The notes beneath the pieces were generated by a model. The model searched no databases, was not told the DNA's origin, and was given only the letters and a program-made list of their open reading frames with translations. Below are positions 1 through 64,000 of a stretch of DNA of 64,000 bases, one piece after another. Position numbers and translations under genes: made by a program. This DNA is from Eledone cirrhosa (lineage: Eukaryota): contig OZ024741.1 of assembly GCA_964016885.1 (NCBI GenBank), forward strand, positions 54,498,001 through 54,562,000, in the 5' to 3' direction. Every line of letters starts with the position of its first letter. Positions within the stretch are counted from its first letter, which is position 1.

Positions 1-728
1 CGTTCGTGATGTACCCTCTTTTAGCACTGTTAGGGAGGGCAGACTTGTAGTGGACGAACAAGTCCCTGCAGGCTGCCTTGCGGTAGAAGTTGGTGTGGAT
101 CCCTCCCTGCACCGTGATGTTGATTCGGCAGTCGAGGAGGGCAAGGGATCCGTCGTCGCTGGGGTGTTCAACACTGAAATCAATATTCTCGTCCGTGTTG
201 TTGAACATCTCATAAATTCCGTTCGCCATCTCCTGGGAAGATGTGAGGATGAGGATGTCGTCCACGTGCCTTGAGAAAAAGGCGACGGTGTTGGGGTGGC
301 AGGTGTTGAGTGCCTTGCGCTCGAGGCTGTCCATGTATGAGATTGCTAACACACCCGACAGGCTTGAGCCCATGGGCATCCCCGAGGTTTGCCGTTCGAG
401 AAAACCGAAATACGTGTTGTCAACGACGACGGATAGGAGCTGGTGGATGTCAGTGGGGGTGAGACCGAAGCAGTGTAGGTCTGTAGATTGAACGCGTTCC
501 ATCAGTATATCAACGACCGCTGGGATCGAGGTGTAAAGAGAGACGACATCAAGGCTGAAGGCATATCTGTTAGCCTTTCTGGTGTCGGGATCCATTTGAT
601 TCAGGCGCTCCAACACTTCCTCGGGGCTATTTATGTGTCCTGGCAAGGTGTCTAGTATGGGTTTGAGTATTCTGGCTAGGAGCCATGAAATTGTGTAGAG
701 CGGTCCTTCCACGCTCGATACAATAGGT
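1..728 (-). mobile_element. Penelope-like element reverse transcriptase fragment (degenerate, runs off window start)
   Basis: Minus-strand translation gives PLE RT motifs FSLDVVSLYTSIP (~560-525), GMPMGSSLSGVLAI (~385-340) and RHVDDILIL (~270-245). Confidence 0.8.
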
Positions 729-1090
729 TGATGCGTGTGTATGTATATGTGTATATGTGGGAGCACGTCAGTGCGTGCGTATATGTGTGCATGTGTATGT
801 GGTTATGTATATATGCATGTGTTTTTGTTTTTGAGTGCATAAGTGTATGTGTCAATGTGTGTTCTTGTATGTGCGTGTGTGTGTACGTTTTATGTGTATG
901 TTTGTGTGTGTATGTGTATACGCGTGTGTTTGTACGAATGTGTGCATATGTGCTTGTGTTTGTGTGCGTGTGTGTGTGTGTGAATGCAGTGTCTTATGCG
1001 CAACTGCCTGTGTATGTGTGCCTGTGTGTATGTTTGTGTGTGCCTCTGTGTGTGTGTGTGTGTGTGTCTGTGTGTATGTGTATGAGTTTC
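729..1090. repeat. Degenerate (TG)n/(TGTA)n microsatellite
   Basis: Direct reading; explains the VCVC/THTH ORFs. Confidence 0.95.
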
Positions 1091-1999
1091 ATATAGATAT
1101 ATTCTACAAGTTATCAATCAGTACTGTTATTGAATGAGTGTTGCGTGAATATAAACTATATAGACTAACGGTTGTCTTTGTCTGAACAACAGAAAAAGAA
1201 TTACGACTAGGAAATTTATGTAAGTTTTCTAAGACGACTAATTGACAGAGTCGTTAGCGAGCAGTACAACGCGTTTTCCGGTAATTGTTCTAATTCACTA
1301 TGCTCTGATTTCGAATCCCGCTGTGGTCAATATTTATTTTTATCCTTTTCAAGGTCGATAAAATAAATTACTAGTCCTGAATGATAGACCGATGGCAATG
1401 TACCCCATGGGATTTGTTTCACCTCTCACCTCTAAGAATTTAAATACTATCGTTATCAACGTTGGCTTCGATCCTCTCAGAGTCGATAAACTAAAGTACC
1501 AGCCTCGAGTGATAGATCAACGAGGTAGTCTCTTATGGAATTTAAACCTCACCGCAGAAGGAAAAGTGACTTGATTAGAAGGGAGAGAGAAGTGCCAGGA
1601 GTTGGTGGACGACTACCACAGGTGAAAAATTAGGAGCATGCGATTGGAGGTTGGTAGCTCAGAGTTTGATGGTCGTTCATTTAAGGAGCTCTAGATATTA
1701 CAACGAGCAGGCAGGAGAGCCGTGCAAAATTATGCGGAAGCATCAGGTAGGACATCTAGGTAGCTATGGTTGAAGAGAAGTGATCAATGTGGTCAGTATC
1801 ATGTATGCCCCTTGTACACAGATTGTGGAAGATAGTGTATGTTGTAAAACGCGAAACAGCCAGTAACACCTGTATACAACAAAAGGGGTGTATCCAAAGT
1901 GTTTCTTTCATGAATGTTTGAAAGATAACTGATTAGTAGACAAGAAAAAAATATTTGGGGTTTTATAAATCATTCTATTTTGCACAGGCAAAGTGAAGT

Positions 2000-3830
2000 T
2001 CGTTGGTTGGATGTGTGGGTCAATGAACGGTTGTATTGTCTGTTGGTTGGAGGGAGGCATGTTTGGCTGGTTGGATATATGGATGGATGGTTGACTGGTT
2101 AGCTGGATGGTTTGTTGGATGGTTAGCTGGTTAGAGGATTGAATAAATGGTTGGATGGTTAGCGTTTGGCTGATTAGCTGGTGGCGCAGTGAGGTGGATG
2201 GTTAGATGGTTGGATGTTTAACGTTTGGCTGGTTAGCTGATTGGACAGTTGGGTGGATGGTTGGATGGTTAACGTTTGGCTGGTTAGCTGATTGGACAGT
2301 TGGGTGGATGGTTGGATGGTTAACGTTTGGCTGGTTAGCTGATTGGACAGTTGGGTGGATGGTTGGATGGTTAACGTTTGGCTGGTTAGCTGATTGGACT
2401 GTTGGGTGGATGGTTGGATGGTTAGCTGGTTCTATAGTTGAATTTCTTGGAGGATTAGATTTGTTGGATGGTTGTGGGTGTTGGATAGTTAGTTGGCTTG
2501 TTCGTTGGTGGATGGTTGGATAGTTAGCTGATTGGGTGTTTGGATGGTTGGATGGTTGGATGGTTGGATGGTTGGATGGTTGGATGTTTGGCTGGTTCGA
2601 TGGTTGGTTGGTTGGTTGGATGGTTCGATGGCTGGATGGTGTGTGGGCTGGATAATTAGTTGGATTTTGGGAGGATTGAATAGTTGGCTGGTTGGCTGGT
2701 TGGATGGTTCGATGGTCGGCTGGCTGGTTGTTTGTTTGGATGGTTAGCTGGTTGGGTGTATGGATGGTTGGATGATGGAATGGATCGATGGTTGGTTAGC
2801 TGGTTGACTGGTTGGATTGTTAGATGTTTGGATGGTTGGATGGTTGTTGTTTGGATGGTTGGATGATGGAATGGATTGATGGTTGGCTGGTTGGATAGTT
2901 GGATGGTTGGATAGTTGGATGGTTGGATGGCTGAATGGTTGGATGGTTGGATGGTTGGATGGTTGGGTGATTGGCTGGTTGGATGGTTGGATGGTTGGAT
3001 GGTTGGATAGTTGGATGGTTGGATAGTTGGATGGTTGGATGGCTGAATGGTTGGATGGTTGGATGGTTGACTGGTTGGATAGTTGGATAGTTGGCTGGTT
3101 GGATGGTTGGATGGTTGGATGGTTGGATGGTTCGATAGTTGGATAGTTGGATGGTTGGATGGTTGGATGGTTGGATGGTTGGATAGTTGGATGGTTGGAT
3201 AGTTGGATGGTTGGATGGTTGGGTGGTTGGCTGGTTGGATGGTTGACTGGTTGGATAGTTGGATAGTTGGATGGTTGGATGGTTGGATGGCTGAATGGTT
3301 GGATGGTTGGATGGTTGACTGGTTGGATAGTTGGATAGTTGGATATTGGGCTGGTTGGATGGTTGGGTGGTTGGATGGTTGGATGGTTGGATAGTTGGAT
3401 GGTTGGATAGTTGGATGGTTGGATGGCTGAATGGTTGGATGGTTGGATGGTTGACTGGTTGGATAGTTGGATGGTTGGATGGTTGGATGGTTGGATGGTT
3501 GGATGGCTGAATGGTTGGATGGTTGGATGGTTGACTGGTTGGATAGTTGGATAGTTGGATGGTTGGATGGTTGGGTGGTTGGATAGTTGGATGGTTCGAT
3601 AGTTGGATAGTTGGATGGTTGGATGGTTGGATGGTTGGATGGTTGGATGGTTGGATAGTTGGATGGTTGGATAGTTGGATGGTTGGATGGTTGGGTGGTT
3701 GGCTGGTTGGATGGTTGACTGGTTGGATAGTTGGATAGTTGGATGGTTGGATGGCTGAATGGTTGGATGGTGGGATGATTGGATGGTTGAATGGTTGGAT
3801 GGTTGATGGTTGGATGGTTGGATGGTTAGG
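2000..3830. repeat. (GGATGGTT)n-type satellite, including four ~51-bp units at ~2206-2420
   Basis: Octamer GGATGGTT/GGATAGTT periodicity; source of the spurious 428-aa [11 protein letters not shown]. Confidence 0.95.
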
Positions 3831-3909
3831 CAGTTTACTGGTTGGAGGTTGGTGGTAGCATCTGGCTTCTTGGAAAAAGGAAGCAATATGGGGTCATTAG
3901 AGGTTTCGC

Positions 3910-3982
3910 AAGAAGAAGAAGAAGAAGAAGAAGAAGAAGAAGAAGGGGGAGGAGGAAGAAGAAAGAGGAGGAGGAGGAAGAG
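3910..3982. repeat. (GAA)n/(GGA)n microsatellite
   Basis: Direct reading. Confidence 0.95.
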
Positions 3983-5094
3983 AAATATTGGAATGAGTTC
4001 TGGATTGTAGCATATCACACTCCAATTCAATTCGTCATTTCACATTTCACACAATAGCCATTTGTCCCCAACAAATAATCCATTGTCCACAGTTGTTATT
4101 TGTGTTGTGTTTTTATTCATTTTTGTTCCTGTATTGTTGTTGTTGTTGTTGTTTAAGTTTCATTGTTGTTGTTGTTGATATTGTTATTTTTTAATTATCT
4201 CAGTTTAATTTTGATTCTCATCGCCTTTTGTTTTGTTGTATTTTAATATTATTATTTCTTTATGTGACAATGGTGAAGAATTGTTCATGTCCATCATTAT
4301 TCTTTGTTTTTGCTAAAGAATTTTTTTTTTTCATCATTTATTTTATTCCTAAAATGTTTCTCATTTACCAACTCCCCCTCCTACTTCCACATCCACATTT
4401 TCCAGCCACTTGTTGTTGTTTGTTGTTTTTTTTGTTCGTTTGTTGTTGCTTTTTAATTTTGCTTTTGTCTTCCTCTATTGTTGTAAAACGACAATAAATC
4501 TAAAAAACTAAAGAGATTTTTTGTTTTGTTTTCCATACAAAGCAGATTAATAGATTCACCTACAGTGGTCTAGAATGGGTAGAGCGCCGGATTAATTGAC
4601 TTGCATATTGTTGCACTTGTTCTTTTAGTTTTTGTTATTACCATTGTTGTTGCTACAACTGTTATTGTTGTTGTTACTGCAGTTGCTACTGTTGCTGTTG
4701 TTGTTTAACCATAGGTCAGCTGTAATATAGCAAACTTATGACTAATCCTATTTCAGTCATGACAGACCCATCTTCTTATTAGCTATCAATGGATTAGATC
4801 GTCGAATGCATTATTTTCCTTATTTACGAAAACAATGTTCTTTGCCGGGGGAATTTGCTGTAATTTCTAGCAAGTCAAATTTTTCAACAGAGTGGCTCCA
4901 ATTGCCATTCGCAATCATACTTAGATCAAATTTGGCTTTTGGTTCAATCTTTCCGGGAACAATGGAAACAAAATAATGGCGTCGAATAATATAAACTAAT
5001 CAACCATCCATCATCCTCACCCACTCCCAGAAAAAATATATTCATGGTCCCCACACCGAAGTCAAAACGTCAAAGAAATATATTTGTTTTGGCA

Positions 5095-5390
5095 CTTTAC
5101 TTTCTGAGTTCAAATCCCGTTGAGTTCCACTTTGCTTTTCATCCTCTTGGGGCCCATAAATAAAGTAGCAATCAAGTATTGGAGTTAATATAATCGACTT
5201 TCTCTTCCCCAAAACATTGATGGCTTTGTGCCAAATTTAGAAACTATTATATTGGAAATATTAATTATGAAAGTGTAGGATTGACACAATCGTTAAAGAA
5301 CTGGATAAATGCTTTGATGTATTTTACAGCCCTTTATGTTCGGAGTTCAAATCCCGCTGAGGTTAGTTTTGACTTTCATCCTGACCAGCA
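5095..5390 (+). mobile_element. Two decayed copies of a dispersed SINE-like repeat
   Basis: Motif GAGTTCAAATCCCG...CTTTGCTTTTCATCCT recurs here and at ~1300-1380 (+), ~5700-5830 (-), 16185-16357 (-), ~16770-16830 (+) and ~23560-23630 (+); B-box-like GTTCAAATCC. Confidence 0.65.
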
Positions 5391-6439
5391 TATTTTATTA
5401 GTGAAAGTTAATTGGCTTCTCCACCTCACTTTTGCTTCACTACCTTGAAAACTATGTTAGTTACATGTATTGAAATTGCTTAATAAAATAGATTTTAAAA
5501 TTAGAAAAGTTTTTATTTTTAAGTATGTATGTATGGACTTGTAATTTCTGGTGGTGCCGTAGGGGCGCCGTAGTAACATACGTATTTTAATCCTGGGAAT
5601 TTCAAACCTAGCGGAGCCCATCCTTTTCCAAGTCTGGACGCAGTCCATTACTGCCAGAGAAGAAGAGAGAGAAGATATAAAGGGTGAATCAACTCCAGCA
5701 CGGGACTATTACTTTCTTTTATCGACGTCGAAAGGATGAACGGTAAAGTGGATCTCGGTTGGGTTTAACCTGAGAAAGCTGGAACAAATACCGCATGTAA
5801 TTCTATCCGGCATTTTAACAACTAAGCCAATTCGCCACGTATATTTTTTAAGTACACGTTTTTTTAATGTTGTAAAAGTTTGTGTTTGATCCAATTCTCT
5901 CATTGCTGTTTGTTTTTTAGTACAATTTTAAAGTAATTATTTTTTCCTCTGTTCAAGATTGCCTAAGCGTATTTTCGTAATCCAAGTCATATCAATTCTA
6001 GTAAATTCATTTACTGTGCAAAGCTGCGTCTCTAGCTTTTTAATATCTGCCACGTACAAAGTGATACATTCCGTTTACAAAATATGAGATTAGTATCGGA
6101 GTCGTGTTTTGCTTAAGGAGTTTAGCTGCAGCCAGAAAAGAAATGATGGGATTGCATAACTTTAAAATATTCCTCTGCGTCGGTATGATTTATTATTTGC
6201 TCTATATCTGCAAATTTGCTTCCCATGTACTCAACACGTTTTTTGCCAATGATGTGTAAATATCTAAATAAATAGCTAGCTCTATATATGTAAAAATGTA
6301 CGTCTTCGTGGGCCGAGGATAAGTGAACTACCTAATTCCAATGAGAGTCAAAATCGATGTGAATTAAACACCGTTATTTGGTACACTAAGAATACCATTC
6401 GAAAGACATGTCGGTGTATTTATATACACATCTATACAG

Positions 6440-6620
6440 TTTATGGTTAGGTTAGGGTTAAGGTTAGGATTATGACTGAGATTAGGGACAGGGTTACGAT
6501 AGAGTCAGGGTTAAGGATAGGGTTAATGTTAGGTTTAGAAATAAGGTGAGGATGAATAAGGTGAAGCTTAGAGTTAAGGTTAGAATAGGGTTAAAACTAG
6601 GATAGGGTTAGGGTTAATGT
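6440..6620. repeat. Degenerate (GGGTTA)n-like interstitial repeat
   Basis: Runs of ggttag/gggtta variants. Confidence 0.7.
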
Positions 6621-6891
6621 TAACTTCCCTCATTGCTAATGTTTTCAGTATCCACGTTTGGGGAAGACTCAACATTTTTCTTTTAGTCAATAACTTCAAT
6701 GCTCAGGCACACAATCTTGTATATTCTTAGATTGTGAATTTTGTGATGATTAACGGTTTCTAGCAACATACGATCCTTTGAAAGATCTCCCCTTTTCTGT
6801 TTTATTTTAGGTGTTCATTCTTCTTTTCTCCGTTATATTATTGTACTTAAGGATCTATAAATTGTAAAAAGGTGCGGTATGATTTTGTTGT

Positions 6892-7005
<114 letters not shown>

Positions 7006-7592
7006 CATGTATACATATGCAAAAGTGTCCATATGGCACCGGCTTCAAACTCAATTTCCGTTTTCGATATTCCACACATAACGACATTTGTTCTTGTAAT
7101 AATATGATAGAAAGAAGATACTTGTTCAAGGTACCGCGTAGGGGGATCAAACTCGTTACTAGCAAGTTGAAAATGTTACTCCTTAACGACAAAGTTATGC
7201 ATGCGTCTAATCGTTTTGTTATAAACAAATTGTAACTGTAGCGCATGGCAAACATCTATATATGACTAAGCTGACTCTGAAATGGTTCGTGGGTGCTTAT
7301 CCAACACACACACATATACACATACACACACAGGGTAACAACAGTAAGGTTCTCTATACGTTAGTAGAGTGTAAAACCAAATTTAATATAGAAATGGCTT
7401 TTACAGGACAAGAACTGTTTCGTTCGAAGGAAATCAGGAAAGCTTTCCCAGTGATTTCTTTCGAATGAAACTGTTCTACACCTGTAGAAGCCATTTCTTT
7501 ATTAAATTTGTTATATATATATATATATATAAATTTAATCTGAGTTTATATATATATATATATAATATGAGTTCATATATATATAATATGAG

Positions 7593-7703
<111 letters not shown>

Positions 7704-7750
7704 GTGTGTGTGTGGGTGTGGGTGTGTGTGGGTGTGGGTGTGCGTGCGTG

Positions 7751-7782
<32 letters not shown>

Positions 7783-9239
7783 TGTGTGTGTGTTTATATA
7801 TAAATTGAAAATGGCCTGTACAAGTTTCGTCGTTTCTTGAACAAAATTGTTAGATGGAATATGTGATACTTTAATGCACAATTAGCCGTTTTCAATGAAT
7901 GCCTAAATTCAATTAAGGAAACTGAAATTAACTGAACATATTTTTCCTTTTTAATTACATCGAATACAAGATGGAAGATAGCAGTGTGTGTAGCCAGAGA
8001 GCGTAGGGGTGCATGGAATAGCATATGTTCTCAGTAATTATTTTACTTCGTTCCTGTCATTCTCTGTTCAGATCTCACCAATTTTACAAACATGGCCGTA
8101 TGTTCTAGCCGTTCAGTTTAGAAAAAATCAGGTGATTCTGGATTTTATCTAAACTTCACAACTGAAGCAAGTCACATCCAGTGATAGCCTAACTTCAGCC
8201 CAAGGCCTTGTGAGTAAAATAGATAGCCGGAAAAAGGGTGAAACCTTGTCGGATAGATTGTATCTATTTTCGAGTCCTATTCTTAAGTTTCAGTTAACAT
8301 GTTTTGTTAATATTCGTGATTAATCCTGTTTAAATTTTTTTTTTTAATTGTTTGTATTTGTTTTGTTTTTTTTTCTTTTTGTATGTGTTTTTCTGTAATT
8401 TATACGTCATTATTTTAACACTGTCTGGGATTTTTTGTGGGTTGAGTAATTATTTCTAATAAATGTTCCTAGCCTTCTTCGTATATTCAGTGCGTCATTT
8501 TTTGTTTCTGTCGTGTTCAGTAATTTATTGTCGCATTATATCTTGAATATTTTGAAAGCAAGTGTCTAGTACAGTTGCACTGGTTAAATGTATCATCTCA
8601 ATATATCTTACTTCATTGTGCCTAGGGAGTTAGATGTGATTTGTATCAGCTTTCTATTTTTACAGTAAAAATGGTTCTTGCCACAATGGCGGTAGTTGTA
8701 GCTCAGTTTTAAAATTGTGAAACGATATTAAAAATAACAATGTATAATTATAACAAACACAGATTCCAACATAAATACAACGGAAAATTCAGAGAGAAGT
8801 GATGAAAACCTAAATTTAAATGGACAAAAAAAAAAGGGAAATATAGAAGACAGCTCTTTCAAAATGTCATTTTTCCCAAATGTTGTGTTTCATAGGTAGT
8901 TCCTCGTTATGAGCCATGTTCAGGGAAAGAATGAAGTGTTGAGGTATGTGTCAAGAAAAGCATCGCTTCCTTGCCCAGCAAATTCGTGAAAAAGCGCGAT
9001 AAATTTTACGTGACATATTGTTGCTGTTGTTATATAGCTGATGCTATTGTTTTGTTGTTGTCGTTGCTGTTTAACCACAGCCAGACCTACAATCTATACC
9101 GGGCATCATCATTCCGTCTTTTATTCAGACTTAGCGCATGTACGAAAGAATATATTATCATGTGTTATTTATTGTTGTTTAACCACAGCTCAGCCTTGAT
9201 CCAGTAAACATGAAGTCAAATATATTCCAGCCACGCGCA

Positions 9240-11100
9240 TCCTGTCATTTAATCAGTCATATTAATTATCATATTCCCGCCAGCCATGATACCGCTTACA
9301 ACCCGTCTATGAATGTCAATACTGTCCATGAAGATTATGAACAGTATAGATGACAGTATGTACCCTTGTAGGAGTCCACACACCCATATTCAATGGTGTC
9401 GACCATTTATGTGAACACAAATACTAGGACTCTCATATAGAAATATCAGCGCAACAAAAAGCTGACGATAGATCCTTCCACAACAGGTTCCATGCCTTTT
9501 CGAGATTTATAAAACAAGCATACACGTCTTGGCGATACTCCCACAATTTTTCAAAGACCTGACGCAGTGTGAATATTTTGTCGGCAGTGCTGCCTCCGGG
9601 GCGAAATACACACTGCTCGTTAGCTTCCTTGGACTCGAGAATATTCATAAATCTCTTTCCCAGACACCTAGCATAATTTTACCGGAGAGGTTTAACAAGA
9701 TCCCTCTATAATTGGAGTAATCTCCCTTGTCTCACTTTTGAAAAATTGAGATTATCACTCCTGCTTGTCATTGCTTAAGTGACTTTCCAGAGATCCTGGC
9801 TACCTTGGCATACTTGAGTCAGCCAGAGAATACGTTCTCTATTTGAGGCTTTTAACATCTCAGCCAGAATGTCATCTTTAACAGAAGCTTTGTTACATTT
9901 GAGCTCCTTAATTCTTCTGGTGACCTCAACCTCCGAGAAGTTAGGTATTGCTTCCAGATGCACCACGTGTACTTCAGAATATGCTGTTGTAACCAGGGTT
10001 CGGTGGTCAGCAAAGTATTTTCTCCACCTCGCGAGGATGCACCTCTTTGGAGAGAGGCGAACCTCTATCAATATCCTCAGTTTTCTCAGTGAGTTCTCTA
10101 AATTTGGATGCAACAGTATCGGCATACCTGTTCCTGACTCCCGTACCTGCTAATGTTTCTCAATTTATCTTACAGTTCGACCTGGACCTGCACGTTTTGA
10201 GTGCTTTGGCTTTAGGTAGTCTCTAGTTGCAGATAAATATATGGTAATGAGTTGACAGCTCAACCATTCTCTTAACACGAATATACAGCACAGAATGGAA
10301 GAGATCAGAAACAATAACGAAATCAAGTATTGATCTTTGTCCCGATTCCTTTATACAATGCGTAATTATGGATGTCTTTGTACTGGATTAAGATTACTAA
10401 AACATAAGTTTAATAAGGCCACTCCATTCATATTCATATCGGGATCGCCATTACTTCCAATCACACCGTTTCCACGTCAGGTAGCCAGTGGCAACATGTG
10501 CATCGAAGTCTCCTATTAGAATATATGACATCAAACGCTGCAGTGACTCCATCAAGGAAGGATCTGCATTCGAAGTATCTGTTTGGAGCATACACTTGCA
10601 CCACCTACAGAGACATTTCTTTCAGCTTAATCGTCAAGGTGAATTCTCTCTCTCAATGGGATTCAGTCCATAACACATTCTGGCAGCCGAGGTATTGTGA
10701 CTATCTTCACTCCCGTCTGTTCAGTCAGTTTTGGACTTCACCGACTGAAAATAGTGGAGTTTCCATCCTCCATCCAAATCTACAATACTAGAGCCTTGAA
10801 ACTTCGTTGAGGCAACCCCAACTATATCTAGTCGATAGTATCAGCCCTGCTTCACTGGTTCCTGGTCATTTCATGTAAGGTCTGTAACGTTCCAGTTACC
10901 AATGTACAAGGTTTGTTCCCTTCCGGAGTCTCAGGTTACGTAACTTTTGTGCATCCATTCAGCGCCTCCTAGGACAGGTCGCAGGTCTGGATGGAGACTG
11001 TACAATATCTTTCGAACAGACCCCTTTTCCTAAGAGCCGAATACGTCCATTATTATCCCACGCAAAGGACGATGCGGTATGAATTTCTTTATTGTTTCCA
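9240..11100 (-). mobile_element. Degenerate RTE-clade LINE (APE endonuclease + RT fragments)
   Basis: RT piece QCVFRPGGSTADKIFTLRQVFEKLWEY..ACFINLEKA (9433-9648); ARWRKYF and IKELKCNKA..DDILAEMLK (9775-10125); APE-like GDFDAHVA (~10515-10490); many stops and frameshifts. Confidence 0.8.
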
Positions 11101-11279
11101 GCGATATTGCAGTGTTTTGATACTCCTGTTTGCGCCAGTCTTGGATTTGTGAGTTCAATGAACTGAAATTTGAGTAAACAGAAATATATTTGTTTCATAT
11201 TGGATGGAATATTCCTTTAAATTTTCCGTTATTAATACACACACACACGCACACATATATATATATATATATTTATATA

Positions 11280-11334
<55 letters not shown>

Positions 11335-12330
11335 GCCTACAACCAAAGAGACAGAGTCAGAGTATACGAAGGAGCCATGGAGAAGTATAAGACCCTCATA
11401 GAACTGGACATGAAAGTAATTTGCCCATTATACAGGAGCAAATCATGGAATAGCTTAGATAGGGATAGACATAAGATAGGGAAAGCCGCCTCATGGTACG
11501 ACAACCAGAGATACCAGAGTGTCATGTTTGCGGACGCTACCCCTGGAGGGAAATTAGCTAACGAGTGTAAAAACGCCCCGAGAAAGACCCACTTAGAAAT
11601 TAAGGTGGTAGAAAAGACAGGAACCACCACAAAATCTCTGATCAGCAAAACCTACCCTTTTAAGAAAACCCACTGTACCAATAGGAAATGTATCATATGT
11701 AAGGTAAACCCCGGATAAACTGTAAAACTAGAAACGTAGTCTATAGCATAAGATGTACAGAAGGTACCTGCAGAAACATGACAGCAACATACATAAGTGA
11801 GACAGATGGTAGCATAGGTGAAAGGATAGACCAACACTGGGGGAACTAAAAGGACGAAAAAACGGGTCAGTACTATACGAACATGCCAGACAACAACATG
11901 ACGGTAACATAGACAACATAGAAATTAGAATAATATCTAAACATAGAAATGACCCAGCAGATAGGCAAATCAGAGAGGCCAGTGAAATAGAACTTAGAAT
12001 ACCAAGACTAAACAGAAAGAATGAATGGAATAACAACACCCAAACAAACAACACTGACCTAAGAGAAGTATAAATAAGTAAATAAAATAAAATAAAATAA
12101 ATAAATAAATAAATAAATACATACACAAGCACAATAACAACAAACACATAAACACACATTAGTCACCCAATCACGAACACGCATCACACATCAAACAAAA
12201 CACTATACACACACGCAAACGCATGCACGAAGAAGACAAAATAAAATAAACAAACAAGCAAATAAATAAATAAATATATAGACAGACTGAATAAAAATGG
12301 CGTAGCCATACAATTCAACAGGAGGAAACA

Positions 12331-12384
12331 ATAGCACCACTGACGATGTTGCAGATGTGCAACGAAAGATTTATGATAAACTAT
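12331..12384 (+). ncRNA. Minimal type I hammerhead ribozyme in PLE terminal repeat
   Basis: CTGACGA (12340) - stem II GTTGCA/TGCAAC - GAAA (12364) - near-palindromic short stem III - TTA; stem I weak. Confidence 0.6.
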
Positions 12385-14802
12385 ATATATGTGTTTGTGT
12401 CTATATTGTATCTGTATTATTCATGACCGTCGGTCAGTCAATGGCAACATTGAGGACCGAGTATATTAGATTTGCCTATCTGCTGGGTCATTTCTATGTT
12501 TAGATATTATTCTAATTTCTATGTTGTCTATGTTACCGTCATGTTGTTGTCTAGCATGTTCGTATAGTACTGACCCGTTTTTTCGTCCTTTTAGTTCCCC
12601 CCAGTGTTGGTCTATCCTTTTACCTATGCTACGAGCTGTCTCACCTATGTATGTTGTTGTCATGTTTCTGCAAGTACCCTCTGTACATCTTATGCTATAG
12701 ACTACGTTTCTAGTTTTACAGTTTATCCGGGGGTTCACCTTACATATGATACATTTCCTATTGGTACAGTGGGTTTTCTTAAAAGGGTAGGTTTTGCTGA
12801 TCAGGGATTTTATGGTGGTTCCTGGCTTTTCTACCACCTTTATTTTTAAGTGGGTCTTTCCCAGGGCCTTTCTACACTGGTTAGCTAATTTCCCTCCAGG
12901 GGTGGCGTCCACAAACATGACACTCTGGTATCTCTGGTTGTCGTACCATGAGGTGGCTTTCCCTATCTTATGTCTAGCCCTATCTAAGCTATTCCATGAT
13001 TTGCTCCTGTATAATGGGCAAATTCCTTTCATGTCCAGTTCTATGAGGGTCTTATACTTTTCCATGGCTCCTTCGTATACTCTGACTGTCTCTTTGGTTG
13101 TAGCCAGAGAACTGCATGCGGTTGATGAAGTGTTGGATGTGTCTTTCCATTTCTGTTGGGTCGCACATGCGGGACGCATTCTTCATCACTCGTACCAAAT
13201 CTGCGATCAGAATATTAAACTTAGCACTACTGGACATTGCTGAGTTTTTCAGTATCAGGTATTTGGAGGCCATGGGTTTAGCATAGTGTGAGTGGAGAAT
13301 TTGGGCTTTCTCGTCTATAGTGTTAATCCAGAGTTCTGTGTCTAATACAGGTAGTCTATTGTTAGGGTGTTTGGAAGGGAAGTCGGTAGTTACAGTTATA
13401 CTCTGGTGTATGGAATTAGCTATCTGCTGGATGCTTTCCATCGTGCTACGTTCTAAATCAAACTTGTTAGTGCTCTCTAGTGGGGGTGTTCTTATAACTA
13501 TGTTGATATCGTCTACATAACGAGAGTACATGATGAGGTCCATGGAGCTTTCATTAAGGAGATCTTTAAGTCTCCTTTCCCACCATACCATGAAAAGGTT
13601 GGCAACATCACCAGCTATGCTGACGCCGATGGCTGCTCCCTCATTTTGGGTGTAGATTTTCTCATTGAACTTAAATATGTGGCCCTTTAGGGTAGTTTTG
13701 ATACTAGCCCCTATTGCATGTGCGACCATTTATCTTACCTGATCATTGTTTTGGGGGGTCCGTATAGCTTTGGTCCACCCAATCCACCTTCCCATGGGAG
13801 TCTTTTTCATCAACCGCATGCAGTTCTCTGGCTACAACCAAAGAGACAGAGTCAGAGTATACGAAGGAGCCATGGAAAAGTATAAGAAACTCATAGAACT
13901 GGACATGAAAGGAATTTGCCCATTATACAGGAGCAAATCATGGAATAGCTTAGATAGCGTTAGACATAAGATAGGGAAAGCCACCTCATGGTACGACAAC
14001 CAGAGATACCAGAGTGTCATGTTTGTGGACGCCACCCCTGGAGGGAAATTAGCTAACCAGTGTAGAAAGGCTCTGAGAAAGACCCACTTAAAAATAAAGG
14101 TGGTAGAAAAGCCAGGAACCACCATAAAATCCCTGATCAGCAAAACCTACCCTTTTAAGAAAACCCACTCTACCAATAGGAAATGTATCATATGTAAGGT
14201 GAACCCCGGATAAACTGTAAAACTAGAAACGTAGTCTATAGCATAAGATGTACAGAGGGTACTTGCAGAAACATGACAACAACATACATAGGTGAGACAG
14301 CTCGTAGCATAGGTGAAAGGATAGACCAACACAGGGGGGAACTAAAAGGACGAAAAAACGGGTCAGTACTATACGAAAATGCTAGACAACAACATGACGG
14401 TAACATAGACAACATAGAAATTAGAATAATATCTAAATATAGAAATGACCCAGCAGATAGGCAAATCAGAGAGGCCAGTGAAATAGAAATTAGAAGACCA
14501 AAGCTAAACAGAAAGAATGAATGGAATAACAACAACACCCAAACAAACAACACTGACCTAAGAGAAGTATAAATAAGTAAATAAAATAAGATAAATAAAT
14601 ATAAATACATACACAAGCACAATAACAACAAGCACATAAACACACACTAGTCACCCATCACACAGCAAACATAACACTATACACACACGCAAACGCATGC
14701 GCAAAGAAGACAAAATAAAATAAACAAACAAGCAAATAAATAAATAAATATATAGACAGACTGAATACAAATGGCGTAGACATACAACACAACAGGAGGA
14801 AA

Positions 14803-14860
14803 ATATAACAACACTGACGATGTTGCAGATGTGCAGCGAAAGATTTATGATAAACTATAT
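14803..14860 (+). ncRNA. Minimal type I hammerhead ribozyme (second copy)
   Basis: CTGACGA (14814), stem II GTTGCA/TGCAGC (G-U keeps pairing), GAAA (14838). Confidence 0.55.
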
Positions 14861-15047
14861 ATATGTGTCTGTGCTTATATTGTATCTGTATTATTTTTGA
14901 CCGTCGGTCAGTCAATGGCAACATTGAGGACCGAGTAAGTTAGATTACCGATATAAAAGACAGCGAGAAGCGAAAACCAACCAAACAATGAGTGTGTTCT
15001 GTTATTAATTCTGGCAATATTACACAAATATAACCCTCCCCAAGTAT

Positions 15048-15146
<99 letters not shown>

Positions 15147-15264
15147 AAATTAAGATAAATCAAAGTGAATTTAATCAAAATTATGGGTGTCATGCCAAAA
15201 AGGCATGCGCCATATCACCCGTAGAATAAGCTCCAAGATTCTAATCAATAGGTCCGAGCATTTT

Positions 15265-15737
15265 ATAACAACTAGAAATTGATTAACATATAAATAAACA
15301 TATGAAACAATCACAAGGGATAATTTTTACAAGTATGTAAGCACACATAGCTAGGTAGGTAACTAAATAAAGGTAACTAGAACTTCAAAAATAGATACCT
15401 TATAATAGGATTAATCTTCCCTGTATATATTCCATTAAAGAAATATATTTCACAAATTAATCGAATGGTAAACCACGGAGGCCGATACTTGTATTTTCAA
15501 CTTGAAAATCCAAGTATCGGCCTCCGTGGTTTACCATTCGATTAATTGGTGAAATATATTTCTTTAATGGAATATATACAGGGAAGATTAATCATATTAT
15601 AAGGTATCTATTTTTGAAGTTCTAGTTACCTTTATTTAGTACCTACCTAGCTATGTGTGCTTACACACTTGTAAAAATTATCCCCTGTGATTGTTTCATA
15701 TGTTTATTTATATGTTAATCAATTTCTAGTTGTTATA
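15265..15737. repeat. Near-perfect palindrome, ~236-bp arms, 1-nt centre at 15501
   Basis: ...GATACTTGTATTTTCAA-C-TTGAAAATCCAAGTATC...; arms can be followed outward to ATAACAACTAG/CTAGTTGTTAT. Confidence 0.9.
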
Positions 15738-16184
15738 TATATATATATATATAATAAAAATTTGAACAGGGACAGAACAGAGAGGCAGTACGACAAATGT
15801 TTATTAGATTCACGCTCAGGAATATATATATATATATGCCTAGGAATCAGTTCATATAAAGATATATAAAATATTCTTAAGAGATCTATGATGTCATTGC
15901 TAAGCTACTATTATTTTAGCTATGTTCTCATTTTACATGCTGCTTAAGACAATTTAAGATGCTTGTCTGTTTAATGTGTCAATGCTATAGTATTGAGAAG
16001 AATGTAAAGGATTGCGTGCAACTACGGCTCTATTTGTATAAATACAGGAAGAAGACAATGGCATTGCCGGTTAATAATGGACCTCTTCTTGCTGAATCAG
16101 ATATAACAGAGTGTTTGGCTGAGATATTTTGCTGCTCCAGCAAGAATGGGGGAACTTCTGGACACTATTAATAAGACAAATAAT

Positions 16185-16357
16185 TGTTTCTACTTTTGGC
16201 ACAAGGCCAGCAATAATCCAGTTCATTACTGGTACTTTATTTTATCGACCCGGTAAGGATGAAAGGCGAAGTTAACCTCGGCGGGATTTGAACTCAGACC
16301 GTAAAGGGACGTAACTATGCTGGAAAGCATGGCGTCCGACCCTCTACCGATACTGCC
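16185..16357 (-). mobile_element. SINE-like insertion with 12-bp target-site duplication
   Basis: AAGACAAATAAT at 16173-16184 and 16358-16369 flanks a copy of the dispersed GAGTTCAAATCCCGCCGAGG repeat. Confidence 0.75.
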
Positions 16358-16934
16358 AAGACAAATAATAGTTGTTGTTTTTGTTTTGTTTTGTTTTTTA
16401 TCAACAGTAGATTCGATGTTCATACAAAACTCTCTTTAACAGTGAAACTATTGAAAGTAGAAATTAATTTTTACTGTATAAGATCTGTAATAATGTCAGT
16501 TTTATCTTAAAAGACAACAATTGCTGAAAGGGCTAGACTCTAATCATAACATCAAAATCTCTGAATATGTTCAAAGTTATTTACAACGTTATTTTGTAAG
16601 TCAGCTATTTTTTTTTGTTGTGTTTCTAAATTTAGAAAAATATTTAACCCCAGGAGAACGTGTAAGATATAATATGAAACAAATGTATTATAAATTGTAT
16701 GTAATCTACTGAGTGTCATACAAACCTATTAGAATATCTGAAGTGTATTTAAAGCGGCTGGTTGTATCCAAAGTTCAAATCCTGCCGAAGTAATCTTTGA
16801 CTTTCATTCTTCCGGGGTCGATAAATAACGAACCTGTCAAGAACGGTAAAACGGTGGTATTGTAAGAGAGATTGAAGGATGCATTTTGATATTTTTCCGA
16901 CACTTTAAATTCAGTGCAACTTTCTTATTTAGTA

Positions 16935-17660
16935 AATTTAATCCGTCGCCCGTTTTATCACCATCACTTTGCTATTATGTTCCATTATATGAGTCCAGTC
17001 TGTTCTAAACATTTCAGCAAGGTCATAGTTTGAGCATGTATTCATTCCCTCCCACCGGTTTTTAAGTGTTTCAAATGTGTCATGAGTTCTGTGCTTTATT
17101 CTCGTAAGAAACAGTAATAAAACAGTAGCCATTACCTCTGCAAACATATAGCCAGCCGTGTTTTTAATTTCTCTAATAATACATTTATGTGGAGAGAATT
17201 TTTGCACTCTTTTAGAATATACTCGCTAAAGAGATTCTCTACTTTCATTAATTTACTTGTAATATCCTGCAATGACTTTCCAATATTCGATTTTACAGAT
17301 CTAATCAACCATCTGCCAACCTTCAGGCTAAAGTTTCTCGGACAAGCATTTCGATTATTCATTTTTAAAGTCACCGTTTGATAAAATAAAATGTTCGTTT
17401 AATCATGCATGATTGTCTGTTCTATAGTAGATAGCAATTTTAGCAACGCACATGTTTTACATCCTTCTTCTACTGCCAACCGTACGTTCTTTGTTTCGTT
17501 TCGTTTTTATCTCCTTCGGAAACCTAATTTGATTTTCTATCGATGCAGGTTTAACTGTTTCTAGAAACTGTTCAATAGCTGAGCTGGTGATAGCGTATAT
17601 AATTGTGGCTAACATCAATTTTAATTAAAGCATTCGTGTATGCTCCAGCAAGAAATGCTA
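16935..17660 (-). mobile_element. Highly decayed Tc1/mariner-like transposase fragment
   Basis: Minus-strand pieces RNACPRNFSLKVGRWLIRSVKSN (GRPR-like) and WEGMNT..FRTDW..KVMVIKR resemble Tc1 N-terminal and early catalytic regions; no TIRs identified. Confidence 0.4.
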
Positions 17661-17762
17661 TACCATTTGAGACTTAATTCCGTGAGATACAAACATTCTA
17701 AGACGTCGGCATAATTTAGAAATTGCAAAAAGGTTTGTATCAATGGTATATATGTTTATATA

Positions 17763-17895
<133 letters not shown>

Positions 17896-17980
17896 GTATA
17901 TGTATGTATATATGTCTATATATACTATATATATATAAACAATATATATATATATTATACATATATATATATATATATAT

Positions 17981-20003
17981 ATAGGAACGAGTAGGACCCC
18001 GACGGCTGAGCTCAAGCCGTTTCGACGGCTAATTCTGGACTAAATGAAAATGTTTATCCTGGTACATGAATAGCCGAGCTTCTCAGGGGGTAATTCCATA
18101 TATGGTAAAAGTGATTGTCACAAGGATTGGTCAAAAGTTTGTTGTTGAGACACATAATTCTATCATAGCATTTTGTGGAAGGAAGGGGTAGCTGAAATTG
18201 CCAGTAGAAGAAAGAGGGAGAGGGAGTGGAGGAAACCCAGTCGTGTGTTGATAGTGCCAACTACAGCAGAATCCTAAGGATAAGAGGTCAAGAGAAGTAT
18301 ACTAGGGAGGGGGAGGGGGAGGAAGTCGAGACAATAAGTAAATCAATATGGAGAAAATATATAGAAGAACAATAAGAATGTTAAAAATATGAAAAAAACA
18401 ATTTCTGGTTACTATTCCCCTACCACAATCATCAAGTCTCTCACTGGTACTGCTAAACTATAGAAAAATTTAATAGGTGGGACGGAATACTAAATACGAG
18501 ATTGTAGTGAAAGAATTTTATGAGTTAGTAGTAATCGTCCAAATCTATCTTACAGTGACAGGTCAACAAGTAGGGGGCCAAAATACTAAAGAAACTACTA
18601 CGAAATAATAATTCAAATCCCGAAACTAGTACGAAATAATAATTCAGAATCCCGAAAATGAATACTAATACGATATATAAGAGTGCCGCTACGATACATA
18701 AATTCTAATACAAACTACATAAATGCTCGTTCGATATATATGAAATATTTAATACGAAAAATTGATTCAGAATACCCCCCCCCCCCCCCCCCGCCCCGCA
18801 AAAAAAATACTGATATACGAGAAACTAAAGCAGAGATACCACTAAGAAATCTAGAAATCACGAAAATGGGGCAGCAATCAGATAAGAAAGCAAGTATCTG
18901 GGGTCTATCACGACTGCTATAAAAAGCGGAGTCGGTCAATTCTATCATAGAATAGGGGATGGGGGTGGGGATACTGAGGCTACAAAGGACCGAAGGGCTG
19001 CCGCTTTTTATAGCAGATGTGATAGACCCCAGATACTTGCTTTCTTATCCGATTGCTGCCCCATTTCCGTGATTTCTAGATTTCTTAGTGGTATCTCTGC
19101 TTTAGTTTCTCGTATATCAGTATTTTTTTTTGGGGGGGGGGTATTCTGAATGAATTTTTCGCATTAAATTTTTCATATATATCGAACGAGCATTTATGTA
19201 GATTGTATTAGAATTTATGTATCGTAGCGGCACTCTTATATATCGTATTAGTATTCATTTTCGGGATTCTGAATTATTATTTCGTATTAGTTTCGGGAAT
19301 TGAATTATTATTTCGTAGTAGTTTCTTTAGTATTTTGGCCCCCTACTTGTTGACCTGTCACTGTAAGATAGATTTGGACGATTACTACTAACTCATAAAA
19401 TTCTTTCACTACAATCTCCTATTTAGTATTCCGTCCCACCTATTAAACTTTTCTATAGTTTAGCAGTACCAGTGAGAGACTTGATGATTGTGGTAGGGGA
19501 ATAGTAACCAGAAATTGTTTTTTTTATATTTTTAACATTCTTATTGTTCTTCTATATATTTACTCCATATTGATTTACTTATTGTCTCGACTTACTCCCC
19601 CTCCCCCTCCCTAGTATACTTCTCTTGACCTCTTATCCTTAGGATTCTGCTGCAGTTGGCACTATCAACGTTGGACTGGGTTTCCTCCACTCCCTCTCCC
19701 TCTTTCTTCTACTGGCAAGTTCAGCTACCCCTTCCTACCACAAAATGCTTTGATAGAATTATGAGTCTCAACAACAAACTTTTGACCAATCCTTGTGACA
19801 ATCACTTTTACCATATATGGAATGAGAAGCACGGCTATTCATGTACCAGGATAAAAATGTTCATTTAGTCCAGAATTAGCCGTCGAAAAGGCTTGAGCTC
19901 AGCCGTCGGGGTCCTACTCGTTCCTATTACCCACTCTACTACTCTAAGTATTGAGTACTTTGGTGCGTTATGGTCCATCTGGTTCCTTACCACATTTCCT
20001 TCG

Positions 20004-20005
<2 letters not shown>
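17981..20005. mobile_element. Non-coding PLE terminal-repeat foldback: ~0.93-kb inverted arms (17981-18929 / 19001-19927) in (TA)n
   Basis: Arms are reverse complements; terminal sequence matches the PLE ends at 42737-43050 and 46600-46837. Confidence 0.85.
17996..18091 (-). ncRNA. Type I hammerhead, probably decayed (core CUGAGAA, C3-A8 mismatch)
   Basis: Minus strand: CCCC-CTGAGAA-stem II CGGCTA/TAGCCG-GAAAC-GGCT/AGCC-GTC-GGGG. Confidence 0.55.
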
Positions 20006-20078
<73 letters not shown>

Positions 20079-20381
20079 TATATAGATACACATATATTAT
20101 ATATATATATATATATGTTTCGTTTCTGAATTTGTTTAGCAAGATTCTTTATCTGAAAACGTGTGTTAAAACCGATATTGTTATGCTTTGGGAGGGTCAT
20201 GTTGCCAATAAGAAACACACAATTTATAAATTCCCGGTTGGTTGGTTGGTTCTACAACCGGGCGGTTGTTCATATATTGTCAAAGTTCTTTCGTCACACA
20301 TTCTGTGACCTCTTCTGTCCTACGCCATCTTCTTGAAGATGGTGTAGGACAGAAAAAGGAGAACAAAGAAAAGAATCCCCA

Positions 20382-20423
20382 GTCACTGAAGAGGTCACAG
20401 AATGTGTGACGAAAGAACTTTGA
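20382..20423 (+). ncRNA. Minimal type I hammerhead (5' terminal-repeat copy)
   Basis: GTCA-CTGAAGA (20386)-GGTCACA/TGTGAC-GAAA (20411)-GAAC-TT-TGA. Confidence 0.55.
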
Positions 20424-20469
20424 AAATATATGAACAACCGTCCGGTTGTGGAACCAACCAACCAACTGC

Positions 20470-22615
20470 AAATGGCTTGCGTAAGCTCATGCAGCGCTCG
20501 CGTAATGGAGAGATAGCATGCTTTCCAACAGACAAGTCTGGCAGAATGTCGGTTGACAGCCTGCCAAACTACATCCAGGCAATGCAACCCCACATCACTA
20601 ACACAAGAGAAGTAACACCACAGGAGCATGAGGATAGAGAAAAAGCCCTCAATGCCCATATGGTGATGTGGACGAATATAATGCAGCCCAACAAAAGGAC
20701 TGCCAACAACTTCCAGGCCTGGAACAATGACGTCCGGCGTTGTATGGGCTTCGAAAAGACCATAAAACGGGTAGTGACCCTGTCACGGGACCACCAACAT
20801 GGCCAGTCTGTGGAGCTAACATTGCTAGTAACTACAGACTGTCCTACTTCCTCTCCCTGATCATACACCCCATCATTGAAATGTCCCCAGATGTATGTGA
20901 CAGCATGGAGGACCTCCTCAGCAGAATCGGCGAGAGTAACCGATCTAGGGACCTAACAAACTGCATAATAGGTAGTATGGATGTTGTGTCCCTGTATCCA
21001 TCTATTGACGTGGATTTTGCTGTGGAGAAATGCGTAGAAATGATCAGTGAGAGCGATGTTGAGTTCCGTGGAATTGATACCAGTGAGCTGGGACTCCTAC
21101 TTAAGCTTACCTATAGTAATAATTACATAGACACATATGACCTACAAGACCAGCAAGAGGCAGACCACCTACCATTACCTCAATGGCCAAGAAAACCCAC
21201 ACAGATAGAGGGAACGGGTGGACCAGAGCCATACGGACACCCGAAAACCACGATGAACTGAAGAAAATGATTGCACACGGGGTGGGGGCCAGCAGAAAAT
21301 TAACCCTTAAGGAACATATGTTCAAATTTAATGGAAAAACCTATTCCCAAGAGGAAGGAGCAGCCATTGGTGTTAGCATTGCAGGCGACATAGCTAACTT
21401 ATTCATGGTATGGTGGGACAGTAGACTTAAACTTAAACTTAAAGAAAATTAGAAGACCCCTTAACCCTGATAATGTACTCCCGCTACGTTGATGATATAA
21501 ACATCGTAGTTAAAACACCCCCACTAGAGAACAGTCAGGAATTAGAGAAAAACACAATGGAAAGCATCCAGCAAATAGCTAACTCCATCCACCAGAGTAT
21601 TAGAGTTACTATAGACTACCCAAGTAAACACCCCAACCATCGATTACCTGTACTAGACACAGAGCTCTGGTTAGATACCATTAATAACAAAAAACAAATC
21701 CTCCATTCCCATTATGCCAAACCCATGACTTCCAAATATCTGATCCACCGAAACTCAGCTGTTTCGGACCATACCAAAATCAACATACTGATTGCGGATT
21801 TGGTACGGGTGATGAGAAACGTGTCCCGCATGTGCAACCCCGAAGAACTAGAGAGACACATACAACACTTCATCCACCGTATGCAGTTCTCTGGTTACAA
21901 TCGGAGAGATAAAATCAGAGTGTATAGAGGAGCCAGAACCAAATGGGAAAAAATGGTAAATAATGACACAAATGGGACCTGCCCCTTGCATAGGAGCAAA
22001 TTTTGGAATAGAATAGAAAGAACTAGGAATAAGGCTAATAGAACAAATTCATGGTATGATAGCAATAAATACCAGAGTGTAATGTTCATCGATACAACCC
22101 CTAGAGGTGAATTAGCTTACAAATTTAGAAGGGCCCTAGATAAAAATAAACTCAATATTAACATAGTAGAAAGACCAGGTACCTCCGTAAAATCACTTAT
22201 TAGCAAGACATACCCTTTTCAAAGACCCCCCTGTATAGATAAGAATAGTATAACCTGTAAATTAAGCCCCCATATTAACTGTAAAACTAGAAATGTAGTA
22301 TATAGCATAAGATGTACTGAAGGACAATGTAGAGATAAAAATATAGTGTACATAGGTGAGACAGCTCGTAGTGTAGGGGAACGGATAAATGAACACTGGC
22401 GAGACCTTCAACATAGTAAAGAATCATCTGTACTCTACCAACATGCTAAAATAGAACATAAGGGTAAATTAGAGAACATAGAAATAAAAATAGAATCTAC
22501 ACACAGAAAAGACGCAATGTTTAGACAAATCACAGAGGCAATAAACATAAAAGAATTACAACCAAAATTAAATAGAAAATATGAGTGGAACAGCAACATC
22601 ACAACTTACAATTAA
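20470..22615 (+). pseudogene. PLE polyprotein (RT + Cys-rich linker + GIY-YIG endonuclease), frameshifted
   Basis: PTDKSGR, YGLRKDHK, GSMDVVSLYPSID, GAAIGVSIAGDIANLFM, YSRYVDD, LPVLD, NVVYSIRC..YIGETARSVGERINEH..RQITEAINI..PKLN across four ORFs; 21473-22615 is open for 380 aa. Confidence 0.9.
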
Positions 22616-22816
22616 GGACAAATGAAAACACACACGCACATAGAACAAACAACCAACCTGTAACATGTAAATAAACAAATAAATAAACGAATATAAACAC
22701 ACACAGACACCCGGATGTGGCGCATGCGCAGACTGAGCACACAACACACACACACAGAAACAAAATGGCGTAGGACAGAACAAAGGAGAGGCACAAAAAC
22801 AAAGAAAAGAATCCCA

Positions 22817-22859
22817 GTCACTGAAGAGGTCACAGAGTGTGTGACGAAAGAACTTTGAC
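22817..22859 (+). ncRNA. Minimal type I hammerhead (3' terminal-repeat copy)
   Basis: Stem I GTCA/TGAC, CTGAAGA (22821), stem II GTCACA/TGTGAC, GAAA (22846), 2-bp stem III, CUU triplet. Confidence 0.65.
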
Positions 22860-23135
22860 AATATAAAAACAACCATCTGGTTGTGGAACCAACCAACCAA
22901 CCGGAAATTCATAAATTCCTAAATTTATAAATTTATTATAATAAATTGAAGTGAAACAGCTGGTGCGTGTGTTTGTTATTGGCAACATGACCCTCCCAAA
23001 GTATAACAATATCGGTTTCAACACACGTTTTCAGATAAAGAATCTTGCTAAACAAATTCAGAAACGAAATATATATATATATATATATATATAAAGATAT
23101 ATATATATATATATAAATATATATGTATGTATATA

Positions 23136-23179
<44 letters not shown>

Positions 23180-24156
23180 CATACAGGTGTGTGTGTATGT
23201 GTGTATACATATATGTTATAGTTACTCTGAACATAGATTAGACTACTCTACTCAAAGAAAGAAACGTTTAGGTATATGAAAGAAATTATATATGGACAAT
23301 ATATTTCTAGATAAATATGTTGGAATGCGATTGGATTGCCATAAATGGAACGGATTTTCGAGTAGGTCAGCTCGAGCATTGCTCGTCTGGGCCTAAATCC
23401 CAACAACAATAGTCAAGAAAATAATAATTAAATTTGAGTTGTTCGATCAGTCGAACTACATTTTCCTTGTATTATAGTGTACGTGGATGGACAATGGATT
23501 AGTAGTATCAGTTGAAAATCAGTCAAAATTATTGTGTTTAGTTACGAATTCTACGTTTCAGTTCAAATCCCTCATTCTTCCAAGATTGATAAAATGAAGT
23601 ACCAGTAAAGTACTGCGTCGGTATAATCGACTTTGTTTCTTTTGGCATACAAATATATACTATTATATATACGTATATATATATGTATATATATATAAAT
23701 ATATAAATATACATATATATATATATATGTATATTTATATATTTTTCTGAGGTAGAGTTATTTTATTTTATCTGGGTACCTATTGATAAACACAGAAAAA
23801 GTATATTAACTCACTGCTAATTAGTTAATTATTTTACTATTATACCATCCTTTGTGAAACATGTTTGAAGTTTGAAATTCTGACCGATCTGCGGAAAAAG
23901 TTTGTATTTTGAATTTTAAACGTGTCTAGGTACCAAGGCTTTTTGCCCATATGAGTCTGTGAGTATTGATTTATTATTTTCTAGATCGTACAGGCAGACT
24001 TTATGTTGTTGAATTAAGATTTTTCACTCTAGCGATCTTATTAGTCAATTGCAACTAAAACATGTAAATGTTCATCAAATATTAATTTATACTGCTCAGA
24101 AGCGATTCCTAGAGCTGAAATGATTGTAAATGACCCCATTGAGTCTAAACTCTAAG

Positions 24157-24203
<47 letters not shown>

Positions 24204-24356
24204 TATATATATATATAGGGCGGGTAAAATTTCCGAGATCCATGCACGAGTTCTCTCCAGCGGTCTCTGTCCCTCATCATCGCTGCCATGTCCTGCGTCT
24301 CCAAGAGACCACTATCTGTCCTTAGGGCTCCAACATGTGTCAATATATATATATAT

Positions 24357-24938
24357 ATTGTTATACTTTGGGAGGGTCAAGATGCAAATAAAACACACGC
24401 ACCTGTTGGTTTTCACTGCAATTTATTATAAATTTCCGGTTGGTCTTTCGTCACATCTTCTATGACCTCCTCAGTGACTAAGTTTTTATTTTGTGTGTCT
24501 CTCCTTTGTTCTATCCTACACCAGCTTGTTTTCATGTGTTGTGTGTTGTGTGCTTAGTTTGCGCATGCGTTAGATCCGCGTGTGTGTGGGTGTGTGTGTG
24601 TTTATTTATTTATGTTTATTACTTGTCACTAGTTAGATATTTGATATATCTGTGTCTCTGATTTATTTTGTTAGTTTGGTTTTTATATGTGTCTGTATGT
24701 CTTCATTTTGTCCTTAATTACTAGTTGTGATGTTGCTATTCCACTCATGTTTTATGTTCAATCTTGGTTGGAGTTCGTTTATATTTGTTGCCTCTGAGAT
24801 TTGTCTGAGTATTGCATCTTTTCTGTGTGCGGATATCATTTTTATCTCTATTTTCTCTACTGTGCCCCCAGTATTTTGGCAGAACCCCAAAGAATTAGAG
24901 AGACACATACAACACTTCATCCACCACGTGCAGTTCTC
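24357..24938 (-). mobile_element. Short PLE 3' fragment related to the 20-23 kb element, with small inverted piece (~24880-24938)
   Basis: IEIKMISAHRKDAILRQISEATNINELQPRLN (24714-24920 -); terminus ATTGTTATACTTTGGGAGGGTCA; partial HHR CTGAGGA...GAAAG at ~24445-24480. Confidence 0.8.
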
Positions 24939-25279
24939 ATATATATATATATGTGCAAAAATAGACTATATATATATACATATGTATGTTCTTCTCGTTT
25001 TATTTTATTTTTAACAATGTTTAATAATTTTTTTCCAATAGAGAGAGAGTCGGTTTCTAACAGTTACAGGACTCTCTCATTGGGATTTACGCATCAACTA
25101 GGTAGATATGTATGTATGTCTGCATGCATGCATGTGTGTGCAGGTATGGATTTTATTGGGTGTGTGGATGTGGATGTTTCGAGTTACATGTGTGCATTAC
25201 ATATGCTTTGTATCTGTACATGTGTATATGCAGTTATTAAATGAAGTTATTAAATGCAGAATTTTGGAATATTTTACAC

Positions 25280-28200
25280 AATTTTACTGTACCATTAATG
25301 GATTGTACTCGTAATTTCCTAACTAGTTGTGTTCTTTCTGTTCTGTGAAGCCCAGCTTCTCAAGATTTGTGTTGAGGCAGTTACTAACAAATTCCAGTGC
25401 CCCAATAATCACAGGTATAAATCTGAAGATAAAATTAGAGTGGAGTATCTGCAGATTTCTCCTTAGTTCTACATATATATTATCCTTTTCGTTAATCTTT
25501 AATATTATATTGGCATCTGCTGGGCAGCTAACTTCCACCACTATGCATGTCTTCTTTTCGCTGTCCCATATATCTGGTCTCTTATGCTTGCATTTTATTT
25601 GGGTTTTACTGGAACATGCTACCAGCACTCATTCATATTATGCATGTACATGTCTTCCACATTGCTGTAGCTTTTAATGTGTTTATTGTCGAAGCTATCT
25701 TTTCTACGGATTGCATTGTACAGTGTTTTGGCCACTTCCTCATGCCTCATAGGTAGATAGTACCGTGATGACATCTTTGGACAGCTGCTTATAACATGGG
25801 TGACATCTTTAATGTTAATTCTGCAGAGTCTGCACTTGTTGTCACATCTAGATGATTTGACTGCATCCCTATCTCTTTTGTGAATCAGGTATTTCGTGTT
25901 GATTTCATGTTCTTAGATTGAAAAAGCATATCCTTCAAATATTTGTTCGTCCCAGATAGACTACTTTGTTTATATATATTACTCTCACTCTGGAGCTTCC
26001 TGGCAACATATCCATGCACGATTTTTTGCTGATAAGCATGCAGTTTATCATCCATTGATTCGCTGTGGTATTGATGGGCGATTTCCCTGGGTTTGAGTTT
26101 TTGATTAACATGCAGGGAGTATCTTTCAAGAGTTCCTTCCCAACTCTCATGATCTTATGTCTCATGCGGACAGACTTGCTCAATAGATGGGCTCCTACGC
26201 TTGGAGGTTCGTAAATGTTGTCGGAGGGATATGATGCGCCATTCAAATACTGTCTGGACTGATGTTAGGCCTCTGCCTCCCTGCTTACGTTTCAAGTAGA
26301 GCTGGTCTATGTCACTGTTGATGTGGATATTTCCGTTGTTGTTTGGAATTTTTCAAGTTTTGACATCAGCTGCTCGGATTTCGTCTATCGTCCACTCGAG
26401 TATTCCAAACGTTGGTGTTAGGACAGGCACAGCAAACACACTGTAAGCCACTGTCTTATTTTGCTTAGACCATATTTTTCTAAATCGTTTTTTGCGCAGA
26501 GAGTTCCGATGACCAGATCTTTCTTAATCGGGTGTAGTATTCCCTGGTTACGCGTTCCTTATTACAGATACCATTATAGGATATGTTCTCATCTATCCCC
26601 AGGTATCTGTAGCAGTCCTCATCAGATATTGGTGAAACAGTTAGGCCATTGATGACAATGTTGCTAGATTGGGTTGTTTTTCCCCGCTTTACAGTCGTAT
26701 ATGTGCATTTATCTTGGGCAAACTCCGTTTCTATATCCATTGAGAATGTTGTTACCAGGTCATATTTTTTCTTGATTCCATTTATGTTCTTGGCATAAAG
26801 TTTCGGGTCATCCACCTTGAAATTATGTGTTAAGTTCGTAATTCTGTCCTCCTGTGAGCCAATGATGTATCCCTCACATTTCTTGAGCAGAAAGGACAAG
26901 GGGTTTAATGACAAGATAAATAATATCACAGAAAGACTGTCTCCTTGAAATATACCCCTGCGATATTTTATTTTATCAGTGAAAATAGAGTCCTCCCTCT
27001 CTGTCTTTAACCTTCGGATAGTAGCCCAAGAAAAAGACAGCCTCTCTATGGCTCTGATAATAAGGTCTGGGATTTTAGGAAGTCGGAGGGCCTCTCTCGT
27101 CCGAGAGTGGGGAACAGAATCAAATGCTTTCCTGTAGTCCAGCCAGACTGTAGTCATATTTCTCCTAAGTTATCGAACCTCCGACATCGCAGTTTTGTTA
27201 ATTAGGAGTTGTTCAGCACACCCTCAAACACCTGTCTTTCCAGCTGCTTGTTCATCCATAATGATGTCATTACTTTTGCCGGGATCTTGGAGAAATAGGT
27301 TGAGAAGGCTGTATACATCTTATACATCATATTCTGGCATGCAATGGGTCGGTAGTTTTTTGCCAAGTGGGTGTTTTTGTTCTTGGTGACCAGTATTGTT
27401 TGTGTTAATGTCAACCATTCTGGTATAAGTGTATCTCTCTTGAGAGGTTGTTGGTCGAGGTCGATAAGATACATTCGATAGAATATCAGTTTTTTATACA
27501 AGTAGCCGACAATGAAGTCTCTTCCTGAAGTTTTCTCATCTTGGAGTTATCCTATCACAGTCTCAAGAGTATCCTCATTTATTTCATATGTTTTTGTTGT
27601 GGTGTAGGGGCAATAGTTCTTTTGGATTTCTCTTAACCACACTGTTTCTTGGTTGAAATTCTTCTTTTCACCCCATATTTTTGTCCCGAAGGAATCTATG
27701 TCTTTCTGGCATGGGGCCTCAGAGACACTTATTATTTTGCCCTTCATATCTCTATAGACTGATGTTTGGTCTCGTCTGAATCCTTTATTAAGCACATTTC
27801 TTTCATCTACCCTCCTCGGGTATCGACGTTTCTCGCAGACAGCTCTCAAGTTTTGTTTGAGGGTGATCAGCTTTGTTTTTGTTTGTTTTTGATTGCAAGT
27901 AAGAGGCATTGTCACATATCCTATAGTTTTCCATAGGTCAGCAATGTTTTTTTTTCTATTTTGGTTATATATGACGGTATCTTTTGTGGTGCTTTTTTCT
28001 TGTTAATATCTCTGCTATCACCAAGATAATGCTTCACTGTCGTTGCTAGGGCATATACGCAGGCGTTGATTTGCCAAAATGTGGGGGTTTTAATTCGTCG
28101 TAAATATTCATCCCCTATTTCGTTAATAGCACGGAAGATTTCATTATTTGGTTTGCTGTGCTTTAATATTGTTGTTTTATTACCTTCAGCAAGAGAACTG
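25280..28200 (-). mobile_element. Degenerate R4/Dong-like non-LTR retrotransposon (RT + CCHC + restriction-like endonuclease)
   Basis: NYRPIAC, WLDYRKAFDSVPH, RGIFQGDSLSVILF, YRYLGI; CRLC..THVISSC zinc knuckle (~25840-25780); RPDI..IVVEVSCP and PVIIGAL endonuclease motifs (25323-25628). Confidence 0.85.
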
Positions 28201-28324
28201 TTTATACAAGAATTAATTTCTTAAAGGAAATGTTTAGACCGAGCTGAGGATCCGAATAAGGTGAAACATTTGTTCTTGGTATGGTGAACTAACTGTTGTG
28301 GAACTACTTCTATATATATTTATA

Positions 28325-28826
28325 TCCCACTCTCTCATCTACGAGAGAGTCCACACGATTATACCGTCTTCCAGTTAGCGCACACTATCAGGCTTAAGTC
28401 TATCAGGTTTGCGATAACTTACTATCATATTTTTTCACGGTTATACATTTGCCTGTTTCTTTGTCCTGTGTCTTCCCACGATGGGATCTGTTCACCTGTT
28501 CTTTTCTCCTCTTTTCCCTTCTCTCTTTCTTCCTTTCTCCTTACCACCTTTGTTCTTCTTCCTCTTCTCCCTCTTTTTCCTTACTTTTTCTCTCCTTTTT
28601 TTCTCTCCCTTTTGTCTTCTTTTCCTCCTGACCCTTTGATTAATAAAAGACCTTGGGCGCATCCGATCGCTACAGATGTCCTGTAATTCAGCGCCGAAAC
28701 ATCTGGATCGAGGATTTTTACAGCTGACGAAGGGTTCTTTCTTCTTTTCTCCTTTTGTTCCGTCCTAACTACCATCCTAAACCTTGTTTTTAGTAACCAC
28801 ACAGCTCCTTTCGTTTCGTATCATTA
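28325..28826 (+). mobile_element. Pyrimidine-rich ~500-bp non-coding insertion in (TA)n carrying a hammerhead-like motif (likely PLE terminal-repeat derived)
   Basis: Bounded by TA runs at ~28310-28325 and ~28826-28837; composition like the PLE 3' regions elsewhere in the window. Confidence 0.5.
28661..28735 (+). ncRNA. Candidate non-circularly permuted hammerhead ribozyme
   Basis: CAGATG-TC|CTGTAA ... CC-GAAA-CATCTG ... TTACAG-CTGACGA-AGG; stem III CAGATG/CATCTG, stem I CTGTAA/TTACAG, extension ATCC-GATC/GATC-GGAT. Confidence 0.7.
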
Positions 28827-29410
28827 TATATATATACTCTCCAGCCCCGCTGATAAGTCGGGAATTGCGCGATCAACAATCGATAATAGATGGAAAATAA
28901 ATTTTTTCAGAGTGGCAACTATATAGTCGATTGTACAGCAGGAATATACAACGTGATGAAATGAGACAAAGAGCAACAATAATAAATAATTAAAGGGAAA
29001 TCTCCTTTGACCGGCAACTGTCTCCGCCGGGTCTGGTTAAATTACAATATGCACCTTTGTAGTTGTTGAACATGCAATTAGATATTATCCAATAGGAGGC
29101 TTGCATTAGGCAGACATGTGAAACGTTGCAATGAACCTGGCGGCAGAGTTCTTCTCTGGAAATATGAAATGTATGCAAACGAGTTGGGAAACCAAACGTC
29201 ATACTGAAAGATTTTTCTTGAAGTGGACAGCGGATTGAAGGTAATGAAACATCAGTCGCCAATGCTGGACAGGGTGAGCTGGAGGTAGACCTTAGTCATG
29301 GCATTGGTAACGAATGTATTAACGAAGGAGTATATTTGTATGAATTTAACACATTTACGAAGCAGATTTTCAGAGAGAGAGTGAGAGGACTCTGCTCCCA
29401 CTATCCATCC

Positions 29411-29479
29411 AAGAAGAAGAAGAAGAAGAAGAAGAAGAAGAAGAAGAAGAAGAAGAAGAAGAAGAAGAAGAAGAAGAAG
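29411..29479. repeat. (AAG)n microsatellite
   Basis: Direct reading. Confidence 0.95.
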
Positions 29480-29851
29480 GAATTTGCAGAACTGTTATGG
29501 TCACTGCCATCCATACAGCCAAATAGCCACAACAGTGTTCACGTGGTTCCGTAATAGTAAACAAGATTCTATGGTTAGAATATCTGAATAGATTACTAGC
29601 TTAGAAGTAGACTATTTGAAATAAAGTTAAAATAGAAGTGTAGAAATAGGGCGTCCCTCCCTGTCCGGTGGCAAAACAGGCCGAATAATCAGGAATCATC
29701 CTATCAACTCTCAATGATGGAGGGAATAAACCGAGATAAACTGTTTTCTGCGTGGCAGCTACAAATTTAATTTCGAAACGGCATTCTACAGATGACATAG
29801 TCAAAGTGATGAAAGGAAACAGGGAATAACAACAAAACATGAAAATATCGT

Positions 29852-29916
<65 letters not shown>

Positions 29917-30016
29917 TCTGTGTGTGTATGTTTGTGTGTGTGTGTGTCTGTGTGTGTGTGTCTCTGTGTGTGTATGTTTGTGTGTGTGTGTGTCTATGTG
30001 TGTGTTTGTGTGTGTG

Positions 30017-30073
<57 letters not shown>

Positions 30074-30118
30074 CATATATATATACATACATAGATACAC
30101 CTATACATACATATATAT

Positions 30119-30738
30119 ATGTTTACAAACACACCGAGTATTATAATAAATGTTCGGTGAATCCATACGTACATATATATATGTCTGCATGTATGTATAT
30201 ATATATACATACTACTGTATGTCTGTATACATATATGTATGTACGTGTACATACTTATATTTAAGTAACAGCCGTACTAAGAGTGGGAAATGAAATTTCG
30301 TTTCATTTTTTCCGTTTATCGTTTTCGGTGCACCCGGCCGATTAACCCACTCGATATGCAAATTGGGCTACTCAGCCGTTAATATGCATAAGGTAAGTAT
30401 ATACGTTCAACAATCTGGCAGGAAGGTATACGTTGCTGATGGTAGCTAATAAGCTTGAAACTAGTACAGCGTTGCTTTGTCAGTGTTGAACAAATGAGCA
30501 ACGATGGTTGCTAGACACTACGGCTTAATACGGGATGTTTGTTTACAAACACACCGAGCATTATAATAAATGTTCGGTGAATCCATACGTACATATATAT
30601 ATGTGTGCATGTATGTATATATATATACATACTACTGTGCGTCTGTATACATATATGTATGTACGTGTACATACTTATATTTAAGTAACAGCCGTACTAA
30701 GAGTGGGAAATGAAATTTCGTTTCATTTTTTCCGTTTA
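30119..30738. repeat. Direct duplication of ~200 bp (30119-30319 / 30539-30738) with ~220-bp unique spacer, inside microsatellite
   Basis: GTTTACAAACACACCGAG...TTCATTTTTTCCGTTTAT occurs twice, 420 bp apart. Confidence 0.85.
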
Positions 30739-30912
30739 TATATATATATATATATATATTATGTGTGTATATATATAGATGCATGTGTGTCTGTGTGTGT
30801 GTATGCGTGCGTGTGTGGACTGTACCTGTAATTCAAACGGTGTACGTTGTCACAATGTCACACTGATTCTACACGGAGGTTATATTTATATATAGGTTTA
30901 TATACCCCGCCA

Positions 30913-30964
<52 letters not shown>

Positions 30965-30975
30965 ATGTATGTATG

Positions 30976-31142
<167 letters not shown>

Positions 31143-31934
31143 CAGATATATCTAATCATTTCTTTCGAGTATAAGTGGATTAAATGAATGAGTATTACGA
31201 ACTCATGTACACACATACATAGACAAACGGGCACACGCGTACACACACATACATATTAATGCTGGTGCTGGCATATACACACGACTGATATATGTACGGT
31301 AACATTACGTGAACATTTGCCTTTAAAAGCTTATATCAAACATACTTAGACATTTAGTTTGAAAGTCATTGCACACAGCAGTCGCAAATTCTCAGAAATA
31401 CAAGAAGGATAAGTAATGTGATAACGTTATCCATGTATATTTGGTCATTAATGAAGAATACTGGTAAAGATATACCCATAAACACAAAATATATATATTT
31501 GATCATAAAAACCGAAAGCCAGTGACGAAATAGCCATAAAGAGAGCAATGATATAAAATGTCATCCATTAAATAAATGGATTAAAACGATGTTTTACTTC
31601 GTCTAGCAGATGCATACAATATATTCAGGCAAACTTTATGAATAAGAACCAAAATTTCTGCCATAAAAAATAGAAACAAAATTAGCAGGGATTCTGTCAA
31701 AATCCCTGGTAATAAAATGTGTATTATTCAAAGAAATACATGGCAGAATGACAGTGCAGCTTTTATACTGTTTTACCTATAGTGGTGTGAGAGTGTCATT
31801 ATCAAAAGAAAAGAAATGTGAAAGGTTTCGTTTCATATCAGAGTGTAGTTTTTTACATTTCGTTCACTACTCATATATACGTTCGCTTGTCGGTACATAC
31901 AAATAGCTATAATTGTGCAAAATCATCTTAGGAT

Positions 31935-32005
<71 letters not shown>

Positions 32006-32007
32006 GC

Positions 32008-32043
<36 letters not shown>

Positions 32044-32047
32044 ATAT

Positions 32048-32237
32048 AACGAAGGAAATGTGGTAAGGAACCAGATGGAGCATAACGCACCAAAGTACTC
32101 AATACTTAGGGTAGTAGAGTGGGTAATAGGAACAAGTATGGGCCCGACGACAGAGCTCAAGCCGTTTCGACGGCTAATTCTGGAGTCCAGAATTAGCCGT
32201 CGAAACGGCTTGAGCTCTGCCGTCGGGATCATACTTA

Positions 32238-32240
<3 letters not shown>
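32048..32240. mobile_element. Tiny foldback of a PLE terminus (same family as 17981-20005 and 42737-46837)
   Basis: CCCGACGACAGAGCTCAAGCCGTTTCGACGGCTAATTCTGGA-G-TCCAGAATTAGCCGTCGAAACGGCTTGAGCTCTGCCGTCGGG, flanked by (TA)n. Confidence 0.85.
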
Positions 32241-32282
<42 letters not shown>

Positions 32283-32288
<6 letters not shown>

Positions 32289-34598
32289 TAAAATAACAGA
32301 TTAAAGTTTAAGCAAAGAATCACTGCTTTCACCCTTAACGGGATCTTCTGAAACTAGCAAAGTCAAACTGTGAACGCAGAAGTAAATATTTCAAAAAACG
32401 TTGCAACCGGAGGAAGACAGGAAGACGATACTTTGGTTCGTGGAAACGTTCTCTGGTAAAGAACGGGGAAAAAACGAATATAATACGTCATTATTTGGAG
32501 CGGTAAAAGACAATTACACGCAAAGACAAAACCACGTTTATGGTATAAAAGAAGTCTCTTCTACCATCTGCAAGCGACGCCTGGGCTGGTTTGGACACGC
32601 TTTGAGACTTCCCCCGGAGACACTGGCGAACCAAGTACTTAAATGGAGCCCGCAGAGAAGCAGACGGAGAGGGCGACCCAATATGAACTGGCGCCAGACA
32701 GTTGAGAGGCACCTGCGGGCGACAAACAGACAATGGCGGGACGCTGTGCAACTGGCTGCTGACCGAACGCGATGGAACACTATAATTGCCTCATGTCCCG
32801 CAAGACGCGGGAGCTTCTGAATCTGAGTTTGAGACTAATATTCTATTAGGTGGTTCATAGAGACGTTCTCTGGCAATGAACGGAAAAAACGAAGATAATA
32901 CGTCATATGTGGAGCGGGGAGAACAATTGCGCACAAAGACAAAACCACGTAAATGGTATAACTGAAGTCGTAGACTAAAATTCTAACTAGGAAAACGAAT
33001 GATTCTTGGCTTCAGAGTTAAGAATAAAGGAAATAAAATAAATAAAATACAGAGGTAATACAAATTAAATAAATACATACACGCATCCATATACGTACAT
33101 ACACAAGCATACGCGAAAATACTCGCCATAGGTATACAATTACACGCACGTACACAAAATTTAAAAAAACCCGCACGCACATACAGAACCCACGCAACGC
33201 CTGTACCTGCACGCATACGAATGTCTACACCAAATACACATAAAAATATATATTAAAAAAAATATATATATATGTGTGTGTGTGTGCGTGTATACATATA
33301 ATCTGAGGCAATTTCGGCTTGTAAACATAAATTGCACAAAACTTTCCTGTATTACAGCTCCACATTATACCCTAACGGATAGTACGATCTATACGCGGAT
33401 ATTTTACGCCTTGATGTGGTAGCTAAGTATATGTTATGTTTATACCATTATTTATTTGTATAGGTAAGTATATATTACCTGTATGTTTTGTGAAGGTACG
33501 TATACTTTCTCGTATGTATATTTGATTGTATATGTTATGGCGTATATATTATATATTCTGGTACATATGCTTTTGGTTATGTGTATACGTGAGTTTTGCG
33601 TCTGTGTGAGTATGCGGGTCCGTATGTAGCGTGTGTGTACATGTGTACTTTGTGTTTTGGTTGACAAAACATACAGGTAATATATACTTACCTATACAAA
33701 TAAATAATGGTATAAACATAACATATATTTAGCTACCACATCAAGGCGTAAAATATCCGCGTATAGTTTGTACCATCCGTTAGGTTATAATGTGGAGCTG
33801 TAATACAGGAAAGTTTTGTGCAATTTATGTTTACAAGCCGAAATTGCCTCAGATTATATGTATACACGCACACACACACATATATATATGTTTTTTTTAA
33901 TATATATTTTTATGTGTATTTGGTGTAGACATTCGTATGCGTGCAGGTACAGGCGTTGCGTGGGTTCTGTATGTGTGTGCGGGTTTTTTTTTTATTTTGT
34001 GTACGTGCGTGTATGTGTATACCTATGGCGAGTGTTTTCGCGTAAGCTTGTGTATGTATGTATATAGATGCGTGTATGTATTTATTTAATTTGTATTACC
34101 TCTGTATTTTATTTATTTTATTTACTTTATTCTTAACTCTGAAGCCGAGAAATATTCGGTTTCCTAGTTAGAATTTTAGTCTACGACTTCAGTTATACCA
34201 TTTACGTGATTTTGTCTTTGCGCGCAATTGTTCTCCCCGACCCACATATGACGTATTATCTTCGTTTTTTCCGTTCATTGCCAGAGAACGTCTCTATCAA
34301 CCACCTAATAGAATATTAGTCTACGACTTCTTTTATACCATAAACGTGGTTCTGTCTTTGCGTGTAATTCTTTTTCACCGCTCCAAATAATGACGTATTA
34401 TATTCGTTTTTTCCCGTTCTTTGCCAGGGAACGTTTCCACGTACCAAAGTATCGTCTTCCTGTCTTCCTCCGGTTGCAACCTTTTTTGAAATATTTACTT
34501 CTGCGTTCACAGATTGACTTTGTTAGTTTCAGAAGATCCCGTTAAGGGTGAAAGCAGCGATTCTTTGCTTAAACTTTAATCTGTTATTTTAATAAATA
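32283..34598. repeat. Large inverted repeat (arms 32283-33489 / 33665-34598); terminal piece recurs at ~36667-36733
   Basis: Arms are reverse complements from ATTTATTAAAATAACAG to TTACCTGTATGTTTT; begins at (TA)n. Confidence 0.85.
32556..32832 (+). mobile_element. 5'-truncated RTE-type LINE 3' end inserted in the left arm of the inverted repeat
   Basis: RRLGWFGHALR..VLKWSP..RRRGRP..WRQTVE..DRTRW C-terminal motif, short tctgaa/tctgag tail; absent from the right arm. Confidence 0.85.
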
Positions 34599-34660
34599 TT
34601 TGATATATATTTATCCTTATCGAGCCCTCTTTGGATTTTAGTCTTAAAATTTATTATTAT

Positions 34661-35770
<1,110 letters not shown>

Positions 35771-35810
35771 AGTAAGTATGTTTTGAAACAGTGAGCAGGT
35801 TTGAAATTAG

Positions 35811-35989
35811 AAAATAGAATAGCTTTCACCGTATTTTTGACTGAAGGAATTTTAGCCTGATATAATGGGGTTTAGAATCCTCAGATGAATGTACGCCAAT
35901 ACTCATCTTTTTGTATTTATCTGAGGGTTCTAAACCCCATTATCAGGCTAAAATTCCTTTAGTCAAAAATACGGTGAAAGCTATTCTAT

Positions 35990-35992
<3 letters not shown>
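35811..35992 (+). repeat. ~82-bp-arm hairpin with 18-nt loop
   Basis: Arms 35811-35893 and 35912-35992 are reverse complements. Confidence 0.9.
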
Positions 35993-36034
<42 letters not shown>

Positions 36035-36310
36035 ATATATATACATATATACATATAGAATATATATAAATCACGATAAATTAACGGAGGCAACAAACTT
36101 TTTGGTGAAACATATCTCTGGATTTGTACGTGTGTTATATAGTTATAAAGGTATTTATTTACGCTTTAATTTATATTTTTGATTATCGTGTCTATAGTCT
36201 GCCTTTCATAGGTTATAGATTCCATACACTGGTGGTTTTTTCCCTGTATTATTGATAACGCACTATATATCTCTCTCTCTGGTGTGTTACCTTCTCAACA
36301 TATTGTATTT

Positions 36311-36664
<354 letters not shown>

Positions 36665-37225
36665 AATTTATTAAAATAACAGATTAAAGTTTAAGCAAAG
36701 AATCGCTGCTTTCACCCTTAACGGGATCTTCTGGAAAAAAAAAACAATCTTAGTCTGCACATTTATTATTATATATATATATATATATATGGGGGGGATA
36801 TGTGTGTGTGGGAGTGTGTTTGTGTGCATATGTGTGTATGCGTGTGCGTTTGTGTTTCTGTGTGTGTGTGCGTGTGTGTGTTTGTGTATTAATAGCTGGA
36901 TGTTGCCTGAGGCTGTACTTCAACTTCAGTAGTGCTATCAAGCAAGGTATTTTTGGATGGCGAAACATCCCCGGAAATAAACTATCTATTCCCTACCACC
37001 TCGCCAGAACATTGTCGCCCATGGCCTTAATTAATCTGGTATATTGAGTTTTTTTCAATCTATGTACCCCGACCCAGTAATATATTAAATGGGACACGAC
37101 ATTTGAGAACATGTCACAAAAATGATTATAATCATTAATTATCCCTGCATTTGTTATAGCCGCTGTAGTTGATTTCATTATAGGTTTTGTGCTTGATGTT
37201 ATTGATGCTGTTATTGATATGGTGA

Positions 37226-37520
37226 AGGCGCATGGCTTAATGGTTAGAACGTCGGGCTTATAATAGTGAGGTTGTTAGTTTGATTCTCAGACCGGGCTTT
37301 GCGTTGTGTTCTTGTGCAAGACATTTTATTTCACGTTGCTCCAGTTTACTCAGTCGTAGAAATGAATTGCGACGTCTCTGGTGCCAAGATGTATCAGCCT
37401 TTACCTTACCGATGGACTACATCGGTGGAGTGAAAAGAGGAGACTGGTATGCATGGGTGACTACTGGTCTTCCACAAACAACCTTGCTCTGACCTGTGCC
37501 TCGGAGGAGAACTTTCTAGG
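37226..37520 (+). mobile_element. tRNA-derived SINE with CORE-like domain
   Basis: A-box-like TGGCTTAATGG, B-box-like AGTTTGATTCT, followed by CORE-like TGTGTTCTTGTGCAAGACATTTTATTTC. Confidence 0.65.
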
Positions 37521-38689
37521 TCTAGAGGGTCTTTACCTTTACCCCATTGTTATAGATTTGGTCATTGAGGTTGTTGTGGGTGTTTATGTGACTGATATAG
37601 TGGTTTTGATGTGGTTTTGTGTTTAATTGTCGTTTTAGTTGTTACCGTTGTTGTCCTTCTTGCTGGTGTGGCTTTTTATGATGTTTATATTATTGGGATT
37701 GTTTTTGTAAATTTGAATATGGTTTTAAGGCTGTTGCTATAGCTGTTGTGTTGTGGTTGTTGCTATATTTTTGTTGTTGTGTGGTGATTGTTGTTATAGT
37801 TTTTGAGGGGTTTCGGGTTGTTGCTATACGTAATTGTTAGTGCTGTGGTTGCTGATGTGTTTGTTGCTATAGTTGTTGTTGAGGTTGTGATTGTTGTTAT
37901 TGCGATTAATATTATTGTTGATGAGCGGCGGCTTTGAGTTATTGTTATAGTTGTTGTTGCTGTTGGTGGTGTTGTTATTTTAGCGTTGACTTCTAGCTCG
38001 GATGGTACAGACTCCTCTACTACTAGAGTTGTTGACATATACACTACCACCAATACCACAAATACAATATTTATAACAAAATCTTGGTGTATGGTCCACC
38101 ATTATAACCACCACACCACCACTACTACACCAGCACTACACCACCATCACAACTACAACAATAATATCTACAAAAGCAACATTTTGATGTATGATTAACC
38201 ACCTTTATCACCAACTCCACACAACCTCAACCACCTATATCACAACACCCACAACAACCCCATCAACAAAAGCAACATATTCACCGCCACTATCATAACA
38301 TCTACCTATACCTATACTACCACCACCACAACAATCACAACTTCCACCTATAACATGACAACTACAACAACCATATCAACGAAAGCAACATCTTCAACAT
38401 TACTATCATACCTCCTATCTACACCTATACTAGCACCATCACCAGAATAACATGTACAAAAGCCTCATCTTTACCAATGTACCATCACCACTATTACTAT
38501 CTCCCCCTATACCACCACAAATATGTCAACCACATCAGCAAAACAAATTCTTGACGTTTCACTACATCAATAAATGCCACCACCATCACTACGACCAAAT
38601 TGACATCTACAAACGCAACATCTCGATGTATGTATCGCCACCCCTATCAGCACCTCCTCGTATACCACCACAACCACAACAAGCATATA

Positions 38690-40111
38690 AAACCAGCGTA
38701 TTCACCACAGAACCAACGTATTCACCACAAAACCAACGTATTCACCACAGAACCAGCGTATTCACCACAAAACCAGCGTATTCACCACAAAACCAGCGTA
38801 TTCACCACAAAACCAACGTGTTCACCACAAAACCAACGTATTCACCACAAAACCAACGTATTCACCACAAAATCAGCGTATTCACCACAAAACCAGCGTA
38901 TTCACCACAAAACCAGCGTATTCACCACAAAACCAACGTATTCACCACAAAACCAGCGTATTCACCACAAAACCAGCGTATTCACCACAAAACCAGCGTA
39001 TTCACCACAAAACCAACGTATTCACCACAAAACCAGCGTATTCACCACAAAACCAACGTGTTCACCACAAAACCAACGTATTCACCACAAAACCAACGTA
39101 TTCACCACAAAACCAACGTATTCACCACAAAACCAACGTGTTCAGCACAAAACCAACGCGTTCACCACAAAACCAGCGTATTCACCACAAAACCAACGTA
39201 TTCACCACAAAACCAACGTATTCACCACAAAACCAGCGTATTCACCACAAAACCAACGTATTCACCACAAAACCAACGTATTCACCACAAAACCACCGTA
39301 TTCACCACAAAACCACCGTATTTACCACAAAACCAACGTGTTCACCACAAAACCAACGTATTCACCACAAAACCAACGTTATTCACCACAAAACGAACGT
39401 GTTCACCACAAAACCAGCGTATTCACCACAAAACCAACGTATTCACCACAAAACCAACGTATTCACCACAAAACCAACGTGTTCACCACAAAACCAACGT
39501 ATTCACCACAAAACCAACGTTATTCACCACAAAACGAACGTGTTCACCACAAAACCAGCGTGTTCACCACAAAACCAACGTATTCACCACAAAACCAACG
39601 TATTCACCACAAAACCAACGTGTTCACCACAAAACCAACGTATTCACCACAAAACCAGCGTATTCACCACAAAACCAGCGTGTTCACCACAAAACCAACG
39701 TATTCACCACAAAACCAACGTGTTCACCACAAAACCAACGTATTCACCACAAAACCAACGTATTCACCACAAAACCAACGTATTCACCACAAAACCAGCG
39801 TATTCACCACAAAACCAGCGTATTCACCACAAAACCAACGTATTCACCACAAAACCAACGTATTCACCACAAAACCAGCGTATTCACCACAAAACCAACG
39901 TATTCACCACAAAACCAGCGTATTCATCACAAAACCAACGTATTCACCACAAAACCAACGTATTCACCACAAAACCAACGTTATTCACCACAAAACGAAC
40001 GTGTTCACCACAAAACCAACGTGTTCACCACAAAACCAACGTATTCACCACAAAACCAGCGTATTCACCACAAAACCAACGTATTCACCACAAAACCAAC
40101 GTATTCACCAC
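38690..40111. repeat. 20-bp minisatellite (TTCACCACAAAACCA[A/G]CGT[A/G])n, about 70 copies
   Basis: Exact 20-bp register in the sequence rows; three 21-bp variants shift the frame. Confidence 0.97.
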
Positions 40112-40359
40112 AACAATCTCAACCTCTACCTACACCACACTACCATCACCAAAAATAACACGACTTCACCATTTATACCATCATTACCGCTATCCACGCC
40201 CCCACCACCAATAACACCATCCTTGTGCAATCCCCAACTATACCCGCCCCACCACTACAAAATCTATGGCAACATCTTGCTGTACCAACTAAAACCGCAG
40301 ACAAGATCACCTAGACCAGAAATAACAAGGGTAAGAATGTGGAAAAAAATCCTCCAATA

Positions 40360-41360
40360 CGTATGTATGTATGTATGTACATATGTATGTACATATGTAT
40401 GTACATATGTATGTATGTATGTACATATGTATGTATGTATGTATGTACATAAGTATGTATGTACATATGCACATATGTATGTATGTTCTTCTGGTTTTAT
40501 AATTTCACAAATATTTTCCCAATAGAGAGTCGGTTTCTAACATAGATACAATACTCTATGTATGTATGTATGTATGTATGTATGTATGTATGTATGTATG
40601 TATGCATTATGTATGTGTAGGTATGTATGCATGTATGTACATAACCATGTATGTTATCTCTTTCTCTTAATTTCGAGGATATTTTTTTGACCGGCCATCT
40701 TCCTGGCGGCAAGGTTGTAAAAGAAAAGAAATTGTCATCCCTTGAATCGCAAGAATGTTTTGCAAATTTTGAAGGTGCCAGCTATCGCAGCCATTTGTAG
40801 ACTATGAATTAGGGAGCTGCGCTCTTTGTCCGGAAATCCAAGTTCAGTCATACTTTGGTCCAAGCGGGTTGGTATATAAACCGTAGCTCCAATAATGATG
40901 GGTATGAAGCTAAAGGTGTATCTTGGATACTGGATTTGTAAAATATGTATGTATGTACGTATGTATGTATGTACGTATGAATGTATGCATTAGGTATGTA
41001 TGTATATATGTAGGTATTTACGTATGTATGTATGTACTATGTACTATGTATGGGCCTATGTGTGTATGTATGTGTCTATGTGTGTATGTGTGTATGTATG
41101 CATGTATGTGTCTGTGTATGTATGTGCGTACGTATGTACGTATGTATGTATTTAAGTGTGTTTTTATGCAAGTATGCAAGTATGCATGTATGTAGGTATG
41201 CAAGTATGTATGTATATATGTATGTATGCAAGTATGTATGTATATGTGTATATGCATGTATGTATTATGCAAGTATATATGTATGTATGTATGCATGTTT
41301 GTATGTATATGCGTATGTATGCAAGCATGATATATCTATTTATGTGTGTATATATGTGTG
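40360..41360. repeat. (TATG)n microsatellite region
   Basis: Direct reading; interrupted by unique sequence at ~40650-40940. Confidence 0.9.
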
Positions 41361-41524
41361 TATTCTGTTGTTGATATTGGGCTCTTACTGGCCTTTTCTT
41401 TCCTAACCTACCTCTCCTCCACACATTCTTACGTTCTCTCTCACTACACTCCTATCTTTTTCTCTAGCCGTCTCTTAATAGGAAGTTTCACACTTTGTGC
41501 GTGGCTCTCTATATATATATATGT

Positions 41525-42505
41525 ACTAGCAGCAGGACCCGGCGTTGTAAGTGGTAGGAAACGTGAAATAGCAACACACATATGCAAAGATTGAGGAATG
41601 TAGCTGTGTACTTTTTGAATTCCCTTATTCTCAGGGAATGATTGAGGAGTGACGTAGTCAATTGTGTGAAAACCAAGTAGGGATGTACGTTTAAGTAGGG
41701 ATATTTATGACGAAATCAGCGTGGAAACGCAGCTGCAGCAGAAGGGGGTCATAGTGCAATTAGCACAAACGCTGGGCGACACTGGTTGCACTGTGTTTAC
41801 ACAGCAACAAAGGTGCGACAAAAGGGGTCACCGCGGCTTTAGCACAACCGCTGTTTGGCATACTTGCGTAGGGCGTTCATACTCCGATGTAGGTGCAACA
41901 AAAAGGGTGTTAGTAGAAGTAGCACAGACGTGGGTTTTACGGTGTCAATAATACGTCAATGTACACAGGGCCCCGATTTGCGCGTGATGAAATCACGAAG
42001 CGTCAACAGGGCGCCGACAAAAATGTTAAGGTCCTCCTCATTTTCCCCGAAAATGGTCCTGCTTAAAAGTAAGTGTTGTGTCCTCTGTTAAATAAACCAA
42101 ATTTGTAACGAAATATTATACGCTACTTACGATGTTTAAGCAGCGTTTATATTAAAATGAAAATGGCATGTAATGCCCAATGTTAATTCGTAAATTTCCT
42201 AGAAACCATTAATGGAATCGGAAATTTGTTTTTGTTCACAGAAATGCGATAGGACTATCTAATGGGTGCTTCAAAATTCGAGGAAATCTGCTGGATTATC
42301 TTTAAGTCACGCATCAAAAAAGCCTAAAAATACTTTTAAAATGCGGTGTTTTGCCTAATGCTGGTCCTAGAGCAGTAACAGTTAAAATTATTTTAGCCCG
42401 TTGCATTTCAAGAAATATAAGTACCGCATGTGAAAATTTGAACAACATCGGTCTGGTACTTCTCGCTTTTACGGATTTACACATACAGACAGACACCCTC
42501 TGTTT
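41525..42505 (-). mobile_element. Possible non-autonomous Helitron-like element
   Basis: One end ACTAGCAGCAGGACCCGGCGTTG (CTAG 3' end on minus), other end ACAGACAGACACCCTCTGTTTTATATAT; pattern resembles invertebrate non-autonomous Helitrons; no coding capacity. Confidence 0.4.
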
Positions 42506-42602
<97 letters not shown>

Positions 42603-42607
42603 ATATC

Positions 42608-42722
42608 TATATTATATCTGTATTTCTTACCGTTGGTCAGTCAATGATAAACTTTCAGGACCAAATGAATTAACTGTGGAGATATAAAAGATACAGAGGC
42701 CAAAACCAACCAAACAGTGAGT
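42608..42722 (+). mobile_element. Diverged terminal fragment of the 11-15 kb PLE family
   Basis: CCGTTGGTCAGTCAATG...GATATAAAAGA...AAAACCAACCAAACA.TGAGT matches 14900-14993. Confidence 0.6.
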
Positions 42723-42831
42723 ATATATATATATATATAACGAAGGAGTTGTGGTAAAGAACCAGATGGACCAAAACGTACCAGAGTACTCACTACTTAG
42801 GGTAGTAGAGTGGGTAATAGGAGAAAGTATG

Positions 42832-42930
42832 ACCCCGACGGCAGAGCTCAAGCCGTTTCGACGGCTATTTCTGGACTAAAGTTAGAGTTTTTTTAGTCTG
42901 GTAAATAAATAGCCGAACTTATCAAGGGGT
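42832..42930 (-). ncRNA. Type I hammerhead ribozyme with U3-A8 variant core
   Basis: ACCCC-TTGATAA-G..CGGCTATTT/AAATAGCCG.C-GAAAC-GGC/GCC-GTC-GGGGT. Confidence 0.75.
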
Positions 42931-43901
42931 ACTTCCTTATATGGGAAGATTGTAGTTGTCAAGAGGATTGGTCAAAATTTGTAGCAGACACAGAAAAGTC
43001 TATCATGGCAGTGGGTGCGGGGTGGGGAAGGCTGAACTTGCCTATAGAAAAATGAGAGACAGATATATCAGAATGTAAGAGTGGAAAGTGAGAAGTGAAA
43101 TAAAACAAAAACTAAGGTGTCTACCACAGCTGCTATATTTAGTTGGTGCTGCTTTTTCGGCCAATGCTATAGAATGGGTTGCTACATGAGAATTATTGAA
43201 AATTTAGAATTGCGTATTAAAAATTAATACCACATCTCTGGGATCTAATATAGCTGCTATGATTAGTTAGTATAGCGTAATCGGTGAATGCTATCTGTAA
43301 GTTACTGGGATGGAGTACTAAGGCTAAAGAGGCCCGATAGGCTGCCTCAGGGTAGGCGAAAGGGAGGGAAAAAACAAAGGAATGAACGAGGAAGAAGTTC
43401 GGTGGTGGAAGGAAGTGATAGGAGGAGACAAAGAGAAGAAGAAAACATAGAGGAAAGGAAAAAAAGGTACATCTACCTATATTCGGCAAGTGGGGTGTTT
43501 CAGCCCTTGTTACCTACCCGGATCATTAGGGGGTTTGAGGGCGAGGTAAGTCTTACGCAATCTCTGTTTGCATGCAGTTACCAGTTCGTCTTTTTTGTTT
43601 AGGAGTTGATCCTTTGTAAACAGCATTGTAATGTTTCCTCCGAACATAAGTTGCACGGACGGCGTCCGCCCGTGTAAGAGTTAGCTCTGGACAGTAAGCT
43701 CCGAGTAAGATTGTAAGTTATATTATTATCTTAGAGGTCCCAGATGTGGCCCGAGAGTGTAGTGGCATGTGGCCGGACCGGGTTTCGGAAAGTATGTCGG
43801 TGTTGGTAGAGCCGGGTCTTAAAGTCACAAGCGGTTAATCCTATATAAGCTTTGTTGGAGGTGTCCGTCCTCACGTTGCACTGGTAGATCACGTTACGTT
43901 C

Positions 43902-44903
43902 TCAGCATCTGTTGTTGAGGGGGCACGTAGATCCATCAGGGCAGTTACAACTCCTGGTCGACTCTCCACTATTTTCTAGGTTGTTTCTTCCATAGGGGTT
44001 GAGTTTTTTGTTGTTTGAGGAGACGATGTTTTGTGCAAAGTTAGGTGTGGTGCTGTAGGATAGCTTGATAGTGTCTTTGTTGATTATGTTGTGGTAACGG
44101 TGTTGTGGTGGAAAGTGTTTTTCGAGGAGCCTAAAGAAGATTTTCCCGATAGGTGTTGCCACCTCGGCATTGTGGGGAGGATTGAACCACGTTACGTGGC
44201 GTAGGCAGCGGCGTCGCCTGCAGGTTCCGTAAAGGGAAGCTGGATAAAAGGATATTTCCTCCCAGAAGCCACTCCGTTTGAGGGCCTGGTTGTAATGAGG
44301 CGCATGTTCGTCGAATATCTGCTCATTAGCTGACAGACGAGATATGCGGATGGAGATGTTTTTAACCAGATTATTGCTGATGTTTCTAGGATGGTTAGAG
44401 CGGCGCTGGATGCAGTGCAGGTTGTCGTTTGGTTTCCTGTATGGGTAGTACGGACCATTTTCGAGATTGAGGGTAACGTCCAGGAAATTTACTCGGATTA
44501 GGGACGTTTGTAGGGTGATTTTAAATATCCAGTCCCGGAAAAAGTTGATAAGTTGTTTACGGACCCGGTCTGTACTACTGGGGTTGTACCCTTTGAGGGT
44601 AAGGAGCCCATCGTCTCGGTACAATCCACCGCCGAATGCGGGAAACATTTCGTTGAGTTTAAATAGTAGGAATAATCCTATAAGATCGGTGACCTCGGCT
44701 GAATCAGTCGCGTCCATGCTGACGTCGAAGGGGGAGTCGGAACCTCTCTTTATCCATTTGGAGTTGTTGAAAAGTAGGACTGTCTTCCTGGCGTGGACAA
44801 TGATATTTCTTTCCTGGTCGGTGATGGGCGCGAGTGTTTCGGCAAAGTCTAAGGCGGCCGTAAGGAGCAGTAAGGTAATAGATGCATAGTAACTATATGT
44901 CAA
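43902..44903 (-). pseudogene. PLE RT/thumb/Cys-linker ORF fragment (333 aa)
   Basis: YRDD catalytic motif; reading frame continues past a TGA into the GIY-YIG domain. Confidence 0.85.
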
Positions 44904-46726
44904 ACTGGATGAATTGTGTCCCGTTTGTCCTCAATATTCCTGAAACACAAGATTACTTCCTGGGTGCTAACCCATAGGCTATTCTCGCGTTTTGCTTAAC
45001 TTTTGGTATAACTCGGTCTAAGATGTTTTTACTGATTCTCCCTATGTCCGACTTCGTCGGTTTATAAGCCTGATGGATGGTTTGCGGTCGAAGTCGGATT
45101 TGTGGTCCTTCAGTGTGAAGTAGGCAGTCCGTGGGTCGAGGCGTTCAGTGCGGTCTGCGACCCCGAGATTAGAGGTAATTTGTTGTCCCTTTAGATTTAT
45201 GTCCTTAGCAGGCGACGCCGCCGCCCACGCCATGTAACGTGGTTCAATCCTCCCCACAATGCAGAAGTGGCAACACCTATCGGGAAAATTTTCTTTAGGC
45301 TCCTCGAAAAACACTTTCCACCACAACACCGTTACCACAACATAATCAACAAAGACACTATCAAGCTATCCTACAGCACCACACCTAACTTCGCACAAAA
45401 CATCGTCTCCTCAAACAACAAAAAGCTCAACCCCTATGGAAGAAACCTAGAAATTAGTGGAGTGCCGACCAGGAGTTGTAACTGCCCTGATAGATTTACG
45501 TGCTCCCTCAATAACAGATGCCGAGAACGTAATGTGATCTACTAGTGCAACGTGAGGACGGACACCTCCAACAAAGCTTATATAGGATTAACTGCTTGTG
45601 ACTTTAAGACCCGGCTCTACCAACACCGGAATACGTTCCGAAACCCGGTCCGGCGACATGTCACCACACTTTCGAGCCATATCTGGGACCTCCAAGATAA
45701 TAATATAACTTACTATCTCACTTGGAGCTTACTGCCCAGAGCTAACTCTTACACGGGAGGACGCCGTCCATGTAACTTATGCTCGGAGGAAACATTACAA
45801 ATGCTGTTTAGGAAGGATCAACTCCTAAACAAAGAAGATGAACTGGTAACTGCATGCAAACACAGATTTCGGAAGACTTACCTCTCCCTCAAACCCCCTA
45901 ACGATCCGGGTGGGTAGACAAGGGCTGAAACACCCCACTCGCCGAATAAGATAGGGAAAACCACAACTTACATAGGTAGATATACCCCTTTTCTTTTCCT
46001 CTATGTTTTCTTCTTCCCAATGTCTCCTCCTATCACTTCTTTCCACCACCGAACTTCTTCCTCGTTCGTTCCTTTGTTTTTTTCCTCCCTTTCGCCTACC
46101 CCGAGGCAGCCCATCAGGCCTCTTTAGCCTCAGTACCCCCACCCCAGTAACTTACAGATAGCATTCGCCGATTACGTTATACTAACTAATCATAGCAGCT
46201 ATGTTAGATCCCAAAGATGTGGTATTAATTTTTAATACCCAATTCTAAATGTTCAATAATTCTCATCTAGCAACCCATTCTATAGCATTGGCCGAAAATG
46301 CAGCACCAACTAAATATAGCAGCTGTGGTAGACACCTTAGCTTTTGTTTTATTTCACTTCTCACTTTCCACTCTTACATTCTGATATATCTGTCTCTCAT
46401 TTTTTATTGTATTCTTTTTTATTATATTTTTTCTTTGTCCCCTAATTCTCATTTGATTTACCTTTTCTATAACGTCCCTCCTCGATTTTCTAAAGAAACC
46501 TTTTTTCGACTACCTCCCCTGGCCTACTTTCATACACATCCTTAGAATTTGCCGTGTCGATTTCTCCTTCAACGCTTGACCGGACCGACTCTACCCACTT
46601 ACCTATTGTTCTACAGGCAAGTTCAGACACCCCCACCCCGCGCCCACTGCCATGATATACTTTTCTGTGTCTGCTACAAATTTTGACCAATCCTCTTGAC
46701 AACTACAATCTTCCTATATAAGGAAG

Positions 46727-46827
46727 TACTTCTTGAAAATTTCGGCTATTTATTTACCAGACTAAAAAAACTCTAACTTTAGTCCAGAAATAGCCGTCGA
46801 AACGGCTTGAGCTCTGCCGTCGGGGTC
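46727..46827 (+). ncRNA. Type I hammerhead ribozyme with U3-A8 variant core (inverted copy)
   Basis: ACTTC-TTGAAAA (46733)...GAAAC-GGC/GCC-GTC (46819)-GGGGT; stem I kept by G-U pairs. Confidence 0.6.
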
Positions 46828-46833
46828 ATACTT

Positions 46834-46878
<45 letters not shown>

Positions 46879-47237
46879 TGATCGAGTATCGAAAAATCGG
46901 CGCACGAGTTCACGATAAACAAAATTCGAAATGAGCGGCAGAGGGCTCAATAATTCAGATAAATCAGAGCTATAACTATCGTTAAAATACCGTCACATAT
47001 AGAACAAGTCTAAAATCAACCGCACGATAAAAAATCGATAACAGAAGATTCGGGACACTCAGATAAAAAATATCAATAAATTAATAATTTAAATGAATGT
47101 AAAATCATACCCGGACCCACTAGAAAGGTGTTAAATCTAGCTTCTTGGGTTTCTGTAAATCCTTAAACTGTACTCTATCAGCTCACATATAAATATATAA
47201 GATTTCTAGAATTCAGCGGACTGGAAATTTACTTCTT

Positions 47238-47314
<77 letters not shown>

Positions 47315-47467
47315 ATATAAATTTTGAGTATATGTTGGTTGTTTACCGACACCTCAGTATGCAGAATGGAACACTCGACGAAGTACGCAGGTTGGTTTGG
47401 TTACTCCGGAGTAATGTAAAATAATTAAGTCAAATATTTAAAATGTGGCTTCATTTATTAAAGATGT

Positions 47468-47523
47468 ACTGCTATATATATATCGGTGACAGCCATCATT
47501 GGTTGTGACCTCTTCAGGCAGTC
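47468..47523 (-). ncRNA. Minimal type I hammerhead, GAAA mutated to GATA
   Basis: ACTGC-CTGAAGA-GGT..ACC-GATA-TATATA-TA-GCAGT. Confidence 0.6.
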
Positions 47524-48361
47524 CGAATTGGTGTGGTAGAGACAAGTACACATGTTGTTGGAGTGTTTTACTCCGTCAATACTCCGATATGTCCAGCTCC
47601 TGGTTGGGTTGTTATTTCTCTGAGGAACTGGAATCATATGAATTCGAACAAACGAATTTTGGCGTCTAGGACACTCTCTCCTCCCATTGGTCAGTTGTGA
47701 GAACATTCCTCAGTCACAAATCTATAGAAATTTTTCTGAGGCAAGACAATCTGTTGTGGTTGTTTTTGTTAAGTACAGCTGACCTCCTCCCTTGTGTTGG
47801 TAGTGGTATTTGGTTATGGGGTCAGCTGGCAGATCAGCTTTAGGTCGGCTGCTGCTATGTTTAGAAGAATTTGTGTGTGTGGGTTGGCATCTATCCTGCC
47901 ACCATTTCACGTGGTGGGGGGTGCCAAACAGATAAAGAAATAAGATAAAGTAAAATGAAGAAATAAAATAATAAGATATAATAAAATGAAGAAATGAAAA
48001 AATAAAAGAATAAAATAAAAAAAAATGCGTGAGTGTAACAACCAATATCAAAGTTTGAAAGATTTTGAAAATATTGGCTGAAGTAGAAAGGTTGTGTGTC
48101 AGAATGGAGAAGTGCAAAGGATTACAATCCTTACACTATCATGGGGTGGTGCGTTTTAAGAGCAAATGAGACAGGAATGTTCTCACACCTGACCAATGGT
48201 AGAAGAGAGTGTCCTATGACGCCGAAATTCGTTTATTTGAATTCATGTGATTCCAGTTCCTCAGAGAAATAACAACCCAACCAGGAGCTGGACATATCGG
48301 AGTATTGACGGAGTATAATACTCCAACAACATGGGTACCTGTCTCTACCACACCAATTCGG

Positions 48362-48416
48362 ACTACCTGTAGAGGTCACAACCAATGATCGCTGTCACCG
48401 AAATATATATAGCAGT
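48362..48416 (+). ncRNA. Minimal type I hammerhead, CTGAAGA mutated to CTGTAGA
   Basis: ACTAC-CTGTAGA-GGT..ACC-GAAA-TATATA-TA-GCAGT. Confidence 0.55.
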
Positions 48417-48473
48417 ACATCTTTTATAATCGAAGCCAAATTTTAAATATTTAACTTAATTATTTTATATATA

Positions 48474-51400
48474 TAAACCCTTTTTGTTGTTACTCTAGCG
48501 TCCCCCTTTATTTACGTGTCCCAACGACTTTTTTTAGCCGTTGTTCGCACGAACCTGAGGCATATGGCCCTTAAAGCGATGAAATGCCGAGGACGGTTGG
48601 AGGGTCACTGATGAAGGACTCACTTTTTCATATGTATCCCATTTGCAACGCCGCAGCTCCATTATTATCATCATATTTACACATATTACTTTTCCATGCT
48701 GCCTGTCTGTCTGTTCCTTGTATCTTTACCACTTCTAGCAGTCTCTCTCCCTCTCTGTTACCCTCTCCTCAACTTTCACTCACTCATTCTCTGTCACTAC
48801 CTCTCCTCCTCCTCTTTCCTCCTCCTCCTTCAAGTTTGACCTGTGTGTAATTCTTTTCTCGCGCAGTCTTGACCGAGCTGGTATGGAATTTTTTTTTCTC
48901 TCTCTCTTTCGTCTGTGACTTCACAAAACTTGCGTTTACCGATTTCGCAGACCAGACCACCTTATCTTCTTCTTCTTCTTCTTCTTCTTCTTCTTCTTCT
49001 TCTTCTTCTTCTTCTTCTTCTTCTTCTTCTTCCTCTTCTCTCCTTTCTCTGTGTCTCTCTCTCTCTCTTTTTTCCCCCCGTCAAACTTGGGCGAAATTCT
49101 TTCCTTGCTCACATTTCTACCAGGTTCGATGGTCTTTCGTCTCTTGTTCACGATTTCACAGAGTTTATATTCATAGAGATCTGGGACTTGTCTATTTCTA
49201 CTCACTTTCTGTTGCTTAAACCCTTTTTGTTGTTACTCTAGCGTCCCCCTTTATTTACGTGTCCCAACGACTTTTTTTAGCCGTTGTTCGCACCAACCTG
49301 AGGCATATGGCCCTTAAAGCGATGAAATGCCGAGGACGGTTGGAGGGTCACTGATGAAGGACTCACTTTTTCATATGTATCCCATTTGCAACGCCGCAGC
49401 TCCATTATTATCATCATATTTACACATATTACTTTTCCATGCTGCCTGTCTGTCTGTTCCTTGTATCTTTACCACTTCTAGCAGTCTCTCTCCCTCTCTG
49501 TTACCCTCTCCTCAACTTTCACTCACTCATTCTCTGTCACTACCTCTCCTCCTCCTCTTTCCTCCTCCTCCTTCAAGTTTGACCTGTGTGTAATTCTTTT
49601 CTCGCGCAGTCTTGACCGAGCTGGTATGGAATTTTTTTTCTCTCTCTCTTTCGTCTGTGACTTCACAAAACTTGCGTTTACCGATTTCGCAGACCAGACC
49701 ACCTTATCTTCTTCTTCTTCTTCTTCTTCTTCTTCTTCTTCTTCTTCTTCTTCTTCTTCTTCTTCTTCTTCTTCTTCTTCTTCCTCTTCTCTCCTTTCTC
49801 TGTGTCTCTCTCTCTCTCTTTTTTCCCCCCGTCAAACTTGGGCGAAATTCTTTCCTTGCTCACATTTCTACCAGGTTCGATGGTCTTTCGTCTCTTGTTC
49901 ACGATTTCACAGAGTTTATATTCATAGAGATCTGGGAGTTGTCTATTTCTACTCACTTTCTGTTGCTTAAACCCTTTTTGTTGTTACTCTAGCGTCCCCC
50001 TTTATTTACGTGTCCCAACGACTTTTTTTAGCCGTTGTTCGCACCAACCTGAGGCATATGGCCCTTAAAGCGATGAAATGCCGAGGACGGTTGGAGGGTC
50101 ACTGATGAAGGACTCACTTTTTCATATGTATCCCATTTGCAACGCCGCAGCTCCATTATTATCATCATATTTACACATATTACTTTTCCATGCTGCCTGT
50201 CTGTCTGTTCCTTGTATCTTTACCACTTCTAGCAGTCTCTCTCCCTCTCTGTTACCCTCTCCTCAACTTTCACTCACTCATTCTCTGTCACTACCTCTCC
50301 TCCTCTTTCCTTCTCCTCCTTCAAGTTTGACCTGTGTGTAATTCTTTTCTCGCGCAGTCTTGACCGAGCTGGTATGGAATTTTTTTTCTCTCTCTCTTTC
50401 GTCTGTGACTTCACAAAACTTGCGTTTACCGATTTCGCAGACCAGACCACCTTATCTTCTTCTTCTTCTTCTTCTTCTTCTTCTTCTTCTTCTTCTTCTT
50501 CTTCTTCTTTTTCTTCTTCTTCTTCTCTCCTTTCTCTGTGTCTCTCTCTCTCTCTTTTTTCCCCCCGTCAAACTTGGGCGAAATTCTTTCCTTGCTCACA
50601 TTTCTACCAGGTTCGATGGTCTTTCGTCTCTTGTTCACGATTTCACAGAGTTTATATTCATAGAGATCTGGGACTTGTCTATTTCTACTCACTTTCCGTT
50701 GCTTAAACCCTTTTTGTTGTTACTCTAGCGTCCCCCTTTATTTACGTGTCCCGACGACTTTTTTTAGCCGTTGTTCGCACCAACCTGAGGCATATGGCCC
50801 TTAAAGCGATGAAATGCCGAGGACAGTTGGAGGGTCACTGATGAAGGACTCGCTTTTTCATATGTATCCCATTTGCAACGCCGCAGCTCCATTATTATCA
50901 TCATATTTACACATATTACTTTTCCATGCTGCCTGTCTGTCTGTTCCTTGTATCTTTACCACTTCTAGCAGTCTCTCTCCCTCTCTGTTACCCTCTCCTC
51001 AACTTTCACTCACTCATTCTCTGTCACTACCTCTCCTCCTCCTCTTTCCTCCTCCTCCTTCAAGTTTGACCTGTGTGTAATTCTTTTCTCGCGCAGCCTT
51101 GACCGAGCTGGTATGGAATTATTTTTCTCTCTCTCTTTCGTCTGTGACTTCACAAAACTTGCGTTTACCGATTTCGCAGACCAGACCACCTTATCTTCTT
51201 CTTCTTCTTCTTCTTCTTCTTCTTCTTCTTCTTCTTCTTCTTCTTCTTCTTCTCTCCTTTCTATGTGTCTCTCTCTCTCTCTTTTTTCCCCCCGTCAAAC
51301 TTGGGCGAAATTCTTTCCTTGCTCACATTTCTACCAGGTTCGATGGTCTTTCGTCTCTTGTTCACGATTTCACAGAGTTTATATTCATAGAGATCTGGGA

Positions 51401-51958
51401 CTTGTCTATTTCTACTCACTTTCCGTTGCTTAAACCCTTTTTGTTGTTACTCTAGCGTCCCCCTTTATTTACGTGTCCCAACGACTTTTTTTAGCCGTTG
51501 TTCGCACCAACCTGAGGCATATGGCCCTTAAAGCGATGAAATGCCGAGGACGGTTGGAGGGTCACTGATGAAGGACTCACTTTTTCATATGTATCCCATT
51601 TGCAACGCCGCAGCTCCATTATTATCATCATATTTACACAAATTACTTTTCCATGCTGCCTGTCTGTCTGTTCCTTGTATCTTTACCACTTCTAGCAGTC
51701 TCTCTCCCTCTCTGTTACCCTCTCCTCAACTTTCACTCACTCATTCTCTGTCACTACACTCCTCCTCCTCTTTCCTCCTCCTCCTTCAAGTTTGACCTGT
51801 GTGTAATTCTTTTCTCGCGCAGTCTTGACCGAGCTGGTATGGAATTTTTTTTCTCTCTCTCTTTCGTCTGTGACTTCACAAAACTTGCGTTTACCGATTT
51901 CGCAGACCAGACCACCTTATCTTCTTCTTCTTCTTCTTCTTCTTCTTCTTCTTCTTCT

Positions 51959-51997
<39 letters not shown>

Positions 51998-54900
51998 TCT
52001 CTCCTTTCTCTGTGTCTCTCTCTCTCTCTTTTTTCCCCCCCGTCAAACTTGGGCGAAATTCTTTCCTTGCTCACATTTCTACCAGGTTCGATGGTCTTTC
52101 GTCTCTTGTTCACGATTTCACAGAGTTTATATTCATAGAGATCTGGGACTTGTCTATTTCTACTCACTTTCCGTTGCTTAAACCCTTTTTGTTGTTACTC
52201 TAGCGTCCCCCTTTATTTGCGTGTCCCAACGACTTTTTTTAGCCGTTGTTCGCACCAACCTGAGGCATATGGCCCTTAAAGCGATGAAATGCCGAGGACG
52301 GTTGGAGGGTCACTGATGAAGGACTCACTTTTTCATATGTATCCCATTTGCAACGCCGCAGCTCCATTATTATCATCATATTTACACATATTATTTTTCC
52401 ATGCTGCCTGTCTATCTGTTCCTTGTATCTTTACCACTTCTAGCAGTCTCTCTCCCTCTCTGTTACCCTCTCCTCAACTTTCACTCACTCATTCTCTGTC
52501 ACTACCTCTCCTCCTCCTCTTTCCTCCTCCTCCTTCAAGTTTGACCTGCGTGTAATTCTTTTCTCGCGCAGTCTTGACCGAGCTGGTATGGAATTTTTTT
52601 TCTCTCTCTCTTTCGTCTGTGACTTCACAAATCTTGCGTTTACCGATTTCGCAGACCAGACCACCTTATCTTCTTCTTCTTCTTCTTCTTCTTCTTCTTC
52701 TTCTTCTTCTTCTTCTTCTTTTTCTTCTTCTTCTTCTCTCCTTTCTCTGTGTCTCTCTCTCTCTCTTTTTTCCCCCCGTCAAACTTGGGCGAAATTCTTT
52801 CCTTGCTCACATTTCTACCAGGTTCGATGGTCTTTCGTCTCTTGTTCACGATTTCACAGAGTTTATATTCATAGAGATCTGGGACTTGTCTATTTCTACT
52901 CACTTTCCGTTGCTTAAACCCTTTTTGTTGTTACTCTAGCGTCCCCCTTTATTTACGTGTCCCAACGACTTTTTTTAGCCGTTGTTCGCACCAACCTGAG
53001 GCATATGGCCCTTAAAGCGATGAAATGCCGAGGACGGTTGGAGGGTCACTGATGAAGGACTCACTTTTTCATATGTATCCCATTTGCAACGCCGCAGCTC
53101 CATTATAATCATCATATTTACACATATTACTTTTCCATGCTGCCTGTCTGTCTGTTCCTTGTATCTTTACCACTTCTAGCAGTCTCTCTCCCTCTCTGTT
53201 ACCCTCTCCTCAACTTTCACTCACTCATTCTCTGTCACTGCCTCTCCTCCTCCTCTTTCCTTCTCCTCCTTCAAGTTTGACCTGCGTGTAATTCTTTTCT
53301 CGCGCAGTCTTGACCGAGCTGGTATGGAATTTTTTTTCTCTCTCTCTTTCGTCTGTGACTTCACAAAACTTGCGTTTACCGATTTCGCAGACCAGACCAC
53401 CTTATCTTCTTCTTCTTCTTCTTCTTCTTCTTCTTCTTCTTCTTCTTCTTCTTCTTCTTCTTCTTCTTCTCTCCTTTCTCTGTGTCTCTCTCTCTCTCTT
53501 TTTTCCCCCCGTCAAACTTGGGCGAAATTCTTTCCTTGCTCACATTTCTACCAGGTTCGATGGTCTTTCGTCTCTTGTTCACGATTTCACAGAGTTTATA
53601 TTCATAGAGATCTGGGACTTGTCTATTTCTACTCACTTTCCGTTGCTTAAACCCTTTTTGTTGTTACTCTAGCGTCCCCCTTTATTTACGTGTCCCGACG
53701 ACTTTTTTTAGCCGTTGTTCGCACCAACCTGAGGCATATGGCCCTTAAAGCGATGAAATGCCGAGGACGGTTGGAGGGTCACTGATGAAGGACTCGCTTT
53801 TTCATATGTATCCCATTTGCAACGCCGCAGCTCCATTATTATCATCATATTTACACATATTACTTTTCCATGCTGCCTGTCTGTCTGTTCCTTGTATCTT
53901 TACCACTTCTAGCAGTCTCTCTCCCTCTCTGTTACCCTCTCCTCAACTTTCACTCACTCATTCTCTGTCACTACCTCTCCTCCTCCTCTTTCCTCCTCCT
54001 CCTTCAAGTTTGACCTGTGTGTAATTCTTTTCTCGCGCAGTCTTGACCGAGCTGGTATGGAATTTTTTTTTCTCTCTCTCTTTCGTCTGTGACTTCACAA
54101 AACTTGCGTTTACCGATTTCGCAGACCAGACCACCTTATCTTCTTCTTCTTCTTCTTCTTCTTCTTCTTCTTCTTCTTCTTCTTCTTCTTCTTCTTCTTC
54201 TTCCTCTTCTCTCCTTTCTCTGTGTCTCTCTCTCTCTCTTTTTTCCCCCCGTCAAACTTGGGCGAAATTCTTTCCTTGCTCACATTTCTACCAGGTTCGA
54301 TGGTCTTTCGTCTCTTGTTCACGATTTCACAGAGTTTATATTCATAGAGATCTGGGACTTGTCTATTTCTACTCACTTTCCGTTGCTTAAACCCTTTTTG
54401 TTGTTACTCTAGCGTCCCCCTTTATTTGCGTGTCCCAACGACTTTTTTTAGCCGTTGTTCGCACCAACCTGAGGCATATGGCCCTTAAAGCGATGAAATG
54501 CCGAGGACGGTTGGAGGGTCACTGATGAAGGACTCACTTTTTCATATGTATCCCATTTGCAACGCCGCAGTTCCATTATTATCATCATATTTACACATAT
54601 TACTTTTCCATGCTGCCTGTCTATCTGTTCCTTGTATCTTTACCACTTCTAGCAGTCTCTCTCCCTCTCTGTTACCCTCTCCTCAACTTTCACTCACTCA
54701 TTCTCTGTCACTACCTCTCCTCCTCCTCTTTCCTCCTCCTCCTTCAAGTTTGACCTGTGTGTAATTCTTTTCTCGCGCAGTCTTGACCGAGCTGGTATGG
54801 AATTTTTTTTCTCTCTCTCTTTCGTCTGTGACTTCACAAAACTTGCGTTTACCGATTTCGCAGACCAGACCACCTTATCTTCTTCTTCTTCTTCTTCTTC

Positions 54901-57900
54901 TTCTTCTTCTTCTTCTTCTTCTTCCTCTTCTCTCCTTTCTCTGTGTCTCTCTCTCTCTCTTTTTTCCCCCCGTCAAACTTGGGCGAAATTCTTTCCTTGC
55001 TCACATTTCTACCAGGTTCGATGGTCTTTCGTCTCTTGTTCACGATTTCACAGAGTTTATATTCATAGAGATCTGGGAGTTGTCTATTTCTACTCACTTT
55101 CCGTTGCTTAAACCCTTTTTGTTGTTACTCTAGCGTCCCCCTTTATTTACGTGTCCCAACGACTTTTTTTAGCCGTTGTTCGCACCAACCTGAGGCATAT
55201 GGCCCTTAAAGCGATGAAATGCCGAGGACGGTTGGAGGGTCACTGATGAAGGACTCACTTTTTCATATGTATCCCATTTGCAACGCCGCAGCTCCATTAT
55301 AATCATCATATTTACACATATTACTTTTTCATGCTGCCTGTCTGTCTGTTCCATGTATCTTTACCACTTCTAGCAGTCTCTCTCCCTCTCTGTTACCCTC
55401 TCCTCAACTTTCACTCACTCATTCTCTGTCACTACCTCTCCTCCTCCTCTTTCCTTCTCCTCCTTCAAGTTTGACCTGTGTGTAATTCTTTTCTCGCGCA
55501 GTCTTGACCGAGCTGGTATGGAATTTTTTTTCTCTCTCTCTTTCGTCTGTGACTTCACAAAACTTGCGTTTACCGATTTCGCAGACCAGACCACCTTATC
55601 TTCTTCTTCTTCTTCTTCTTCTTCTTCTTCTTCTTCTTCTTCTTCTTCTTCCTCTTCTCTCCTTTCTCTGTGTCTCTCTCTCTCTCTTTTTTGCCCCCGT
55701 CAAACTTGGGCGAAATTCTTTCCTTGCTCACATTTCTACCAGGTTCGATGGTCTTTCGTCTCTTGTTCACGATTTCGCAGAGTTTATATTCATAGAGATC
55801 TGGGACTTGTCTATTTCTACTCACTTTCCGTTGCTTAAACCCTTTTTGTTGTTACTCTAGCGTCCCCCTTTATTTACGTGTCCCAACGACTTTTTTTAGC
55901 CGTTGTTCGCACCAACCTGAGGCATATGGCCCTTAAAGCGATGAAATGCCGAGGACGGTTGGAGGGTCACTGATGAAGGACTCACTTTTTCATATGTATC
56001 CCATTTGCAACGCCGCAGCTCCATTATTATCATCATATTTACACATATTACTTTTCCATGCTGCCTGTCTGTCTGTTCCTTGTATCTTTACCACTTCTAG
56101 CAGTCTCTCTCCCTCTCTGTTACCCTCTCCTCAACTTTCACTCACTCATTCTCTGTCACTACACTCCTCCTCCTCTTTCCTCCTCCTCCTTCAAGTTTGA
56201 CCTGTGTGTAATTCTTTTCTCGCGCAGTCTTGACCGAGCTGGTATGGAATTTTTTTTCTCTCTCTCTTTCGTCTGTGACTTCACAAAACTTGCGTTTACC
56301 GATTTCGCAGACCAGACCACCTTATCTTCTTCTTCTTCTTCTTCTTCTTCTTCTTCTTCTTCTTCTTCTTCTAAATCTTCTTCCTCTTCTCTCCTTTCTC
56401 TGTGTCTCTCTCTCTCTCTTTTTTCCCCCCGTCAAACTTGGGCGAAATTCTTTCCTTGCTCACATTTCTACCAGGTTCGATGGTCTTTCGTCTCTTGTTC
56501 ACGATTTCACAGAGTTTATATTCATAGAGATCTGGGACTTGTCTATTTCTACTCACTTTCCGTTGCTTAAACCCTTTTTGTTGTTACTCTAGCGTCCCCC
56601 TTTATTTACGTGTCCCAACGACTTTTTTTAGCCGTTGTTCGCACCAACCTGAGGCATATGGCCCTTAAAGCGATGAAATGCCGAGGACGGTTGGAGGGTC
56701 ACTGATGAAGGACTCACTTTTTCATATGTATCCCATTTGCAACGCCGCAGCTCCATTATTATCATCATATTTACACATATTACTTTTCCATGCTGCCTGT
56801 CTATCTGTTCCTTGTATCTTTACCACTTCTAGCAGTCTCTCTCCCTCTCTGTTACCCTCTCCTCAACTTTCACTCACTCATTCTCTGTCACTACCTCTCC
56901 TCCTCCTCTTTCCTCCTCCTCCTTCAAGTTTGACCTGTGTGTAATTCTTTTCTCGCGCAGTCTTGACCGAGCTGGTATGGAATTTTTTTTCTCTCTCTCT
57001 TTCGTCTGTGACTTCACAAAACTTGCGTTTACCGATTTCGCAGACCAGACCACCTTATCTTCTTCTTCTTCTTCTTCTTCTTCTTCTTCTTCTTCCTCTT
57101 CTCTCCTTTCTCTGTGTCTCTCTCTCTCTCTTTTTTCCCCCCGTCAAACTTGGGCGAAATTCTTTCCTTGCTCACATTTCTACCAGGTTCGATGGTCTTT
57201 CGTCTCTTGTTCACGATTTCACAGAGTTTATATTCATAGAGATCTGGGAGTTGTCTATTTCTACTCACTTTCCGTTGCTTAAACCCTTTTTGTTGTTACT
57301 CTAGCGTCCCCCTTTATTTACGTGTCCCAACGACTTTTTTTAGCCGTTGTTCGCACCAACCTGAGGCATATGGCCCTTAAAGCGATGAAATGCCGAGGAC
57401 GGTTGGAGGGTCACTGATGAAGGACTCACTTTTTCATATGTATCCCATTTGCAACGCCGCAGCTCCATTATACTCATCATATTTACACATATTACTTTTT
57501 CATGCTGCCTGTCTGTCTGTTCCATGTATCTTTACCACTTCTAGCAGTCTCTCTCCCTCTCTGTTACCCTCTCCTCAACTTTCACTCACTCATTCTCTGT
57601 CACTACCTCTCCTCCTCCTCTTTCCTTCTCCTCCTTCAAGTTTGACCTGTGTGTAATTCTTTTCTCGCGCAGTCTTGACCGAGCTGGTATGGAATTTTTT
57701 TTCTCTCTCTCTTTCGTCTGTGACTTCACAAAACTTGCGTTTACCGATTTCGCAGACCAGACCACCTTATCTTCTTCTTCTTCTTCTTCTTCTTCTTCTT
57801 CTTCTTCTTCTTCTTCTTCTTCTTCTTCTTCTTCTTCTTCCTCTTCTCTCCTTTCTCTGTGTCTCTCTCTCTCTCTTTTTTGCCCCCGTCAAACTTGGGC

Positions 57901-60900
57901 GAAATTCTTTCCTTGCTCACATTTCTACCAGGTTCGATGGTCTTTCGTCTCTTGTTCACGATTTCGCAGAGTTTATATTCATAGAGATCTGGGACTTGTC
58001 TATTTCTACTCACTTTCCGTTGCTTAAACCCTTTTTGTTGTTACTCTAGCGTCCCCCTTTATTTACGTGTCCCAACGACTTTTTTTAGCCGTTGTTCGCA
58101 CCAACCTGAGGCATATGGCCCTTAAAGCGATGAAATGCCGAGGACGGTTGGAGGGTCACTGATGAAGGACTCACTTTTTCATATGTATCCCATTTGCAAC
58201 GCCGCAGCTCCATTATTATCATCATATTTACACATATTACTTTTCCATGCTGCCTGTCTGTCTGTTCCTTGTATCTTTACCACTTCTAGCAGTCTCTCTC
58301 CCTCTCTGTTACCCTCTCCTCAACTTTCACTCACTCATTCTCTGTCACTACCTCTCCTCCTCCTCTTTCCTCCTCCTCCTTCAAGTTTGACCTGTGTGTA
58401 ATTCTTTTCTCGCGCAGTCTTGACCGAGCTGGTATGGAATTTTTTTTTCTCTCTCTCTTTCGTCTGTGACTTCACAAAACTTGCGTTTACCGATTTCGCA
58501 GACCAGACCACCTTATCTTCTTCTTCTTCTTCTTCTTCTTCTTCTTCTTCTTCTTCTTCTTCTTCTTCTTCCTCTTCTCTCCTTTCTCTGTGTCTCTCTC
58601 TCTCTCTTTTTTCCCCCCGTCAAACTTGGGCGAAATTCTTTCCTTGCTCACATTTCTACCAGGTTCGATGGTCTTTCGTCTCTTGTTCACGATTTCACAG
58701 AGTTTATATTCATAGAGATCTGGGAGTTGTCTATTTCTACTCACTTTCCGTTGCTTAAACCCTTTTTGTTGTTACTCTAGCGTCCCCCTTTATTTACGTG
58801 TCCCAACGACTTTTTTTAGCCGTTGTTCGCACCAACCTGAGGCATATGGCCCTTAAAGCGATGAAATGCCGAGGACGGTTGGAGGGTCACTGATGAAGGA
58901 CTCACTTTTTCATATGTATCCCATTTGCAACGCCGCAGCTCCATTATAATCATCATATTTACACATATTACTTTTCCATGCTGCCTGTCTGTCTGTTCCT
59001 TGTATCTTTACCACTTCTAGCAGTCTCTCTCCCTCTCTGTTACCCTCTCCTCAACTTTCACTCACTCATTCTCTGTCACTACCTCTCCTCCTCCTCTTTC
59101 CTTCTCCTCCTTCAAGTTTGACCTGTGTGTAATTCTTTTCTCGCGCAGTCTTGACCGAGCTGGTATGGAATTTTTTTTCTCTCTCTCTTTCGTATGTGAC
59201 TTCACAAAACTTGCGTTTACCGATTTCGCAGACCAGACCACCTTATCTTCTTCTTCTTCTTCTTCTTCTTCTTCTTCTTCTTCTTCTTCTTCTTCTTCTT
59301 CTTCTTCTTCTCTCCTTTCTCTGTGTCTCTCTCTCTCTCTTTTTTCCCCCCCGTCAAACTTGGGCGAAATTCTTTCCTTGCTCACATTTCTACCAGGTTC
59401 GATGGTCTTTCGTCTCTTGTTCACGATTTCGCAGAGTTTATATTCATAGAGATCTGGGACTTGTCTATTTCTACTCACTTTCCGTTGCTTAAACCCTTTT
59501 TGTTGTTACTCTAGCGTCCCCCTTTATTTACGTGTCCCAACGACTTTTTTTAGCCGTTGTTCGCACCAACCTGAGGCATATGGCCCTTAAAGCGATGAAA
59601 TGCCGAGGACGGTTGGAGGGTCACTGATGAAGGACTCACTTTTTCATATGTATCCCATTTGCAACGCCGCAGCTCCATTATTATCATCATATTTACACAT
59701 ATTACTTTTCCATGCTGCCTGTCTGTCTGTTCCTTGTATCTTTACCACTTCTAGCAGTCTCTCTCCCTCTCTGTTACCCTCTCCTCAACTTTCACTCACT
59801 CATTCTCTGTCACTACCTCTCCTCCTCCTCTTTCCTCCTCCTCCTTCAAGTTTGACCTGTGTGTAATTCTTTTCTCGCGCAGTCTTGACCGAGCTGGTAT
59901 GGAATTTTTTTTTCCCTCTCTCTTTCGTCTGTGACTTCACAAAACTTGCGTTTACCGATTTCGCAGACCAGACCACCTTATCTTCTTCTTCTTCTTCTTC
60001 TTCTTCTTCTTCTTCTTCTTCTTCTTCTTCTTCTTCTTCTCTCCTTTCTCTGTGTCTCTCTCTCTTCTTTTTTCCCCCCGTCAAACTTGGGCGAAATTCT
60101 TTCCTTGCTCACATTTCTACCAGGTTCGATGGTCTTTCGTCTCTTGTTCACGATTTCACAGAGTTTATATTCATAGAGATCTGGGAGTTGTCTATTTCTA
60201 CTCACTTTCCGTTGCTTAAACCCTTTTTGTTGTTACTCTAGCGTCCCCCTTTATTTACGTGTCCCAACGACTTTTTTTAGCCGTTGTTCGCACCAACCTG
60301 AGGCATATGGCCCTTAAAGCGATGAAATGCCGAGGACGGTTGGAGGGTCACTGATGAAGGACTCACTTTTTCATATGTATCCCATTTGCAACGCCGCAGC
60401 TCCATTATAATCATCATATTTACACATATTACTTTTCCATGCTGCCTGTCTGTCTGTTCCTTGTATCTTTACCACTTCTAGCAGTCTCTCTCCCTCTCTG
60501 TTACCCTCTCCTCAACTTTCACTCACTCATTCTCTGTCACTACCTCTCCTCCTCCTCTTTCCTCCTCCTCCTTCAAGTTTGACCTGTGTGTAATTCTTTT
60601 CTCGCGCAGCCTTGACCGAGCTGGTATGGAATTTTTTTTTCTCTCTCTCTTTCGTCTGTGACTTCACAAAACTTGCGTTTACCGATTTCGCAGACCAGAC
60701 CACCTTATCTTCTTCTTCTTCTTCTTCTTCTTCTTCTTCTTCTTCTTCTTCTTCTTCTTCTTCCTCTTCTCTCCTTTCTCTGTGTCTCTCTCTCTCTCTT
60801 TTTTCCCCCCGTCAAACTTGGGCGAAATTCTTTCCTTGCTCACATTTCTACCAGGTTCGATGGTCTTTCGTCTCTTGTTCACGATTTCACAGAGTTTATA

Positions 60901-63900
60901 TTCATAGAGATCTGGGACTTGTCTATTTCTACTCACTTTCCGTTGCTTAAACCCTTTTTGTTGTTACTCTAGCGTCCCCCTTTATTTACGTGTCCCAACG
61001 ACTTTTTTTAGCCGTTGTTCGCACCAACCTGAGGCATATGGCCCTTAAAGCGATGAAATGCCGAGGACGGTTGGAGGGTCACTGATGAAGGACTCACTTT
61101 TTCATATGTATCCCATTTGCAACGCCGCAGCTCCATTATTATCATCATATTTACACATATTACTTTTCCATGCTGCCTGTCTGTCTGTTCCTTGTATCTT
61201 TACCACTTCTAGCAGTCTCTCTCCCTCTCTGTTACCCTCTCCTCAACTTTCACTCACTCATTCTCTGTCACTACCTCTCCTCCTCCTCTTTCCTCCTCCT
61301 CCTTCAAGTTTGACCTGTGTGTAATTCTTTTCTCGCGCAGCCTTGACCGAGCTGGTATGGAATTTTTTTTTCTCTCTCTCTTTCGTCTGTGACTTCACAA
61401 AACTTGCGTTTACCGATTTCGCAGACCAGACCACCTTATCTTCTTCTTCTTCTTCTTCTTCTTCTTCTTCTTCTTCTTCTTCTTCTTCTTTCCTTTCTCT
61501 GTGTCTATCTCTCTCTCTCTCTTTTTCCCCCCGTCAAACTTGGACGAAATTCTTTCCTTGCTCACATTTCTACCAGGTTCGATGGTCTTTCGTCTCTTGT
61601 TCACGATTTCACAGAGTTTATATTCATAGAGATCTGGGACTTGTCTATTTCTACTCACTTTCCGTTGCTTAAACCCTTTTTGTTGTTACTCTAGCGTCCC
61701 CCTTTATTTACGTGTCCCAACGACTTTTTTTAGCCGTTGTTCGCACCAACCTGAGGCATATGGCCCTTAAAGCGATGAAATGCCGAGGACGGTTGGAGGG
61801 TCACTGATGAAGGACTCACTTTTTCATATGTATCCCATTTGCAACGCCGCAGCTCCATTATAATCATCATATTTACACATATTACTTCTCCATGCTGCCT
61901 GTCTGTCTGTTCCTTGTATCTTTACCACTTCTAGCAGTCTCTCTCCCTCTCTGTTACCCTCTCCTCAACTTTCACTCACTCATTCTCTGTCACTACCTCT
62001 CCTCCTCCTCTTTCCTTCTCCTCCTTCAAGTTTGACCTGTGTGTAATTCTTTTCTCGCGCAGTCTTGACCGAGCTGGTATGGAATTTTTTTTCTCTCTCT
62101 CTTTCGTCTGTGACTTCACAAAACTAGCGTTTACCGATTTCGCAGACCAGACCACCTTATCTTCTTCTTCTTCTTCTTCTTCTTCTTCTTCTTCTTCTTC
62201 TTCTTCTTCTTCTTCTTCCTCTTCTCTCCTTTCTCTGTGTCTCTCTCTCTCTCTTTTTTCCCCCCGTCAAACTTGGGCGAAATTCTTTCCTTGCTCACAT
62301 TTCTACCAGGTTCGATGGTCTTTCGTCTCTTGTTCACGATTTCGCAGAGTTTATATTCATAGAGATCTGGGACTTGTCTATTTCTACTCACTTTCCGTTG
62401 CTTAAACCCTTTTTGTTGTTACTCTAGCGTCCCCCTTTATTTACGTGTCCCAACGACTTTTTTTAGCCGTTGTTCGCACCAACCTGAGGCATAAGGCCCT
62501 TAAAGCGATGAAATGCCGAGGACGGTTGGAGGGTCACTGATGAAGGACTCACTTTTTCATATGTATCCCATTTGCAACGCCGCAGCTCCATTATTATCAT
62601 CATATTTACACATATTACTTTTCCATGCTGCCTGTCTGTCTGTTCCTTGTATCTTTACCACTTCTAGCAGTCTCTCTCCCTCTCTGTTACCCTCTCCTCA
62701 ACTTTCACTCACTCATTCTCTGTCACTACCTCTCCTCCTCCTCCTTCAAGTTTGACCTGTGTGTAATTCTTTTCTCGCGCAGTCTTGGCCGAGCTGGTAT
62801 GGAATTTTTTTTTCTCTCTCTCTTTCGTCTGTGACTTCACAAAACTTGCGTTTACCGATTTCGCAGACCAGACCACCTTATCTTCTTCTTCTTCTTCTTC
62901 TTCTTCTTCTTCTTCTTCTTCTTCTTCTTCTTCTTCCTCTTCTCTCCTTTCTCTGTGTCTCTCTCTCTCTCTTTTTTCCCCCCGTCAAACTTGGGCGAAA
63001 TTCTTTCCTTGCTCACATTTCTACCAGGTTCGATGGTCTTTCGTCTCTTGTTCACGATTTCACAGAGTTTATATTCATAGAGATCTGGGAGTTGTCTATT
63101 TCTACTCACTTTCCGTTGCTTAAACCCTTTTTGTTGTTACTCTAGCGTCCCCCTTTATTTACGTGTCCCAACGATTTTTTTTAGCCGTTGTTCGCACCAA
63201 CCTGAGGCATATGGCCCTTAAAGCGATGAAATGCCGAGGACGGTTGGAGGGTCACTGATGAAGGACTCACTTTTTCATATGTATCCCATTTGCAACGCCG
63301 CAGCTCCATTATTATCATCATATTTACACATATTAATTTTCCATGCTGCCTGTCTGTCTGTTCCTTGTATCTTTACCACTTCTAGCAGTCTCTCTCCCTC
63401 TCTGTTACCCTCTCCTCAACTTTCACTCACTCATTCTCTGTCACTACCTCTCCTCCTCCTCTTTCCTCCTCCTCCTTCAAGTTTGACCTGTGTGTAATTC
63501 TTTTCTCGCGCAGCCTTGACCGAGCTGGTATGGAATTTTTTTTTCTCTCTCTCTTTCGTCTGTGACTTCACAAAACTTGCGTTTACCGATTTCGCAGACC
63601 AGACCACCTTATCTTCTTCTTCTTCTTCTTCTTCTTCTTCTTCTTCTTCTTCTTCTTCTTCCTCTTCTCTCCTTTCTCTGTGTCTCTCTCTCTCTCTTTT
63701 TTCCCCCCGTCAAACTTGGGCGAAATTCTTTCCTTGCTCACATTTCTACCAGGTTCGATGGTCTTTCGTCTCTTGTTCACGATTTCACAGAGTTTATATT
63801 CATAGAGATCTGGGACTTGTCTATTTCTACTCACTTTCCGTTGCTTAAACCCTTTTTGTTGTTACTCTAGCGTCCCCCTTTATTTACGTGTCCCAACGAC

Positions 63901-64000
63901 TTTTTTTAGCCGTTGTTCGCACCAACCTGAGGCATATGGCCCTTAAAGCGATGAAATGCCGAGGACGGTTGGAGGGTCACTGATGAAGGACTCACTTTTT
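48474..64000 (+). repeat. Head-to-tail tandem array of a ~712-751 bp non-coding unit (21 full units + partial), continuing past the window end
   Basis: Landmark ATGCCGAGG recurs at 48584, 49327, 50078, 50814, 51541, 52289, 53025, 53758, 54498, 55219, 55946, 56678, 57390, 58135, 58866, 59600, 60327, 61058, 61780, 62513, 63231, 63956; length variation comes mainly from an internal (TTC)n. Confidence 0.98.
49293..49360 (+). ncRNA. Candidate non-circularly permuted hammerhead ribozyme with kink-turn (representative copy; one per array unit, 22 in window)
   Basis: CCAACC-T-GA-GGCA-TA|TGGCCCT-TAAAGCGAT-GAAA-TGCC-GAG-GA-C-GGTTGG-AGGGTCA-CTGATGA-AGG: stem III GGCA/TGCC, stem I TGGCCCT/AGGGTCA, full core, AUA triplet with predicted cleavage after 49307. 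Confidence 0.7.

Follow-up and report, generated by a model that had tools for sequence, protein, structure and literature searches.

Hammerhead ribozymes can be described by the order of three strand blocks: S (a stem III strand, the NUH triplet, and a stem I strand), G (the 3′ strand of stem II, GAAA, and the other stem III strand), and C (the other stem I strand and CUGANGA). The orders CGS, GSC, and SCG are circular and correspond to types I, II, and III. The S-G-C order was named type SGC by Eckert et al. (2023; PMC10085705), who validated its cleavage at rates of 0.007-0.19 per minute. In that paper, none of the RNAs described is placed in the genome of a known organism, one bacterial GCS candidate excepted, and type CSG is represented by two sequences. 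The paper assumes that CUGANGA and its stem II strand are contiguous, and the SGC descriptor given there requires CUGAUGA(U)G plus at least two further pairs, with an inserted U permitted before G10.1.

Two groups of mobile elements are also relevant. Naiads, Penelope-like elements (PLEs) described by Craig et al. (2021; PMC8557442), prefer (TA)n targets and form partial tandems with tails; they are reported to have no canonical hammerheads, sometimes showing a "core" or "half-core" that fits no descriptor. Non-LTR retrozymes are non-coding; their units, each with a single hammerhead, occur as monomers, dimers, or tandem arrays, and an origin from PLE ends has been proposed (Cervera and de la Peña 2020, PMC7229834; Li et al. 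2026, bioRxiv 10.64898/2026.07.22.740005). Their defining feature is a type I (C-G-S) hammerhead, and the searches for them reportedly used type I models only. No paper that ties non-circular hammerheads to Naiads or to animal repeats turned up in a literature search covering few subscription journals and no preprint supplements.

The locus described here carries an S-G-C motif at the 3′ end of a repeat. Our preferred reading, to which we give a probability of about 0.6, is that it is a ribozyme of Naiad origin whose predicted cut falls after C28680, and that a strand upstream of block S likely provides its stem II.

The motif at 28661-28735

The window is the whole 64,000-nt stretch of the Eledone cirrhosa genome (3.0 Gb) that was analysed, and all features of the motif lie on its + strand. 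Block S (28673-28686) contains the GUC triplet at 28678-28680, and block G (28691-28705) contains GAAA at 28696-28699, both blocks being delimited by descriptor and sequence. Block C (28718-28734, by descriptor and alignment) holds CTGACGA at 28724-28730, followed by AGG at 28731-28733. From the sequence, stem III has 7 bp (28673-28679 with 28699-28705) and stem I has 6 bp (28681-28686 with 28718-28723). The 9-nt linker at 28687-28695, which ends in CC, begins with the 4-nt stem I-to-stem II linker (28687-28690), the most variable part measured (25 of 140 cells off majority). The strand order that the initial annotation had read here, from the GUC strand through the linker, the GAAA strand, and the stem III extension to CTGACGA-AGG, is thus present at those positions with its core (CUGANGA, GAAA, and NUH) intact, but the order itself is already published as type SGC (PMC10085705).

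The stem III extension is formed by 28661-28668 and 28706-28715, with a 4-nt bulge at 28669-28672. Its description as ATCC-GATC/GATC-GGAT with that bulge holds for the pairing, yet it missed a second bulge of 2 nt, and the outer ATCC/GGAT includes two off-majority bases, T28662 and A28711. Farther upstream, an alignment of 35 copies places the family's hairpin at 28630-28652; changes at 28631, 28634, and 28650 make it weaker in this copy.

A descriptor covering all six block orders, with stems I and III required, matched the window only in the S-G-C order; the matches were this motif and 21 units of a tandem array, and none of the circular orders was fitted. Simulation with an order-2 Markov model, run 150 times at 48 kb and scanned on both strands, produced no match, versus one observed. 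Against Rfam the motif had no gathering-level match and nothing relevant up to an E-value of 10. Its nested minimum free energy is unremarkable (z 0.87); stems III and P (the upstream helix described below) compete under nested folding, which cannot display a pseudoknotted fold.

The enclosing repeat, family A

The motif sits in a 5′-truncated, non-coding, Penelope-like repeat copy at 28326-28824 (+), here called family A, as defined by BLAST of 30 loci, end mapping, and tandem spacings. It is flanked on the 5′ side by (TA)n at 28311-28325, the presumed target site, and on the 3′ side by (TA)n at 28825-28836; other copies likewise end in (TA)n there or near 28782. Homology among the 30 loci spans approximately 28330-28836 and is bounded by (TA)n tracts, while other copies reach further 5′, and tandem spacings of ∼780-800 nt give a full unit of ∼790 nt. 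Copies end at ∼28782 or ∼28825, two 3′ ends ∼45 nt apart, and they often form partial tandems or inverted pairs. This anatomy of TA targets, two 3′ ends, partial tandems, and inverted pairs is a hallmark of PLEs, although (TA)n insertion and the partial tandem or inverted structure are common to Naiads and other PLE clades. The element has no ORF with an N-terminal GIY-YIG and a C-terminal reverse transcriptase (RT).

When the genome was searched by BLAST with a 131-nt region, 40 of 1055 candidates were scored and yielded 42 matches, which were 85-91% identical, self apart. Two contig sets carry family A (553 and 545 contigs), but they come from one sample and provide no independent support. 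Within 28620-28790 this copy has nine off-majority positions, including G28734 and none in the core; it is a truncated, mildly decayed insertion that may not be transcribed.

Conservation of the core was measured in 35 copies picked by homology. The 12 core positions had 11 of 420 cells off majority, versus 53 of 817 upstream, 92 of 1705 downstream, and the linker's 25 of 140. The core is modestly better conserved than its flanks, in a family that changes little at most positions. Of the 35 copies, 26 retain the full set of 12 core bases; loss of the core or of its pairing in homologous copies was what the initial annotation had named as evidence against it. The 5′ truncations do not cluster at the predicted cut, a point against the mechanism proposed below: among the first 100 of 387 matches listed, none of 35 family A loci begins at the first base past it, and about five, counted by eye, begin one base later with a T microhomology. 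In the related families B and C a few truncations begin at the cut, but there the AUA triplet mimics a (TA)n target.

Families B and C and covariation

The array that was matched in the window is a family B tandem array at 48474-64000 (+), with ∼30 units of 709-751 nt and one related motif per unit, and it continues ∼5.8 kb beyond the end of the window (L061 1-5806) before terminating in (TA)n. Families B and C, with 905 and 1062 candidates in the genome, share the anatomy of family A. Many identical dispersed family B copies occur elsewhere in the genome, which points to recent amplification although no intact Naiad was found. Family C and its relatives (L067 2055-2420 and L081-L140) are short repeats between (TA)n tracts; they carry the same motif together with a kink-turn signature, and account for much of the larger of two genome-wide pattern counts. 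The first pattern gave 16,470 matches, compared with 25 for its reversed control, and the second, which mixes A-type motifs with some B/C motifs, gave 1,138 compared with 67.

The initial annotation had presented the motif at 28661-28735 as a second hammerhead, independent in sequence of the array motif, and had taken the pair to point to a family of permuted ribozymes. A family of non-circularly permuted hammerhead motifs is supported, with covariation in stems I and III. By BLAST, family A units have no similarity to those of family B, nor to C or the intact PLE described below; the shared four-helix layout and Penelope-like setting suggest that the array motif is probably a relative in layout, neither an independent origin nor independent evidence.

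Covariation was assessed in B/C, where 19 informative rows of 20 have 94% of cells paired, versus 32-47% in slid controls, and 13 of 24 pairs changed on both sides, with compensatory changes across subfamilies in stems I, III, and the extension. In family A, 20 rows have 89% of cells paired, and both partners differ in 5 of 24 pairs. For stem I, covariation is seen in B/C and from one family to another, but not inside A. The rows are mostly matches picked by structure, which favours stems I and III; in the A alignment one row (L145) counts as gaps, and a joint alignment of A with B/C misregistered block S and was left out of the counts.

The extension differs between families. A kink-turn consensus has a 3-nt bulge followed by tandem G-A/A-G pairs. 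This signature, with both GA steps, occurs in 49 of 52 B/C motifs at the site equivalent to 28669-28672 and in none of 41 family A motifs, which instead have a bulge of 4-5 nt on the other strand.

Stem II and the upstream helix

The initial annotation had built stem II from the linker CC and the AGG after CTGACGA and had stated that all helices pair. For stem II this is overstated: at most 2 bp form here, only by skipping A28731, and 1 bp forms in the array motif. By starting at 28661 it also omitted 28656-28660 (+), a strand, here called P, that pairs over 5 bp with 28691-28695 and is the proposed 5′ strand of stem II. At this copy block C could thus give stem II 2 bp and the upstream strand could give it 5 bp; P covaries in families B and C.

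The two candidates were compared in 93 distinct motifs, whose selection used stems I and III and ignored stem II; their triplets are GUC (40), AUA (44), AUC (8), and GUA (1), the descriptor having demanded UH. A P helix of at least four Watson-Crick pairs between the upstream strand and the pre-GAAA strand occurs in 77 of the 93, while a stem II of at least three pairs directly after CUGANGA, the published type SGC arrangement, occurs in two. The P sequence differs between subfamilies in step with its partner (GCGC/GCGC, UCGC/GCGA, and UUGC/GCAA). The helix is short, with a mean per-sequence shuffle p of 0.22, and pairs changed on both sides number one of five in B/C and two of five in A, in few rows. 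The upstream strand is likely, from these comparisons, the better partner for stem II than the bases after CUGACGA, and such a stem II would split a block that Eckert et al. treated as indivisible.

The traits that the motif shares with type SGC (HRIMA-1 and its variant, PMC10085705) are the S-G-C order, the full core, a short stem I-to-stem II linker, and a base that can be inserted after CUGANGA. The published examples come from metatranscriptomes, whereas this motif is in an animal genome, and their stem II comes from block C and is backed by an extra I-II helix, whereas here block C gives one or two pairs, the upstream strand pairs instead, and the stem III extension is bent. The published descriptor would miss this motif because it needs CUGAUGA(U)G and two more pairs. 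The motif appears to be a real variant of a known ribozyme class, and is not filed as strict type SGC since it lacks the stem II of that type.

A strict type SGC reading would keep a stem II of 1-2 bp, G28732-C28695 and G28733-C28694, after one inserted base, with P acting as an auxiliary brace or as an off-switch against re-cutting of re-ligated RNA. The bases after CUGANGA agree with it to a degree: they read N-GGA in 85 of the 93 motifs, in 89 the first G after a 1-nt insertion is able to pair with position 11.1, family B and one C subfamily have a mismatch at 11.1 from the upstream strand, and the published SGC descriptor itself has an inserted U before G10.1. Because of this retained GGA and its pairing capacity, block C may still give the 11.1 pair, and both strands might contribute to stem II. 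Against it, block C offers a stem II of at least three pairs in two of the 93 motifs, and in three published Naiad ends that bear P (Amil, 4_Dst, and 3_Chem), read by eye, C11.1 finds no partner in the three bases that follow CUGANGA but does find one in the upstream strand. These three ends are the best argument for a detached stem II. We consider the strict reading unlikely. At this copy, G28734 is A in 32 of the 33 copies covering that position. A weak, G-U-rich helix of 4-6 bp joining the flanks of block C is possible in family A by eye; none was noticed in B/C.

Relationship to Naiad elements

The likeness of family A to Naiads (PMC8557442) lies in (TA)n targets, tails, and partial tandem and inverted insertions. 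The last ∼600 nt of 30 of the 54 published Naiad consensus sequences (File S5 of that paper) were read by eye, with names inferred from file order. Clearly non-circular hammerheads were read in 14 of these 30 ends, five with an upstream helix P. The five (Obim, Ovul, Amil, 4_Dst, and 3_Chem) belong to Naiads of Octopus (two), a coral, an ostracod, and a hydrozoan, and at their 3′ ends they share the P-S-G-C layout of the motif described here. Six others, probably all nematode, read as clean CSG and have an I-II helix of 9-16 bp (probably Parc, 2_Nbra, 3_Nbra, Hcon, Hpol, and Asuum); in File S5 they precede the entries Naiad-1_Nbra, -3_Nbra, Hcon, Hpol, Asuum, and Lpol. Three read as S-G-C with inserted domains (Ppla, Smim, and 1_Dst). 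Among the remaining ends, Bfor and Esco were partial, 2_Dst and 3_Dst gave no clear call, and twelve showed nothing.

Families B and C resemble the Octopus Naiad end in the sequence directly upstream of the motif. The link of family A to Naiads rests on layout, since BLAST finds nothing similar to it in B, C, or the intact PLE. Two differences from Naiads are that the element here has no ORF and that the nematode Naiads read as type CSG instead. A pattern made from the Octopus Naiad end had no matches in the E. cirrhosa genome. That genome also contained no coding Naiad with an intact motif; none of its 89 RT matches looked intact, short open pieces apart, and its Naiad-like RTs are decayed remnants only, with no intact motif downstream in the 21 loci examined. 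Among the remnants (L191 1198-1899 (-) and L193-L242), one 3′ UTR has a suggestive, degenerate GAAA-to-core arrangement.

On the layouts read in both sets of sequences, the motif likely represents the ribozyme that Naiads were reported to lack, with cutting as its predicted activity. A broader claim, which we favour only slightly over its denial, is that the motif is an active, four-segment topology outside the six published permutations, with stem II from the upstream strand and a two-junction cage, that a single animal genome holds over 17,000 copies of it, and that it is one of several non-circular forms (CSG, SGC, and split-stem) that together would be the missing Naiad ribozymes.

Non-LTR retrozymes resemble the element in their non-coding units, tandem arrangement, and single hammerhead, but the type I hammerhead that defines them was not found in these units, and the order here is non-circular.

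Proposed mechanism and implications

In the proposed fold, stems I and II (P) and the bent extension of stem III would come together at their outer ends in a second, distal junction that would replace the usual contact between loops I and II. Transcripts of tandem copies would be cut to unit lengths, and the 5′ piece, held by P, stem III, and the extension, would favour re-ligation into circles. Reverse transcription of such circles could yield partial tandems and long arrays, with a Penelope-type protein presumably copying these RNAs in trans into (TA)n sites. Genomic copies retain the whole motif and up to ∼100 nt past it, so the template was uncut or re-joined. By our estimate the extension looks short for the distance to the outer ends of stems I and II, and the helices may not all form together.

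This tight monomer geometry would suit a different account, in which the fold is real but acts only between two copies, as a strand-swapped dimer in tandem transcripts, or is chiefly a signal to which the Penelope protein binds, its cutting being weak or dispensable. Minimal hammerheads of PLEs are reportedly dimeric, and partial tandems are frequent here. In a Poseidon element, insertion in vitro was not impaired by mutating the hammerhead (PMC11167929), so cleavage was dispensable at that step, which also counts against the mechanism proposed above. We consider this account improbable, given that all 12 core bases are conserved across subfamilies, that NUH triplets are kept, and that natural SGC monomers cleave (PMC10085705). 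A chance arrangement passively amplified in one repeat, which the initial annotation had rightly thought unlikely, is largely refuted and very improbable: the repeat copies are not independent, family A is conserved at most positions, and Rfam has no match, yet stems I, III, and the extension show compensatory changes across subfamilies, Naiads of several phyla have the same layouts with unrelated stem sequences by eye (PMC8557442), and the simulations gave no match.

If the preferred reading of a Naiad-derived ribozyme is correct, non-circular permuted ribozymes would move from environmental RNA, with hosts unknown, into animal genomes at high copy number. It would also explain the apparent lack of hammerheads in Naiads and undercut the argument that the clade thrives without them. 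The assumption that CUGANGA and stem II are contiguous would be broken, and current descriptors would undercount hammerheads and retrozymes.

Other elements in and beside the window

Canonical-order minimal hammerhead cores occur at 12340-12400 and 14814-14874 (+), each with CUGACGA, an inserted U, a 6-bp stem II hairpin, and GAAA. They sit at the 3′ ends of PLE fragments with a C-terminal GIY-YIG, so that two wiring types are present in one window. Just upstream of the window, an open frame of ∼1130 aa (L067 4990-8391 (-)), 64-73% identical to these fragments, has a canonical-order core at its 3′ end and is of the intact PLE type; its protein is a candidate mobilising protein. Pfam returned no family for any of the three PLE-like proteins submitted. 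Palindromic junctions with a C-G-S-order core at three further loci (L019, L079, and L188) are probably inverted ends of another PLE family. The stretches at 26480-28002 (-), 20390-22615 (+), and 43902-45917 (+) hold what we take to be broken non-LTR reverse transcriptase fragments adjoining the element and two broken PLE-like ORFs. A 20-bp tandem array at 38689-40113 contains 71 copies at 94% identity.

Follow-up and report, generated by a model that had tools for sequence, protein, structure and literature searches.

The window, a stretch of 64,000 nucleotides of the Eledone cirrhosa genome, ends inside a head-to-tail tandem array that, followed into the next stretch of the chromosome, consists of 29 full units and a 158-bp partial one over about 21.3 kb. 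The 29 units are 709-756 bp long and share about 99% mutual identity, which bears out the array of ~735-nt units claimed by the initial annotation. Within the window, 21 full units and a partial one can be counted, with starts from 48476 to 63848, a period of 712-751 and a mean identity of 99.1%. The array occupies the TA run with which an unrelated inverted-repeat element (47321-48473) ends. Its left limit adjoins a short TATATA, in agreement with the proposed (TA)n start, and 48474 is the TA common to target and unit end; its 3′ limit is a long (AT)n tract at contig position ~54567802, 5.8 kb beyond the window. The main features are the following:

47321-48473, no strand assigned: older, separate repeat that has inverted arms of 298 bp and includes a minimal type I hammerhead-like motif
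48474-64000, + strand: tandem array, 21 full units and part of unit 22, the rest lying beyond the window
48476-49218, + strand: unit 1 (743 bp), the reference for unit coordinates, whose features recur in every unit
48629-48682, + strand: tail between two fixed 3′ ends (~48633 and ~48680), including an AC-rich stretch conserved in subfamilies
48965-49039, + strand: (TCT)n microsatellite, with a longest pure run of 11-25 repeats depending on the unit

Units vary in length because the (TCT)n tract differs between them, and this tract is missing from the sister units of 535-637 nt. The unit is 70% pyrimidine, and the only frame noted in it is a low-complexity ATG frame of 170 aa on the stop-poor pyrimidine strand; despite this frame, the unit is likely non-coding, the reading that had been proposed from the outset. 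The accompanying claim of a pyrimidine richness resembling that of neighbouring PLE termini stands for the unit and is weak for the neighbours: the 300 nt upstream of seven type I hammerhead sites of neighbouring PLEs are 34-51% pyrimidine, and only 45917-46830 attains 63%. Array-wide A-to-G editing, known from other retrozymes, is not evident here, and a sigma-70 promoter scan was set aside as irrelevant for animal DNA.

Each unit carries a single AUA site, at unit position 87-89 (window 48562-48564), around which all the letters of the hammerhead core are present in the order cleavage site, GAAA, CUGAUGA (S-G-C). The single site per unit announced by the initial annotation is thus recovered as one conserved, covarying site of hammerhead type. 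It is not the type I ribozyme of newt, coral or mussel retrozymes: judged by its block order, the motif is a non-circular permutation, of type SGC, with extra parts. The exact core and stems I and III are retained in 27 of the 29 units, so a read-through transcript would hold many sites. The predicted parts, given for unit 1, are as follows:

48518-48548, + strand: upstream splint (Pa, P5, Pb), which would replace a plain stem II
48518-48521, + strand: Pa strand, predicted partner 48616-48619
48522-48543, + strand: P5 hairpin, pair probability ~0.85-0.87
48545-48548, + strand: Pb strand, predicted partner 48576-48579
48550-48571, + strand: block S, with distal helix strand 48550-48555, kink-turn GA 48557-48558, a stem III strand and AUA
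48564/48565, + strand: predicted cut, followed in block S by stem I strand 48565-48571
48581-48600, + strand: block G, with GAAA 48581-48584, a stem III strand, the 3-nt bulge and GA of the predicted kink-turn (48589-48593) and distal helix strand 48595-48600
48601-48619, + strand: block C, with stem I strand 48601-48607, CUGAUGA 48608-48614, position 10.1 (48615) and the Pa partner

As expected for a permuted fold, the Rfam hammerhead models give no match at the gathering threshold in the 64 kb and none at E<=10 in 46000-50000. On inspection by eye, readings as a twister, an HDV-like ribozyme, a spliced leader or a snoRNA had no support from Rfam and were rejected.

Stem III extends through a 3-nt bulge and tandem G-A pairs into a 6-bp helix, and this succession of canonical helix, 3-nt bulge, tandem G-A/A-G pairs and second helix is the sequence pattern described for standard kink-turns (PMC5061560). 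The GA after the bulge occurs in nearly all matches listed, though the first search patterns did not require it; later patterns required both GA. The bulge itself is variable, 122 of 130 distinct sequences have a non-Watson-Crick 3b-3n pair, and the C-U found at this pair in the window agrees with the ion-folding rule as given in PMC4382518. Modelled in this way, the sharp bend of the kink-turn would let the distal helix join stem I without a linker. Stem II is split: its two strands, after CUGAUGA and before GAAA, each pair with a different upstream segment; the hairpin between the two splint strands is optional and is absent in family E. The 10.1-11.1 pair forms in 95 of the 130 sequences, the window having an A-U that is weaker than the usual G-C, and in some families 11.1 could pair upstream instead. 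The split stem II is the least certain part of the modelled structure. Nested folding, a method that cannot score pseudoknots, assigns probabilities of 0.9 to stem III and 0.68 to the distal helix and low values of 0.08 and 0.01 to Pa and Pb, respectively; the circular monomer is predicted to be only 39% paired (z -2.8).

Further support for the fold comes from strongly diverged families of the same genome, found with looser patterns (346 matches vs 38 in the control, 63 vs 1 and 74 vs 11). Across 17 sequences spanning the subfamilies, 83% of cells pair, vs 29-44% when the partners are slid, and both partners vary in 26 of 33 pairs, including six of seven pairs in stem I, all four in stem III and five of six in the distal helix; this measure of covariation is inflated, since the sequences are related and the structure was derived from them, and some rows have misaligned 5′ helices. 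The core letters are invariant across the sequences, as the search patterns themselves demanded. Covariation across diverged families nevertheless backs the helices, as support rather than as a probability. A second abundant family brought up by a loose pattern has a common type I hammerhead that follows a PLE with a C-terminal endonuclease, and it is unrelated.

The repeat is widely dispersed. A 141-nt query returned 928 candidates in the genome, of which 40 were scored, all 40 being 100% identical and lying on two chromosomes. The motif of the window subfamily has 1,194 genome matches vs 0 for the reversed pattern and is therefore well above chance; related patterns have 3,536 (sister subfamily) and 506 matches, each vs 0 in reversed controls, the three sets overlapping in part, so that their counts are not summed. 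Related units measure 535-737 nt and retain the ribozyme, the tail and one further block. At 17 dispersed loci, the copies range from sub-unit pieces to about 3.5 units and are 0.3-3% diverged from the window unit; their 5′ ends are scattered, in the manner of random truncation, and 4 of the 17 have inverted 5′ arms. The search for dispersed monomers and oligomers that the initial annotation had called for is thereby answered, with monomers to trimers that carry PLE insertion hallmarks. Contigs from three sequencing runs, searched as well, revealed the sister subfamily only. Outside the genome, none of the 84 matches examined (4 from metagenomes and 80 of 120 viral ones) passed a test of stems I and III.

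The 3′ ends of the dispersed copies are far less variable than their 5′ ends. In family A, 36 of 65 contexts end in (TA)n, 23 of them at 12-16 nt after CUGANGA, 12 at 55-66 nt and one elsewhere, and the remaining 29 continue into another unit or flank; in family B (73 contexts), 18 stop at the first 3′ end, 28 at the second and 4 elsewhere, with 23 continuing. There are thus two fixed 3′ ends about 50 nt apart, both in (TA)n, and, by analogy with a purified PLE enzyme that uses two internal reverse-transcription start sites with a tail between them in vitro (PMC11167929), they likely correspond to two such start sites. Tails, inversions and (TA)n targets are described as marks of PLEs in PMC8557442, and the copies studied here display (TA)n targets, 5′ truncation, inverted arms and an optional tail, the latter being ~50 nt long vs the 30-40 nt described for PLEs.

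Altogether, these findings lead to a model, which we hold to be probable, in which the array is the local expansion of a young, likely non-coding retrozyme-like repeat whose type SGC motif is predicted to cut after AUA and whose copies are likely carried to (TA)n by a borrowed PLE reverse transcriptase. In a read-through transcript, stem III would fold as a hairpin and the kink-turn would bend its extension back, stem I would close as a pseudoknot, and the upstream strand would bridge the two halves of stem II. Cutting would release 732-nt monomers with 5′-OH and cyclic-phosphate ends, which a host ligase could circularise. A PLE enzyme would then nick AT-rich DNA and start at an internal site 70 or 115 nt downstream of the cut; with a circle or an incompletely cut multimer as template, its copy would extend back across the junction and yield insertions mostly of 1-3 units. 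The length of 29 units would arise later, most likely by unequal exchange.

If units are cut before they are copied, the genomic copies may bear a footprint of the cut. At unit 86-90, 135 copies start; of the first 100 of these, 19 have unit 90 itself as their first position and are preceded by a non-A base, as counted by eye. Starts at 91-92 number 19 matches in all, about half of which are internal deletions, and starts at 93-96 number 226, a figure inflated by subfamily variants. With an upstream estimate of 8 starts in 84 nt among 113 segments, a small sample, the numbers suggest a several-fold enrichment of 5′ ends at 86-96. At one locus, L471, both inverted arms begin exactly at unit 90. 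Copies that start at the predicted cut are a hint of cleavage, in a pile-up that is broad and confounded by TA microhomology at both 86-90 and 93-96. Some of the same observations can be turned towards an unlikely alternative, namely that deletion has left a non-autonomous PLE whose linear RNA is copied without being cut and without any circle, the fold being a binding site for the enzyme or cutting only with a protein or in trans. Among 20 loci starting near the cut, 9 consist of a short arm that extends from the cut to a fixed end, 2 are false positives and 9 run one lap further, crossing the next site uncut; the cut is also read through in 75 of 78 and 35 of 35 sampled copies, a sample biased by searches that required an intact site. 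The private variants common to all units of a small insertion are few (0-2 per locus at 8 loci), so there is no clear single-circle signature. The ribozyme of the anole PLE tested in vitro is protein-dependent, and cutting is unnecessary for insertion (PMC11167929); among Xenopus retrozymes, 8 of 9 did not cut. Against copying from uncut RNA, families with little in common in the sequence of their stems have all kept the catalytic letters and the UH site, some 5′ ends coincide with the cut to the nucleotide, and the units are without a fixed 5′ end or an internal pLTR boundary. Cutting followed by PLE-borne copying is preferred.

How the array reached its length can be read from its variants, counted outside the microsatellite. 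Twenty substitutions are each common to 2-7 mostly non-adjacent units, vs 2.8 expected if changes were independent (maximum 10 in 2,000 simulation runs), and none of the twenty was seen in the 17 dispersed loci used for comparison. By the four-gamete test, no single tree can accommodate 13 of 190 site pairs. The last four units (26-29) hold 22 of the 43 singletons, and the terminal 158-nt partial unit has three changes, one of them in the core; a second array of 8 units shows the same polarity, weakly. Mosaic variants private to the array imply that the 29-mer was not made in one rolling-circle pass and that it grew after insertion. Most likely, a seed of few units, made like the dispersed copies, was later expanded, most simply by unequal exchange. 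A rather improbable variant of this explanation, which replaces only its last step, has transcripts of the array retrotransposed again and again into the TA-like start site of the array itself. The polar divergence, with old 3′ units and young 5′ and middle ones, would fit such self-insertion, as would the TA-like nature of the fixed 3′ end itself and the ability of PLEs to nick their own repeat (PMC11167929); however, mosaic, incompatible variants are what unequal exchange and conversion ordinarily produce, and no truncated or inverted unit lies inside the array of 29.

The seeding of the array by rolling-circle reverse transcription, as first suggested, therefore survives only as a possible origin of a few-unit seed. 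That all 29 units stem from one long reverse transcription of a single RNA circle is very improbable: the seamless head-to-tail units, the permuted start and a fixed-site 3′ end like that of the small insertions are what such a pass would give, but the 20 shared variants, the 13 incompatible pairs of 190 and the concentration of singletons in the last four units have already largely refuted it, unless the shared variants are assembly artefacts. As this case shows, long arrays expand once inserted, so that rolling-circle processivity cannot be gauged from their length. Scarcely credible, finally, is a plain satellite or a cluster of host ncRNA genes (box C/D-like) with a chance resemblance to hammerheads. 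In its favour, CUGA and UGAUGA resemble boxes D and C, Rfam detects no hammerhead and stem II is not a plain helix; against it, no Rfam family of any sort matched, compensatory changes occur in three crossing helices placed as a hammerhead core requires, and thousands of dispersed 5′-truncated copies have PLE ends.

The origin of the ribozyme is best sought among the Naiad PLEs. Inspected by eye, the published 3′ end of Naiad_Ovul and that of the preceding record (probably Naiad_Obim) show the S-G-C order with a 6-bp stem I, and these two octopus ends also have the kink-turn pattern, the hairpin and both splint helices, the stems being built of different letters. In the account of PMC8557442, Naiads are reported without canonical hammerheads, eight families, Naiad_Ovul among them, are marked HHR_half_core, and the Naiads of cephalopods are said to have been inactive for a long time. 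The most likely ancestor of the ribozyme module is the 3′ end of a Naiad-type PLE. An autonomous PLE sharing the terminus, another expectation of the initial annotation, did not emerge from the ribozyme flanks or from the 40 of 150 GIY-YIG loci that were scored, and no coding PLE lies upstream of the ribozyme as one element among the flanks examined. The nuclease is C-terminal in all GIY-YIG frames parsed in the 40 loci, and long C-terminal-endonuclease PLE frames of 844, 938 and 1,096 aa between stops are present, without the shared end. Two protein-motif patterns for Naiad gave no match in the Eledone cirrhosa genome, a result that does not show its absence. As a candidate partner, a young LINE with a restriction-like endonuclease and intact frames of 1,174 aa was rejected, as it has no such ribozyme in the 30 examined 3′ ends and ends in (ATAC)n. 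A broader proposal can be put forward tentatively, as something short of an even bet: that the ribozyme missing from the Naiads has this new architecture, with its knotted S-G-C core, its closure by a kink-turn and a stem II made as a three- or four-way junction, and that the same architecture drives a large class of animal retrozymes missed by type I-III searches, the arrays acting as factories of circular RNAs of 730 nt, with an L7Ae-family protein perhaps tuning their cutting.

Several known systems share part of these properties. Like the autonomous anole Poseidon PLE PAc (Frangieh et al. 2024, PMC11167929), the repeat has AT-rich targets, two internal reverse-transcription starts that would define a tail, and an AC-rich stretch; PAc has a minimal type I, protein-assisted ribozyme and starts reverse transcription without target homology, whereas the ends found here show AT microhomology. 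With the Naiads, as presented by Craig et al. (2021, PMC8557442), it shares (TA)n targets, partial tandems, inverted 5′ arms and tails. Unlike Naiads, which hold endonuclease and reverse transcriptase in 3.4-4.4 kb, the unit encodes neither, and nothing is shared in sequence beyond the fold and the hairpin loop. Metazoan non-LTR retrozymes, for which type I hammerheads and circular RNA are reported (Cervera and de la Pena 2020, PMC7229834; Li et al. 2026, 10.64898/2026.07.22.740005), resemble it in their non-coding tandem units with one hammerhead-type site each, their dispersed monomers to multimers, a GC content below 45% and a proposed mobilisation by PLEs, and the unit length falls inside their described range of 51-972 bp. 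They are type I by definition in these accounts, whereas the ribozyme here is permuted and missed by Rfam. The repeat would work like a non-LTR retrozyme and, lacking a type I ribozyme, is not a member of the group as defined. In that respect the array is ordinary in kind, retrozyme satellites being already known, and the novelty lies in the ribozyme.

For the ribozyme, the nearest relatives are the type-SGC hammerheads, HRIMA-1 and its variants, whose cleavage has been shown and which Eckert et al. (2023, PMC10085705) describe from metatranscriptomes only, with none in the genomes of known organisms. In the open-access literature, we found type-SGC hammerheads in that report only, nothing tying a kink-turn to a hammerhead in retrotransposons, and no description of the present repeat; the words 'kink' and 'k-turn' are absent from the text of the supplement of PMC10085705. 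As in the HRIMA-1 described there, the motif has S-G-C blocks, three crossing helices, all core letters and a link of ~3 nt from stem I to stem II, together with covarying stems I and III. It departs from HRIMA-1, which has a plain stem II and an extra helix between stems I and II, in having neither a continuous stem II nor a helix joining stems I and II; stem II is instead split over an upstream strand, and stem III has a predicted kink-turn and would join stem I without a linker. Non-circularly permuted hammerheads, previously known only from environmental RNA, would thus be present in thousands of copies in an animal genome. If this is true, the textbook fold space of the ribozyme is extended, surveys of retrozymes and PLEs based on types I-III undercount them, and the apparent lack of a hammerhead in Naiads receives a testable answer.

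The window carries fragments of several mobile element families and two long minisatellites alongside the array at 48474-64000, in each unit of which a non-circularly permuted hammerhead of block order site-GAAA-CUGAUGA (SGC) is predicted. These features are as follows:

2147-3827 and 38689-40113: long minisatellites, 8-bp and 20-bp
11236-14900: fragments of an abundant C-terminal-endonuclease Penelope-like element (PLE) family whose hammerhead is of minimal type I form (cores: 12340, 14814), also at genomic loci L099-L126
20386-22900 and 24474: second PLE family, reverse transcriptase (RT) and GIY-YIG endonuclease frames; hammerheads of type I, with cores at 20386, 22821 and 24474 (minus)
26480-28002, minus: non-LTR reverse transcriptase element, fragments
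43902-46830: PLE-type RT fragment (minus) opposed to a GIY-YIG fragment (plus)
47321-48473: repeat with dispersed copies; inverted arms of 298 bp, each with a hammerhead-like motif

The two hammerhead-bearing PLE families are related, and fragments of the C-terminal-endonuclease family frequently form inverted pairs spaced 0.5-3 kb apart. A pyrimidine-rich tail belongs to the opposed RT/GIY-YIG pair, and low-complexity frames are open within both minisatellites. In the repeat adjoining the array, each arm carries different damage to the hammerhead-like motif; copies sharing ~80-86% identity lie beside other loci, L029 and L132 among them.

Elsewhere in the genome, a young LINE whose end encodes a restriction-like endonuclease (L381-L411, G000:C3 199.886-199.902 Mb) retains intact 1,174-aa frames in many copies, has (ATAC)n ends and includes a tandem of three copies at ~4.03 kb spacing; the SGC motif was not found in its 3′ UTR across the 30 3′ ends read. 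Old, diverged SGC-like motifs at L324, L347, L352, L361 and L363-L367 share a distinct flank, and no coding frame was found in the ~4.5 kb upstream of them. A second array, of a sister subfamily, contains nine predicted ribozymes (L047-L055), and its few singletons cluster weakly in the 3′ units, as those of the window array do more clearly.
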